From assembly GCA_963740085.1 (NCBI GenBank), contig CAVUCU010000001.1:1088001-1152000 (forward strand): a stretch of DNA of 64,000 nucleotides, given 5' to 3'. The notes beneath the pieces are model-generated. The model searched no databases and had not been told where the DNA came from. It was given only the letters and a program-made list of their open reading frames with translations. Every line of letters begins with the position of its first letter. The stretch's first letter is position 1. This document shows positions 1 to 64,000 of this stretch, one piece after another. The DNA is from Nitrospirota bacterium (lineage in GTDB: Bacteria > Nitrospirota > UBA9217). Both the position numbers and the translations under genes were made by a program.

Positions 1-192
1 TATCTTGTGTTTGTACCCGCGCCGCAGGTATTTCCAGATCACCCGGACCCGTTCGTAGTCCTGCTTGCTGTATTCCCGCGCCTCCAGGTCGCCCATGGGG
101 ATGCGTTTCGGGTTTATATACCCCTTCTGCTCGAGGTAATAAAGTTTGTGCCTCGGGATATCGAGCTTGCTGATGATTTCGGACGTTTTCAT
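1..192 (-). CDS. MerR-family helix-turn-helix protein (runs off the window edge; absent from the ORF track)
   Basis: Manual translation from ATG at 192: MKTSEIISKLDIPRHKLYYLEQKGYINPKRIPMGDLEAREYSKQDYERVRVIWKYLRRGYKHKI. This matches the MerR pattern (L.YYE..G.I.P.R...R.Y). GGGGAG lies upstream. Confidence 0.75.
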   Translation of the reverse strand, partial: MKTSEIISKLDIPRHKLYYLEQKGYINPKRIPMGDLEAREYSKQDYERVRVIWKYLRRGYKHKI

Positions 193-229
193 GTGCCTTC
201 TCCCCAACAGGGACTGGATCCCAAAATAA

Positions 230-265
230 GGTTAAATCTAAGTTTGAGTTTGAGTTTGGGTTTAA
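230..265. repeat. Degenerate 6-nt-period tandem repeat
   Basis: ggttaa atctaa gtttga gtttga gtttgg gtttaa. Confidence 0.7.
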
Positions 266-284
266 TTTTATATAGATTGCATAA

Positions 285-313
285 AAAATAGCTTATATCA
301 CGGCGTTTGTCAA
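285..313 (-). promoter_or_regulatory. sigma70-type promoter for the MerR-like gene
   Basis: Minus strand TTGACA-17 nt-TATTTT. Confidence 0.55.
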
Positions 314-554
314 GGAAGAAAATGTTTATTTTCAATTTAATTTATAACCGAAAAAACCGACCTTAGTATGGCAACTAATGAGCAGGCGATCTTCGCAGCC
401 GATGAGCCCAGCCCTTCTCCGCTTGACAAGAGATAACAGCCCGGGCCGCGCTCTGACAGCTTCGCTTTCTGTTTTGTTGGTTGTGTTCTTCGGATAACCC
501 TATTGTTGAATGGTCTCCCGCCAGACTACCCGCGGCCGCTCATAGAATGTGTGA

Positions 555-2612
555 TCACGGATACATCTCTTTCCAGTCAAGCAAAATGAGCGGGTTATTG
601 CGTCGTTCGGCAGCGAGACACACCCGTTCCATGACAGGAGCCGCAACGGTCGGTCCGCCCCAGGCGGTGAATTTCGCCGACCATACCACGCCGCCTGATG
701 TCAGATGGCTCTCCCAGATATCTTTCGTTGCAGAGGTTGAGCTTTCATATATGCCGGACAACACCGCACCGGACACCGGGTGCGCCGCCATCTGGACCAG
801 ACTCGTATCGTCTCCTGTCGTCGCGATGCCGCCCCATGCAGCCCCGGTCCATTGTCTTCGACTGAGCTTGGAGCCGTTCCCCCACAAGATCCAAGCCCCG
901 CCCGCATTCGCAGCGGCGGTTTCATATACAAGATCGAAATTTCTGCTGGCATCCTCAAGACTGTTATCATGCTGAAGCCCCGTGGCATCCCAAGCCGCAC
1001 CGTTCCATAGAGAGGTGTTCAGATCGCTGCCGCTGTCCTGTACGCCGAGCATGATCTGGTTAGAATAGGGATCAGGTGCAAGTCGCACCCACCTCGCGGT
1101 GTGATTTCCTATGCTATTTATCCTCTGATCCGGAAAAGTGAGTAAGCTTGCGCTTGCGCCATCCCAGATTTTATAGCCGATATATCGAGTTGCGTTCGTA
1201 CCCCAGGCAAACAGTGCCCTTCCTGACTGCTGCTCATAGGCCACATGGATCGATTTGGTTGCGGACGTGGAGCCCCCTGTATCCCAGACTGCAGCAGCCC
1301 CCATATTATCCCAGGCAACGCCGGTCCAGCGTAGCCCATAAACATACACATTGGTCGATCCGAGCACTATCATGGCGATTTCGTTGCTTGCGCTTAATGG
1401 ATTGCGGGCAATCTCGATCCAGCGCGGGACACCGATACTGGCCGAAGCGAGATTCTGGCTTGCTTGAGCTGTCCACGAAAATCCGTCCCAAATGCGGTAG
1501 GAAATCTGGTTGGCGACATTTCTGCTATAGACGACCATTGCGCGATCGCCGCTTGTTTCGTACTCGACATCAAACCCCCGATATGCCGAGTTGGCCGCCG
1601 AAGCGTTGCCCATAAGGGTTGTCGCACCCCAGCCCACACCATTCCATACCTGCACCCTGATATCGCCGGTCGAGTCAAGCGTTCCGAGAATTGCCTCGTC
1701 CCGGGTCCGTGCAAATCTCAAGATCATATACTGAATGGTCCTCCCGGCGCCAACAGAATTAGCCTGAAACTCCGCGCCCCAGGCAGTCCCGTCCCAACGC
1801 CGGCAATACGGGATCGGATCACCGTTCGCTTTCGCATAGACCATCATGGCTCCTGAACTGATATTTTGCATACCACTGCGTGTCACAACGCGCTGTGCGC
1901 TGCCGACAAAACCAGTGGACATGATTGTATATTGAAAAACATTGCTCCCAAGCAGATGTGCGGCAGCCGGAGATCCCTTGTAACCTCGCGCGCAGCTTGT
2001 GAACTGCGTTGTTCCATTGACGCTTGCGCAAAAGATATACTCCGAATCTATGGCGATCACGCCGGGGATGTTGAACCCGACGTTCGACGTGACGTTGATC
2101 GTTGTGCTCCCGATAGGGAGCGGGTTATCGGTGACCGTCGTCACAGGGTAAACCGCGTTGCCGGCTGTATGGGCGCTGGCAGCCGTGCCTCCCGCGCCGC
2201 GAACAACGCCGGCATTAAATTGCGTGGCATTCTTGCCGGTGTACGTGATCAACTCAGAATCAATACTGATGCGACCCGCGTTCGGGAAGGTTGCGGTAGA
2301 CTGAACAGTTATCGTCGTCCCTGCCGCTCCCGGATCAACCGTCAGATACGTGGGAGTGGAAACCGTAAAGCTTCCCGTGCCAAGGCCCATGGGACCGGCC
2401 ATTGAGTAATTAGGGAACGCCCGGTTCGCCAGTATATACTCCATTCCCCCCTCGGCAACGGAAAGCGCCTGGGCGGATCGAAGGTCGTTTACCGATGTAA
2501 AAGTGCTCGTGCTGGTCATCGTCAGAAACATCACGCCCATGAACGCGAGCACAACGATGATGAATATCGCCGCGATGAGAGAGACGCCCTTTGCATTATC
2601 CTTCAATGTCAT
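555..2612 (-). CDS. PilX/MshP-like minor pilin fused to a large adhesin-like C-terminus
   Basis: KG|VSLIAAIFIIVVLAFMG hydrophobic pilin helix without Glu5, the PilX-type motif SAQALSVAEGG, two internal ~67-aa repeats, then many W(D/N/T)G..W repeats. Confidence 0.75.
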   Translation of the reverse strand: MTLKDNAKGVSLIAAIFIIVVLAFMGVMFLTMTSTSTFTSVNDLRSAQALSVAEGGMEYILANRAFPNYSMAGPMGLGTGSFTVSTPTYLTVDPGAAGTTITVQSTATFPNAGRISIDSELITYTGKNATQFNAGVVRGAGGTAASAHTAGNAVYPVTTVTDNPLPIGSTTINVTSNVGFNIPGVIAIDSEYIFCASVNGTTQFTSCARGYKGSPAAAHLLGSNVFQYTIMSTGFVGSAQRVVTRSGMQNISSGAMMVYAKANGDPIPYCRRWDGTAWGAEFQANSVGAGRTIQYMILRFARTRDEAILGTLDSTGDIRVQVWNGVGWGATTLMGNASAANSAYRGFDVEYETSGDRAMVVYSRNVANQISYRIWDGFSWTAQASQNLASASIGVPRWIEIARNPLSASNEIAMIVLGSTNVYVYGLRWTGVAWDNMGAAAVWDTGGSTSATKSIHVAYEQQSGRALFAWGTNATRYIGYKIWDGASASLLTFPDQRINSIGNHTARWVRLAPDPYSNQIMLGVQDSGSDLNTSLWNGAAWDATGLQHDNSLEDASRNFDLVYETAAANAGGAWILWGNGSKLSRRQWTGAAWGGIATTGDDTSLVQMAAHPVSGAVLSGIYESSTSATKDIWESHLTSGGVVWSAKFTAWGGPTVAAPVMERVCLAAERRNNPLILLDWKEMYP

Positions 2613-2663
2613 CTCCGCCCCAGCATATCCTGACCCGTGACCCTTGCCCCTTGACTCTGTTAT

Positions 2664-3260
2664 TTAGAAATTCCTCGGATGCACCCTGGTTCGCATCTGC
2701 AGAGATTCCGAACCCTGTGTATCGGTTAGATTGATCTCAACAAACCAGAGGTTTACTGCTGTTGCTCCTCCGGTTCCGGTCGAATCGAGATACGTGAATG
2801 TCAGCGGGTTAACTCCGCTCGAAGCTAGGGCGTTCCACCCACCCCATGCCACCGGGCTGCACGTCGGGCTCTCACGCCGGTTCAAGGCCGCGCCCGCAAG
2901 CTGAAATTCTACCGCTTTTCCGGTCACATCACAAAAAATCAAGTCTGTGGCGGCCATCGTTGGGATATCGCCAGCTGTCTGGGTCCGGATCATCCGGATT
3001 TCCCTGGCCATTCGCTCCATGGCAAGCCCGGCCTGGTAGTGGACGTCGCTGAGGTCCTGCTCAGCGGTATACGCCTTCATACCCTGCAGGATGATTATTG
3101 CAGCAATGCTGGAAATGATTCCGACTATCACAATGGTTATGACGATTTCGATAAGGGTGAAGCCGTTTGATTTCGGAGTGCGGAGGGTGGGATGCGAAAT
3201 GACGGCCGCCCCGCAACGCGCAACTCGCAGCCCGTTTTTATTCTTTTTCAGCATATGCAC
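2664..3260 (-). CDS. Minor pilin, MshO/PilW-like, with an unusually long leader
   Basis: NG|FTLIEIVITIVIVGII N-methylation motif; MERMAREIR helix. Confidence 0.8.
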   Translation of the reverse strand: MHMLKKNKNGLRVARCGAAVISHPTLRTPKSNGFTLIEIVITIVIVGIISSIAAIIILQGMKAYTAEQDLSDVHYQAGLAMERMAREIRMIRTQTAGDIPTMAATDLIFCDVTGKAVEFQLAGAALNRRESPTCSPVAWGGWNALASSGVNPLTFTYLDSTGTGGATAVNLWFVEINLTDTQGSESLQMRTRVHPRNF

Positions 3261-3263
3261 CCT

Positions 3264-3710
3264 TTAATAATTCGTCACAAGCGTATCCAAGGCTATTCCC
3301 CCGATGAGCGCATTGGTCACGGTCACCGTTGCGCGCGCATAACCTGAAGCGCATGGCGGAGCGCCGGTACCGGTGTTCACATCCAGCGCAGTCACGCACA
3401 CAACCGCCCTTGCCCACGAGAATGCGGCATACGGCGCGGGAAACGCCCCCCCGGCATTCGGCACAACAGCATTGAACCCGCCTGACTTCCGAAGCGCGAT
3501 CACATCGTCCATCTTCTCCTGCGCCAGAGAGACCGCCTGGCTAAGGATCAGCGGATTTGCGCTTCCCTTCATGCCGGTGGTAAAGACGGAAAGCACTCCG
3601 ATAGCCGCAATCGAGAGAATCACGAGGGTAATGATTGTCTCGATCAGCGTGAAGCCGCTCTCTCCTGACTTCTGGCTCCTGACTCTTGACCTATTGTTCC
3701 ATATCATCAA
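3264..3710 (-). CDS. Minor pilin, MshD/PilV-like
   Basis: SG|FTLIETIITLVILSI; QAVSLAQEKMD motif; C-terminal TLVTNY. Confidence 0.8.
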   Translation of the reverse strand: MMIWNNRSRVRSQKSGESGFTLIETIITLVILSIAAIGVLSVFTTGMKGSANPLILSQAVSLAQEKMDDVIALRKSGGFNAVVPNAGGAFPAPYAAFSWARAVVCVTALDVNTGTGAPPCASGYARATVTVTNALIGGIALDTLVTNY

Positions 3711-4240
3711 TTCACCGCTCCGGTCTGCATGGTAACCGACACCCTCATGGTCGTATCACCATTCACATCTGCTGTCATGGTTGCAGCCAGTGGAACCTTT
3801 GAGCACGCACCGGCGCCGCACGTATAGGGCCGTCCGATGGAATCATATTCAAGGCAGGTAATTGATGGGGCAGGAATAGTAATACCCGCAAAATTTCCGG
3901 CATTCAACGTAACGAGCATATTCCCCCCGCCAGCTGGGTCAGAAGCTAACACGAATGCGCTGCAATTACCAGTGCCGCTGTTGTCAATTCCTATGGTGTA
4001 ACCCTGCGCCGGGGCCATAACCGGGGCCGGACCTGTTCCATTGAAATACACCCTTGTCCGCTTCCCTCGCGTCATTGCCAGGTTCTGCGCGTAGCGGATA
4101 TCGGCGCGCAATTTTTCAGCAAACGCCGCGGCGTTCGTCGCCGTCACGTTACCCAGTCTCGGTGCAGCAAAGACCGCTATAATCCCGATGAGCACGAGAA
4201 CCATGACAAGTTCTATGAGGGTGAAACCTTTTCGGTTCAT
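3707..4240 (-). CDS. Minor pilin, MshC/GspH/FimT-like
   Basis: KG|FTLIELVMVLVLIGII; LRADIRYAQNLAM motif. Start set at ATG 4240 because the GTG at 4249 abuts a -10 box. Confidence 0.8.
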   Translation of the reverse strand: MNRKGFTLIELVMVLVLIGIIAVFAAPRLGNVTATNAAAFAEKLRADIRYAQNLAMTRGKRTRVYFNGTGPAPVMAPAQGYTIGIDNSGTGNCSAFVLASDPAGGGNMLVTLNAGNFAGITIPAPSITCLEYDSIGRPYTCGAGACSKVPLAATMTADVNGDTTMRVSVTMQTGAVN

Positions 4241-4249
4241 GGTGTTCAC

Positions 4250-4278
4250 AGTATAACAACATCCTTTGGATAATTCAA
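4250..4278 (-). promoter_or_regulatory. sigma70-type promoter for the minor pilin sub-operon
   Basis: Minus strand TTGAAT-17 nt-TATACT with TG upstream of the -10. Confidence 0.6.
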
Positions 4279-4312
4279 GATTTTGAGCCTTTCAGAATGC
4301 CTCTCCAGGCTG

Positions 4313-6292
4313 CTATCCCCCTGTCTTGTCCAGCAATCGCAAAATATCGTTCCGGTCCCGGGCGTCCTTCGGCAGCAGGTTTAACGCCCGGATGAGCTGT
4401 TTCCTCGCTTCCTTGAGATCTCCTTTTGCGAGCATTGACTTGCCCATGCCTGTATAGGCAATGGCAAGATTGGGCGCTATCTTTGCCATAATAGCGAAGT
4501 GTCTATAGGCTTCGTCGTACATCTTTTTATCAAAATAGGTATTGGCAATAGTTCTGCGAATGTGAAGGTTCAATGGTTCGGCTCTTAATGCATTGCGAAG
4601 ATTCTCGGTCCCTTTCTCATTATCGCCTAACGAAAAATAACTCTCCGCAAGCATCAGGTAATCTTCCCCGTTTTGCGGAATTCCGCGGGTGGCCAGATAA
4701 AAATACTCCTGTGATTTGGCTTTATTGTCAAGAAGCCGGTAACATTCGCCGATAGAGGACAAAGCCGCCGGCGAATTCGGCTGCGTTTTTAAAATTGTCC
4801 GGTATTCATGAATTGCTTTGATATATTCTCTCTTTTCAGCATATATAATGCCGAGATTGTAATGATAGATATATGCGGCTCCTTCTGATTTCATGGACAG
4901 GAGAATTTTTTTTGCTTTTTCCAGGTCACCCTTGGAAAAATATGCAGAGGCCAGATTAATATATGTTTCCTCATAGTCGCTCCCTTTTTTTACGGCCGAG
5001 TTACACCTCTCGATGGCCTTATCTATGTCCATCATTTCCAGATATGATGCGCAGAGGTTGGAATCCGGCCTGATTTTTCCCGGCGATTTTTCGGCAGCGT
5101 CGGTCCATAGCCTGATAGGATCCTTATAGACGCTGTTGCGCACAAGGGTGAGCGTCCCGAATAGCATGATTACGCAAAGAATAACAGACACGCCGGCTCT
5201 TCTATAGCGGGCCATGAGGTCGGTTAATGCCTCGCTCAGGGCGAGAGAATATCCGAGCGATGCCGCGTAGACCCATCGCTCCGCCATGTAATCACTCAGC
5301 CGTACGACTAGGAATGGCGACAGGTTTATGAAAAACCAGACTATGGAAAAAGACACCACCTTGTTTTTGTTTCTGATAAGGAATGCGACGATAATAAGAC
5401 CGGCAATAATAACAAGTGAAATCATCGTCGCGGGATCAAGAGACAGCGATTCCCTTACATCAGGATCAATATTCTGTCCGTAGGGGAGTATCAACAGCCG
5501 GAGATAGGCAACAAAGACCTTTATTTCCGTAAAAATATGGACTGTCCAGCCCCGTCCCTGCTGAGTGGGATTCATGATGTACGTTGCAAAATAGTAGGAG
5601 AATCCCGCACCGATGATACCCAGAAACGGGAGGTAGTATTTGAACCTTGAGATGATCTTTCCCCTTGTATCGGAAACGAAGTAGAGATCAAATACAAGCA
5701 TAAGAACGGGTGCCACAATGGCCGCTTCCTTGCTGGCAAGCCCGAGGACGAAACAAACGATGCTCAACAAGTACGGGATGAGACGGAAGCCGTTCCAGGT
5801 TGCCTTGAAAAACAACAACATTGATGCAAGGATAAAAAATGCGGAAAGTTCGGAAGACCGGCTTGATATATAGGTGACGCTCTCCGTGGCTATGGGATGC
5901 AATAAGAATAACGTTGAAGCAAGTATGGATTTTAAATGGCAGGAGTCGTCTTTATCGTTGTCGACATAGCTTGAAAGAAGAAGATAGAAAAAAAAAGCCG
6001 TTGATATATGGATGAGCAGGTTGACAATATGGTACCCGAAGGTATCGAGACCGCTGATAAAATAATTTACATAGAAAGTAAAAAGAAGAAATGCCCTGCC
6101 GCCGATGATCGCCGTCAAATTATGCGTAATCCAGTCCAGAAATAAGGGAAACGATTTTATCAGTATCTGTTCCCTGAGAAAATGGATGTCATCGTAATGG
6201 AACGGGACTCCGAATGAATTGGAATAGGCGAGGAGGCCTATCATCGAGAGGAAGAGAAAAACGGATCGTGGTGTGATTTTTATGGTTTGCAA
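4313..6292 (-). CDS. TMTC-like GT-C membrane glycosyltransferase with C-terminal TPR repeats
   Basis: FHYDD acidic pair after TM1, YHIVNLLIH, LHPIATESVTYISSR, LASKE, AERWVY, RNSVYKDPIRLW, then several TPR-like helical repeats. Confidence 0.8.
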   Translation of the reverse strand: MQTIKITPRSVFLFLSMIGLLAYSNSFGVPFHYDDIHFLREQILIKSFPLFLDWITHNLTAIIGGRAFLLFTFYVNYFISGLDTFGYHIVNLLIHISTAFFFYLLLSSYVDNDKDDSCHLKSILASTLFLLHPIATESVTYISSRSSELSAFFILASMLLFFKATWNGFRLIPYLLSIVCFVLGLASKEAAIVAPVLMLVFDLYFVSDTRGKIISRFKYYLPFLGIIGAGFSYYFATYIMNPTQQGRGWTVHIFTEIKVFVAYLRLLILPYGQNIDPDVRESLSLDPATMISLVIIAGLIIVAFLIRNKNKVVSFSIVWFFINLSPFLVVRLSDYMAERWVYAASLGYSLALSEALTDLMARYRRAGVSVILCVIMLFGTLTLVRNSVYKDPIRLWTDAAEKSPGKIRPDSNLCASYLEMMDIDKAIERCNSAVKKGSDYEETYINLASAYFSKGDLEKAKKILLSMKSEGAAYIYHYNLGIIYAEKREYIKAIHEYRTILKTQPNSPAALSSIGECYRLLDNKAKSQEYFYLATRGIPQNGEDYLMLAESYFSLGDNEKGTENLRNALRAEPLNLHIRRTIANTYFDKKMYDEAYRHFAIMAKIAPNLAIAYTGMGKSMLAKGDLKEARKQLIRALNLLPKDARDRNDILRLLDKTGG

Positions 6293-6360
6293 TGGGGAAA
6301 TGATTGCTCACGAATGGGGGTATGATGCACCCCCATTCGTGAGATGACCACCGAATATCG

Positions 6361-6711
6361 TTAATCCGAGGTAAGGCCGCCCATATTAATAGTTTTCGTT
6401 GATCCACTGACGCCAATAAGGATATTGCCCGTGCCGGCGGCTGTTGCTGCAGTAGCACCGCCGCCAAGATTTGTATTCGCAATAACAATTGCCCTGGTCT
6501 TCACCAGCCCAAATCCTATACCCCCTGCCGAGGTAGCGATCAGCACTCCCGCGCTACTTTTTAATGAACCCTCCACACCGTTGAGGGCCGCGGTCGTGGC
6601 CGTTGTCGTCAGATCAATATACCTTGGGATGGCAACAGCCGCCAGGATGCCGAGGATCACAATGACCATGACCAGCTCGATGAGCGTGAAACCTTTCTCT
6701 GTTCTTAACAT
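6361..6711 (-). CDS. MshA-like type IV major pilin, copy 2
   Basis: KG|FTLIELVMVIVILGILAAVAIPRYIDL; near-identical to 6756..7106. Confidence 0.9.
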   Translation of the reverse strand: MLRTEKGFTLIELVMVIVILGILAAVAIPRYIDLTTTATTAALNGVEGSLKSSAGVLIATSAGGIGFGLVKTRAIVIANTNLGGGATAATAAGTGNILIGVSGSTKTINMGGLTSD

Positions 6712-6755
6712 GCCTGTTTCCTCACACCCATTCGTAAAATAACCGCCGACTACCG

Positions 6756-7106
6756 TTAATCCGAGGTAAGGCCGCCCATATTAATAGTTTTCGTTGACCC
6801 AGAGACGCCAATAAGGATATTGCCCACGCCGGCTGCTGTTGTTGCAGTAGCGCCTCCACCAAGATCCGTATTCGCAATAACAATTGCCCTGGTTTTCACG
6901 AGCCCGAATCCTACACCTCCTGCAGAAGTAGCAATCAGCACCCCGGCGCTTCCTTTTAATGAACCCTCCACTCCGTTCAGGGCCGCAGTTGTGGCCGTCG
7001 TTGTCAGATCGATATACCTTGGGATAGCTACAGCCGCCAGGATGCCGAGAATCACAATGACCATTACCAGCTCGATGAGTGTAAAGCCTTTCTGTGTCTT
7101 TACCAT
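6756..7106 (-). CDS. MshA-like type IV major pilin, copy 1
   Basis: KG|FTLIELVMVIVILGILAAVAIPRYIDL; AGGAGG RBS. Confidence 0.9.
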   Translation of the reverse strand: MVKTQKGFTLIELVMVIVILGILAAVAIPRYIDLTTTATTAALNGVEGSLKGSAGVLIATSAGGVGFGLVKTRAIVIANTDLGGGATATTAAGVGNILIGVSGSTKTINMGGLTSD

Positions 7107-7242
7107 TTTTGTATCCTCCTGTGCATAATATTATTGAACTCCGTTTTGTATTTCACTTAGCAGGTTTATAACCCGCGGAAGTATCGTTCAGGCAACCCGG
7201 ACCACCCGGAAAAAACGCCGCACCGGCTGTTCCTCAGTGCCA

Positions 7243-7707
7243 CTATAGTCCGCAGTCCGTTACATTTATCGTAATGACTGCCGGCGTAGCGCTGGTTGTA
7301 GGGCCGCTGTAGACCACACAGCACGTCGCAGCTCCGCCATTGGTGGGCCAAAATGTAACTGTAGGGCTTGTTATAGGCTGCACATCATACCCTGTTGTCT
7401 CGGTAAGAGCCGTGACTATGCCGGCTTGCGTGCCGAGGGGGACCCCGCTGCCTGGCTGCACTTCCACAAGAGTGCCATCCATATCAACAGTTGAGGCCGC
7501 GTTGTTTCCCACCACCATGTACTTTGCCCTTGCAAGAGTCACGGCACCTCTCAGTCCTCCGGCCAAGCCGTTTACCGCGGCCTTCCGGGCATCAGCTACG
7601 ATCCGAATATAACGCGGAATGGCCACTGCTGCAAGAATCCCCAGGATCACGATAACGATCACCAGTTCGATGAGTGTAAAGCCCTTGCTTTTTCTACCTG
7701 TCCTCAT
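7243..7707 (-). CDS. MshA/MshB-like pilin (start could also be 7719)
   Basis: KG|FTLIELVIVIVILGILAAVAIPRY..DARKAAVNGLAGGLRGAV; C-terminal cysteines. Confidence 0.85.
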   Translation of the reverse strand: MRTGRKSKGFTLIELVIVIVILGILAAVAIPRYIRIVADARKAAVNGLAGGLRGAVTLARAKYMVVGNNAASTVDMDGTLVEVQPGSGVPLGTQAGIVTALTETTGYDVQPITSPTVTFWPTNGGAATCCVVYSGPTTSATPAVITINVTDCGL

Positions 7708-7763
7708 CTCTTTCCCCATCCCTCCTTTCGACACGATTTTTTACAATGCGGTTCTGTTGAATA

Positions 7764-8183
7764 CTACCAGCTCTCGTACCCTTTTGTGGAAGCCTTGACT
7801 TCTCCGCGGACAGGGTCGTATGCATAACGATTTCCGAACGCGTCCACCAGATGTCCATCCGCATCCTGCGCCTGCTTTACGAGATATTTCTCGTCCAAAA
7901 AAATCGGACCGGAGGCGGTGGCCGCCCCGCTTCTTGCAGGAAACAGAACGTCATTCTCAATAAGTTCCCTGAGACTCCGGGGATTCCGTTCGTTCAGCAT
8001 ACGGAAAAGTCCGATACTGGTACGAATATTCGACAATCCCATTCTCAGAGCGGCTTCCCGAGCTTCGCGTGCCACTCGATTATATTTCGGAATCACAACG
8101 CCGATCAGAATGCCGATAAGGCAGAGCGTGATGACGGCATCAACGATCGTGAGTCCTTTTGCATCCTTAAAACCGGTCCCCAC
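7764..8183 (-). CDS. Atypical pilin/pseudopilin (Asp at position 5)
   Basis: GGAGG then GTG at 8183; KG|LTIVDAVITLCLIGILIGVVIP; AREAALRMGLSNIR; GspG-like DAFGNRYAY motif. Confidence 0.7.
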   Translation of the reverse strand: MGTGFKDAKGLTIVDAVITLCLIGILIGVVIPKYNRVAREAREAALRMGLSNIRTSIGLFRMLNERNPRSLRELIENDVLFPARSGAATASGPIFLDEKYLVKQAQDADGHLVDAFGNRYAYDPVRGEVKASTKGYESW

Positions 8184-8210
8184 GCTGCCTCCCAGACGGC
8201 ATTGGATTGG

Positions 8211-8239
8211 AGTATATCCTTTTTGATTTGCAGAGTCAA
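8211..8239 (-). promoter_or_regulatory. sigma70-type promoter upstream of the pilin genes
   Basis: Minus strand TTGACT-17 nt-TATACT. Confidence 0.6.
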
Positions 8240-8334
8240 CGTATCTTTTTGTTAAACCCATTAAACATGGCCATGCGTAAACAGCTGAAAAAACTTTCAC
8301 AAAATGCAATCGGAGATGTGCATCGGCTACTCAT

Positions 8335-9552
8335 TCAGTGCTTGAACAGACTCATCACGTTCCACATCGGAAGGAAGACCCCCAGGGCAAGGAACAGCAC
8401 CATGCCACCGACAAAGAGAAGCAGTATCGGCTCGATCATGGTTGCAAGGTTGCGAAGGGTATACTCCACATCCATGTCATAGTAATCGGAGACCTTGTTC
8501 AACATGGTATCGAGTTGCCCGGTTTCCTCGCCCACCGACATCATCTGGATCACCATCGGCGGGAAAAGCCCCGAGGCCTCCATCGGCGCGGTCAGCCCCT
8601 TGCCGTCCCGGAGGCTGTCGCTCATGGCCCCTACCGACCGGGCGATCACCACATTGCCTAATGTTTCGCCCGCGATCTCGAGCGTCAGCATCATTGAAAT
8701 GCCGCTCTTCTGCATGGCGCTGAATATGCGCGCGAACCGCGAGAGCGCTACTTTTTGGAAAAGAAGGCCGAACACCGGCAGCTTGAGTTTCAGCCGGTCC
8801 CACTGCCATCTGCCCCCCGGCGTTCCCAGATACCATATCACCCCCCCCACAAGCAGGACGATGCCGATAATGATAAGATACCAGAAGTGCTGGACCACGT
8901 AGTTGATATTGATCAGTATGCGCGTGGGCAGCGGCAACTCTGTTTTGAACTGCGCAAAGATCGCCGCGAACTTCGGGATCACGAAGGAGACAAGGAATGC
9001 AAATGCGGCGGAGATGGCGATCACGACGATCAGCGGATACCGTACCGCTGCTTTCACCCGCGCACGGGTTTCAGCCTCGTGCTCGGCAAGAAGCGCCAGC
9101 CGGTTCAGGATCTCATCGAGGATACCGGCCGTCTCCCCGGCCCTGATCAGGCTTACGTAAAGCTTGCTGAATATTTTTGGCTGCCGGGAAAGTGCATCGG
9201 AGAACGAACTGCCGCCCTCGATATCACGCCTGATCTGGGAGATCGCGGCTTTCAACCGGGGATTTTCCGACTGCTTTTCAAGTGTTGCGAGGCCCTGGAT
9301 AAAGGGGATGCCCGCGCTCATGAGCGTGGCAAGCTGCCTGCTGAAGATGATGAGGTCCTGCGGCTTGATCTTGCTGAACAATGCGCCAAAGTCGATGCTC
9401 GAGATCCGCTCCTGTCCCTGCTCCTCGATCATCACGGGGATGTATCCCATGCCCGAGAGCTGGTCCGCCACCCCGTCCTTGCGCGCAGCCTCCATCGTGC
9501 CGGTGCGAAGAGCACCGTCTTTATCCCTGGCTCTATACTGGTACAGCGGCAT
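8335..9552 (-). CDS. Type II secretion F-family inner-membrane platform protein (PilC/MshG)
   Basis: MPLYQYRA start, FSRQLATLMSAG, AGETAGILD, YP, LPLPTR, VGEETGQLD, IEP motifs. Confidence 0.92.
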   Translation of the reverse strand: MPLYQYRARDKDGALRTGTMEAARKDGVADQLSGMGYIPVMIEEQGQERISSIDFGALFSKIKPQDLIIFSRQLATLMSAGIPFIQGLATLEKQSENPRLKAAISQIRRDIEGGSSFSDALSRQPKIFSKLYVSLIRAGETAGILDEILNRLALLAEHEAETRARVKAAVRYPLIVVIAISAAFAFLVSFVIPKFAAIFAQFKTELPLPTRILININYVVQHFWYLIIIGIVLLVGGVIWYLGTPGGRWQWDRLKLKLPVFGLLFQKVALSRFARIFSAMQKSGISMMLTLEIAGETLGNVVIARSVGAMSDSLRDGKGLTAPMEASGLFPPMVIQMMSVGEETGQLDTMLNKVSDYYDMDVEYTLRNLATMIEPILLLFVGGMVLFLALGVFLPMWNVMSLFKH

Positions 9553-9703
9553 GTTCAAATCTCCCCGTCGGAACAAACTGAGAATTCAGAGGTCAGGCTA
9601 TCAGGGCCTAGACGTGATCAACAACGGTAGCCTGTATGCCGTATTTTGTTTTGTGTAACGTTATCATAAAAAGACGAATTCCGCAACAATACAAATAAAA
9701 ACA

Positions 9704-9732
9704 TTGACAAATCCGGCTTTCTGGAGTATCTT
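9704..9732 (+). promoter_or_regulatory. sigma70-type promoter for rho
   Basis: TTGACA-17 nt-TATCTT. Confidence 0.6.
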
Positions 9733-10021
9733 TTCTTCAGTCTCGAGTAAACCTGACCAAAAACCCCGTGTTATTACAAAACCCAGCACAATAATAACCA
9801 GGTAAAAACACTGCACACTGTTTACACATACACAGAAAGGTCTTTTTATCACGTAAGCAAACCGCTGACAGCTAGTCTGACTGAACCAGCCTCCATGCAA
9901 AAACCAACATAACGCTAATCACAACGCTTATAGAAAACAACCGCAGGAGCAGTATAACCCGCCTCTCACCAGGTAAGAACCGCACACGCCCCGGCAAACC
10001 GCGGGCCAAGGAGTAAAAACC

Positions 10022-11272
10022 ATGAATTTAGTAGAGCTCAAGGGAAAGAACATCGCCGAATTGACCGAGATGGCGAACGACCTCAAGGTCGAAGGCGTCA
10101 GCGGTCTGCGAAAACAGGAGTTGATCTTCGCCATCCTGCAGGCGCAGACGGAAAAGAACGGCATGATCTTCGGGGAGGGCGTGCTCGAGATCCTGCCCGA
10201 TGGCTTCGGCTTCCTTCGAGCGCCCGATTACAACTATCTCCCCGGCCCCGACGATATCTACGTCTCCCCCTCCCAGATAAGAAGGTTCAACATCCGCACC
10301 GGGGACACGGTCTCCGGCCAGATCCGGCCGCCGAAAGAGGGCGAACGCTACTTCGCCCTCCTCAAGGTCGATGCCATCAACTACGAGGACCCCGAAATAT
10401 CCCGGAGCAAGATCCTGTTCGACAACCTCACTCCTTACTATCCTGAAAAGAAGATAAAGCTTGAAATGACCCCGACGGAATATACCACGCGCGCCATAGA
10501 CCTCGTCACACCCATCGGCATGGGCCAGCGCGGCATGATCGTGGCACCTCCCCGGACCGGCAAGACCATGCTGCTCCAGGCCATTGCCAAGGCCATTCTG
10601 AAGAACCATCCGGACATCAAGCTCATCGTGCTGCTCATCGACGAACGGCCTGAGGAAGTCACCGACTGGCAGCGCCAGGTCAAGGCCGAGATCATCAGTT
10701 CCACCTTTGATGAACCGCCCCAGAGGCATGTGCAGGTAGCGGATATGGTCATCGAGCGGGCCAAACGGCTTGTCGAGCACAAGAAGGACGTTGTCATCCT
10801 GCTTGACAGCGTCACCCGTCTCGCGCGGGCGCACAACGCGATCATCCCGGCATCGGGCAAGGTGCTCTCCGGCGGTCTGGACGCCAATGCGCTCCAGCGG
10901 CCCAAGCGGTTCTTCGGCGCTGCCCGGAGCATCGAAGGGGGCGGCGGCAGCCTCACCATCCTGGCAACGGCGCTCGTGGACACGGGAAGCCGCATGGACG
11001 ATGTGATCTTCGAGGAGTTCAAGGGCACCGGCAACATGGAGCTCCACCTCGACCGGAAGCTGGTAGAAAAACGCGTTTTCCCGGCAATCGACATCAACGC
11101 ATCCGGCACGCGCAAGGAAGAACTGCTCGTTGACAAGGACGATCTGAACCGCATGTGGATCCTCAGAAAGGTCCTGAACCCGCTCTCCACCGTGGAGAGC
11201 ATGGAGTTCCTGCTCGAAAAGCTCAAACAGAACAAGACGAACCGGGACTTCCTTGACTCTATGAACAAGTGA
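10022..11272 (+). CDS. rho: Transcription termination factor Rho
   Basis: [48 protein letters not shown]. Confidence 0.98.
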
Positions 11273-11300
11273 TTTTTTCACCAAACAGGTGAAAAAATCA
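11270..11300. terminator. Palindromic hairpin at the rho stop codon, possibly a bidirectional terminator
   Basis: tgattttttcacc-aaaca-ggtgaaaaaatca perfect inverted repeat. Confidence 0.55.
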
Positions 11301-11414
11301 TCCTGAGCATCGCGAAGGATCTTTCCTAACGAGGAAATCATCACCCTGAACGAAGTGAAGGGTCTCTCAACATATTTGAAAAAAACCGGATTCCTCGCTG
11401 CGCCCGGAATGACA
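11298..11414. repeat. Cluster of three REP-like palindromic repeats
   Basis: tcatcctgagcatcgcgaaggatct, tcaccctgaacgaagtgaagggtct and an inverted copy ggattcctcgctgcgcccggaatgaca. Confidence 0.65.
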
Positions 11415-11429
11415 AGTGTCTTTTTTTAC

Positions 11430-11458
11430 TTGTATTTTTACGTATTTTGGTTTATTAT
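11430..11458 (+). promoter_or_regulatory. sigma70-type promoter for rpmE
   Basis: TTGTAT-17 nt-TATTAT. Confidence 0.5.
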
Positions 11459-11553
11459 TCCGACCTTACCGCAGCCATGGATGACGCGGTAATGCTTGAG
11501 AACGAAATCTGGATGGTTGTGGCTACATTAAAATAATCAGGAGGAGTAGAACC

Positions 11554-11763
11554 ATGAAACAGGGAATTCACCCGGACTACAAGCTGTCGCAGGTCCACTG
11601 TGCCTGCGGTGAGGCATACGAGACCCGGTCCACCAAAGAGAATATCAGGCTCGATATCTGCTCGGTCTGCCACCCCTTCTTCACCGGCAAACAGAAGCTC
11701 ATCGATACGGAAGGCCGCATAGACAAGTTCCGGAAAAAATACACGAAGACGGAATCCAAATAG
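11554..11763 (+). CDS. rpmE: 50S ribosomal protein L31, zinc-binding form
   Basis: MKQGIHPDY, CACG, DICSVCHPFFTGKQK. Confidence 0.97.
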   Translation: MKQGIHPDYKLSQVHCACGEAYETRSTKENIRLDICSVCHPFFTGKQKLIDTEGRIDKFRKKYTKTESK

Positions 11764-11866
11764 CAGACGACGGAGCGAGGTCGCGGACTCGGGCGATTGC
11801 TTAAGTATGTCTCCTGACCTCTGTCTCCTGATTACTGCCCACTGCTTTAACACGAGGTCCCTGAAC

Positions 11867-12772
11867 TTGTCGCAGACAATAAACATAGGCGGCCAGGCGG
11901 TGCTCGAGGGCGTGATGATGCGCTCACCGCGCGCCTTTACCGTGGCCGTTCGCAAAGGCGGAAAACCCGACGCCGGGATCGTGGTCTTCAAGCAGGAACT
12001 CATGCCGCTCGGCGAACGGTTCCCGTTCTTAAAGACGAAGATCATCCGGGGTTCGGCGGCGCTGTTTGAAGCGCTGTGGCTCGGCATCCGGGCGCTCAAT
12101 TTCTCGGCGAATGAGGCGATCGAAAGCAAAGACGGCAAAAAAGAGGAGATAGGCCCCCTTGCCATGGCCGGGACCATGATCGCGGCGCTTGCGTTTTCCC
12201 TCGCGATATTCCTGGCCCTCCCCCTCCTGCTGACCAGCCTGCTCGGCTCGTACTACGATACGGTCAACAAGAACAGCATCTTGTTCAACCTCACGGACGG
12301 TGTTCTCCGGGTAGGGTTGTTTCTGGGATATGTCTCCGGCATCTCGTTCATGAAGGACATCCGACGGGTCTTCGAGTACCACGGCGCTGAGCATAAGTCC
12401 ATCGCCGCCTACGAGTCCGGGGAAGAGATCACGGTCGAGAATGCACGGCAGTATTCCCGCATCCACCCGCGCTGCGGCACGAGCTTCCTGATCGCGGTCA
12501 TGGCTTTTTCCATTCTCCTGTTCTCGCTCATTCCGGGCAATTGGCCCCTCTGGGCAAAAGCTCTTTCGCGGATCGTCCTGTTGCCGTTGATCGCGGGGCT
12601 GGGATATGAATTCATCAAGTACAGCGCAAAGCAGTGCGGGAACCCCCTCATCAAGATCCTGATGCTGCCCGGACTCTGGCTTCAGCGGCTCACCACGCGT
12701 GAACCGTCGGACGACCAGATAGAGGTCGCCATCAGGGCGCTGAACGATGCCCTCGCGATGGAACCCCGCTGA
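11867..12772 (+). CDS. DUF1385 (YqhQ-like) membrane protein
   Basis: IGGQAVLEGVMMR, FEYHGAEHK, HPRCGTSF, LQRLTTREP; TTG start after GAGG. Confidence 0.9.
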   Translation: MSQTINIGGQAVLEGVMMRSPRAFTVAVRKGGKPDAGIVVFKQELMPLGERFPFLKTKIIRGSAALFEALWLGIRALNFSANEAIESKDGKKEEIGPLAMAGTMIAALAFSLAIFLALPLLLTSLLGSYYDTVNKNSILFNLTDGVLRVGLFLGYVSGISFMKDIRRVFEYHGAEHKSIAAYESGEEITVENARQYSRIHPRCGTSFLIAVMAFSILLFSLIPGNWPLWAKALSRIVLLPLIAGLGYEFIKYSAKQCGNPLIKILMLPGLWLQRLTTREPSDDQIEVAIRALNDALAMEPR

Positions 12773-12786
12773 TGCGGGGTTTTTTT
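12762..12786 (+). terminator. Intrinsic terminator-like hairpin overlapping the DUF1385 stop
   Basis: aaccccgc-tgat-gcggggtt followed by a T-tract. Confidence 0.6.
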
Positions 12787-12805
12787 ATTTAAGATCGAAA
12801 CCCGG

Positions 12806-12885
12806 AACGCGAATTTGACGAATTTCACAAATAACCCTGTTGTGTTGTCATTCGTGGTATTCGTACTATTCGTGCAATTCGTGTT
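12806..12885. repeat. Inverted element with 9-nt-period arms
   Basis: cgcgaattt gacgaattt cacaaat ... attcgtggt attcgtact attcgtgca attcgtgtt. Confidence 0.75.
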
Positions 12886-12906
12886 CGTCATGATGTATTT
12901 ACCCTT

Positions 12907-13974
12907 ATGTTCAAAAAATTAGAGGCCGTAGCCGAAAAATATGACGAGCTGACAAGGCTCTTGTCCGATCCTGCCGTCGCAGCCGACCATCAGCAATACC
13001 AGAAGTATTCCAAGGAGCGGTCGGACATCGAGGATGTGGTGAACCACTTTCGCGCCTACCGGGACCTGGTGAAGCAGGTCCACGAGGCCGGGGAGATCAC
13101 CAACGACAAGCAGTCGGACCCCGAGCTGCGCGCAATGGCCGAGGCCGAGATCAAGGAACTTACGCCGAAACGCGCGCAGATGGAGCAGGAGCTTCAGCTC
13201 ATGCTCGTGCCCAAGGACCCGCGGGACGAACGGAACGTGTTCCTCGAGATCCGCGCCGGGGCGGGCGGAGACGAGGCAGGGCTCTTCGCGGCCGAGCTCT
13301 TCCGCATGTATTCACGCTACTCCGAGAAAAAACGCTGGCAGGTCACCCTCCTGGACATGAGCACCACGGGGGTGGGCGGCGCAAAGGAGATCATCGCCCA
13401 GATCCAGGGCAAGGGCGTGTTCAGCAGGCTTAAATATGAGAGCGGCGTGCATCGCGTCCAGCGAGTTCCGGCCACGGAGGCAAGCGGCAGGATACACACT
13501 TCCACGGTGACCGTGGCCGTACTGCCCGAAGTAGACGACGTTGAGATTAATATAGAGCAGAAGGACCTTCGCATTGATACCTACTGTTCATCGGGTCCCG
13601 GCGGCCAGAGCGTGAATACCACTTACTCCGCCGTCAGGATCACCCATATCCCCACGGGCGAGGTGGTCGCGTGCCAGGACGAGCGCTCACAGCTCAAGAA
13701 TCGCATAAAGGCGATGAAGATCCTGAAGTCCCGCCTCCTGGAGAAAGAGAAGGCGAAGCAGGATGCCGAAACAGCCCAGGACCGCAGGTCACAGGTCGGC
13801 TCCGGAGAACGCAGTGAAAAGATCCGCACCTATAACTTTCCGCAAACCCGCGTAACGGACCACCGCATCGGGTTGTCGCTGTACCGTCTTGATTCGATCA
13901 TGGACGGCGACCTCGATGAGTTCATCGATGGCCTGACCGCAGCGGCGAACGCGGAACGGCTGAAAAATCTATAG
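12907..13974 (+). CDS. prfA: Peptide chain release factor 1
   Basis: VQRVPATE (PxT), GPGGQSVN, IRTYNFPQ. Confidence 0.98.
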   Translation: MFKKLEAVAEKYDELTRLLSDPAVAADHQQYQKYSKERSDIEDVVNHFRAYRDLVKQVHEAGEITNDKQSDPELRAMAEAEIKELTPKRAQMEQELQLMLVPKDPRDERNVFLEIRAGAGGDEAGLFAAELFRMYSRYSEKKRWQVTLLDMSTTGVGGAKEIIAQIQGKGVFSRLKYESGVHRVQRVPATEASGRIHTSTVTVAVLPEVDDVEINIEQKDLRIDTYCSSGPGGQSVNTTYSAVRITHIPTGEVVACQDERSQLKNRIKAMKILKSRLLEKEKAKQDAETAQDRRSQVGSGERSEKIRTYNFPQTRVTDHRIGLSLYRLDSIMDGDLDEFIDGLTAAANAERLKNL

Positions 13975-13979
13975 AAGGT

Positions 13980-14885
13980 ATGACGGCAGGAAGACATGCC
14001 TTCCCGCCCTCGGTCTTTACCGTGACCCTCGCTGAAGCTCTCAAGGATGCAGCCGCAGCACTATCAACAGCGGGAATATCCAACGCCCGGCTCGATGCAG
14101 AAGTGCTTCTTTCTCATAGTATACGGAAGGACCGCGTCTGGCTCATCACCCATCGAGATGATGTGCTCGAGGATAAAGAGCAACGGGATTTTGACGAAGC
14201 GATCCGGCGCAGGACAAAACGCGAGCCGCTTCAGCACCTCATCGGCAACCAGGAGTTCTGGGGCCTGGAGTTCAAAGTCACACCGGACGTGCTCATTCCC
14301 AGACCCGAAACCGAGTTCCTCATCGAAGCGGCTCTCGCGATCGCGCAGGACCGGAACCGTCAGGTCAGGATCATCGATCTTTGCACCGGCTCGGGGTGCA
14401 TTGCCGTAAGTCTGGCGAAAGAGCTGACCTCTGCTCACGTTCTCGCGACCGATGCGTCGATGAGGGCCCTTGCGGTGGCAAGAGAGAATGCCCGCGATCA
14501 CGGCGTTGCGGACCGAATCCGTTTTCTCGAAGGCGATCTGTTCGAACCGCTGGAAGAGCTGGACATACGCGCCGGGATTGATATTATTGTATCGAATCCG
14601 CCCTATGTGAAGTCAGGCGACCTGCCCGCCCTCCAGCCCGAGGTGAGAGATTACGAGCCCGAAATGGCGCTCATCTCCGGACCAGAAGGGACGGAGATCG
14701 CGGCGACAATCATCAAGATCGCGTCTGGGTATCTGAAGAAGAACGGCGCGCTCATTATGGAAATGGGACTGGGTCAGGCAGAGGCGCTTGTACGGATGGT
14801 CGACGCAACCGGCGAATATGGCAAACCCTGGATCCTGAAAGACCTGGCAGGAATTGAAAGGGTGATGGTTGCAAGAAAGGCGTAG
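13980..14885 (+). CDS. prmC: Release factor glutamine methyltransferase (start may be GTG 14022)
   Basis: EPLQHLIG, VLIPRPETE, DLCTGSG, SNPPY; directly follows prfA. Confidence 0.95.
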   Translation: MTAGRHAFPPSVFTVTLAEALKDAAAALSTAGISNARLDAEVLLSHSIRKDRVWLITHRDDVLEDKEQRDFDEAIRRRTKREPLQHLIGNQEFWGLEFKVTPDVLIPRPETEFLIEAALAIAQDRNRQVRIIDLCTGSGCIAVSLAKELTSAHVLATDASMRALAVARENARDHGVADRIRFLEGDLFEPLEELDIRAGIDIIVSNPPYVKSGDLPALQPEVRDYEPEMALISGPEGTEIAATIIKIASGYLKKNGALIMEMGLGQAEALVRMVDATGEYGKPWILKDLAGIERVMVARKA

Positions 14886-14964
14886 TATTCAGGAGCCTGT
14901 ACCCGGAAGACAGAAGATGGGTCAGCAGCCTGTTTTCTCCTGACTCCTGACGACTGGACTCATC

Positions 14965-16212
14965 ATGAAATCAATCTACATCAGCGGTGGAAAAAAACTG
15001 AACGGCGAGGTCTTCGTCAGCGGTGCCAAGAACGCCGCTCTGCCGATCCTTGCGGCAGCGCTTCTGTGCGAAGGAAAACATCGGATTGCAAATGTCCCTC
15101 GCCTGGCCGATGTAACGACCTTCGGGAGGATCCTCCAGAACATGGGGGTATCTTTCGAGCGTCAGGACAATGATGTCCTGATAGACTCTGCCGTACTCAC
15201 GAAACCGGAAGCGCCCTACGATCTCGTGCGGACCATGCGGGCCTCGGTGCTCGTCCTCGGCCCGCTCGTGGCGCGAAGAGGCAAGGCGCGCGTGTCGCTG
15301 CCCGGAGGCTGCGCCATCGGGGCTCGGCCGATCAACCTGCACCTTATGGGTCTGAGAAAGCTCGGTGCGATTGTCGAGATCGAGCATGGTTATGTTGTGG
15401 CCCGCGCACAAAGGCTCCGCGGCGCGCACATCTATTTCGATACCGTGACCGTGACCGGTACCGAGAACATCATGATGGCCGCCTCGCTCGCACAAGGCGA
15501 AACCATCCTCGAAAATGCCGCGCGGGAGCCCGAGATCGTGGACCTGGCGAACGCCCTCATCCAAATGGGCGCAAAGATCGAGGGAGCGGGCTCGGACATC
15601 ATCAGGATCCAGGGCGTCGAGAAACTCAGGCCCCTGGACTACTCCGTAATGCCTGACAGGATCGAGACCGGGACCTTCGTTATCGCCGCCGCCATAACCA
15701 ACGGGTCGGTCACGATCAAAAACTGTTTTCCCGGCCATCTCGAGGCCGTGCTCGCCAAGGTGACCGAGGCGGGAGCTCGGGTATCGACCGATGAAAGGAC
15801 GATTCATATAACCGGTCAGCGCGCGATCAAGCCCGTGAACGTCACTACACTGGAGTATCCCGGCTTTCCCACGGACATGCAGGCACAGATCATGAGCCTG
15901 ATGTCCCTGGCGGACGGCACGAGCGTCATCAACGAGACCATCTTCGAGAACCGCTTCACGCATGTAGCGGAGCTCCGAAGAATGGGTGCCGACATCCGGA
16001 CCGACGGACGCACGGCGATCATCAAGGGCGTGCGGAAGCTTTCAGCGGCGCCTGTGATGGCAACGGACCTCCGCGCGAGCGCCTCGCTCATCCTTGCCGG
16101 GCTTGCGGCGGAAGGACAGACCGTGATCTCGCGCATTTACCATTTGGACCGGGGTTATGATAATATTGAGCAGAAGCTCTCGGCGCTGGGAGCGGACATA
16201 AAAAGAGCGTGA
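14965..16212 (+). CDS. murA: UDP-N-acetylglucosamine 1-carboxyvinyltransferase
   Basis: [40 protein letters not shown]. Confidence 0.98.
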
Positions 16213-16215
16213 ACC

Positions 16216-16281
16216 GATTGCGGATTGCAGATTGCGGAATGCGGATTTTAAATCCGAAATCGCCAATCCGAAATCCGAAAT
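16216..16281. repeat. Inverted element with 7-nt-period arms
   Basis: gattgcg gattgca gattgcg gaatgcg ... aatccga aatcgcc aatccga aatccga. Confidence 0.8.
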
Positions 16282-16296
16282 TGAACGAGGGTTTTC

Positions 16297-17589
16297 ATGA
16301 AGATCATCGACTCACAGCAAAAAGACATCGTCGCCGAACTCAAGCGCATCATCAACCGCGGCGAGACCGCGACCGAGGAGGTCGCCATCGTCGTGAAAGA
16401 GGTCGTCGAGCGCGTTCGCAAGCATGGCGACCCCGCAGTGCTCGAATACACCGAGAAGTTCGACCGGGTGACCCTCGCGCTCAAGGACCTCAAGATTACT
16501 TCCGAGGAGATCAGGAACGCCTATACCAAGGTCGAGGCACGGAAGGTGGACGCGCTCAAACGCGCAGCACAGAACATCCGCGCCTTCCATGAAAAACAGA
16601 AGATGAGCTCCTGGGTCAGCCAGGAGGCGGACGGCGTCATCCTCGGCCAGCTCGCGCGGCCGATACAGAGCGCCGGGGTCTACGTACCCGGCGGAAAGGC
16701 GTGCTACCCCTCGTCGGTGCTCATGAATGTGATCCCGGCAAGGGTTGCCGGTGTGGAACATCTGGTAATGTGCTCGCCCGTACCGGGCGGGACCATGAAC
16801 CCGTACATCCTTGTTGCCGCTGATATCGCAGGGGTCTCCGAGATCTACAAGATCGGCGGCGCGCAGGCGATCGCGGCCATGGCATACGGCACTGCTACGA
16901 TCCCCAAGGTCGACAAGATCGTGGGGCCGGGCAATATCTATGTGGCCACAGCCAAACGGTACGTCTTCGGCCAGGTGGACATCGATATGATCGCGGGGCC
17001 GAGCGAGATACTGGTCATTGCCGACCACTCGGCGAATCCGGTCTTTGTGGCCTCGGATCTGCTTTCTCAGGCCGAACACGATGAGCTGGCGTCCGCGATA
17101 CTCGTCACCACCTCCCGTGAGCTTGCGGAAAAAGTGGATGCCGAGGTCGAGCGTCAACTTGCGAACTTGAGCAGGAAAGAGATCGCCCGCAAGGCCATCG
17201 ACCGCTTCGGCGTGATCGTGATCGTGGGAGATCTGCAGGGGGCTGCCGAGATCTCAAACTCTATCGCGCCGGAGCATCTGGAGCTTGCTGTCGAGAAGCC
17301 GTTTGAGCTCCTTGCGCTGATCAAGAACGCAGGCGCCATCTTCCTCGGCCACTACACTCCCGAGTCGGTTGGCGACTATATCGCCGGACCGAACCACGTG
17401 CTCCCCACGGGCGGTACGGCCCGGTTCTTTTCCCCCCTGTCCACGGACAGCTTCATGAAAAAATCCAGCCTCATCTTCTATACAAAAGAGGGCCTGGACA
17501 AGGTGGGGGAAGCCGTGATGCAGATCGCGGACGTGGAAGGGCTTGAAGCTCACGGGAATACGATCAAGGTACGGATGACGAAAAAATAA
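16297..17589 (+). CDS. hisD: Histidinol dehydrogenase
   Basis: GVYVPGG, GPGNIYV, IDMIAGPSE, DLLSQAEHD, APEHLE, GPNHVLPT. Confidence 0.97.
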   Translation: MKIIDSQQKDIVAELKRIINRGETATEEVAIVVKEVVERVRKHGDPAVLEYTEKFDRVTLALKDLKITSEEIRNAYTKVEARKVDALKRAAQNIRAFHEKQKMSSWVSQEADGVILGQLARPIQSAGVYVPGGKACYPSSVLMNVIPARVAGVEHLVMCSPVPGGTMNPYILVAADIAGVSEIYKIGGAQAIAAMAYGTATIPKVDKIVGPGNIYVATAKRYVFGQVDIDMIAGPSEILVIADHSANPVFVASDLLSQAEHDELASAILVTTSRELAEKVDAEVERQLANLSRKEIARKAIDRFGVIVIVGDLQGAAEISNSIAPEHLELAVEKPFELLALIKNAGAIFLGHYTPESVGDYIAGPNHVLPTGGTARFFSPLSTDSFMKKSSLIFYTKEGLDKVGEAVMQIADVEGLEAHGNTIKVRMTKK

Positions 17590-17598
17590 AACCTTGGA

Positions 17599-17688
17599 GG
17601 GGAAATGGAGAAAAAGAAAAATCGGGAAATGGGGAATAAACGCCTTAAGCTGTTGCCCCCTTTCGCCGTTTTATTCTCCCTTTCTCCT
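17599..17688. repeat. Inverted purine/pyrimidine element with ~8-nt-period arms
   Basis: ggggaaat ggagaaaa ... ggggaat arm opposite ttgccccc tttcgccg ... ttctccctttctcct. Confidence 0.55.
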
Positions 17689-17727
17689 GAATGATTTTCC
17701 CTTGAAATATTATTAAGGAGATAAGAG

Positions 17728-18648
17728 ATGTCTGCAAAATTAAAAAAGGCTGCATCAAAAGCAACTGCTCCCGCCGACCAAAAGCTCAAGCTCGGCCTGC
17801 CCAAGGGGAGCCTGCAGGAAGCAACGTTCAAGCTCTTCAGCAAGGCCGGTTACCGCATACAGGTCGGTTCGCGCAGCTACTATCCGACCATCGATGATCG
17901 GAACATCGACTGCACCCTGGTCCGGGCCCAGGAGATGGCGCGCTACGTCGATATCGGCATCTTCGATGTCGGACTCACGGGCAAGGACTGGATCCTCGAG
18001 CAAAACGCCGATGTGGTCGAGGTGGCCGAGCTTCGCTATGCCAAGGGAGGCCTTAACCCCGTGCGCTGGGTTGTGGCCGTGCCCGAGGACTCGAAGATCA
18101 AAACGCTCAAGGACCTGAAAGGCAAGCGCATCGCCACCGAGCTCGTGGGATATACAAAACGTTATCTTAAGTCCAGGGGAGTAACCGCCGACATCGAGTT
18201 CTCCTGGGGCGCCACGGAAGTGAAGCCGCCGAAGCTTGCCGATGCGATCGTGGAGCTCACCGAGACCGGCAGCTCGCTCCGCGCGAACAAGCTTCGTATC
18301 GTTGAAGTGATGCTGGAGTCCACTACCCGGCTTGTCGCGAACAAAAAAGCGTGGAGCGACCCATGGAAGCGGAAGAAAATAGAGAACATGGCCATGCTGC
18401 TCCAGGGTGCGCTTTCCGCCGAGGAAAAGGTCGGGCTCAAGATGAACGCCCCCAAGGCCGGCCTGAAGGAGATATGCGGCCTTCTGCCCTCCATGCACGC
18501 GCCGACGATCTCGCATCAGACCGACCCCGCGTGGGTAAGCCTGGAAGTGATCCTGGACGAAAAGCAGGCACGTGACCTGATCCCCCGGCTCAAACGCCGC
18601 GGCGCATCGGGGATCGTGGAGTATCCGCTGAACAAGGTCATTGCATAA
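17728..18648 (+). CDS. hisG: ATP phosphoribosyltransferase, long form
   Basis: [36 protein letters not shown]-terminal PTIS domain. Confidence 0.96.
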
Positions 18649-18665
18649 CTTCGATTGGAACACAC

Positions 18666-18696
18666 AAGGCGGCCCATAAGGCCGCCTTTTTCTTTT
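18666..18696 (+). terminator. Intrinsic terminator after hisG
   Basis: aaggcggcc-cataa-ggccgcctt then T-tract. Confidence 0.75.
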
Positions 18697-18718
18697 CTGC
18701 CGAAAGTTCCTTCGCGTC

Positions 18719-20503
18719 TTAGGTAATCGAATACTTCTGTTTGACTTTTTTTTGTTCGTACATCGACGTATCAGCCCGGAGCAGCAGTTCATCGAGGGAG
18801 CATGGACGGGACGGGTCGTAATAGCCGACTCCCGCACTCAGTGACAGCTTATATCGCCTGCTCGTTGAATTATTATACGTACCCACGTTTTTTTGCAACC
18901 GGGCAACGATCAGATCGGCACTGTCTCTGGTTGTCCCTACGGGGACGACCGCAAACTCATCCCCACCGAGCCGGGATATGATATCGATATCTCGACACGT
19001 TTCTTTCAGTATTCCGGCAATCTCCACTAGCGCCCGATCTCCTTCCTGATGGCCCAGGGTATCGTTAATCACCTTTAAACCGTCCATGTCGGCCGAAATC
19101 ACATACACCTCTCTCTTCAAGCGACTGGCCATTTTCAACTCGCGTTCCGCAAGCGCATAAAATCCTCGCCGATTATACAGGCCGGTCAGCTCATCCGTAA
19201 TTGAAAGCTCACGAAGTCGCCCTTCCATGCGTTTACGCTCGGTTACATCCCTGAGTATCCCCTTGATGCCGAGAAAATTGCCATCCTTGTCCTCTACGAC
19301 CATGCTCGACGATTCAAGTTCAATTGGTACTCCATCTTTGCTCTTCGCTCTCATGTGGTAGGCGCTCAACGCTTTTTTCAAATGCAACTGCTTCCTGAAA
19401 GCATCTCTGTCCTTCGGATCTCTCCAGTATTCCAACGCCTTCCTGCCGATCATATCGCGGGGACTCTCATATCCGAAAATCTTTGCGCCCGCGAGGTTCA
19501 TGAGAACGAATACGCCTTCGACGTTTACTTCATATATGCCGTCGAGAGAGGAGTCAACAAGGTTTTTGTACTTCGCTTCGGTCTTCCGATGGTCAGCTTC
19601 CGCAATAGCGCGCTCGGAATGTGCGCGGTCTATTTCATCTCCAATCGATTTTGATATTTTAGATATTAACACTCCAGCCAAGATTATCGATAGGAACGCA
19701 ATTGCAGATGCAATCAGCGCAGGAGAGCGCGCTCTGCTGAACGTAGCCTCATACATTAAACCATCGATCAGGATAAAAATAACGATAGCCGGAAGAAACG
19801 CCCGCATCAACCGGCTCCGAACTGTCGGCCCTATAAAGCCCCTGACCGGAAAACCCGATGGTCCTGTCGCAGCTATCAGTCCAAGGGCCAGAAGCACAAA
19901 AGCAATAGCAGTTGGGAGAGCGACAGGTATTATGCTCCCGCCGTACAAAAGAGGCGTGCCGTGCAAATAACCGAGAATGACGATGAATCCTATAGAACCC
20001 GCCGCCATCGCCGGAAAAGCCGCGGCTTGTTTTAACCATTGCCTGCCTTCAGCAGAGACCAGGAACAGGACTCCCATTCCTGTTAAGAAAAAAGCCACGG
20101 CCGTGATTGGAGACATATGGCCGGATGGAATATTGGTCATGGATGGGGCTACTTCAATTCCGAGGAGTTCGACTGGACTGATTATCCCGAAAAGAAAGAG
20201 TACTAGTATTGTCAAACAAATTAAGACAGTCAGGCATGCGCATACGAGCGCCAGCAATCGTCGCGCAGAACTTCGGGGGTCGAGCGCATGTGCAAGCAAT
20301 GACGCGCTCAGCAAGATGAAGCACAATGCAGTGCTCGGGGCTATCGGCACATAATCCGTGCCGATCATGGTGACGATGAACAACCCGGAGACCCAACCCA
20401 GCAGGGAAACAGTGCTGATGACCAAAACGGAAAGAAAGCTCCATCGGGCTATTCGTTTTAATACAAGCTCTTGCACGTCGGGCGACTTTGTCTTCGTTTC
20501 CAT
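18719..20503 (-). CDS. Membrane-bound PAS-GGDEF diguanylate cyclase
   Basis: Multi-TM N-terminus, PAS domain ending RDVTERK, DELTGLYNRR, INDTLGHQEGD, RDID I-site, RLGGDEF. Confidence 0.92.
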   Translation of the reverse strand: METKTKSPDVQELVLKRIARWSFLSVLVISTVSLLGWVSGLFIVTMIGTDYVPIAPSTALCFILLSASLLAHALDPRSSARRLLALVCACLTVLICLTILVLFLFGIISPVELLGIEVAPSMTNIPSGHMSPITAVAFFLTGMGVLFLVSAEGRQWLKQAAAFPAMAAGSIGFIVILGYLHGTPLLYGGSIIPVALPTAIAFVLLALGLIAATGPSGFPVRGFIGPTVRSRLMRAFLPAIVIFILIDGLMYEATFSRARSPALIASAIAFLSIILAGVLISKISKSIGDEIDRAHSERAIAEADHRKTEAKYKNLVDSSLDGIYEVNVEGVFVLMNLAGAKIFGYESPRDMIGRKALEYWRDPKDRDAFRKQLHLKKALSAYHMRAKSKDGVPIELESSSMVVEDKDGNFLGIKGILRDVTERKRMEGRLRELSITDELTGLYNRRGFYALAERELKMASRLKREVYVISADMDGLKVINDTLGHQEGDRALVEIAGILKETCRDIDIISRLGGDEFAVVPVGTTRDSADLIVARLQKNVGTYNNSTSRRYKLSLSAGVGYYDPSRPCSLDELLLRADTSMYEQKKVKQKYSIT

Positions 20504-20732
20504 TTAATCAGTTCGCTTTTCGTAAGATCGACGGTCTAATGAGACCGCTTCTCGATACCCGAACTTGTCGCGATGACCCTTCTCTGCAGAAAAAGTGCTT
20601 TAAGTATAGCAAAAGCACGCCGGAATTGTAACCGAAGTCTCGATCATACGGTCTTTATAACCGTATCGTCGTCGAAGAAGGTTACTTTTTTCGACTCGCG
20701 GTGGATAAAATATGACTCAGAAGTCACTAGAT

Positions 20733-20764
20733 AAAAAAGGCGGCCATCTGTCCGCCTTTTTTTT
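20733..20764. terminator. Bidirectional-type terminator hairpin downstream of the DUF255 gene
   Basis: aaaaaaggcgg-ccatctgt-ccgcctttttttt. Confidence 0.7.
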
Positions 20765-20790
20765 GTGCCGACCGCACGGCAGCTTCTTTT

Positions 20791-22662
20791 TTAATCCCTG
20801 CCGACCGCCCTTGCGAGAAAGTCTTTTAGACCTGCCTTCAGGTCTTCTGTAGATGTGATCGGCGCTGAACACCGCTTCCCGACACAGAGGTAGACCGCTT
20901 CCTGCAAGGGGTACTTGAGCTTCTTGATCTCCTTCACGTCCGCTGAAAGCGAAAGCACACGCACGGCCTTCTCCGGGACAAAGAGGCGGTCGATCGTTGA
21001 TAGATAGTTGCGGATCCCTTCCCCATCCCCGAGAATGGTGATCTGAACAGGCTCCCCCGCCATCCAGAGCAGCACCGTACCGTATGTCCCTGCAAGCGGA
21101 GCGAATTTCTCGTACTCGCCGGCGAGGCTCTCGGCAACAGCATCACGGACTTCCTTCAGCTTCCCATACTCTCCGGTAAAGGCGAGCCTGCTCAAAAAAC
21201 GGACTGCCCGGTAGTTGGCAAGATCTTCATTCATTTCCGACAACACACCGGCGGTGACCGGTTTATTGATCGGCGCGTCGATCGAGGATCGGAACTTCTT
21301 CGTGGCCCTGTCATAGAAGCGGCCGGTCACAAGCCTGCCGATCTCTTGTGCTGTCTGCAGGTAACGCCTGTCTCCCGTTATATTGTACAGATCAAGCATG
21401 GCTGATCCGAAGAGCGCGTTGTCTGAAAGAAGACCCTTGAGAGACGGCGCACCGTTATGAAAGGCATGGAAGACCCCTTCGCTCCCGGCTGTCATCTTCC
21501 GGAGCAGAAACTCCGCGCTCTTGACGGCCATGTCAAGATATAGTGACTCTCCGGTCGCGTTGTAAGCGGCAACGAGAGCGCTGATCATGAGAGAGGAGGA
21601 ATCGGCATAGGTCGTCGTATCTACAAAAGGCGGCCTCAGGCCTTTCCGGTCCTCCTTTTTGTAGTAATTCTCATCTGCGTCCTGACTGCCGTACAATGCG
21701 CCGCTTGCGGGATCATACAGCCTGGCCCGCACGAACCCTATGCCCTCGCGGACAAGGGTGAGATACTCTTTGCGGTTAAACACCAGCGAAGCATCCGCAT
21801 AGTTCCTGACCATGCCTGCGCTCACCTCGAGCATCTTTTCGTAATGCGGCCCGGACCAGTCTGATTTAGTGGAATAGCGGAAAAAGCCGCCCTCGACCTT
21901 GTCGTGCAGCCCGCCTTTTGCCATCCCCTCAAGCGTTTTCGTGATAATATTTTTTATGCCCTCATCCCTGTTTCGCGCGTACCGGGAAAGAAGGAAATCG
22001 ATCGCATCGGGATTCGGGAATTTCTGATTGTGTCCGAATCCTCCATGGATAGTGTCAAAGGAATTTTTCAGGACTCCCACGACCTTGTCGAGATCTCCCT
22101 TGTCCGGCAGATCCGCAAATCCGGTCTCCCGAATATGGCTTAACTCCTTCATCGCCTTGATCTCCGTGAGTCGATCAACGATAGTGTTTCGATCGGTGCT
22201 GAACAGCGCCGCAGCACGCTTCAACCGCGCGAGCAGTTCCTCCGCCGGAATATAGTTCCCGCCGCTGATCACCTCTCCCTGAGGCGTAAGGATGGCAGTG
22301 CTTGGCCAACCGCCCTGGTTATACAGCGCGTCTATATCAGGACGCATATCGGAATCGACCCTGATGGGGATGAAATGCTCGTTGATATAGGAAATGATCT
22401 CTTCGTTGGAGTAGGTGGTCTCGTCCATCACGTGACACCAGTGGCACCACACCGCGCTGAGAGAGAGCAGGACCAGCCTGTTCTTTTTTCGCGCCTCCTC
22501 CAGCGCGTCAGGCCCCCAGCTTCGCCACTGGACCAGGTGCGCCTTGTTCGGCCGGGGCGAAAAGCGAAAGTCGGACGCCATCGCAAGATGAGAAATGAGA
22601 AAGACGCCGCAAGCAACGATTGTGAAGAACCTTTTCACCGGAACACGCCTTTCTTTTTGCAC
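20791..22662 (-). CDS. DUF255/YyaL-like thioredoxin plus (alpha/alpha)6 protein with a signal-peptide-like N-terminus
   Basis: WCHWCHVMD, RPDID..Y, GGWP, KFP, GGFFRYS, PHYEKML, SQDAD. Confidence 0.88.
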   Translation of the reverse strand: MQKERRVPVKRFFTIVACGVFLISHLAMASDFRFSPRPNKAHLVQWRSWGPDALEEARKKNRLVLLSLSAVWCHWCHVMDETTYSNEEIISYINEHFIPIRVDSDMRPDIDALYNQGGWPSTAILTPQGEVISGGNYIPAEELLARLKRAAALFSTDRNTIVDRLTEIKAMKELSHIRETGFADLPDKGDLDKVVGVLKNSFDTIHGGFGHNQKFPNPDAIDFLLSRYARNRDEGIKNIITKTLEGMAKGGLHDKVEGGFFRYSTKSDWSGPHYEKMLEVSAGMVRNYADASLVFNRKEYLTLVREGIGFVRARLYDPASGALYGSQDADENYYKKEDRKGLRPPFVDTTTYADSSSLMISALVAAYNATGESLYLDMAVKSAEFLLRKMTAGSEGVFHAFHNGAPSLKGLLSDNALFGSAMLDLYNITGDRRYLQTAQEIGRLVTGRFYDRATKKFRSSIDAPINKPVTAGVLSEMNEDLANYRAVRFLSRLAFTGEYGKLKEVRDAVAESLAGEYEKFAPLAGTYGTVLLWMAGEPVQITILGDGEGIRNYLSTIDRLFVPEKAVRVLSLSADVKEIKKLKYPLQEAVYLCVGKRCSAPITSTEDLKAGLKDFLARAVGRD

Positions 22663-22919
22663 ACTCCTCTTGAAAGAGGAACATACAGGGACGGGGGTAT
22701 TGGTCGTTTTTCAATGATACCTCATTGCCTGCGGGAAATGAAGCGTCATCTATGCATCTCTATTATTGATCGAAGCGTGATAATACCAAATCTTCTTTCC
22801 GGTCAGATTGATTGAAAATTACTCTTTGAAAGAATGTTTTTATGATATAGTTGGTTTACAAATGGTTCTTCCTGAAGTGCGGAGCATGAACGATTCTAAA
22901 ACTACGAGGAGTATATTCA

Positions 22920-25900
22920 TTGAAGTTGCGTACCAAAACCATTCTCGATAGCGTTCCCAAGATGCTGGCGCACTTCCAGGGAAAAGACCTTGAAACAAAG
23001 TTCGCCGTGTACGAACCGCCGCTGCGATCGGAATTGTTCAGCGCAGACCAGATGGAGCAGCACGGCAAGACCCTGGCGCGACTGCACACGGTGAGCCCGG
23101 AACACGCTCCTGACCGGCTTCTGGCGAGATTGGCTGAGAACGAATCCATCCTGACGGGGACCCGCAATCTGCTGATAGACGCGGTCAAGTCAGACCGCAG
23201 GATCACGCCGGCGGCTGAATGGCTGCTTGACAACTTCTATCTGATCGAAGAACAGATCCGCATGGCAAGGAGACACTTGCCAAAGGTCTACAGCCGGCAG
23301 CTGCCCCGCTTGCTGGGTGGGCCGTCTGACGGGCTTCCGCGCGTGTATGACATCGCCCTGGAGACAGTCTCGCATGGTGACGGCAGGGTGGACCCCGAAA
23401 GTCTCAGCCGCTTCCTTGCGGCCTACCAGACAGTCGCCGTCCTGAACCTGGGAGAAATGTGGGCAATACCCATTATGCTGCGCCTGGCGTTGATCGAGAA
23501 CCTCCGGCGAGTGGGGGCCCGGATCGCCGCGGACAGGATGGACCGAAACTTCGCCGGCACCTGGGCGGACCGGATGACCGAGGTTGCCGCGAAAGACCCG
23601 AAGAGCCTGATCCTGGTCATTGCCGACATGGCACGCTCAAACCCGCCCCTCAAGAGTGCTTTTGTCGCGGAATTTGCCCGCCGGCTTCAGGGACAGGGCC
23701 CCGCCCTGGCAATGCCTCTCACCTGGATCGAGCAGCACCTCTCCGAGAGCAGCATGACGATCGATCAGATGGTGCAGGCGGAGAACCAGCAACTGGCGGC
23801 TGATCAGGTGTCGATGAGCAACAGCATCGGCAGCCTCCGCTTCCTGGGCGCGATGGACTGGCGCGAGTTCGTCGAGACGATGAGCGTTGTCGAACAGACC
23901 CTGCGTCAGGACCCCGGCGGTAGATACGAAAAAATGGATTTTTCTACTCGTGACCAATACCGTCACGCGGTGGAGAAGATCGCGAAGAACAGCCGGCTGT
24001 CCGAAGGTGAGGTGGCGGCCAACGCGGTCCGGATCGCGCGCGAGAGCGCTGCTCATGAAGACGCAAACGAAGTCGGAAGCGATCGCTCGGCTCATGTAGG
24101 CTACTACCTGATCGACAAGGGACTGGCGCAGCTTGAACAGGCGGCAGGGGTCCGGTTGTCTGTCACGGAGTTCTTTCGAAAGGCAGGCCGCCGGTTTCCC
24201 TTGTTCCTTTATCTTGGCACGATCACTCTGATGACGGCGATTTTCACCGGGGGCCTGGTGGTAAAGGCGCATGCCGGCGGGTACCCGGACTGGCTGCTCG
24301 CGCTCATGGGGCTCCTTTCGCTGTTGACCGGAAGTCAACTGGCGGTGGCGTTGGTGAACTGGCTGGCTACGCTGCTGGTGACGCCGCAGCCGCTGCCGAG
24401 GATGGACTTTTCCGAAGGAATTCCGGAGGGATCGCGCGCCCTGGTGGTGATCCCCACGTTCCTCACGAGCGCTCCCGAGATCGAGGGCCTGGTGGAGGCG
24501 TTGGAAGTCAGGTTTCTGGCAAATCGCGATGAAAACCTGCACTTCGGACTGCTGACTGATTTTCCGGACGCACCGGAGGAAATTCTTCCTGGGGACGAAG
24601 CGCTCTTGCTGCTCGCCCGGCAGAGAATCGAAGAGCTGAATGAGAAATATCGGAATGCAAAGAGCGATACCTTCTTCCTCTTTCACCGCCCCCGTCTCTG
24701 GAATCCCGCGGAAAAAGTCTGGATGGGTTACGAGCGCAAACGGGGAAAGCTTGCAGCGCTGAATTTCCTTCTGCGGTGCGGTGCTGCCCCCTCACCCTCG
24801 TCCTCTCCCTCCGGGGGAAAGGGTTGCAATAACTCCTTCTCACTCGTCGTCGGCGATACTGCAGTGCTGTCACCGGTTAAGTACGTGATCACGCTTGACA
24901 CGGATACCCAGCTGCCGCGCGATGCAGCCCGGCAGCTTGTGGGAGCCATGGCTCATCCGCTGAACCGCCCGCACTACGATGAAGGCAAACAGCGGGTTGT
25001 TGCCGGGTACGGCATCCTTCAGCCGCGGGTTGCCGCGAGCCTGCCGGGTACAAACCGGTCGCAGTATGCGCGCATGGAGGGAAGCGATCCGGGCATCGAC
25101 CCCTATACGCGTGCTGTCTCGGATGTGTACCAGGACCTCTTCCGTGAAGGCTCCTTTATCGGTAAGGGGATCTACGATGTCGACGCCTTCGACCGGGCGC
25201 TGAACGGGCTTTTTCCCGATAACCGGATCCTGAGCCACGATCTTATCGAAGGGTGTTTCGCGCGCGCGGGGCTGTTGAGCGACGTAATGGTCTACGAGGA
25301 ATATCCTGCCCGATACGGCGAGGACGTGAGCCGCCGCCACCGGTGGATCCGCGGGGATTGGCAGCTGCTGTCCTGGCTGCGGGCGGCGATCCCCGGTCCG
25401 GGGCCCGCGCGCGACCGGCAACGCCGGAAGAATCCCCTCTCGCTGCTGTCCCAATGGAAGCTCTTCGATAACCTTCGTCGCAGTCTCGTACCTTCGGCAT
25501 TGACGCTCTTCTTCGTGCTCGGGTGGACGATCTTGTCTTCGCCCTGGTTCTGGACCGTGTCGATGATCGGAATCATTCTGATCCCTTCATTTGCCACCTC
25601 TCTCCTTGACCTGTTTCAAAAACCGCGCGATGTGCTTCCCGGGCAGCACCTCACTGCTGTGGGGCACTCCGCCGGCAGGCGCTTTGCCCATGATCTGTTC
25701 GTGCTTGCGTGCCTCCCCTACGAAGCGTTTTACAGTCTGGATGCGGTCGTTCGGACGCTCGGGAGAATGCTCGTGACGCGCAGGCGGCTCCTCGAATGGA
25801 GTCCGTCAGGCGACCCGGACCGAAAGAACAGAATGGACCTCGCTGCTGTTTGTCGGACGATGTGGTTCGCCCCCTTTCTTGCGGTCGCGACAATGGTGAC

Positions 25901-28900
25901 TCTGGCCCTTTCTCGTCCCGCGGCGTTGGCTGCCGCCGGGCCGCTCCTGGTCCTCTGGTTTGGTTCGCCGGTCATCGCGTGGTGGCTCAGCCGGCCGCTT
26001 ACGCGCCGTGAAGCGCGATTGACCGCCGGCCAGACCCTTTTTCTCCGGAAGCTTTCCCGAAAGACCTGGGCCTTCTTTGAGACCTTCGTCGGCACGGAGG
26101 GCAACTGGCTGCCGCCTGATAACTACCAGGAGTATCGCGCTGCAGTGGTCGCGTATCGCACGTCTCCGACCAACATGGGGCTTGCGCTGCTGGCCAACCT
26201 GTCCGCGTACGACTTCGGCTACATTCCTTCCGGACAACTCATCGAGCGCACAGAAAAGGCCCTCTCCACAATGGAAGCCCTGGACCGTCACCGTGGCCAC
26301 TTCTACAACTGGTATGATACGCAGTCTCTGAAACCGCTGCACCCTGCTTACATTTCAACGGTGGACAGCGGGAACCTCGCCGCTCACCTGCTCACCTTGC
26401 GTCAGGGTCTGCTCGCGCTTCCCGATCACAAGGTCCTCCATGAGAGATGGTTCGACGGGGTCTCCGACACCCTGCAGATCCTCGTGGACGCTGCGGGAGG
26501 AGCGGTCCCCGCCAGGCTCGCTCAACTTCAGAAGGACCTGAAGTCCGCGTATGCTTCCCCACCGGCTACTCTCGCGGATGCGCGGCTGTGCTTCGATCAA
26601 CTGACAACGTCTGCCGCGGAAGCGGCCTCGGACTTCGATTCACTTGATCTTGGTCCCGAAAACCAGGCCGCGTGGTGGGCACATACCCTTGTCCGGCAAT
26701 GCCAGTCAGTCCTCGATGAGCTGACCTTCCTCTCGTCGTCGCTTATTCGTGACCGTGATGAGATCCCGACCCTGCGCGAACTGGCAGGCCTTGGAAACGA
26801 GCGCGCCGGGGCAAGGATCACTGCCATCGAATCCCTTGCATTGAGATGCGGAGAACTCTGCCGCATGGAGTATGATTTCCTGTACAACAAGTCGATCCAT
26901 CTCCTTGCCATTGGGTACAACGTTGATGAGCGCCGGCGGGATGCCAGTTATTACGATCTCCTTGCTTCGGAAGCGCGACTGAGCTGTTTTGTGGCGATCG
27001 CGCAGGGCCAACTGCCGCAGGACAGCTGGTTTGCCCTGGGGCGGCTGCTCACCATTGCCGGCGGAGGGCCGGTCCTTGTTTCATGGAGCGGTTCGATGTT
27101 CGAGTACCTCATGCCGCTTCTGGTAATGCCGACCTACGAGGACACGCTGCTCGACCAAACCTGTCGGGCGGCAGTGGAGAGACAGATCGAATACGGGAGG
27201 CTGCGCGGCGTACCGTGGGGCATTTCGGAATCCTGCTACAACGCGGTCGATGCACATCTCAATTACCAATACCGCGCTTTTGGCGTGCCCGGCCTGGGGC
27301 TCAAACGCGGACTCGCCGAGGATATGGTCATTGCCCCCTATGCCTCGGCCCTGGCGCTGATGGTGGCGCCCGAGAAGGCGTGCCTGAACCTGCAGAGACT
27401 CGCTGCGCAGGGGTATGAAGGAAAATTCGGTTTTTTTGAGGCGATCGACTATACGCCTTCACGTCAACGACGCGGGCAATCAAGCGTCGTGGTCAGGACG
27501 TTCATGGCGCATCACCAGGGTATGAGCTTTCTCTCGCTGGGCTCCGTGCTCCTGGACCGTCCGATGCAGAAGCGGTTCGAGTCCGACCTGGAGTTGCAGG
27601 CAACCATGCTTCTGCTCCAGGAGCGTGTGCCAAAGGTTGCGGGGTTCTATTCGCACACCACCGAGCTCTCCGAGATCCGGCCGGCCTCCAACGGTACGGA
27701 GATGCCGATGCGCATACACGACAGCCCCGACACAGCCGTTCCGGAGGTGCAGTTATTGTCAAACGGCAGGTACCACGTGATGGTCACGAATGCGGGGGGC
27801 GGTTACAGCCGATGGAAGGATATCGCCGTTACGCGCTGGCGCGAAGACGGTACCCGGGACGACTGGGGCACGTTCTGTTACCTTCGCGACGCGGCGAGCG
27901 GAGAGTTCTGGTCGACCGCGTATCAGCCGACGCTCAAACGGCCGAACAAATACGAAGCGATCTTTTCGGAAGGCCGGGCGGAGTTTCGCCGCCGGGACCA
28001 TAACATCGACACCCATACCGAGATTGCCGTCTCTCCCGAGGATGATATCGAGCTGCGCAGGATCACGATCACCAACCGCAGCCGGACACGCAGGACGATC
28101 GACATCACGAGTTACGCGGAAGTCGTCCTCACATCACCTGCCGCCGACGCGCTGCACCCGGCATTCGGCAAACTTTTTGTTCAGACAGAGATCATCGAAC
28201 ACAGGCAGGCGATCCTGTGCACCCGCCGGCCCCGCTCCCGGGACGAGCACGCGCCCTGGATGTTCCATCTGATGGTCGTTCACGGTGCGGAAATCGGCGA
28301 AGTTACCTATGAGACCGACCGCAGCCGGTTCATCGGCCGGGGGAGGACCGTTGCCGATCCACAGGCCATGGAAAAGTCAGGGGCGCTCTCGGGCAGCCAG
28401 GGCCCCGTGCTCGATCCGATCGTCGCTATCCGATATCGGATAACCCTCGATCCGGAGGGATCGGCAACGGTCAATATCGTCAGCGGCATCGGCGAAACCC
28501 GGAACAGCTGTCTGGGCCTTGTCGATAAATACCAGGACCGGCGCCTTGCGGACCGCGTCTTTGATCTCGCGTGGACCCACAGCCAGGTGGTCCTGCGACA
28601 GATCAACGCCACGGAGACCGATGCGCAACTTTATGGACGCCTTGCCGGATCCGTTCTCTATGCCAATTCTTCTCTGCGTGCCGATCCGGGTATAATCCAG
28701 AAGAACCGCCGAGGGCAGTCGGGTCTCTGGGGCTACTCCATTTCCGGAGATATCCCGATCGTACTGCTGCGGATCGAAGATCCGGCACATATCGACCTGG
28801 TGCGTCAGTTCGTACAGGCACACGAATACTGGCGTCTCAAGGGGCTCGCGGTGGACCTCGTGATCTGGAATGAGGATCACGCCGGTTACCGGCAGCTTCT

Positions 28901-31574
28901 TCAGGAACAGATCATGGGACTCATTGCGGCAGGCGTTGAAGCGAACGTGGCCGAACGGCCGGGAGGCATTTTCGTAAGACCTGTGGACCAGATACCGAAC
29001 GAGGACCGGATCCTGCTTCAAACAGTCGCCCGCGTCGTCATCAGTGACAGCCTCGGCCCGCTTGCTGATCAGGTAAAGCGTCGCGCTCGTGCAACGGCAC
29101 CGGCCCCGCTCCTTACCTTGACCCGAAACCATCTCTCCGAACCCTTAACAATCGCCGCGTTGCCTCGCCTTGATCTGACGTTCTTCAACGGGTTGGGCGG
29201 ATTCACCACCGATGGGCGGGAGTACGTCATTACAACCACGCCCGAACAGGTGACGCCGGCGCCCTGGGTTAATGTGCTTGCAAACCCGCTTTTCGGGACG
29301 GTCATTTCAGAGAGCGGAGCTGCTTACACCTGGAGCGAGAATGCCCATGAGTTCCGCCTCTCTCCCTGGGAGAATGATCCTGTTTGCGATTCGAGCGGAG
29401 AGGCGTTTTACATCCGTGATGAAGAGCGTGGCCACTTCTGGTCTCCCGCGCCGCTGCCAAGCCGCGGGGCGACGCCTTACGTCACTCGTCATGGCTTCGG
29501 CTACAGCGTCTTCGAGCATACGGAACTCGGTATCCGCTCAGAAATGTGGGTTTATGTGGCCGAAGATACAGCGATCAAGTTCATTGTGCTGAAAGTGAGA
29601 AATGAGTCCGGCAGACCGCGCAAGCTCTCGGCCACCGGTTACGTGGAATGGGTGCTGGGAGATCTGCGTTCAAAAACGGCAATGCAGGTGATCACCGAAA
29701 TCGACCCCAAAACCGGCGCCGTCTTCGCGCGGAACCCGTATAACACGGAGTTCGCTGAACGTACGGCCTTCTTCGACTCAGGCGAGGCGAACCGGACCGT
29801 GACCGGCGACCGGACCGAGTTCCTTGGCCGCAACGGCACGCTTCAGAAGCCGGCTGCGATGACCCGTACCCGGCTTTCCGGCAGGATAGGGGCCGGTCTG
29901 GATCCATGCGCCGCTGTCCAGGTCCCCTTCGATCTGGCCAACGGGCAGGAGCGGGAGATCATCTTCATGCTCGGTGCTGGGAGAAACTCCGAAGACGCGG
30001 TCAACCTGGTGCAACGCTTCCGGGGGTCCGCTGCCGCGCGCGGCGCGCTCGAAAAGGTCTGGGAGTATTGGAACCACACCCTCGGCGCTGTGCAGGTGAA
30101 GACGCCGGACCAGGCCGTCAACATGCTGGCCAACGGCTGGCTACTCTACCAGACCCTGGCTTGTCGTCTCTGGGCGCGAAGCGGATACTACCAGTCCGGA
30201 GGCGCATTCGGTTTCCGAGACCAGTTGCAGGACGCGATGGCGCTCATCCATACCCGGCCGCAGCTCCTGCGCGGGCACCTCCTCCTCTGCGCGGCCCATC
30301 AGTTCAAGGAGGGAGATGTCCAGCATTGGTGGCATCCCCCGACAGGGCGCGGCGTGCGTACACGCTGTTCCGACGATTTTCTCTGGCTTCCCCTTGCCAC
30401 ATGCCGCTATGTTCTGACGAGCGGCGACACCGGGGTGCTTGATGAAACCGTCCGCTTCATCGAGGGTCGACCGCTCAACCCTGACGAAGACTCCTATTAC
30501 GATCTCCCCCGTGCTTCTGAGGAAACGGCCACCCTGTATGATCACTGTGTGCAGGCCATCCTGCGCGGCATCACCAGCGGCGCGCATGGCCTGCCGCTCA
30601 TGGGTTCAGGTGACTGGAACGACGGCATGAACCTGGTGGGCAGTCACGGCAAGGGTGAAAGCGTCTGGCTCGGATTTTTCCTGTATGAGGTGCTGGTGCG
30701 GTTTTCGGAGATCGCGCGCTTTCACGACGATCCTTCATTCGCGGAACGCTGCCAGGCGGAATCCGCGCTTGTGAGCAAGAATATCGAGCAGCATGGCTGG
30801 GATGGTGAATGGTACCTCCGGGCTTTTTTTGACGACGGTTCGCCGCTGGGTTCAGCGGGCAATGCTGAATGCCGGATCGATTCCATTGCCCAAAGCTGGT
30901 CTGTTCTTTCCGGTGCCGGTGATGTTAAGCGATCCCGCACGGCAATGGAAGCGGTTGACAAGTTTCTTGTTCGACGGCAGCATGGCCTGATCCAGCTCCT
31001 GGACCCGCCGTTCGACAAGTCGGATCTGGATCCCGGATATATAAAGGGGTACGTTCCCGGTGTGAGGGAGAACGGCGGGCAGTATACCCACGCGGCAGTC
31101 TGGACTGCGATGGCCTTTGCCGCACTGGGCGACAGCAGCCGCGCATGGGACCTGATGGCAATGATCAATCCCATAAACCATGGGAGATCGCCTGAAGAGA
31201 TCGCGATCTACAAAGGAGAACCCTATGTTGCGGCCGCCGACGTCTATGCGGTCCCTCCGCACATCGGGCAAGGCGGATGGACCTGGTACACGGGGTCGGC
31301 CGGGTGGATATACCGGCTTATCCTGGAATCGCTTCTGGGGCTGCGGCTCGAGACAGACAAACTACGCTTTGAGCCGTGCCTGCCCAGGGAGTGGGATATG
31401 TTTACGGTGCACTACCGGTACCGGGAAACCATCTACCATATCGCGGTCCGGCAAACGCTTGACAGCGGCGGAGGGAGTGTGATGGTCGATGGCGTCCCGC
31501 AGATCGAAAAGACTATTCCCCTTGTTGACGACCGTCTAGAACATGAGGTCGAGGTGAAAATTCCAGCGAGGTGA
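22920..31574 (+). CDS. ndvB: Cyclic beta-1,2-glucan synthase (Cgs/NdvB; GT84 plus GH94-like domains), 2884 aa
   Basis: [81 protein letters not shown]. Confidence 0.93.
24787..24823 (+). repeat. REP-like palindrome inserted in frame within the glucan synthase gene
   Basis: ccccctcaccctcgtcctctccctccgggggaaaggg encodes the low-complexity [13 protein letters not shown] stretch. Confidence 0.55.
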
Positions 31575-31734
31575 GTGAAGGTATCAGTGTCACTCCGAAT
31601 ATTAGCGTCGTGTGTAAGTTTCGATCCGTATTTGTTAATCCTTGGTATTATCTATGAATGCGCACTTGTAGTAAACAATCTCACTTTCTCCATGAATGCA
31701 CGATTTCAACACACCCGTCACAACAATTTTCCGC

Positions 31735-31763
31735 TTGTACATCGCAGGTGATTCTTGTATATT
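31735..31763 (+). promoter_or_regulatory. sigma70-type promoter for hisC-B-H-A-F
   Basis: TTGTAC-17 nt-TATATT, 9 nt before ATG 31773. Confidence 0.55.
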
Positions 31764-31772
31764 CCCCCTATC

Positions 31773-32864
31773 ATGAGTATAAAATCACCAAAAAGAAAAG
31801 ACATCTCAACGCTTATCCGACCCCAGGTGCGCAAGCTTGCTGCTTACCATGTCGACGAAACGCCTGTCCGCATCAAGCTGGACGCCATGGAAAACCCCTT
31901 CCCCCTGCCCGAAGCGATACGTCGCGAGATCGCCGCAGTCGTCAGGAATACGAAGATCAACCTCTATCCTGACCCGTCGGCCAAAAAGCTCAAGAAGGCC
32001 ATCGCTTCGATGTGGCGGATGAAGCCTGAGCAGATGATCCTCGGCAATGGTTCGGACGAACTGATCCAGGCGATCATCCTCGCCTTCGGCGGACCCGTGC
32101 TGGTCCCGGTGCCGACCTTTGCCATGTACGAGATCACCTCCCGTGCGCTTGCGCAGAACGTTGTCGCCGTGCCGCTCAATGATGACTTTGATCTCGACGC
32201 TGACGTGATGCTCAAGAAAGCGAAGGAAGGCAAGGCGAAGGTGATCTTCCTCGCCTGTCCGAACAACCCGACAGGGAACCGGTTCTCGGACATAGAGGTC
32301 AGGAAGGTCCTTGACCATGCCAATGCCGTGGTCGTGATCGACGAAGCCTATTTTAGTTTTTCAAATAAGACCTGGCTTCCGCTTCTGAAGAAGTATCCCA
32401 ACATGATCCTGCTCAGGACGCTTTCGAAGATCGGTTTTGCCGGTCTCCGAATCGGTGCGCTGACTGCCTCGCAGAACGTCATCGATGAACTGAATAAGAT
32501 CAGGCTTCCGTACAATATCAACAGCCTGTCCCAGGCGGTCGGGGTGACCGCGCTCAAGCATAAAGAGGTCATCAGACGACAGATTTCCCTGTTGATTTCA
32601 GAGCGGGAAAGATTATATAATGCCCTGTCAAGGCTTCCGGGCGTCACTGCCTATCCATCAGAGACCAATTTCATCATGATCAGGGCGGCCACGGATGCCT
32701 CGGGCATTCACAAAAAGCTCAAGCAGGCCGGCATCCTCATCAAGAATTTGAGCAAACCAGGCCCACTCAGGAACTGCCTGCGGGTGACCGTAGGGACGCC
32801 GGAAGAGAACAGGGAATTCCTGAAGAAGCTTAATGCTATTTTAGCCGCGGATAGACACGGATAA
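31773..32864 (+). CDS. hisC: Histidinol-phosphate aminotransferase
   Basis: KLDAMENP, GNGSDE, PNNPTG, DEAY, RTLSK.GFAGLRIG, LRVTVGT. Confidence 0.95.
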   Translation: MSIKSPKRKDISTLIRPQVRKLAAYHVDETPVRIKLDAMENPFPLPEAIRREIAAVVRNTKINLYPDPSAKKLKKAIASMWRMKPEQMILGNGSDELIQAIILAFGGPVLVPVPTFAMYEITSRALAQNVVAVPLNDDFDLDADVMLKKAKEGKAKVIFLACPNNPTGNRFSDIEVRKVLDHANAVVVIDEAYFSFSNKTWLPLLKKYPNMILLRTLSKIGFAGLRIGALTASQNVIDELNKIRLPYNINSLSQAVGVTALKHKEVIRRQISLLISERERLYNALSRLPGVTAYPSETNFIMIRAATDASGIHKKLKQAGILIKNLSKPGPLRNCLRVTVGTPEENREFLKKLNAILAADRHG

Positions 32865-32998
32865 AAGCGGAAGGTCCACCCGCGAATGAATGTTGATTTT
32901 CACGAACAAGGACTTGAGACTATGTCTAGAAAAGACTTTTCAGCCACCTTGTTCAGACTTTGATAATTGATCCGTGTTCATCCGTGCAGATCCGTGGC
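32844..32998. repeat. Inverted element with 10-nt-period arms; the left arm contains the hisC stop codon
   Basis: cgcggataga cacggataaa agcgga ... atccgtgttc atccgtgcag atccgtggc. Confidence 0.75.
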
Positions 32999-33017
32999 AA
33001 AGAATTAGGATTAAATC

Positions 33018-33608
33018 ATGTCAAGAAAAGCGACCATCGAACGCAAGACCAAAGAGACGGACATCAGGATGTCCCTCAACCTCGACGGCACAGGCGTGTA
33101 CAGCATCAAGACCTCGGTGCCGTTCATGGACCACATGTTCTCGCACATTGCCAGGCACGGTTTCTTCGACCTTTCGATCAAGGCAAGGGGCGATATTGAG
33201 ATCGACGACCACCACACGGTGGAGGACCTCGGCATCGCCTTCGGCCAGGCCCTCAAAAAGGCGCTCGGGGACAGCAAAGGCATTCGCCGGTATGGCGAGG
33301 CGACCGTACCCATGGACGAGACGCTCGCGCAGGTGTGTATGGACCTTTCCGGCAGGCCCTACCTCGTGTATCAGCTGGACCTGCCGAAGAAGTACAAGCT
33401 CAAGAACTTCGATCCGGGACTTGCCGAGGACTTCTTCCGCTCTGTTGCCAATCACGCAGGCATGAACCTCCATATCCGCATTTTATACGGCCGCGATGTC
33501 CATCACATGCTCGAAGGAGTCTTTAAGGCCTTCGGCCGCGCCCTGGACCAGGCCACGAGCCTCGATCCGAGGATCAAGGGCGTGCTCTCGACAAAAGGGA
33601 AAATTTAA
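33018..33608 (+). CDS. hisB: Imidazoleglycerol-phosphate dehydratase
   Basis: [29 protein letters not shown]. Confidence 0.97.
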
Positions 33609-33623
33609 CAGCCAGTTCTTTCA

Positions 33624-33708
33624 GGAGAAATGGGGAATAGGAATGGAGAACTGGAGAGAAGATATATCCGTCGCTTCTCCCTTTCGCCCCTCCCTCCCCC
33701 TTTCCCCT
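33624..33708. repeat. Inverted element with ~8-nt-period arms
   Basis: ggagaaat ggggaata ... ggagaact ggaga opposite ttctccct ttcgcccc tccctccc cctttcccct. Confidence 0.55.
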
Positions 33709-33727
33709 GTGAAGGTTTAAATCTATC

Positions 33728-34366
33728 ATGATAGCAATTATTGATTATGGAATGGGAAATCTCAGGAGCGTCCAGAAGGGCTTTGAACACACGGGCCATG
33801 AGGCCGTGGTCACGAGCGACGCGAAGACGATCCTGAACGCGGACAAGGTCGTGCTGCCCGGCGTGGGCGCGTTCCCTGATTGCATGCGGAACCTGGAGCA
33901 GTACGGCCTTATCGATGCGGTGAAGAAGAGCATCGGCACGGGCAAGCCCTTTCTCGGGATCTGTCTGGGCCTCCAGCTTCTCTTCACGGAAAGCGAAGAG
34001 TTCGGAATATCCAATGGTCTGGACATCATCAAAGGCCGTGTCGTTCGTTTCAAAGGACCTGTATTCGAAACTCCGAACTCCGATCTCGGCACGTTGAAGG
34101 TCCCTCACATGGGCTGGAATTCGCTTTCCTTCAAAAGGAGCCCGCCTGCGTTCGCAGACGTGCCGGAGAACAGCCATGTCTACTTTGTGCATTCGTTCCA
34201 TGTCGTACCGGAGGACAAGGGCGTCATCGCGACCACCACGCCGTATGGCATCGAGTTCGTCTCGAGCATCTGGAAGGACAATATTCTCGCGGTCCAGTTC
34301 CACCCCGAAAAAAGCCAGCAGGTGGGGTTGTCGATCCTGAAACGCTTCGGGGAACAGAAAGGCTAA
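33728..34366 (+). CDS. hisH: Imidazole glycerol phosphate synthase, glutaminase subunit
   Basis: DYGMGNL, LPGVG, GICLGLQ, PHMGWN, YFVHS, QFHPEKS. Confidence 0.97.
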   Translation: MIAIIDYGMGNLRSVQKGFEHTGHEAVVTSDAKTILNADKVVLPGVGAFPDCMRNLEQYGLIDAVKKSIGTGKPFLGICLGLQLLFTESEEFGISNGLDIIKGRVVRFKGPVFETPNSDLGTLKVPHMGWNSLSFKRSPPAFADVPENSHVYFVHSFHVVPEDKGVIATTTPYGIEFVSSIWKDNILAVQFHPEKSQQVGLSILKRFGEQKG

Positions 34367-34610
34367 TTTCACCGCAGAGGTCGCAGAGAACGCGGAGAAA
34401 CCTAATAATTTTATAATTAATCAGAACCTAAAACCATATGCTCACACGAAGGCACAAAGTACACGAAGGAAAACTATGCATCTTGCTTTTGGTTCAAACC
34501 CGGGAATTAAAGCCTTTCTTCGTGCCTTTGTGGCTTCGTGTGACAATGACTTGAGTAGTTACATTATTCTGTATGTTTTTTTCTCAGCGTCTCAGCGCCT
34601 CCGCGGTAAA
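34367..34610. repeat. Two nested 9-nt-period inverted elements
   Basis: Outer arms accgcagaggtcgcagagaacgcggaga / tctcagcgtctcagcgcctccgcggt. Inner arms (34442..34543) tcacacgaaggcacaaagtacacgaagg / cttcgtgcctttgtggcttcgtgtga. Confidence 0.8.
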
Positions 34611-34627
34611 TTTTTTTTGAGGTATTT

Positions 34628-35350
34628 ATGCTTATAATTCCGGCCATCGATCTTAAAGAAGGCAAGTGCGTCCGCCTTGAACAGGGGCTCATGGACAAGG
34701 CCACGGTCTATTCCGACGATCCCGCGACCACGGCAAGGCACTGGGAGTCTCAAGGAGCGGAGTTCCTCCATGTCGTTGACCTGGACGGCGCTTTTGCCGG
34801 CGTGCCGAAAAACCTCGATGCCATCAAGGCGATCCGTGCTGCCATCAAGATCCCGATCGAGGTCGGCGGCGGCATCAGGGACATGGCCACGATCAGGGCC
34901 CTCGTCTCGATCGGCATAGACCGTATCATCCTCGGCACTGCTGCGATCGAAAATCCGGCCTTTGTGCAGGAAGCCTGCAAAGAGTTTCCCGGCAGGATCA
35001 TCGTGGGCATTGATGCAAAAGAAGGCCTCGTGGCGATCAAGGGATGGGCGGAGGTCACGAAGGTGAAGGCAACCGACCTCGCGCAACAAATGCAGGAGCA
35101 TGGCGTCATCGCCGTCATCTACACCGACATCAAGCGCGACGGCATGCTGTCGGGCCCGAATATCGAGGCCACGCAGGCGCTCGCGCGGGCGCTGCATATC
35201 CCGGTCATTGCCTCGGGCGGCGTCCATACGATGAAGGATATTGAGAACCTTCTTACGATACGGTACGCCGGCGTCAGCGGCGTCATCACCGGGAAAGCTA
35301 TCTATAGCGGCTCTCTCAATTTAAAAGAAGCCATCACGTTTATCAAATGA
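34628..35350 (+). CDS. hisA: ProFAR isomerase
   Basis: [42 protein letters not shown]. Confidence 0.97.
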
Positions 35351-35381
35351 ACGATAACCAGTGCTCAAGGTAAAATCAGGT

Positions 35382-35499
35382 TTCTCGCAGGGACGCAGAG
35401 CCCGAAGAGAACTACAGTACCAAGATCTAAAAGAATTTTCTGGCATAAGAACTTCAGGGGATTTTAAAGCTCTCTGCGACCTCTGCGCCTCCGCGAGAG
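35382..35499. repeat. Inverted element with 9-nt-period arms
   Basis: tctcgcagggacgcagagcccgaagaga ... tctctgcgacctctgcgcctccgcgaga. Confidence 0.75.
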
Positions 35500-35542
35500 A
35501 ATGCCTCTTGATTTTTAATTTTGGAGATTTTATTTATTCGTT

Positions 35543-36403
35543 ATGCTGACTAAAAGGATCATACCCTGCCTGGACGTGAAGGCGGGACGGGTTGTCAAAG
35601 GCGTCAGCTTCGTGAACCTGCGCGACGCCGGGGACCCGGTCGAGATCGCAAAGGTGTACGACGAGCAGGGAGCTGACGAACTGACGTTCCTGGACATCAC
35701 CGCGTCGCACGAGGAGCGCGGCATCATCCTCGACATCGTGCGACGCACGGCGGAGCAGGTCTTCATGCCGCTTACCGTGGGCGGAGGCATCAGGGTCATC
35801 GACGACATCCGCAACCTCCTGCTCGCCGGGTGCGACAAGGTCTCGATCAACACCACCGCGGTCCACGACCCGGAGTTCATCAAGGCCGCTTCCATGCGCT
35901 TCGGCAGCCAGTGCATCGTGGTCGCCATCGACGCGAAACAGGTTGTTGCCCATGACAAGGACTTCAAGCCGCCGCTCACCTGGGCCGACGACCCAAAATA
36001 TAAATCGCTGTTCCTGTCTCGACTCCGCGCTCCTCACCCCTGAGCTCACGAACCCCGCTGGGAGGTCTACACCCATGGCGGCAGAAATCCCATGGGTATC
36101 GACGCGGTTGCATGGGCAAAGAAAATGGAAGAGTACGGCGCGGGGGAGATCCTGCTCACGAGCATGGACCAGGATGGACGGAAGAACGGTTATGATCTGG
36201 CGCTCACGCGCTCTGTTGCCGAAGCGGTCTCGATACCGGTCATTGCCTCCGGCGGCGTGGGGAATCTCGAACACATCTATGACGGTTTTACAAAAGGCAA
36301 AGCCGATGCCGCTCTCGCGGCATCGATCTTTCATTTCAGAGAATATACCATCAGGCAGGCGAAGGAATATTTGAAGGAGCGGGGTGTACCGGTGAGGTTG
36401 TAA
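35543..36403 (+). CDS. hisF: Imidazole glycerol phosphate synthase cyclase subunit, with an in-frame TGA at 36041..36043 inside an inserted loop
   Basis: [22 protein letters not shown], then ...[18 protein letters not shown]..., [20 protein letters not shown]. ORFs 35543 and 36092 are in the same frame. Confidence 0.9.
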
Positions 36404-36432
36404 CATCGCTGCCAAAAATGATCGCCCGTAAT

Positions 36433-36470
36433 AAAAAAGCGGCCGGGGATTGAGTACCCTGACCGCTTTT
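36433..36470. terminator. Bidirectional terminator between convergent genes
   Basis: aaaaaagcgg.cggg ... ccctgaccgctttt. Confidence 0.65.
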
Positions 36471-36489
36471 GCTTTTCCCAACGCGTTTC

Positions 36490-36744
36490 CTACTTCCCCT
36501 TCACTTCGATCTCCGCGGCACGTGATTCATACTTCACGGTGACCTTCGCGCCGACCTTCAGGTCGCCCTTGACCTTGGTGCTGGAGTCCTTGGCCATTTC
36601 GAATTTCTCGCCGTTCTTGTCCACCACGATGACGTTGTCCTTGACCTCCAGGACCTTGCCGGTGAACTGATACGTCTTTCCTGCAAAGGCTGCCGTTGCC
36701 ATAACCATCACTGCCACTACGACAAATATCATGATGCGCTTCAT
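36490..36744 (-). CDS. Small exported OB-fold-like protein
   Basis: Signal peptide ending TAAFA; beta-rich GKVLEV...TKVKGDLKVGAKVTVKY. Confidence 0.7.
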   Translation of the reverse strand: MKRIMIFVVVAVMVMATAAFAGKTYQFTGKVLEVKDNVIVVDKNGEKFEMAKDSSTKVKGDLKVGAKVTVKYESRAAEIEVKGK

Positions 36745-36785
36745 AAGAAACCCCCTTTAAGATGAGATGATAAACGAAACTCCCC

Positions 36786-36869
36786 GGATCCTTCGCTATG
36801 CTCAGAGTCTACCCTGAATATCCCGAATGAGATATGATGAATCAGGTCCTTCGCTTCGCTCAGGATGAC
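36786..36869. repeat. Two REP-like repeats of the same family as 11298..11414
   Basis: ggatccttcgctatgctcagagt and ggtccttcgcttcgctcaggatgac. Confidence 0.65.
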
Positions 36870-36879
36870 GGCTTTGCCG

Positions 36880-37533
36880 TCACTTTTTCGCCGCGATCCC
36901 CTTCTGGATCGCCTTCACCACGCCGTCGCTGCTTGTCTCGCTGATCTTGAGGAGTATGCCTTTCTTCAAGTAATAGCCAATGAGCGGTGCGGTCTTCTCA
37001 TTATACACGTCAAGCCGTTTGCTGATCGCCTCCACGGTCTCGTCGGCACGCTGTATCGTGGGACTGCCGCACTTTTTGCACTTATCGCCGGGGGCCGGGG
37101 GATTGCTCTTGATGTTGTAGATCTCCTGGCAGGACGGATTGGAACAGGTCCTGCGCGTGGTCAATCGGTCGAGGATCACGTCGCGCGGGACCTCGATGCT
37201 CGCCACGAGGTCAAGCTTGATGTTGAGCTTCGTCAGGATCGCATCGAGCGCGTCGGCCTGCGGGATGGTCCGCGGGAAGCCGTCGAGGAGAAAACCTTTC
37301 TGGCAGTCCTTCTCTTTAAGCCGCTGCTCCATGATGCCCATGATCAATGAATCAGGAACCAGGTCGCCCCGGTCCATGTAGCCCTGCGCTTCTTTGCCGA
37401 GCGCCGTGCCGGCCTTTACCGCGCCGCGCAGAATATCGCCTGTCGAGATCTGGACCGAGCCGTCCAGTGCTGTCAACAGCTTTGCCACCGTGCCCTTGCC
37501 CGCGCCCGGTGCGCCTAAAAGAATGATCCTCAT
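36880..37533 (-). CDS. adk: Adenylate kinase with a four-Cys zinc lid
   Basis: GAPGAGKGT, ISTGDILR, LDGFPRT, CSNPSC..CKKC. Confidence 0.96.
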   Translation of the reverse strand: MRIILLGAPGAGKGTVAKLLTALDGSVQISTGDILRGAVKAGTALGKEAQGYMDRGDLVPDSLIMGIMEQRLKEKDCQKGFLLDGFPRTIPQADALDAILTKLNIKLDLVASIEVPRDVILDRLTTRRTCSNPSCQEIYNIKSNPPAPGDKCKKCGSPTIQRADETVEAISKRLDVYNEKTAPLIGYYLKKGILLKISETSSDGVVKAIQKGIAAKK

Positions 37534-37644
37534 TGTTGCTTACCTCCCTGGAGTAAAGTGAATTAGTGCTTCAAGGCGGCCATTATCGTATTATCCGGTA
37601 AAAAAATCAAGAAAAATGGTAACTGCTCAGATCAAAACCGTTTG

Positions 37645-37735
37645 GCCGCAAAGAACGCAAGGAACTCAAAGAAAAAACATGCACCTTGAATTATCAGTAT
37701 TAAATTCTCTCTGCGTTCCTTGCGTTCTTTGCGGT
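37645..37735. repeat. Inverted element with 9-nt-period arms
   Basis: cgcaaagaa cgcaaggaa ctcaaagaa ... tctctgcg ttccttgcg ttctttgcg. Confidence 0.75.
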
Positions 37736-37754
37736 AAAAAGCAGTCAATCGGAA

Positions 37755-39260
37755 TCACACCATCACCACTTCGTACTGCTCCTGATGCAGATTGGGGTCG
37801 GCCTTGATCACGATCTTCTTCTGAAATTCCTTTTCCAGCTCCTCCACGCCCTGCCGCTCCTCATCGTACATCATATCGGCAACCACGGAGTTCACGGTCA
37901 CGAGGGCCTTCCTTTCCTCGGCTCCGGTAAAGGCCCTGCGGAGCTCGCGGAAGACCTCATAGCAGATGGTGCGGCTCGACTTGACGTATCCGCGTCCTTC
38001 GCAGTAGGGGCACGTGTCGCACAGTGTTCGTCCCAGGCTCTCGCGAATGCGCTTGCGCGTCATCTCGATCAGCCCGATGGGCGAGATGTGCGAGATGGTG
38101 GTCTTGGCCTTGTCGTTCGCGAGCGCCTCCTGCAGCGCCGCGTACACCTTTCGCCGGTTGTCCTCGCGTTCCATATCGATGAAATCGAGGATGAGGATGC
38201 CGCCGATGTTCCGGAGACGCAGCTGGTAGGCGATCTCGCGCACCGCCTCGAGGTTGGTCTTGAGGATCGTGTCTTCGAGCGAACGCTTGCCCACGTACCT
38301 GCCGGTGTTCACGTCGATCGTGGTGAGCGCCTCGGTCTGGTCGAGGATGATGTACCCGCCTGACTTGAGCCAGACCTTCCTGCCGAGGGCCCGCGAGATC
38401 TCGATCTCCACGCCGTAGTGTTCGAAGATGGGGTCGTCGCCTTCGTAGGGCTTCACGCGCCTGCCGAGCTGGGGGATGTAGGAGTCCACGAACTCTTTCA
38501 CCCGGTCGTATTCCTCGGGGGCATCGATGACCAGCCTGTCGACGTCACGGGTGAAAACGTCGCGGATCACCCGGAAGACGAGGTCGAGCTCGTTGTGCAT
38601 CAGCGCCGGGGCCGAGGTCTTCTCTTTTTTCCGCTGGATGGTCTCCCACAGCCGCGAGAGGAACTCGACGTCGGCATTGAAATCGTCCTCGCTCCTGCCC
38701 TGGCTGGCGGTCCGGATGATGTAGCCGGTGTTCGGCTTCCGGAGCCTGCTCACGATCTCCCGGAGCCGGCGCCGCTCCTCGCCGTCCTCGATCCGGCGCG
38801 AGACGCCGATGTGGTTGACGCCCGGCATCATGACCAGGTAGCGGCCGGGGATGCTGATGTAGGTCGTCACGCGCGCGCCCTTGGTGCTGATCGGCTCCTT
38901 GGATACCTGGACCAGGATGTCCTGGCCTTCCTGCAGGAGGTCCTCGATCTGCGTTGCGTGAGAGCGCTTCCGCTTCGGCTCAACCTCGAGTTCCAGGCCC
39001 TCGTCCTCCATCATGGGTGTGTATTCCGACGTGCTGTCGAACACGTCGCCTACATACAGAAAGGCGGCCTTCTCCAGTCCTATGTCCACGAACGACGCCT
39101 GCATGCCGGGAAGGACCTTCATCACGCGCCCTTTGTACACATTGCCTGCCATTCCGCGTTCCTTCTTGCGGTCGATGAATATTTCCGTGACCAGGCCGTT
39201 CTCCAGAAGCGCCACGCGCGTCTCTTCCCGGCCCGCATTTACGATGATCTCAGATGACAT
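37755..39260 (-). CDS. rng: Ribonuclease G (Rne/Rng family)
   Basis: GNVYKGRV..VLPGMQASFVDIG, KGARVT, IDVNTG, GGILILDFIDM, CPYCEG; 501 aa. Confidence 0.92.
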   Translation of the reverse strand: MSSEIIVNAGREETRVALLENGLVTEIFIDRKKERGMAGNVYKGRVMKVLPGMQASFVDIGLEKAAFLYVGDVFDSTSEYTPMMEDEGLELEVEPKRKRSHATQIEDLLQEGQDILVQVSKEPISTKGARVTTYISIPGRYLVMMPGVNHIGVSRRIEDGEERRRLREIVSRLRKPNTGYIIRTASQGRSEDDFNADVEFLSRLWETIQRKKEKTSAPALMHNELDLVFRVIRDVFTRDVDRLVIDAPEEYDRVKEFVDSYIPQLGRRVKPYEGDDPIFEHYGVEIEISRALGRKVWLKSGGYIILDQTEALTTIDVNTGRYVGKRSLEDTILKTNLEAVREIAYQLRLRNIGGILILDFIDMEREDNRRKVYAALQEALANDKAKTTISHISPIGLIEMTRKRIRESLGRTLCDTCPYCEGRGYVKSSRTICYEVFRELRRAFTGAEERKALVTVNSVVADMMYDEERQGVEELEKEFQKKIVIKADPNLHQEQYEVVMV

Positions 39261-39427
39261 TGTTTCTCCTTGATTGATGGTTTCTTAAACCTATTTTATT
39301 ATACTCTGGAGTTGAACACAAGAAGGAAAATCGAGTGCAGAGAAACAACCTTTGCCGCGGATCAATGCGGAAATGAAAAGGCTCCTTTAGTTACCAAGGG
39401 AGCAATTCTTCTCAAGACAAATAATTT

Positions 39428-39532
39428 TCTCGCAGAGGCGCAGAGTTCGCAGAGAAAAGCTCAAATATTCCGGCTAAAATCAATACGTAAATCGTATGAT
39501 TTAACTCTGCGTCCTCTGCGTGCTCTGCGAGA
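39428..39532. repeat. Inverted element with 9-nt-period arms
   Basis: tctcgcagaggcgcagagttcgcagaga ... ctctgcgtcctctgcgtgctctgcgaga. Confidence 0.75.
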
Positions 39533-39582
39533 GACGCCTTTTTGGTTCCGGCTTATCCGGGTTAAGATGACCTAACCGGTCC

Positions 39583-42072
39583 CTAAAACGCCATCGGACT
39601 TATCCACTGGTCCTTTTCCCTGCAGTACATTCCCACGCGCTTTATTCTGAACATCACGGATTGATCTTTCCCGATGTTGAACAGTTGTTCGATCATGTCC
39701 TGTATGCGCGGCTTGAGCTGGTCGTGATCGACCAGCGTACAGACAATGCCATCACGAGCCACGGCAATTGATTCGATGCACGGACGGATGTCCTTCTGCT
39801 TCCCCTCTTTTGCAACGACCACCGATGTCCGCGACAGGAAATCCTTGACCCGCTCTTCGATACCGTCCCGATACGGCGCTGCGATGGTAACGTCATACAC
39901 GTACCTGCCGATGCTGCCGGAAAGGGAAGGGGCTTTCTTCGAAACAACCTTTGATTCAAGTATCCTTACGCCGTCAGGAAGCACATTGTTCAGTCCCTTG
40001 GTGACCTGAAGCAGGTCCGCGAACGGGTCGACCTCCAGGTCAAGATATTCAGTCTCGCTCTCCATGCCCACCGGAAGCGACGGGCCAAAGGCGATCTTCG
40101 GATGAGGGTTGAAACCCCGGGAAAAGGCGATGGGCACCTTTGCACGGACCGCAGCACGATGGAACAGGGTCATGAAATCCAGATGGGAAAGAAAACGGAT
40201 GCGTCCCGACTTGGTGAATTTCATCCTGATGCGGGCGGACATATCAGGCAGTCCCGCGGGTTGAGGCCGGTCTGCCCGCGCGGGTTGCTCCGTTTGTGTT
40301 TGTATCGGTGCCGACGCAGCCGGTTTCCCGAGCGAGGGCGTTCCGCCGTCCGTGCACCCGAGACCGCAATGCTCACACGCCACCCGGCAGTTCTCCGTGG
40401 TCTTCTCCTCCACCGCGCGTTGATACTCGCGCTTCATGAATTCCCGGGTCACACCGCTCCTGACGGCGTCCCAGGGAAGTTCATCCTCCAGCCCGAACGT
40501 CCGTGCTGCATAGGATGAGGCGTCGAGTCCGCATTTCTGAAAGGCTCCGGTCCATTTCTTAAAGTCAAAGTATTCGGTCCAGCCGTCAAAGCGGCACCCG
40601 AGGCGTACAGCCTCTTCGATGACCCTGCCGAGCTGCCGGTCGCCGCGCGCGAATGCCCCTTCCAGCAGGCTCGTCTCGGGGTTGTGGGCCTTCAGGGTGA
40701 TACCGCGCCTCTTCAACCCCTTCTCGAGATAGGCCTGCCTTCTCCGGATCTCCTCGATGGGCGCCTGGCCATGCCACTGGAACGGCGTATGCGGCTTGGG
40801 AACGAAGGTCGAGACGCTGACATTGATCTGCGCCGGCCGCTTGGAGGCGCGTTTGCCGAGGCTCGCGAGTTCGTTGGTGAGCCTGATAATACCGTCAAGG
40901 TCAAGGTCGGTCTCGGTCGGGAGGCCGATCATGAAGTAGAGTTTGATCGTGTTCCATCCGCTCCGGAAGATGGTCTCCGCGGCGTCCATGAGGTCCAGAT
41001 CGGTCACCGGTTTGTTGATGACCCTGCGCAGGCGCTCGGTGCCCGCCTCCGGCGCGAGCGTGAATCCGGTCTTGCGCGTCCCGGCAATGGCCCTGATCAT
41101 CTCCGGCGTGAGCGTGCCCACGCGAAGCGACGGGAGCGAGACCGAAATGCGGCTGTCCCGGTACTTCTCCATCAGCTCGATGATGAGAGGCTGGATCTCC
41201 GAGTAATCGCCTGAGCTCAGCGAGGCGAGAGAAAGTTCGTCATATCCGGTGCAGGCGAGCGATCCGTCGAGCAGCCCTTTCACCGTTTCCGGGCCCCGCT
41301 CCCGGTAAGGCCGGTAGATGATCCCGGCCTGGCAGAACCTGCAGCCGCGGATGCAGCCGCGCGCGACCTCGACGGTCACGCGGTCATGGATCGGTCTCAT
41401 AAGCGGTACGAGAGGTCTGTCAGGATAGGGTGCTGTTTCTATGCTTGCGAGATACCGCCTGCGGACGGTCGTCTTTCCCAGCGAGGGTACGTAAAAACCG
41501 TCTCGTTTCGAGATGGCGCTGAGAAATTCCCGCCTGCCCCGATGTTCCTGCCGGAGCGCCACGATCTCGTGCACGGCCTCCTCGGCCTCGCCGATGAAAA
41601 AGACGTCGATAAAGTCGGAAAGCGGCTCCGGATTCACGGAACAGGGGCCGCCGGCGATGACGAGCGGGTGGCTGTCGGTGCGGTCCTCGGATCGTATCGG
41701 GATCTGTGCAAGCTCCAGCCCGGTCAGGATGTTGGAGTACGAGAGTTCGTACTGGAGGGTGATGCCGATGATGTCGAATTCAGCAAGAGGCAGATTTGAC
41801 TCCAGGCTCGTCAGCGGCCTTCCCGATATGCGGAGCCTGTCCTCATAGTCCGGCCAGGGAGAAAAGACCCGTTCGCATGCCGTGTCCGGCCTGCTGTTCA
41901 GGATGTGGTAGAGGATCCGGATGCCGAGGTGCGACATGCCGACCTCGTAGGTGTCGGGAAAGAAGAGACAGACCGTGGTCTTGACCTGCGCCAGGTCTTT
42001 GTGGATTGCATTGATCTCGGTGTTAATGTACCGCGCGGGCTTGGCGACCAGCGGGAGAAAGTCTTCGAGCAT
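39583..42072 (-). CDS. B12-binding-type radical SAM protein fused to a DUF2344-like domain
   Basis: FPDTYEVGMSHLG, RGCIRGCRFCQAG (CxxxCxxC), APEAGTERLR, C-terminal RFLSHLD..FSRGFNPHPK. Confidence 0.88.
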   Translation of the reverse strand: MLEDFLPLVAKPARYINTEINAIHKDLAQVKTTVCLFFPDTYEVGMSHLGIRILYHILNSRPDTACERVFSPWPDYEDRLRISGRPLTSLESNLPLAEFDIIGITLQYELSYSNILTGLELAQIPIRSEDRTDSHPLVIAGGPCSVNPEPLSDFIDVFFIGEAEEAVHEIVALRQEHRGRREFLSAISKRDGFYVPSLGKTTVRRRYLASIETAPYPDRPLVPLMRPIHDRVTVEVARGCIRGCRFCQAGIIYRPYRERGPETVKGLLDGSLACTGYDELSLASLSSGDYSEIQPLIIELMEKYRDSRISVSLPSLRVGTLTPEMIRAIAGTRKTGFTLAPEAGTERLRRVINKPVTDLDLMDAAETIFRSGWNTIKLYFMIGLPTETDLDLDGIIRLTNELASLGKRASKRPAQINVSVSTFVPKPHTPFQWHGQAPIEEIRRRQAYLEKGLKRRGITLKAHNPETSLLEGAFARGDRQLGRVIEEAVRLGCRFDGWTEYFDFKKWTGAFQKCGLDASSYAARTFGLEDELPWDAVRSGVTREFMKREYQRAVEEKTTENCRVACEHCGLGCTDGGTPSLGKPAASAPIQTQTEQPARADRPQPAGLPDMSARIRMKFTKSGRIRFLSHLDFMTLFHRAAVRAKVPIAFSRGFNPHPKIAFGPSLPVGMESETEYLDLEVDPFADLLQVTKGLNNVLPDGVRILESKVVSKKAPSLSGSIGRYVYDVTIAAPYRDGIEERVKDFLSRTSVVVAKEGKQKDIRPCIESIAVARDGIVCTLVDHDQLKPRIQDMIEQLFNIGKDQSVMFRIKRVGMYCREKDQWISPMAF

Positions 42073-42087
42073 GGAACTCCTTAAAGG

Positions 42088-42177
42088 CAGGGTTCAGGGT
42101 GCAGGGTACGGGGTTCAGCAGGCACTGTCTGGCAGGTCCGGACTTTCCTGAACCCTGTCCCCCGATGTTACACCCTG
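42088..42177. repeat. Inverted element with 7-nt-period arms
   Basis: cagggtt cagggtg cagggta cggggtt ... ctgaaccctgtcccc..caccctg. Confidence 0.65.
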
Positions 42178-42180
42178 CTT

Positions 42181-43311
42181 TTAGTAGAACAGCATAAACC
42201 GCCGTGCCTGGATATTCAAGAGAATTCCGAGCGAGAGAAAGGTCGTGATTATGGAGGTCCCCCCGTAGCTCACGAGGGGAAGCGGTACACCGACGACGGG
42301 CACGATGCCTACGGCCATGCCAATGTTGATGAACACATAGAGCGACAGCATGGAGACGATGCCCCCGGCCATCAGCACGCCGAGCCGGTCTTTGGCATTC
42401 TTGGCCGTGTCCACACCAATGAGCAGCAAGGCCACATAGAGGAAAAGCAGAACGCTGCTGCCGACCAATCCGGTCTCCTCCGAGATCACCGCAAAGATGA
42501 AGTCCGTATGGCGCTCCGGCAGGAACGCCATCTGACTCTGTGTGCCTTTGCGGTAACCCCTGCCCGTGATCTGGCCCGAACCCACGGAGATCTTGGACTG
42601 GTTCGCGTGGTAGCCGCTCCCGAGCGGGTCCGAGCTCGGATCGATGAAAGCCTTGATCCGGTTCTGCTGGTACGGCTTGAGAGAACTCCAGATCTTGTGG
42701 CGCACCGGCGACACCAGAAAAACCAGGGATGCGATCGTCGCCCCGACAAGAAGCACGACCACGACTGACCGCAGACGGATGCCGGCAATCATGACGATCA
42801 TGGACGATGTCAGTAACAACATGATCGCGGTCCCCAGGTCCGGCTGCTTGAGCACGAGCACGAGCGGGACCAGGACCATGACCATGGGTATGCCCAGGTC
42901 CTTGAGCTCATAGTTGCCCTGTTTCGGGTCCTCGGCAAAATACCGTGCGAGGGCAAGCGTGAGCGAGATCTTGGCAAGCTCCGATGGCTGGAACGCGAAG
43001 GGGCCTATGGCGAGCCAGCGCTGCGCTCCCATGCCGGTCTTGCCCATGACCATAACGAGGAACAGGAGCACGAGCGAGATCGCATAAAGCACATAGGCAT
43101 ATCGGCCCACGGTGTGATAGTCGGGGATGAGCGAGAGGAACATGACTATCAACCCGATGGAGACCCATACGATCTGTTTCGTGAACAGGGATGATGGTCC
43201 CCTCGACGTATAGGTCGCGCTGTACACCGCCGCAAGGCCGATGAGCGCGATCGTGAACACCGTGAACACCATTCCCCAGGGCAGATTATCGAACCGTCTT
43301 TGGCTCAACAT
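42181..43311 (-). CDS. rodA: Rod shape-determining SEDS glycosyltransferase RodA
   Basis: GAQRWL, QPSELAK, QPDLGT, LPERHTDFIF, PLPLVSYGG. Confidence 0.96.
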   Translation of the reverse strand: MLSQRRFDNLPWGMVFTVFTIALIGLAAVYSATYTSRGPSSLFTKQIVWVSIGLIVMFLSLIPDYHTVGRYAYVLYAISLVLLFLVMVMGKTGMGAQRWLAIGPFAFQPSELAKISLTLALARYFAEDPKQGNYELKDLGIPMVMVLVPLVLVLKQPDLGTAIMLLLTSSMIVMIAGIRLRSVVVVLLVGATIASLVFLVSPVRHKIWSSLKPYQQNRIKAFIDPSSDPLGSGYHANQSKISVGSGQITGRGYRKGTQSQMAFLPERHTDFIFAVISEETGLVGSSVLLFLYVALLLIGVDTAKNAKDRLGVLMAGGIVSMLSLYVFINIGMAVGIVPVVGVPLPLVSYGGTSIITTFLSLGILLNIQARRFMLFY

Positions 43312-45100
43312 TTTTCAGGTACTCCTCAATGACTCTTTTCGCTATGGGAGCGGCAGCGCTTCCACCATGCCCTCCGTGCTCCACGAGCACGGCCACGGCG
43401 ATCTTCGGATGCACGGCGGGTGCGTAAGCGACGAACCATGCGTGGTCGCTGGTCTCTTCAGAAAGTTTTCGTCCGGCGACCTTCTGCGCAATGACCTGGG
43501 CCGTTCCTGTCTTGCCGGCGACAACCGCGAGCGGGGTAGCAGCCCCATGGGCGGTACCATCCGGTTCGTTGACCACACCGACCAGCGCACTCTGTACTGC
43601 CTCGAGCGCCTTCGGATCAAGTTTGATCGAGCTTTCGTGTTCCGGAGAAAAAACTTTCACAACCCCTGTCTCCCGGTTCCTGGTCCGCTTAAGCAACCGC
43701 GGGCGATGGAAATGTCCGCCATTCGCTACCGCACTCATCATCTGGCAGGCCTGGATCGGGCTGACGAGGACGAAACCCTGGCCTATCGAGTTGATGTACG
43801 TGTCGCCCGGATACCAGGCTTCGCCGGTTCGTTTCTTCTTCCACGCTGTCGTGGGAATAAGCCCCGGCTTTTCGTCAGGCAGAAGGATGCCGGTCAGGCT
43901 CCCATAACCGAGTTTCCGCGCGTACTCGGCTACGCGGTCCCAGCCGATGCGCTCTCCCATGGTATAGAAGTAGACATCGCAGGACTCGACAAGCGCCCGG
44001 TGTAACGAAACCGGACCATGTCCGCCTCTTTTCCAGCACCGGAAGGAGTGCCTGCCGCTCATAAGGTACCCCTTGCAGTCTACGGTATCGTCAGGCTTGA
44101 TCACGCCGGAGTCAAGGCCGGCCAGCGCCACGATGATCTTGAACGTTGAACCGGGCGGATAAACGCTCTGGATCGCGCGGTTGTACATCGGGTGACCCGG
44201 GTCGTTCATGAGCTTCACCCAGTCCTTCGGCGAGATCCCCCGGGGAAAGATGTTCGGGTCGTACGTAGGGTGGCTTGCGAGTGCGAGGATCTCCCCGGTG
44301 TCCGGGTCCATTGCCACGACGGCCCCTGCGCGGCTGCCGAGCCCTTCTTCGGCCGCTTTCTGCGCATCGAGGTCGATGGTAAGGTAGATGTCCGTGCCGG
44401 GCCTTGGCTCCTCGATGCCGAGGTCCTTTACCTTCCTGCCTGCCGCGTTCACCTGGATCATGCGCCTGCCCGCAACCCCGCGCAGCAGTTTATCGTAGAC
44501 CTTTTCAAGCCCCCCCTGGCCGGTCAAAATACCGAGATCTGTCTGCTCTTTCCTGTGCTGGGACACGGTTACCTTGCCGATATAGCCGAACTGATGAGAA
44601 GCCAGTCCCGCATACGGATAATGCCTGAGATGCTCGGGCTCGATGATCGCCCCGGGCAGGTCGTCCTGATGGGCCTCGACCCTGGCCACCTCGTCCCAGG
44701 GCGCCTCTTCCTGGATCTTCACGGGATCATACGTTGTCCTGACATCGTTCGCGTCTTCAAGTATTTTGCGGATGGAATCCGGAGAGATCTTGACGATCGC
44801 CGACAACTTCTCGATCGTGGCATCAAGGTCCTGTGCGTCTTCCGGGATCAGAGAGATATCGAACACGAGCTCATTCTCGACAAGCGGTCTGCCGCTGCGG
44901 TCGTAGATGATGCCCCGCGGCGGTCTGAGCTTCACGGGTCGTATCCGGTTGTTCTCCGCCTGTTCATGGTAATACTCTCCCTTGATCGCCTGAAGATACC
45001 AGAGGCGGATAAAGAGGACCACGGCAAGAAAAATAATGAAGGCCGCCAGGAGCGGAAGCCTTCGCTGAATGCCGGCGGTGCTGTCCTGCTGCTGGTCCAT
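43286..45100 (-). CDS. mrdA: Penicillin-binding protein 2
   Basis: PRGIIYDR, PGSTFK (SxxK), SCD (SxD), KTGTAQ. Confidence 0.95.
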   Translation of the reverse strand: MDQQQDSTAGIQRRLPLLAAFIIFLAVVLFIRLWYLQAIKGEYYHEQAENNRIRPVKLRPPRGIIYDRSGRPLVENELVFDISLIPEDAQDLDATIEKLSAIVKISPDSIRKILEDANDVRTTYDPVKIQEEAPWDEVARVEAHQDDLPGAIIEPEHLRHYPYAGLASHQFGYIGKVTVSQHRKEQTDLGILTGQGGLEKVYDKLLRGVAGRRMIQVNAAGRKVKDLGIEEPRPGTDIYLTIDLDAQKAAEEGLGSRAGAVVAMDPDTGEILALASHPTYDPNIFPRGISPKDWVKLMNDPGHPMYNRAIQSVYPPGSTFKIIVALAGLDSGVIKPDDTVDCKGYLMSGRHSFRCWKRGGHGPVSLHRALVESCDVYFYTMGERIGWDRVAEYARKLGYGSLTGILLPDEKPGLIPTTAWKKKRTGEAWYPGDTYINSIGQGFVLVSPIQACQMMSAVANGGHFHRPRLLKRTRNRETGVVKVFSPEHESSIKLDPKALEAVQSALVGVVNEPDGTAHGAATPLAVVAGKTGTAQVIAQKVAGRKLSEETSDHAWFVAYAPAVHPKIAVAVLVEHGGHGGSAAAPIAKRVIEEYLKNVEPKTVR

Positions 45101-45613
45101 CTACAACTCCTTTTGAACGTCCCGTCTCACCAGAACCGACATGACGTCCTTTCTGACTATTAACTTCAGTAAAACAGCGCCCAGCACGCCCGTATACAGC
45201 GCCCTGGGAAGGATGCGACCCGCCATCAAGCTGACGACCGGGACCGACCCGTAGAACATCTGCAAAAAGAACGCGATGAAGATCCCTTCCAGCAGGCTGA
45301 AGGCCGCAACGAAGATGCTGTTCAATCGGCTGGCAGGATCGAGCACTCTCCTGCCGAGCAGTCCCGCGGAGAAGCCGATCAATCCCCTGGTCAAACCGGA
45401 AAACCCGATGAAGCTTGCGGAACCGATATCCTGGACCAGCCCGATGGCCATGCCCGCCAGGGCGGCCTCCGCGGGTCCGGTCAGCAGTCCGATGATAAAG
45501 AGCAGGACCAGGGCAAGGTCCGGCTTGATACCGCCGAGCGACAGGGAGTCGATGAGGCTTGCCTGAACGGGGATGATCAAAAGCAGGATAATGAAATACA
45601 CGAGAGGTTTCAT
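45101..45613 (-). CDS. mreD: Rod shape-determining protein MreD
   Basis: Hydrophobic; KPDLAL and GLVQD motifs; lies between mreC and mrdA. Confidence 0.88.
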   Translation of the reverse strand: MKPLVYFIILLLIIPVQASLIDSLSLGGIKPDLALVLLFIIGLLTGPAEAALAGMAIGLVQDIGSASFIGFSGLTRGLIGFSAGLLGRRVLDPASRLNSIFVAAFSLLEGIFIAFFLQMFYGSVPVVSLMAGRILPRALYTGVLGAVLLKLIVRKDVMSVLVRRDVQKEL

Positions 45614-46416
45614 TTCATGAGCACCAGCACCTCTTCCAGGCGTGAAAAGCTGACCACGGGGTCCGCCAGCACGGTCTGGAATGCGATGGCCTCATGTTTC
45701 GATACGCTGACAACCCTTGCCACGGCAAGACCTTTGGGATAGATGCCATCAAGACCCGACGTGATGAGCAGATCGCCGTCCTGGATATCTGCGTAGTACG
45801 AAACGTATTTGAGTGCGCAATTGACGAGTTTACCCTCGAGCAGCCCTTCTTCGCGGTTGCGCATGACGCGTACGGCGATTGTGCAGCCGGGGTCGGTGAG
45901 GAGCAGGACCTTTGACGTGCCGGGAAGCACGGCGTGGATCTTTCCAACCACCCCGTGCGCGGTGATCACGGCCATGTCTTTCCGGATGCCGTGGTCCGAA
46001 CCCTTGTTCAGGGTAACGGTGCTGGAAGCCGGTGAAGACTCCTTGCCGATCACCTGGGCCATGATGTCCGTCGGCGGATAGAGCCGTTTAAAATCCAGCG
46101 CATCCCGCAGCCGTTCATTCTCGAGCTGCAATTCGTTCATGACGGCGCTCTCAAGCAGCAGATGTTCATTCTCGGCCCGGAGACGCTGGTTCTCCTGCTG
46201 GGTTCCGACGAGAAGAACATACCCCTTTCCGATGGACACGATGGTGTTAAAAGGCCAGCTTATGATACGTTCGAAAAATCCGGAAATGGCCAGTACCGGC
46301 CTTTCCATGAACGTGAACCGCCCCTTCTTTACCTGGATAGTGACCAGCCAGAAGAGGAGGATAAAGAGGGTAAGAATGGACAGAAATTTTTTGTGTTTTA
46401 CGATAAACCCGGGCAT
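45610..46416 (-). CDS. mreC: Rod shape-determining protein MreC
   Basis: ENQRLR coiled coil, NKGS..GI, TSGLDGIYPKGL, LEEVLV. Confidence 0.93.
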   Translation of the reverse strand: MPGFIVKHKKFLSILTLFILLFWLVTIQVKKGRFTFMERPVLAISGFFERIISWPFNTIVSIGKGYVLLVGTQQENQRLRAENEHLLLESAVMNELQLENERLRDALDFKRLYPPTDIMAQVIGKESSPASSTVTLNKGSDHGIRKDMAVITAHGVVGKIHAVLPGTSKVLLLTDPGCTIAVRVMRNREEGLLEGKLVNCALKYVSYYADIQDGDLLITSGLDGIYPKGLAVARVVSVSKHEAIAFQTVLADPVVSFSRLEEVLVLMK

Positions 46417-46484
46417 CCGCTTCAGCCGCTTTCCGTTACATAAAAGGGGTATTCTTATGACTCAACTACCCCTCTGCCTTGAAA

Positions 46485-46566
46485 CCATGTCCCCGATACA
46501 GCATTCGGGGATGAACGTGTACTGATGAAACCTGGTGGTCATTCCCGAAGGTTCAATCGGGAATCC
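46485..46566. repeat. Pair of REP-like palindromes
   Basis: tccccga-tacagca-ttcgggga and gtcattcccga-aggttca-atcgggaatcc. Confidence 0.55.
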
Positions 46567-46621
46567 GGTATTTTATAATTAACCGCATAGTGTATCTGCC
46601 GGGGTGAAGTAAATGCCCCAA

Positions 46622-47647
46622 CTACATGATGACCTTTTTCAGGATTTCCTCATCATCGAGGACCATGCCGGCCCCGAGCGCCACGCAGGTTAGAGGGTTT
46701 TCGGCGATGATAATGGGAAGGGACGTCTCCTCACGCAGGAAAACGTCAAGCCCCTTCAGCAGCGCGCCTCCGCCGGCAAGCACAATGCCCTTGTCCACAA
46801 TATCGGCCGAAAGCTCCGGCGGCGTGTTCTCGAGCGCCAGCTTGATGCCGTTCAGGATCTGGCTGACCGTTTCCGCGAGCGACTCGCGAACTTCGTCGTC
46901 GTCGAGGACGAGTGTCTTGGGGATGCCGGAGACCAGGTCGCGGCCCTTGATCTCCATCGTATGCCGTTCGTTGTCCGTCTTGTACGCCGAACCGAGTTCG
47001 AGCTTGATCTGTTCGGCCATCATCTCTCCGATCAGAAGGTTGTACTTGCGCTTGATGTAGTTGATGATCGCCTCGTCCATCTTGTCGCCGCCCACGCGGA
47101 TGGCCTTGCTGTAGACCACACCGTCCATGGAGATGACGGCGATGTCCGTGGTTCCGCCGCCGATGTCGACGATCATGTTGCCCGAGGGCTCCGAGATGGG
47201 CAGCCCCGTCCCGATGGCCGCGGCCACGGGCTCCTCGATGAGGAAGACATCCCGTCCGCCGGAGGTGATGGCGGCATCCTTGACCGCGCGCTGCTCCACC
47301 TGCGTGATCCCCGAGGGAACGCCGATGACGATGCGGGGCCGCATGAACGATTTGCGGTTGTGCACCTTGCGGATGAAGTACTTCAGCATCTCGCCGGTGA
47401 TATCGAAATCGGAGATGACGCCGTCCTTGATCGGCCGGATCGTCCTGATGTCGCCGGGCGTGCGGCCGAGCATCCGCTTGGCCTCCACACCCACGGCGAG
47501 CACCTTGCCGGACTTTATGGAAATAGCAACAACGGACGGCTCGTTGCAGATGATCCCCTTCCCTTTCACGTAGACCAGGGTGTTGGCCGTGCCCAGATCG
47601 ATCGCCATGTCATTCGAGAACCAGCCCATGATAGTGTTGATAAACAT
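46622..47647 (-). CDS. mreB: Actin-like rod shape-determining protein MreB
   Basis: [31 protein letters not shown]. Confidence 0.97.
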
Positions 47648-47783
47648 TGTTTTGAGAAGCTCCTTTCGATGAGAGAAAAGCCAAGACTGGACAGATCACA
47701 GCAACCGATAGACAACCACGGGTAGCGCCGTGGACGTGACATGCAAATTTTGCGTGGTAATCCATTACACGCGCAGTGAATAC

Positions 47784-48269
47784 TTATTGCCGGCTATCGA
47801 GAGGCCCGTTCGTGCCTGTTGACGAGGCCCCGGGGTGCTGCTCCGACGCGGGCTTTTTCTCGTCGCGCACCGGTGCCGCCAGAACGACCTGCGTCCGCGC
47901 CAGCATGTCGCCGAGCCGCATCCCCCCCCTGTCACCGAGGGCGGTAAGGCCTTCCATGCCGATGACGAGCGGGCAGAGTATCCAGCCCGCGTAGGGTATC
48001 AAAAAAAGAAAATAGGCCAGAACGATCGTGACATTCCTGATGATCGAATCCCGATAGGTCGCCGCGGGCCCGGAATCCTCCAACGAGATCACCCGGATGC
48101 CGATGAGCTTTTTCCCGACACTTTGGCGGTCAAACAGCCCATCGCGGATGAGGATATATCCTGAGGCAGACAAAAAACCGATGACATCCGGCAATCGTGC
48201 CAGGCCGATGATAAGCAGAAGATCGACAAGTCCTGCGACTGCCCTGATTGTCATGTTTGCCCTTTGCAA
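47784..48269 (-). CDS. RDD-family membrane protein
   Basis: R..A..VD, QSVGKKLIGIRV, RLGDMLARTQV. Confidence 0.8.
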   Translation of the reverse strand: MQRANMTIRAVAGLVDLLLIIGLARLPDVIGFLSASGYILIRDGLFDRQSVGKKLIGIRVISLEDSGPAATYRDSIIRNVTIVLAYFLFLIPYAGWILCPLVIGMEGLTALGDRGGMRLGDMLARTQVVLAAPVRDEKKPASEQHPGASSTGTNGPLDSRQ

Positions 48270-48557
48270 TGAGCCTCCTGCACGTGTTCATACTAGCAGA
48301 ATAAAAAATGTATTTCAAGACTAAAAAAATTCGGGTGCTGAAAAAAGAACAAAAACGGCCTGTGAGAGACGCCCGGCGATGAGGAACGAAGCGCCCGTCC
48401 TCAAAAGAAATAGCGCTTTTCCACGCAAAAAGGTGTATACTGTACCCTTGTCGGGAAGACGTCCGATTCAAACCTGTCCTCATGATCTGTCCTTCCCGGC
48501 AAACAATCCGCAGTTCGCTGCAGCTTGATCATGTCAACCAATGAAAAGGAGAACACT

Positions 48558-48962
48558 ATGCTCGAAAAAGTTAAGGCGGGTGAGAACATTACTTCGTACT
48601 GCACCAAGTGCAAGTTGAACCTTGACCACACGATCGTGGCCGTGACCGGTGAGACCATCGCCAAGGTAAAATGCAAGACCTGCGGCAGTGCTCACAAGTT
48701 CAGAGACCCCGCGGACGTTAAAAAGCCCCGGATAGCGAAAAAGAAGGTGGATGCCGTGAAAACGGCCGAAACCTTGTGGGAGACCAGCCTGTCCGAGACA
48801 AAGGGTAAAGAGCGTGTATATGACATGTCCGGAAAATACCGGATAGGTGATATTGTCCTCCATAGCACCTTTGGCAAGGGTATCGTGCGGAAGCTCTATC
48901 TGAACAAGTGCGACATGCTCTTCAAGGACAAAGAGCGCCTGATGGCGTCGGCGAACCAGTAA
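48558..48962 (+). CDS. Hypothetical protein with a Zn-ribbon-like N-terminus and an SH3-like C-terminus
   Basis: CTKC...H...CKTC...H; Y.IGD...H..FG.G.V; AGGAG RBS. Confidence 0.75.
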   Translation: MLEKVKAGENITSYCTKCKLNLDHTIVAVTGETIAKVKCKTCGSAHKFRDPADVKKPRIAKKKVDAVKTAETLWETSLSETKGKERVYDMSGKYRIGDIVLHSTFGKGIVRKLYLNKCDMLFKDKERLMASANQ

Positions 48963-49000
48963 CCTGCATTATTCGTATCTACTCAGGCCAAAATCTGTTA

Positions 49001-49092
49001 GCCGCGAAAGAACGCAAGGATCGCAAAGAGAATTAAAACTGAAACACATGGGTGCAGGTTTTTTCTTTGAGTTCTTTGCGATCTTTCGCGGC
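49001..49092. repeat. Inverted element with 9-nt-period arms
   Basis: gccgcgaaagaacgcaaggatcgcaaaga ... tctttgagttctttgcgatctttcgcggc. Confidence 0.75.
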
Positions 49093-49120
49093 AAACGCTA
49101 TTGTTCTTTTATCCCCCGAC

Positions 49121-50293
49121 ATGCTCAAATCCAGCATCCTCATCACCTGCCCCAAAGGTATACCCCCTTTTCTGAAGCAGGAACTGATCAACGGGAACTT
49201 CCCCGTGCTGTCCGAAAACATCGCCGGCGTCGGGACCGAGGGCAGCCTCGACGATGCCATGAGCCTGAATCTTTCACTTCGCACGGGCCACCGTGTGCTG
49301 GTCGTTCTCAGGGAATTCCGGGCCAGGGACGCAGACGAACTCTATCATGCCTTGCATGACATCGCCTGGGAGCAGCACATCCCCGAGGACGGGTATCTCT
49401 GCGTCACTTCGAGCGTCAGCAACCCGACGATCAAGGACTCGCGCTTCGCAAGCCTGAAATGCAAAGACGCCATTGTCGACCGCATAAAAGAAAAATGCGG
49501 AGTACGGCCCGACTCCGGCCCCGAACGGGACCGGTCCGTGGTTCATCTCTACTGGAAAGAGGACCGGTGTTCGGTGTATCTCGACACCTCGGGAGAACCG
49601 CTCTCGCGTCGCGGCTACCGGAAGATCCCGCTGGGCGCGCCCATGCAGGAGACGCTGGCCGCCGCGGTCGTGCTTGCCACCGGCTGGGACGGCACGGGAA
49701 ACTTCATCAACCCCATGTGCGGCAGCGGCACGCTTGCTATCGAGGCGGCGCTCATCGGCCTGGACCGCGCGCCGGGGCTCCTCAGGGGCAACTTCGGGTT
49801 CATGCACCTCAAAGGCTATAGCGAAGCGCGCTGGAACGAGCTGCGCGAGGCATCACGGAAGAAGGCAAAAAAAAGCCTGCCGGGGAAGATCATCGCCACG
49901 GACATCAGCCCTCATGCCGTCGAAGCAGCGCGGAAAAATGCGGCCACGGCCGGCGTGGAACACCTCATCGACTTCGGAGTCTGCGACTTTTCCGACACTC
50001 CCCTGCCCGGGAACAGCGGCGTCATCGTGCTGAATCCCGAGTACGGCGAACGGATGGGCGAGGTCCAAAAGCTCGAGGCCACCTACAAGGACATCGGCGA
50101 TTATCTCAAGCAGAAATGCAGGGGATTTTCCGGCTACGTGTTCACGGGCAGCCCGATCCTCGCCAAAAAGATAAGCCTGAAGCCGAAGAGGACCTTTCAA
50201 TTCTTCAACAGCGGGATCGAGTGCCGGTTGCTTGAATACGAGCTGTATGAAGGGACCAGAAAGTTCAAAAGACCGAAACCGTCGCAGGACTGA
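49121..50293 (+). CDS. THUMP-domain RNA methyltransferase (RlmL-like)
   Basis: KDAIVD, DTSGEPLSRRGYR, APMQETLAAA, PMCGSGT, NPEYGER. Confidence 0.88.
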   Translation: MLKSSILITCPKGIPPFLKQELINGNFPVLSENIAGVGTEGSLDDAMSLNLSLRTGHRVLVVLREFRARDADELYHALHDIAWEQHIPEDGYLCVTSSVSNPTIKDSRFASLKCKDAIVDRIKEKCGVRPDSGPERDRSVVHLYWKEDRCSVYLDTSGEPLSRRGYRKIPLGAPMQETLAAAVVLATGWDGTGNFINPMCGSGTLAIEAALIGLDRAPGLLRGNFGFMHLKGYSEARWNELREASRKKAKKSLPGKIIATDISPHAVEAARKNAATAGVEHLIDFGVCDFSDTPLPGNSGVIVLNPEYGERMGEVQKLEATYKDIGDYLKQKCRGFSGYVFTGSPILAKKISLKPKRTFQFFNSGIECRLLEYELYEGTRKFKRPKPSQD

Positions 50294-50478
50294 GACTCTC
50301 CCCCGGGCATTTCAGTCATGGCCGGAACGCGGTTGACTGAACGTGAAAATCAGCATCGGCACCGTTTCCCCCGTCAATGATCCAGCCGGAAAGTAAAATA
50401 TGATTTGCCATATCGGTCCTCCTGCGTTATTATGCAAAGTTGTTTGAACAAACCATCTTCTCCCTGCAAGGAAGGCAA

Positions 50479-52344
50479 ATGCTTCAGATCACGAACCTGG
50501 AAAAATCCTATGGCAAACAACTGCTCTTCGACGGCGTCAGCTTCACCGTCAACCCGCGAGAGCGCGTCGGGCTCGTGGGCCGGAACGGCCACGGAAAGTC
50601 CACGCTCTTCCGCATGATCCTCGGCGAAGAGCACCAGGATGCCGGCACGATCACCACGCCATCGGGATACACCATCGGCCATTTGTCCCAGCACATCCAT
50701 TTCACCGAGGACACCGTGCTCAAGGAGGCCTGCCTGGCCCTTCCGAAGAATGAAGACCATATCGATGAATCATACAAGGCGGAGGCCGTCCTCCATGGAC
50801 TCGGGTTCGCCAATGATGACTTCGACCGGCCGCCTTCCTCGCTGTCCGGCGGATACCAGGTGCGTTTGAACCTGGCAAAAGTCCTGGTGTCGGGACCCAA
50901 CCTCCTGCTCCTTGACGAGCCCACGAATTATCTCGACATCGTCTCGGTCCGGTGGATCACGCAGTTCCTTCGCGCGTGGAGGAACGAGCTTATCATCATC
51001 ACCCACGACCGCGACTTTATGGACAGCGTCACCACCCATACCATGATCATCCACCGCTGCAAGATGCGGAAGGTCGCCGGGAGCACTCAGAAGCTCTATG
51101 ACCAGATCCTGCTGGAGGAAGAGATCTACGAGAAGACGCGCCAGAATGACGAAAAGAAGCGCAAAGAGGTTGAGCAGTTCATTAACCGGTTCCGCGCCCA
51201 GGCAACCAAGGCCAGCGCTGTCCAGTCGCGCATCAAGGCGCTCGCAAGGCACGAAACGCTCGGAAAGCTCGACGAGATCAAAAACCTCGACTTCAAGTTC
51301 CGGTCCGCGCCGTTTGAAGCGAAATGGCTGATGACCGTGGAGGACCTGTCCTTTGGATTCGAGAAGGACGGCCCGATGCTGATCGACGGACTCTCCTTTG
51401 CCGTGGGCAAGAAGGACCGCATTGCCGTGATCGGAAAGAACGGCAAGGGCAAGACCACGCTGCTGAACCTGCTGGCGAGGGAAATGTCGCCGACGAACGG
51501 AGAAATCAAGCTGCACCCCAATACAAAGATCGCCTACTTCGGGCAGACCAATATCGACCGTTTGCGTCCCGAAAAGACCGCGCTCCAGGAGATCATGGAC
51601 GCGCATCCGGACTATGCCCAGGGTGAGTCCCGCGCGATCTGCGGGCTCATGATGTTCGAGGGCGACAACGCTCTCAAGAAGGTGAGCGTGCTTTCCGGCG
51701 GGGAGAGGAGCCGGGTGCTGCTCGGCAAACTGCTCGTCTCGCCGGCCAACCTCCTGCTCCTCGACGAACCCACGAACCACCTGGACATGGAATCCATCGA
51801 CTCGCTGATCGAGGCTATCGAGGTCTTTGACGGCGCCGTCGTGATCGTGACCCACAGCGAGTTGATCCTGGAGGCCGTGGCTACCAAGCTCATCGTCTAT
51901 GATAACGATAGTGTATCGGTCTTCGAAGGAACATATTTTGATTTCCTCGATCGTGTGGGCTGGAGCGACGAGGGCGGGGTGCGCATAAAGAAGGGGAAGA
52001 AACAGGGCATCGATAAGAACGGCAGCAGAAAAGATTCAAAAAAGATCCGCGCCGCCATACTCACTGATAAATCGCGGAGCCTGAGCACGCTCAAAAAGAA
52101 GATCGCCGACATCGAAGAAGAGATCACAAAGCTCGAATTTGATGTGGAGCAGGACACGCAAAGACTCCTTGAAGTATCGGTCAAGGGCGAGGCACTGTCC
52201 ATCAAGCGGTTGTCGCAGGCCCTCCGCGATAACAAGGCGCGGATCGATACGCGCTTTGCGGAGCTCCAGGCCATCACCACCGAGCACGATGAAAAAGCGA
52301 AAGAGTTCGACCAGCAGTTGAACGAGCTGGCGCAGATATCGTAA
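50479..52344 (+). CDS. ABC-F family ATPase (YheS/Uup-like)
   Basis: Two NBDs (GRNGHGKST, LSGG, LDEPTN; GKNGKGKTT, LSGGE, LDEPTNH), C-terminal coiled coil, no TM segments. Confidence 0.9.
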   Translation: MLQITNLEKSYGKQLLFDGVSFTVNPRERVGLVGRNGHGKSTLFRMILGEEHQDAGTITTPSGYTIGHLSQHIHFTEDTVLKEACLALPKNEDHIDESYKAEAVLHGLGFANDDFDRPPSSLSGGYQVRLNLAKVLVSGPNLLLLDEPTNYLDIVSVRWITQFLRAWRNELIIITHDRDFMDSVTTHTMIIHRCKMRKVAGSTQKLYDQILLEEEIYEKTRQNDEKKRKEVEQFINRFRAQATKASAVQSRIKALARHETLGKLDEIKNLDFKFRSAPFEAKWLMTVEDLSFGFEKDGPMLIDGLSFAVGKKDRIAVIGKNGKGKTTLLNLLAREMSPTNGEIKLHPNTKIAYFGQTNIDRLRPEKTALQEIMDAHPDYAQGESRAICGLMMFEGDNALKKVSVLSGGERSRVLLGKLLVSPANLLLLDEPTNHLDMESIDSLIEAIEVFDGAVVIVTHSELILEAVATKLIVYDNDSVSVFEGTYFDFLDRVGWSDEGGVRIKKGKKQGIDKNGSRKDSKKIRAAILTDKSRSLSTLKKKIADIEEEITKLEFDVEQDTQRLLEVSVKGEALSIKRLSQALRDNKARIDTRFAELQAITTEHDEKAKEFDQQLNELAQIS

Positions 52345-52399
52345 AAAGACGATCTCGATGAGCAACAGGTTACACGCGGAGAAACCTAAATGCACGTGA

Positions 52400-52527
52400 G
52401 CCACAAGGCGCATGAGTCACAAAATAAATGAAATTGTACTGTTTATGTACTGCCTCACCGCTTCGGCGATTACGTTTTCCATTTCAAGTTCTTATTTCTT
52501 CTCTGTGATTTCTGTGCTTTATGTGGC
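52400..52527. repeat. Degenerate inverted element of the 9-nt family
   Basis: gccacaaggcgcatgagtcacaaaa ... tctctgtgatttctgtgctttatgtggc. Confidence 0.5.
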
Positions 52528-52610
52528 CAGTACCGCTTTTAGGAGAGATCTCAATCCTGTTGATCCTGTAGTCCTGTCAAAGATTTATTGACTTTTTTGG
52601 TGATGCCGTG

Positions 52611-54581
52611 ATGAAAGGCTTCAACCGCTTTCTCCTTCAATTCCGTCAAGATGTAAAGCAATGGCTTTTCTTCATGCTTTACCTGTCTTTCTTCCGCGTC
52701 TCTTTCATCCTCTATTTCAGAAGCAGGATCGAGCCCGCCACCGGCCTCTCCGATGTTGTGATGACAGCGCTGAACGGGCTGCGCTACGACTCCATGGTCT
52801 CCACCTGGTGGCTCCTGGTCCCTTTCCTGGCAAGCATCGCAGCCGGCTTCGCGAACTTCGACCGCCTCGCTGAACGCATCCGAACAGCCTTTGGCGCCCT
52901 TTTTATTCTCCTGACATCCATCGCCTGGGTCTTCACCTTCGTCTACTTCAAGGAATACAACGAGCAGTTCAACTACTTTATCTTCAACCTGTATTACGAC
53001 GACACAAAAGCGATCATGCAGACGATCTGGGCTGATTACCATCCCATTCCTGTGCTGATCATCATCAGCGTCATCTCGGTCATCGCGCTCTCGATAAGGA
53101 AGCGCTTCGTGCGGAACAGTATCGTCTCAAGGGAAACCGTTGCGCGTCCATTTTCACCGGTGTCCCGTGTCCTGGTGAGCCTGCTCATCCTCTCACTGCT
53201 CGTCGTGGCAGCTCGCGGTTCGATCGGACGCCGTCCGGCGCAGCGCAAGGACGCTGGCATCAGCAGGGACGCGTTCCTGAACAAGGCGGTGGTGAACCCT
53301 TATTTTTCGCTGCTCTTTGCCGTTCAGGACCACGTTCTTCAGACCGGCCTGGCAGGACTCGAACAATTCCTGCCTGACCGCAATGTGAGAAAAGCCGCTC
53401 AGGAACTGTTCCATGATCCGCGGTCCTTCGACAACCTCGATGCCTATCTGGAAAAGCACGCGAAGGGGCCGAAGGCCGTGCCGCCGCGCCATATTTTTCT
53501 GGTCGTCATGGAGAGCTACGATGCCTGGCCCTTCATCAAGAAGTACGCGTCCCTCGGCCTGACGGAAAATCTCTCCCGTCTCGCGAAGAACGGCATTTTC
53601 ATCGAGAACTTCGTGCCGGCCTCCGACGGGACCATGCAGTCGCTCACCGCGATCATAACGAGCATCCCCTATTCTCACGTTGAGATCAATTATCAGTTCA
53701 CGGCCCGAAGGCCTTATCCGTCGTCGCTGTTCGAGACGTTCAAGCGTCTCGGTTACCGTACGAGGCTGTTCTATGGAGGATATTTGAGCTGGCAGCGGTT
53801 CGGGGATTTCGCGAAGGACCAGGGTGCGGAGGAGATCTACGGGGCGCCGCATATGAGCACGGGCGCTGCAACCCACGAATGGGGCGTGGATGACGAATAT
53901 CTGCTCAACTTCGTCGCGAACACGGTGGATGACAGCCGGCCGAGCTTCAACATCATCATGACGACAAGCTACCACCCGCCCTATAATGTGGATGTGTGGG
54001 GCAAGGGATTTCCGTTGAAGCAGGTACCGCCCGATATCGCGCCGCTGTTCGACAATACCACAAGCCTCAGGATGCTCGGCCACTTGTGGTATTCGGACAA
54101 ATGTCTCGGCGACTTTGTGAAGAAGATCGAGAACAAGCTGCACCGTCCGCTCTTCGCCTTCACGGGCGACCATTTCGGCCGCAAGTTCATCAATGCGAGG
54201 CCGGAATTCTTCGAGCGCTCGGGGGTGCCGTTCATCTTATACGGGAGGGACGTGCTCAACGGGATCGCTGTGCCGCAGGGCGTTGCGGGCTCCCATATCG
54301 ACATCGGACCTACTCTCGTCGAGCTCGCGGCGCCAAAAGGGTTTACCTACTATTCGGTCGGACAAGACCTTCTCGCCCCGAGGAAAGAGTTTTTAGGCAT
54401 CGGCTGGTTCCGGGTAATCGGGAAGGATTTCATCCTCGATGTGTCGGGGGCTCCGCGGTTCTATCCGCTCCCGGGCAAAGCACTGCCAAAAAATCTGCCT
54501 GACATGAGTGCGTTGAAAGCGACGTTTGACCGCGCGTACGGCATCGGATGGTGGCGGGTGAGAAAAGGGGAAAAGCTGTAA
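52611..54581 (+). CDS. LtaS/OpgB-family phosphoglycerol transferase (sulfatase superfamily)
   Basis: Multi-TM N-terminus, VVMES, DGT (catalytic Thr position), TTSYHPPY, FTGDH, SHIDI.PT. Confidence 0.85.
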   Translation: MKGFNRFLLQFRQDVKQWLFFMLYLSFFRVSFILYFRSRIEPATGLSDVVMTALNGLRYDSMVSTWWLLVPFLASIAAGFANFDRLAERIRTAFGALFILLTSIAWVFTFVYFKEYNEQFNYFIFNLYYDDTKAIMQTIWADYHPIPVLIIISVISVIALSIRKRFVRNSIVSRETVARPFSPVSRVLVSLLILSLLVVAARGSIGRRPAQRKDAGISRDAFLNKAVVNPYFSLLFAVQDHVLQTGLAGLEQFLPDRNVRKAAQELFHDPRSFDNLDAYLEKHAKGPKAVPPRHIFLVVMESYDAWPFIKKYASLGLTENLSRLAKNGIFIENFVPASDGTMQSLTAIITSIPYSHVEINYQFTARRPYPSSLFETFKRLGYRTRLFYGGYLSWQRFGDFAKDQGAEEIYGAPHMSTGAATHEWGVDDEYLLNFVANTVDDSRPSFNIIMTTSYHPPYNVDVWGKGFPLKQVPPDIAPLFDNTTSLRMLGHLWYSDKCLGDFVKKIENKLHRPLFAFTGDHFGRKFINARPEFFERSGVPFILYGRDVLNGIAVPQGVAGSHIDIGPTLVELAAPKGFTYYSVGQDLLAPRKEFLGIGWFRVIGKDFILDVSGAPRFYPLPGKALPKNLPDMSALKATFDRAYGIGWWRVRKGEKL

Positions 54582-54625
54582 GGGCGGCACCCGAACCTTC
54601 GCGATAAAAACCTGTCCGTTCCCTT

Positions 54626-55162
54626 CTATTTCCCCGAAGTCAATTCCTTGATCGTTTGCTTTATCGTAACCGCATCGGGCGCATTGGGCGCTAATTCAAG
54701 ATACCGGTTCAACTCTTTTACGGCCTCCGGCTTCTTGTGCAGGTCAAACGCCAGCACCACGCCGAGATTGCGGTGTCCATTGGGGAAGTTGGGGTCGATC
54801 TTGAGCGCCTTGCGGTACTGCTCAACCGCCTGGTCAAACTTGCGTACCCCGCGATAGCAGGTCCCCTGGTCCACCAGCACGTTCACATTCTTCGGCTCAA
54901 GGGCGAGGGCCTTCCCATAAGCATCGATGGCCTCGGCGAAGCGCTGCGAATCCATCAAGGCGTTGCCGAGATCGGTCCAGGCCTGTGCGTTCTTCGGCGC
55001 CATCTTTGCCGCCTGCGCCATCTGGTCGATCTGAAGCTGCGCCGGCGGCGGCACCGCAGGCGCATACGTTATCTGCTGCTGCTGCTTCTGCTCCTGCTTC
55101 TGACATCCGAAGGCCACCAGCATCACCAACAACACAACCGCTACTATAACGATCTTTTTCAT
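54626..55162 (-). CDS. TPR lipoprotein
   Basis: Lipobox VAFGC; three TPR-like units. Confidence 0.85.
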   Translation of the reverse strand: MKKIVIVAVVLLVMLVAFGCQKQEQKQQQQITYAPAVPPPAQLQIDQMAQAAKMAPKNAQAWTDLGNALMDSQRFAEAIDAYGKALALEPKNVNVLVDQGTCYRGVRKFDQAVEQYRKALKIDPNFPNGHRNLGVVLAFDLHKKPEAVKELNRYLELAPNAPDAVTIKQTIKELTSGK

Positions 55163-55248
55163 GATTCCTCCTTAAGAGAGATGACAGACGAAGGACCGAT
55201 GCTTATCGTTAAGCCGGTCTTCCGCCTTCAGCCTTCCACCTTCTGTAC

Positions 55249-55566
55249 TTACCTTTTAATGAACGAACAGCAGTAATCGCTCAGTCTTTTTACTTTCATC
55301 GTGAACTTGGAATTGGGGGCCACTGCAAAGGACCCGCCGTCCTTGACCGGCATCCAGTTCTTCTCGCCCGGCAGGAGCACCTCAAGATCGCCGGACATGA
55401 TCTCCATGATCTCCTTGTCGGACGTGTTGAACTCGTACACACCGGGCAGCATCACGCCGAGGGTCTTCTTGGAGCCGTCGGGAAAGACCACCGTCCTGCT
55501 GGTCACCTTGCCGTCGAAATAGATGTTCGCCTTTTTGACCACGGTAACGTTCTTGAATTCTGACAT
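55249..55566 (-). CDS. ppnP: Pyrimidine/purine nucleoside phosphorylase (DUF1255)
   Basis: [24 protein letters not shown]...E.M, YCCSF. Confidence 0.9.
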
Positions 55567-55587
55567 TTTTCACCTCCAAAAGTATCC

Positions 55588-55673
55588 GTAATGAGTGAAA
55601 AGTGATGCGTGAGGCGAAACGTCTCTTCGATGGCTTACTCCTTACCCCTCACACTTCACCCTTCACACTTCAC
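55588..55673. repeat. Inverted element with 7-nt-period arms
   Basis: gtaatga gtgaaaa gtgatgc gtgaggc ... ccttac ccctcac acttcac ccttcac acttcac. Confidence 0.7.
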
Positions 55674-55680
55674 GGCTTCT

Positions 55681-57375
55681 CTATCTCGTCAAATGCCGGT
55701 ACTTGATCCGGTGGGGCTGGTCCGCGTCGGCGCCAAGCCGTTTCTTCCGGTCTTCCTCATACTCCGAATAGTTCCCGTCAAAGAAAACCACCTTGCTCTC
55801 GCCTTCGAAGGCAAGCATGTGCGTCGCGATCCTGTCGAGGAACCAGCGGTCGTGGCTGATCACCACGGCGCAGCCCGCGAAGTTCTCGAGCCCCTCCTCG
55901 AGCGCCCGCATGGTGTTCACGTCGATGTCGTTCGTGGGCTCGTCGAGCAGCAGCACGTTCGCCTCCTCCTTCAGGACCCGCGCGAGGTGCACCCGGTTCC
56001 GCTCCCCGCCCGAGAGCACGCCGACCTTCTTCTGCTGGTCGGTGCCCCCGAAGTTGAAGCGCGACACATAGGCGCGGGAGTTCATCAAAAGCTTGCCGAG
56101 CTGGACCTGCTCCTGGCCGCCGGTGATCACCTCCCAGATGGTCTTGTTCGGGTCGAGCACGTCGCGGCTCTGGTCAACATACCCGAGCTTCACGGTCTCG
56201 CCGACCCTGATCGTGCCGGTGTCCGGCTTGTCCTGGCCCGTGATCATGCGGAAGAGCGTGGTCTTGCCCGCTCCGTTCGGCCCGATCACGCCCACAATGC
56301 CGCCCGGCGGGAGCATGAAGCTCATGCCCTCGACGAGGATGTTGTCACCGTAGGCCTTGGTCACGTTCTCGGCCTCGATCACCACCTTGCCGAGCCGCGG
56401 TCCCGGGGGTATGTAGATCTCCAGTTCCTTGCCGCGCGCCTCCGTCTGCTGGCGAAGCAGCTCTTCGTAGGACGTTATGCGCGCCTTTGATTTCGCATGC
56501 CTGCCCTTGGGCGACATCCTGATCCACTCGAGTTCGCGCTGGAGCGTCTTCTGGCGTTCGCTCTCGGACTTCTCCTCGAGCTTCAGCCGGGTTCCCTTCT
56601 GTTCCAGCCAGGAAGAGTAGTTGCCCTTCCACGGGATGCCCTGGCCGCGGTCGAGTTCGAGGATCCAGCCTGCAACGTTATCAAGGAAGTAGCGGTCGTG
56701 GGTCACGGCAATGACCGTGCCCTCGTATTTCTGGAGATGGTGCTCGAGCCAGGCAACGGATTCAGCATCGAGATGGTTCGTGGGCTCGTCGAGAAGAAGG
56801 ATGTCCGGCTTCTGGAGCAGCAGTCTGCAGAGCGCCACGCGCCGCTTCTCGCCGCCGGAAAGCACCTTCACCACCGTATCGCCGGGCGGGCAGCGCAGGG
56901 CGTCCATGGCCATCTCGAGCCTGCTGTCCAGCTCCCAGGCGTTCAGATGGTCGAGCTTTTCCTGCACCTTGCCCTGGCGTTCGATGAGCTTGTTCATCTC
57001 ATCATCAGACATGGGATCGGCGAAGCTCTCGTTGATCTTGTTGTACTCGTTCATCAGGTTTACGGAGTCCTGCACACCCTCCTCAACGACCTGACGCACG
57101 GTCTTCGCGGGGTCGAGCTTCGGCTCCTGTTCGAGAATGCCGACCGTATAGCCCGAGGCGACAACGACCTCTCCGACGAACTCCTTGTCCAAGCCGGCCA
57201 TGATCCGGAGAAGCGAGCTCTTGCCCGATCCGTTCAGGCCGAGCACGCCGATCTTGGCGCCGTAGAAGTAGGAAAGGTAGATGTCCTTCAGCACCGGCTT
57301 CTTGTCGTAGAACTTGCCCACCCCCACCATGGAGTAGATGATCTTGTTCGGTTCAGCTGCCATAGGCGTTTTCAT
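55681..57375 (-). CDS. ettA: Energy-dependent translational throttle protein EttA
   Basis: [52 protein letters not shown]. Confidence 0.95.
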
Positions 57376-58077
57376 TCCTTCCGGGAAAATAGTAAGGTCT
57401 TTTGTACACTGTATGATGGGTGCATGTCAATAATAAAAAAGGTTCTTCTGCCTTTTCTGTGGGTCTCTTAATTACGGGTATCGCTTTTTATTCTTCATGA
57501 ACAATCTGTTTCCCGAATGTTATCTAAGTTGGCCATTGTCCCAGGTGTGCATGGATTTTTTTGGGCAGCTCATCACTCGGCCGCGCAGCATGCCGGGAAG
57601 ATGTACAGCACCTCCACCCTGATATGCAGGACTCGCATCACTCCACCCTCGCCCTTTAAAAAAGGGCTCGGCCGTGTCTGCCTTGTCTTGTTCTGGTAAC
57701 TATGATCTGTGCTGCATTGCTCTGCGCGGCTTTCGCTCAGAGCTACCCGGCGCAGGGGAACGGCAGAACTCTTTGCCTTTCCAGAAGCCCCTGCATCCCA
57801 TGAACAGGTTCGCGCACAAGCATGCCAAGGGAGAAAAGACCGAAGTTGCCACAAAGCCAGGCAGACACACCGTGCTCTTGCGATAACGCGGGTGCAGGCG
57901 GCCAATCTAAGGGAAGTGCTGCGACACTCGAAAGGCTTATTATCAATACCGGCAATCATGCCCTGCGCGGAGCTGTGAACTGGGGTGCAGAATAAAATAG
58001 GACCGCGACATGATAAAAAAGGCACGGCACGATGGTGAGCCTGAGAGAACTATACGGTGAAGGTCTTTGCGCAGGTA

Positions 58078-58263
58078 TCATATCCCATGGCAGGCGGAAC
58101 AGAGGTCCGGCAGGCGAAGCTTACCCTTGGTGTCGGCTCCTTTTGCCGCTGCATTATGCTGGATGACTCCCTCCTGGTGCGGGTTGTGACAGGTGGAGCA
58201 GGTAACACGCCCGCGCGGCACGATCGGCAGGATGACAGAGAGCCTTTCTTCGGCTTTATTCAT
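58078..58263 (-). pseudogene. C-terminal fragment of a multiheme cytochrome c (two CxxCH, no signal peptide)
   Basis: CSTCHNPH and CSACH; bounded upstream by the HDAC stop codon. Confidence 0.65.
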
Positions 58264-58284
58264 ATTGTTGAAGGTGCACGCGCT

Positions 58285-59211
58285 CTAAGCCTTCAGCATC
58301 TCCTCGATCGTTATCTGCACCGAATCGCAGAGCGAGGGAAGATCGTAGCCGCCTTCGAGCACGAATATCACCGGACAGGAAGCGCAGGAACAGGAATCCA
58401 GGATGCTCCGGACGATCGCGCGGATGCCTTCATGCGTGACACGAATGTTCGCGTGGGTGTCGTTCACATGGATGTCGTAGCCGGCGGACACGAGGATCAT
58501 GTCCGGATTGACCTGTCGAACAATGCTGGGAAGGATATTTTGATAGACATAGATATAATCTTTATCGCCCGACCCCGCCAATATCGGCATATTGTACGTG
58601 AAACCCGCGCCCTTGCCCCTGCCCCGCTCCATGTCCTTGCCCGAACCGGGATAGTAGGGGTACTGGTGCGTGCTGAAATAAAAAACGGCATCATCCTCTT
58701 CGAAGATGTGCTGCGTTCCGTTCCCATGGTGGGCGTCGAAGTCGATGATGAACACGCGCTCATACCCCTGGGCCAGGGCATACCGGGCGCCGATCGCGAC
58801 ATTGTTGAAGATGCAGAACCCCATGCCCCGGTCCGCCTCGGCGTGGTGCCCGGGAGGCCGTATTGCGCAGAACGCGCGCTCGATGGTTCCCTTCAGGCAT
58901 TGGTCCACCGCCTCCATGACCGCGCCCGCGGCATGGAGCGCCGCCTCAAGCGTTCCCGGAGACAGATACGTGTCCGGATCCAGCTCTCCTGCTCCGAAGT
59001 TTTTGATCTTCTCAATGTACTCGCGCGTATGCACGCGGGCGAGGTCCTCAATGCCGGCCCGGCGCGGCTTCAGGAGGATCAGGTCGGGCCAGAAGCGGGA
59101 GGTTTTAAGGATGGCGTGAATGGCCTCGAGCCGGTCTTTGGAGTCGGGATGCCACACCGGCGGCTCGTGTCGCAGGAAGACTTCATCGTAGACGAACCCG
59201 ACTCTTTTCAT
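58285..59211 (-). CDS. Histone deacetylase-family amidohydrolase
   Basis: RPPGHHA, GFCIFNN, DFDAHHGNGTQ, SAGYD, LEGGY. Confidence 0.93.
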   Translation of the reverse strand: MKRVGFVYDEVFLRHEPPVWHPDSKDRLEAIHAILKTSRFWPDLILLKPRRAGIEDLARVHTREYIEKIKNFGAGELDPDTYLSPGTLEAALHAAGAVMEAVDQCLKGTIERAFCAIRPPGHHAEADRGMGFCIFNNVAIGARYALAQGYERVFIIDFDAHHGNGTQHIFEEDDAVFYFSTHQYPYYPGSGKDMERGRGKGAGFTYNMPILAGSGDKDYIYVYQNILPSIVRQVNPDMILVSAGYDIHVNDTHANIRVTHEGIRAIVRSILDSCSCASCPVIFVLEGGYDLPSLCDSVQITIEEMLKA

Positions 59212-59267
59212 AAAAGGATCTTACCCTCGCTTCAGGGCATTGCCGGAGCAACGGCGGAAACACCCGA

Positions 59268-59849
59268 TCAATAGTGGAAAGCCTGGAGATCCGCCTTCAT
59301 GCGCTCAACGGCGGCCCGGAGCGACGTTGCGGAAGGCAGGGACGGCTTCTCCCCGAGGGTTGACCTGACGAGTTCGTCAGCCGCGGCGGACAGCACCGCC
59401 TGCTGTTCCTTGAGACGGACGATTTTTTCACGGATTCCTCTCCGCATGCCGTCCAGCTCCTCGGCCAGCAATTGGAACTCTTCCTCTTTACTGAGACTGA
59501 CCTCGCTCGCCAGATCGCCGCCGCCAATTCTCATAATGTCCTTTTTGATGGAATAGAGCGGCGGGGAAAGCCTCTTCCAGAGAGAATTGATGGTAGTGGC
59601 CAGGATGGCGGCGAATACCAGCAATGAGATCACGTGAACGCCGACCGTGACCGGCAGCAGCAGTTCGCTCGTCGTTTTAATATCGATGTAGGATGAATAG
59701 CGTATTGCATCCAACCTTTTTCCCGCCAGGTAGGAAAACAGCATGATCGTGGCCGCCGCCCATATGGCTGCAACGGCGACAAATCTCAGGATAAAACGCG
59801 ATTGAAAATCTTTATCGATAAAATATTTTTTTCTGTTAATGGCCGGCAT
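59268..59849 (-). CDS. Two-TM HAMP-domain protein with no output domain
   Basis: RKKYFIDKDFQ N-terminus, 2 TM segments, PL..I...I..GDL...EF..LA HAMP pattern. Confidence 0.75.
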   Translation of the reverse strand: MPAINRKKYFIDKDFQSRFILRFVAVAAIWAAATIMLFSYLAGKRLDAIRYSSYIDIKTTSELLLPVTVGVHVISLLVFAAILATTINSLWKRLSPPLYSIKKDIMRIGGGDLASEVSLSKEEEFQLLAEELDGMRRGIREKIVRLKEQQAVLSAAADELVRSTLGEKPSLPSATSLRAAVERMKADLQAFHY

Positions 59850-59864
59850 GATTGGCTCCCGTAT

Positions 59865-60437
59865 TTATGTTCTCATCTCCGAAAGACTGCGCTCGATTTT
59901 TTTAACGTTATTCGACAGGTCTCCCGTTATCTGTTTGAGCGCAACCCCGTCCTTGTCCTGTTGGATGAGGTCGGACACTTTTTTCGACTGACTGTCAATG
60001 GCGGCAAGTGCGTCCCTGACCGCATGAATGCGGCCCCGGTATTGCGAGGCCATCTCATTCAGCAGGTCCGCCATGTCCGTAAGGTTGTCCTTCCGGCGAA
60101 ATTTGATATTGCCGGTCAGATCGCCCTGGGCGATCCTGGCTGCCTCCAGGCCGATACGGTAAGCCGGGCCGACTATGCGGTGGGAATAGACCAGATGAAG
60201 CGCCACCATCGCCAGAACGATGAGAACAGAGGTAACGGCATAGAGCATCGCAACTCTCCAGAACAGTACGTTCCCGATCTCGCGCACCTGGGCCTGTACG
60301 TTATGATAGCCTTCGCCAAGATCCGCAGGGAACGACCAGAACACGCCCCATCCGGTGATCACGGCGCCGAGCACTACGATCGCCAGCGAGTTAATAAAGA
60401 GAAACAACCGGTAATTTCTTCGGGTGGTGAGTCCCAT
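59865..60437 (-). CDS. Two-TM HAMP-domain protein with no output domain
   Basis: 2 TM segments, SHRIVGP, IAQGDL...FRRKD.L..MA..LN. Confidence 0.75.
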   Translation of the reverse strand: MGLTTRRNYRLFLFINSLAIVVLGAVITGWGVFWSFPADLGEGYHNVQAQVREIGNVLFWRVAMLYAVTSVLIVLAMVALHLVYSHRIVGPAYRIGLEAARIAQGDLTGNIKFRRKDNLTDMADLLNEMASQYRGRIHAVRDALAAIDSQSKKVSDLIQQDKDGVALKQITGDLSNNVKKIERSLSEMRT

Positions 60438-60678
60438 GGCACGCCTCCTGGTTCAGGATCACTTTCGTTCTTATACGGAATACTTTAACAAAAGTCTTCC
60501 AATAGTGCAAGGATCATTAACGTGAAATGAAAATGCGGCTTGCTTTGGTCCGGGTAACTTGATATCATTGGGATACGATCATGATGCTTTACCATGCATC
60601 AGCTGTGTTCAACATAACCGGACAGGAAGATGAATAGAATGAGCATGACATCGTTCGCTCGCAATTTTTAAGGAGCAC

Positions 60679-61822
60679 ATGGAGCATGGTTTTAGGTCAT
60701 ACGGTGTTTTTTTCATGGAGTCTTCCTTGTTCTTTGTCAGGTCCGCGCGGCAGAAGCCTTTCATTCCGGAGGGGCTGCGAGAGTGCAAGGAATGTCATGA
60801 AGACAACGAAGGGCTCTTTACGCGGATCCGATGCAAGCTCCACCTGTCTTCGTTGCCATCAGGCGCCGCAGGGTACGCGGGAGCCCATTGGCCATTATAT
60901 TGCAACCAATAGCGTCGATCTTGGGGCCGGTATGCCGCCCTCACAATTAACTCCTGGTGGAGACTTCGGCTATTTAAAGAAGAGCTACTTCTGGAAAACC
61001 GCGGGAACGACAGGGCGCAGCCCTGGTGAACGGCACGGCCATAACATTGTTGCGGACGACTATGGGTATATCGCAGACAGTAAGATGTTGAGCAAACCGG
61101 GAGAAGTCTATCCCAATGGCCGGCTTTCCTGTATCAGCTGCCATGATCCGCACGGAAAAATTTCGAACGGTGTATATCGCATGCTGGGGGGAATTGGCTA
61201 TAAAACAAGTTTAGTGCCGGGCATGGTTTTCAATGCCGATGCACCTGTCGCTGTTGCTCCACACGACTACAACAGGTCTGAGGCCGTTACGGACACGAGG
61301 GTCGCGTATGGCAAGGGGATGTCCGAATGGTGCTCAAATTGCCATACGAACGGATGTTCAGGCGCGTATGGACATCCTGTCTGCAACGGTGCCCGGTGCA
61401 CGACTGAGATCATCTCCAATTACGGCGCCTATGTGAAATCAGGTGATATCAATGGAAGAAGGGACGCTTCATATACTTCACTCGTTCCATTCGAAGAAGG
61501 GACCGACGACAGGTCGATGCTCGCACAGCATGCCCGATTCGACGGCAGCTATGCATCGGGTCCCGGGTATGGTTCCAATGTTATGTGCCTCACCTGTCAC
61601 AGGGCTCATGCATCATCCTGGGACCATATGACCCGATGGAACATGACTGCGACCTTTATCGTTTATAAAGGCGTTTACCCGGGAACCGATAATAGTTCAT
61701 CTGAGGAGTATGCTCAGGGTCGCACGGCTGCCGAGACGCAAAGAGCCTTCTATGACAGACCGCATACGCAGTTTGCTAGCTACCAGAGGGGTCTTTGCAA
61801 CAAGTGTCATATAAGAGACTGA
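60679..61822 (+). CDS. omcS: OmcS-family hexaheme cytochrome c; the 5' ~140 nt is split over three frames (frameshifted gene or pseudogene)
   Basis: AAGGAG RBS; AEA|FHSGG; CKECH, CLRCH, CISCH, CSNCH, CLTCH, CNKCH; blocks TPGGDFG, GHNIVA, TRVAYG.GMSEWC, CHRAHAS and YQR.LCNKCH match OmcS as recalled. Confidence 0.85.
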
Positions 61823-61889
61823 GGTGCCCTCAACTCATCGCATTCGTCGGATATCTTCTTCGAGACCCCTCATTCCCGCTCATCGCGTC

Positions 61890-62165
61890 TTATCGGGTTG
61901 TGCCGCTCCCTATCTCGACCGGTTGTGTGTGGCAGCGCTGACAATCCAGCAAGGGAAATGCGACCTTGTCATGGCAAACGCCGCAGTATTGACCGTTGAC
62001 AATCTGAAACAGGGTATACTTCGTTGCGCCCTTCTTCACGTTGGGAAATATCTCCGGGTGGCAGACCTCGCAGCCGTTCCGGACAGCGTGTTTCTTATGC
62101 GAAAAAAGCACCCTGTCCATCCAGGGTGCTTTTAAATCTATCAGAAAGTCCTTTTGCGGTTTCAA
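61890..62165 (-). CDS. Triheme c7-like cytochrome domain, apparently N-terminally truncated
   Basis: FSHKKH, CEVCH, CGVCH..VAFP, CQRCH; no signal peptide, and an in-frame TAA lies shortly upstream. Confidence 0.7.
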   Translation of the reverse strand: MKPQKDFLIDLKAPWMDRVLFSHKKHAVRNGCEVCHPEIFPNVKKGATKYTLFQIVNGQYCGVCHDKVAFPLLDCQRCHTQPVEIGSGTTR

Positions 62166-62301
62166 GTGTGGCCGCAGAGTGTTGTTCAGCAGCCTGTCAG
62201 ATGAACGATGATATCCGGAGCGGTGGTTTTTTTACCTCTCTGTGCCGGGGGATGCGCCTCGCACCACGACCACGAGCCGGCATGCTTTGTTGAAAAGGGC
62301 G

Positions 62302-63207
62302 CTATTCAGCGATCTCATATATCTGGACGCGGTTATTGCCCCTGTCCGCGACAAAAAACTCTCCCTCATCATTGATACAGGCTTGCGACGGATAGCGGAG
62401 CAGGCCTTCCTTCCATCCCATGGCCATCTGCCGCCCCTGGAATGTTCCATCCTGGCCGATAATGACGATGTCCCCGCCGGTCTGGTCAACAAGGTAAATG
62501 GTCCCCTTCTTGTCCGTGGTGATGCTGGTCGGGAAGTACACGGTATCTTTCATGCTTTGCGTCAAAGGGGTAAATTTTTTGGCATCCTTGGGAGCGGAAT
62601 AGACAACGGATTCAACGCTGTCGATCAGCAGGACCGTTTCCCTGGGATCAACCGCAAGGTCGGAAATGAACCCGTAATTGTCCGGGAAGGCGATGTTTCT
62701 CAGGAATTTTCCTTCGGCATCAAGCACCACGACATTCGCCGAAAAAATATCCAGAACATACAGGTTGCCGTTCGCGGCTACCTTGAAGCTCCGAGGCACG
62801 ATCGGCGAGGAGCCGGGCATCCCGGACGGTTCAACGTATCCCTTGAACTCTCCCTCGGGACTCAGGCGCACGATACGCCGCTGTTTTTCATCAAGTGCCA
62901 GGATGTTCCCGCTGCCGTCGATCTGCAGTCTCACCGGATAGGTTAATTGCGGCACTTTCAAGTCCGGTCCGGCCACCAATGTCTTGTTCTGGAAGGAGTA
63001 TCGCACGAGCCTGCCGTTGCCCGTATCGGCCACCACAAATTGCGAGTCCTTGCCGCAGGCAACGCCCTCGGGCTTCTTGAATCCCTTTTGCTGCGAATCC
63101 TGATACACGCTCACGATATGCTGCAGCTTCACCACGGCGAATCCCGTCGAGCTCAGGATAAAAAGCGCGGTCAGCGTTGTCAGGGCGGTCCGAATGATCA
63201 TTCTCAT
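62302..63207 (-). CDS. Exported NHL-repeat beta-propeller protein
   Basis: Signal peptide; repeated P..VA....F.VAD.GN.R units. Confidence 0.85.
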   Translation of the reverse strand: MRMIIRTALTTLTALFILSSTGFAVVKLQHIVSVYQDSQQKGFKKPEGVACGKDSQFVVADTGNGRLVRYSFQNKTLVAGPDLKVPQLTYPVRLQIDGSGNILALDEKQRRIVRLSPEGEFKGYVEPSGMPGSSPIVPRSFKVAANGNLYVLDIFSANVVVLDAEGKFLRNIAFPDNYGFISDLAVDPRETVLLIDSVESVVYSAPKDAKKFTPLTQSMKDTVYFPTSITTDKKGTIYLVDQTGGDIVIIGQDGTFQGRQMAMGWKEGLLRYPSQACINDEGEFFVADRGNNRVQIYEIAE

Positions 63208-63214
63208 GATTGCA

Positions 63215-64000
63215 TTACCTCTTCAGCTGTTCGTGGCACTGGACGCAGAGATCCATGCCGAATTGAAAGTGGGCCAGGCGTTTCTGGTCAGATCCGTGCG
63301 ATTTATGGCAGCTCAGGCAGTCGAGCGTCAGGTTCTTGTTCCTCGGGTCTATTGCCTTTTCTCCTATCGGGTGCGACGAATGATGCGTGAAGTCGTGACA
63401 GGTGCTGCAGAGCGCAATGACGTCCTTGTCATTCAGCAGGAGGACATTATCGGAGGCATGAGGAGAATGGCAGGTCGTGCACATCCCTTGCTCCACGGGA
63501 ACGTGCTTGGAAAGGGCCTTCTCCTGTCTCGTGATCGTGTCCTTGTGACAACCACCGCAGACGTCCTTCATCGAGTCCCCCTATCAGGAGGGACGCCTGC
63601 TTCGAAGCGTGAGGGTTATGACAGTTCAGACAGCCCCGACGGTCCAGCAGGGGCCAGTGGATCCGGTTCTTCGACAAGGCCGAATTGACCATGTCGTAGT
63701 GGCATCCGCGGCAGAGCTCAAAGCCGGTCTTCTTGGTCTTGAACGGCGTTGTTGAGGTGGGCTCTTCGTGACACTGGTTGCACAACTTATTTGCGACCGG
63801 GGGGTGCACGGTATCATAGAGCAGGGAGCTCCGCGATGACCCGTGCGGATTATGGCACGTCGTGCAACGGGCATTGCCGACAGGATAATTCGCATGGGCT
63901 TTGAGGAAGAACGGCTTGTCGGTCTGATGGCAGTCCTTGCAGAGGCCGGGGACGTCCTTCTTGAGGAGATGAAGGGCCGCGGTCGACGCGTGGGGATCGT
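63215..64000 (-). CDS. Large multiheme cytochrome c (at least 10 CxxCH, paired CxxCHxPH type); frameshift at G5 run 63577..63581; 5' end outside the window
   Basis: Manual translation gives CKDCH, CTTCH, CNQCH, CRGCH, CLNCH, then after the shift CGGCH, CTTCH, CSTCH, CLSCH, CVQCH. Confidence 0.85.

Follow-up and report, generated by a model that had tools for sequence, protein, structure and literature searches.

Towards the end of the analysed window, a stretch of 64,000 nt, lies a cytochrome gene that is spread over three reading frames (Table 1). Coordinates are those of the window unless C1, the contig of the source assembly (G000), is given. An ORF of 378 aa at 60686..61822 on the plus strand contains five CxxCH motifs. 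Three-frame translation of 60560..60960 gave MEHGFRSYGVFFM from the ATG at 60679, ..VFLVLCQVRAAEAFHSGGAA in the second frame, ECKECHEDNEG in the first frame again and KGSLRGSDASSTCLRCH.. in the frame of the 378-aa ORF. The haem-1 motif CKECH is thus in the same frame as the ATG, and '...VLCQVRAAEA FHSGGAA', at 60750..60779, is in the third of the frames. The signal peptide was recognised from the sequence and by comparison with homologues and a PDB chain. Intact homologues read M(E/K)HGFRSY..FFLALC..R(T/A)(G/A)EA FHSGG(A)AEC(K/Q)ECHED.KGSLRGSDASSTCLRCH in this region. The five motifs of the ORF, CKECH at its position and a signal peptide ending in AEA|FHSGG in the other frames had all been named in the original prediction, and each was found by the translation. 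Six CxxCH motifs are obtained only when all three frames are joined; in this the prediction of a hexahaem protein from the joined frames held, but its two breaks had to be replaced by three, because the ATG and the first 13 codons are framed differently from the rest of the signal peptide.

Table 1. Features at the cytochrome locus, in window coordinates.
Feature	Position	Strand	Remarks
Membrane protein 2 of the conserved pair	59268..59849	-	193 aa, no Pfam match
Membrane protein 1 of the conserved pair	59865..60437	-	190 aa, weak HAMP match; divergent from the cytochrome gene
Shine-Dalgarno-like AAGGAG	60670..60675	+	ahead of ATG 60679
Start codon and first 13 signal-peptide codons (MEHGFRSYGVFFM)	60679..60717	+	frame of ORF 60679..60912; agrees with the N-termini of intact homologues P0004 and P0006
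Break 1	60718..60719	+	1 base absent versus 4/4 intact orthologues (CATGG-AGTC); X1 contig has T inserted behind 60718
Signal-peptide remainder and cleavage site AEA|FHSGGA	60720..60777	+	second frame, codons in phase with 60750
Break 2	60778..60780	+	1 surplus base, GCGAGAGTGC versus orthologue G-GAGAGTGC; X1 contig omits one base at 60778
Haem-1 motif CKECH	60784..60798	+	ATG frame again
Break 3	60805..60808 (~60806/60807)	+	1 surplus base, GACAACGAAG versus GACGC-GAAG or GATAA-TAAG; uncovered by the 4 runs compared
Gene body	60808..61822	+	frame of the 378-aa ORF: haem motifs 2-6, conserved distal histidines (GERHGHN, DPH, YGHP, RAH), stop codon; no more breaks
c7-type trihaem cytochrome ORF	61890..62165	-	91 aa; convergent with the OmcS-like gene
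NHL-repeat beta-propeller protein with signal peptide	62302..63207	-	counterpart adjoins 16-haem and 26-haem cytochromes in relatives' OmcS loci
16-haem cytochrome gene, 3' part	63215..64000, on to window coordinate 64532 (C1:1151215-1152532)	-	two frames, split near 63570

The positions of the breaks were taken from a DNA alignment of the window with four intact same-genus orthologues (L002, L003, L004 and L010). These orthologues, which come from G004, G006 (two copies) and G003, run in one open frame over residues 1-380. The three single-base differences and a shortened spacer are found in the window only, against all four of them; the spacer between ribosome-binding site and ATG is one base shorter than in the four orthologues and in a contig of the short-read run X1. 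The remaining 1015 nt of the gene hold neither a nonsense codon nor an additional indel.

A public protein record, P0001, is 100% identical to the 378-aa ORF, which means that haem 1 and the signal peptide were missed by automatic annotation, as had been foreseen. That this ORF has been called might speak for a five-haem cytochrome without haem 1, starting at ATG 60686 with an N-terminus of its own, as the true product. We consider this very improbable. Residues 1-40 of the ORF do not match any homologue, similarity to OmcS and its close relatives beginning at residue 41 to 45, and a short way upstream the other frames contain the signal peptide, FHSGG and CKECH, ordered and spaced as in the intact orthologues. 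Besides, maturation of a c-type cytochrome is impossible without export. It is harder still to believe that the breaks are read through by programmed ribosomal frameshifting or by transcriptional slippage, or that they act as a phase-variation switch. Nothing would suggest it except that the breaks are grouped close to the gene start, whereas no homopolymer, slippery heptamer or short repeat occurs at the three sites, the frame could be restored only by three successful shifts of mixed sign, and the gene is in frame in all four orthologues and, at two of the sites, in the X1 contig.

From sequence comparison, the locus is predicted to encode a hexahaem c-type cytochrome of the OmcS family. OmcS is a hexahaem cytochrome that polymerises into conductive filaments. 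With HMMER, residues 41-378 of the ORF aligned with residues 34-407 of the OmcS chain 6ef8_A (E 2.4e-92, 313 bits), and OmcS (6ef8_A, 6nef) provided the sole matches among all PDB chain sequences. The intact homologue P0006 aligned through its residues 28-380 with residues 1-407 of the same chain (E 7.9e-88), and homologues at E <= 0.001 numbered 5422 among 7412 candidates. The window gene is alignable with OmcS of Geobacter sulfurreducens (GSU2504; PDB 6EF8, 6NEF) over its full length and resembles it in the six CxxCH motifs, the conserved distal histidines and the mature N-terminus, since the solved chain 6ef8_A begins with FHSGG. The mature start and the blocks TPGGDFG, GHNIVA.DY, YNR.EA..TRVAYG.GMSEWC.NCH, CHRAHAS and YQR.LCNKCH had been named in the original prediction; all the blocks are present in the alignment to 6ef8_A, so that the proposed kinship with OmcS was borne out by the profile comparison. 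Invariant histidines were sought in 72 parsed sequences out of 120 listed homologues. H2, H92, H94, H131, H205 and H283 (P0006 mature numbering) are histidine in 72/72 aligned family members and are all present in the window gene. Of these invariant non-motif histidines five are common to OmcS and the window gene; the sixth (GERHGHN) is a lysine in OmcS.

The two proteins differ right behind haem motif 1. There, in the comparison of P0006 with 6ef8_A, the subfamily of the window gene has a deletion of 16 residues, by which the OmcS segment 'tmhnslggavmnsata' is lost. This segment presumably carries His16, which serves as a ligand of haem 5 in the following subunit. The window gene reads CKECHEDN.. 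at this point, and the histidine three residues past the first CxxCH (CxxCHxxH, His16 of OmcS) is absent. Two reports on OmcS describe one histidine per subunit, a haem 5 ligand, as a contribution of the neighbouring monomer (PMC7096707, PMC9473688). Of the 72 relatives, 60 are without and 12 are with a histidine in the four residues that follow the first CxxCH, and the six non-motif histidine columns are invariant in the His16-less and the His16-type groups alike. A tree of 27 rows placed the window gene together with its four orthologues (99/97), among 13 His16-less rows that form a weakly supported group (80/79). A separate His16 group of 12 rows (92/90) includes Geobacteraceae genes with an OmcS-like N-terminus. 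Because this subfamily lacks the segment that supplies the inter-subunit haem ligand in OmcS, OmcS-like polymerisation is uncertain for it. According to a recent preprint, wire formation among the Geobacter homologues is known for OmcS itself alone (bioRxiv 10.1101/2025.11.06.686851). The designation as an OmcS-type nanowire that had been proposed for the gene was therefore dropped: such a label is unsafe for just any OmcS homologue, and in the subfamily of the window gene the segment with the inter-subunit histidine is missing.

Another difference from OmcS is the divergent pair of genes for HAMP-like membrane proteins that adjoins the window gene. Both encode two-helix membrane proteins of ~190 aa. 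The pair was surveyed within 2.5 kb of the 88 OmcS-family genes that had sufficient upstream flank, out of 100 such genes in 80 related loci. It was found beside 10 of the 88, all of them at least 56% identical to P0006, and conversely it was present at 10/10 loci of at least 56% identity, across Nitrospirota, Syntrophales, Geobacteraceae and Desulfuromonadales (two phyla, the relatives not being independent of each other). The pair did not occur beside any of 36 His16-type genes, nor at two distant His16-less genes of 38-41% identity.

The genome contains three further OmcS-family paralogues, at C1:1170833-1172047, C1:1172498-1173722 and C1:1175994-1177202, all of them with CxxCHxxH. The second of these, on the minus strand, has one frame split near C1:1172620. 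Riboswitches of the GEMM-I class are located directly upstream of two His16-type paralogues, at C1:1173752-1173829 and C1:1177293-1177372, both on the minus strand (L150:3752-3829 and 7293-7372), with scores of 56.3 bits for c-di-GMP-I and 60.2 bits for c-di-GMP-I-GGC. We take the leader of Geobacter omcS to have a riboswitch of this class as well. Unlike OmcS, the window gene is without an upstream GEMM-I riboswitch, and no Rfam match at E <= 1 was obtained around it (59800..62400). The organism's wire subunits would more likely be the His16-type paralogues under riboswitch control, which lie at a distance of 24 to 29 kb. As regards the window gene itself, we tentatively suggest, as a possibility that we do not rate as the probable one, a distinct and uncharacterised branch of the OmcS family that has lost the N-terminal segment latching the subunits together at haem 5, that is always associated with the HAMP pair and that coexists with His16-type paralogues in the same genomes. 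Its product might then be a non-polymerising terminal or adaptor cytochrome, or a polymer in which another residue provides the sixth ligand of haem 5, with His92 or His257 (P0006 numbering) as candidates. A side observation on the paralogues is that those at C1:1172498-1173722 and C1:1175994-1177202, both on the minus strand, have CANASCH, with CX4CH spacing, in place of the second CxxCH of the family.

Downstream of the window gene the c7-type ORF of 91 aa matches only the C-terminal ~94 residues of six-haem proteins of 358 to 384 aa in relatives (L013, G006). One possible explanation is that the ORF is a remnant; alternatively, it might be a chimeric gene in its unfused form. The N-termini of these longer six-haem proteins match the HAMP-like neighbour. 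The frame split in the 16-haem cytochrome gene is spanned by 42 query ORFs from related loci, and intact versions of 429 to 450 aa are present in L021, G004 and G006. Past the end of the window follow a 26-haem cytochrome, a PPIase-domain protein, a protein of ~750 aa without a Pfam match, the paralogues and several TPR/PMT_2 proteins. The gene order of this island is common to G004, G006 and the Geobacter-titled loci L026 and L029. In the source assembly the ~750-aa protein (C1:1166206-1168377; 751 aa), possibly the barrel of the cluster, is in three frames, and the TPR/PMT_2 protein at C1:1177890-1179823 is in about four. A scan of 60380..62000 for consensus promoters and terminators gave nothing beyond the level of shuffled sequence; a sigma-54-like TGGCAC near 60437 was rejected by eye on account of a misfit in the downstream element.

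The island recalls the osc (omcS-companion) operon of G. sulfurreducens, GSU2505-GSU2493, in the form in which papers citing it describe it (PMC13194489, citing Shen et al. 2025). In those descriptions GSU2495 is a protein of ~70 kDa with 26 haems (bioRxiv 10.1101/2025.11.06.686851). The apparent likeness is one of domain content and lies in the combination of a 26-haem cytochrome, a 16-haem cytochrome, an NHL propeller, a PPIase-domain protein, a ~750-aa protein, TPR proteins and OmcS paralogues. In contrast to the osc operon, the block and the window gene are convergent and not co-oriented, and several of the island genes are frame-split in the source assembly. Osc-like companion genes and the three His16-type paralogues are found 2 to 47 kb from the window gene. 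An OmcS-like electron transfer system in this host, as the prediction had it, is thus represented by the three additional paralogues together with the genes for the large cytochromes and the NHL, PPIase and TPR/PMT_2 proteins. In the organism the window gene is most probably whole, and its product would have a Sec signal peptide cut at AEA|FHSGG and six CxxCH haems with bis-histidine ligation. The cytochrome would be exported to the periplasm or the cell surface, where it could pass electrons along its haem chain as part of an osc-type island for extracellular electron transfer.

The genomes of the same genus contain orthologues at 77% and 72% identity. The best named records, with equal identities, are titled Nitrospirota bacterium (L012, L013) and are followed by records from Syntrophales, Geobacteraceae (65%) and Desulfuromonadales. 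In addition, dsrA is present at 560 bits (cut-off 393), and a dsrB-like gene lies alongside. Taken together, the orthologues, the Nitrospirota records and dsrA place the host among dsrA-bearing Nitrospirota and not in Geobacter, the latter as had been supposed; by its gene content it is classed as a Nitrospirota of the sulfate- or sulfite-reducer type. The novelty that had been attached to an OmcS gene outside Geobacter did not survive comparison with the literature. OmcS genes had already been reported from Thermodesulfovibrionia (PMC8478452), omcS from a bin of the Nitrospirota (PMC11312239) and homologues of OmcS from a variety of bacteria (PMC10954620), and the osc machinery had been described as widespread (PMC13194489). 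The first two of these reports resemble the present case in concerning the same phylum and in being findings at the level of annotation, the window genome having dsrA; they differ in that their genes are hits of an iron-gene pipeline, with subfamilies and gene integrity left unresolved there. OmcS-family genes and their companion clusters have therefore already been described outside Geobacter, Nitrospirota included, and the window gene is of little weight as a discovery. The only mildly new point is its membership in the His16-less branch associated with the HAMP pair, and the literature on the osc system may already cover that branch.

The nature of the three breaks was examined with contigs from public read runs. 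Four of the five public runs that hold parts of the stretch were compared, among them X1, which consists of short reads from a related soil run. An X1 contig of 195 nt (60598..60792, depth 4.3) differs from the window at the first two breaks by precisely the insertion and the omission listed in Table 1, and X1 is thus in frame at breaks 1 and 2. Over its 195 nt this contig shows 8 substitutions and 8 gaps relative to the window, an indel to substitution ratio of ~1:1, whereas over the gene body (60865..61822) an X1 contig of 958 nt shows 8 substitutions and no gaps, the strain being 99.2% identical there. As X1 is a slightly different strain, its evidence extends no further than to the intactness of a close relative. 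Pieces from X2 are near-identical to the window (2, 1, 0 and 0 differences) and begin only at 60890. None of the contigs from the four runs covers 60808..60858, which leaves the region of break 3 uncovered, and a scan of metagenome contigs for exact patterns from both sides of break 3 with a variable gap between them gave 0 matches. Of the three breaks in 60700..60820, where a comparison with reads had been proposed, two are thus absent from the related strain X1.

We infer that the three single-base indels are probably consensus errors of the metagenome assembly. This is supported by the open frames of all four orthologues, by X1 at breaks 1 and 2 and by the rest of the gene, which keeps every conserved ligand. 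Points against it are that break 3 is uncovered by read-derived contigs, that X1 represents another strain and that no break lies in a homopolymer. Homopolymers are the commonest site of long-read errors. The indels might instead be real and the gene a recent pseudogene in a decaying electron-transfer island, with the three His16-type paralogues retaining the function. We hold this to be rather unlikely, although far from negligible. It would agree with the position of the breaks outside homopolymers and with the patchy occurrence of OmcS-family genes in the genus, where the window gene as query found them in five of the eight other congeners. It is opposed by the confinement of the three indels to 90 nt, with no stop codon and all conserved haem ligands kept, by the intactness at two break sites of so close a strain, and by the indel to substitution ratio in the 195-nt patch, which is far above natural spectra.

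The frequency of similar breaks in the rest of the genome bears on the choice between assembly errors and decay. G000 comprises 7 contigs with a total of 3.46 Mb, and for this reason alone it is inferred to be a long-read assembly. As a whole it is not broken up, since it contains 45 ORFs of more than 1000 aa and 503 of more than 500 aa. Genes were compared with those of G003, a genome of the same genus with ~90% nucleotide identity, and only isolated gaps with a length not divisible by three and well-aligned flanks were counted. A first sample gave 24 such gaps in 14 of 120 genes (147 kb aligned) and a second one 17 in 15 of 154 genes (186 kb aligned). Pooled, these are 41 isolated frameshifting gaps in 29/274 genes over 333 kb, some of them near the 5' ends of stop-to-stop ORFs, which may be non-coding. 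Comparison at the protein level yielded 17 split pairs in 10 of 163 ORFs. The genes with gaps encode a sigma-54 activator (4 events), RsmB (2), a histidine kinase (3), AsmA, BrkB, a 1753-aa OmpA-domain protein and the tail of RNase J; the occurrence of similar isolated frameshifts genome-wide, in genes as conserved as that of RsmB, speaks against a pseudogene at the cytochrome locus. In 22 of the 34 single-base events G000 has a surplus base and in 12 a base is missing, and 20 of the 34 have no identical neighbouring base. This excess of surplus bases, together with the lack of identical neighbours, is unlike natural slippage, which is deletion-biased.

The density of splits is not uniform. 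In the island at C1:1148-1195 kb (~47 kb) at least 15 frame splits were counted in at least seven genes, among them those of the 16-haem cytochrome, the 751-aa protein, paralogue 3 and the TPR/PMT_2 proteins. This is about two to three times the sampled rate, and it contrasts with 20 kb of housekeeping genes at 20001..40000 of the window, where no split gene was found relative to G003. The contrast would also fit true decay of the island. At ~10% divergence of G003, genes with several clustered frameshifts might be true pseudogenes of long standing. The scattering of the patches, the bias towards insertions, the non-repeat sites, the conserved nature of the genes affected and the assembly in 7 contigs are the grounds on which the indels are nevertheless read as technical. 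On this preferred reading, the three indels in the first 130 bases of the cytochrome gene would be among the errors that occur in patches all through this metagenome assembly, and the gene would not be hidden by frameshifts in the biological sense of the original prediction. As about one in ten of the genes compared in G000 has patchy single-base indels, its broken genes need read support before they are given a biological reading.

Two further approaches to the frameshifts were set aside. A reverse control, in which ORFs of G000 were placed on loci of G003, returned 12 of 13 events at the same places as the forward comparison and is not independent of it, since stop-to-stop ORFs overrun the breaks. 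Stop codons in tblastn matches were also considered as a pseudogene signal; most of them lay where stop-to-stop ORFs are spurious or extend into non-coding sequence upstream. Around the frameshifting gaps, mismatches had a density of 0.157 up to 40 nt away and of 0.085 at more than 200 nt, a difference that is confounded by the gaps which the aligner places in variable stretches. Finally, short intergenic stretches at 37612..37738 and 39387..39573 of the window matched dozens of places on many G003 contigs with 65-97% identity and represent a dispersed repeat family.
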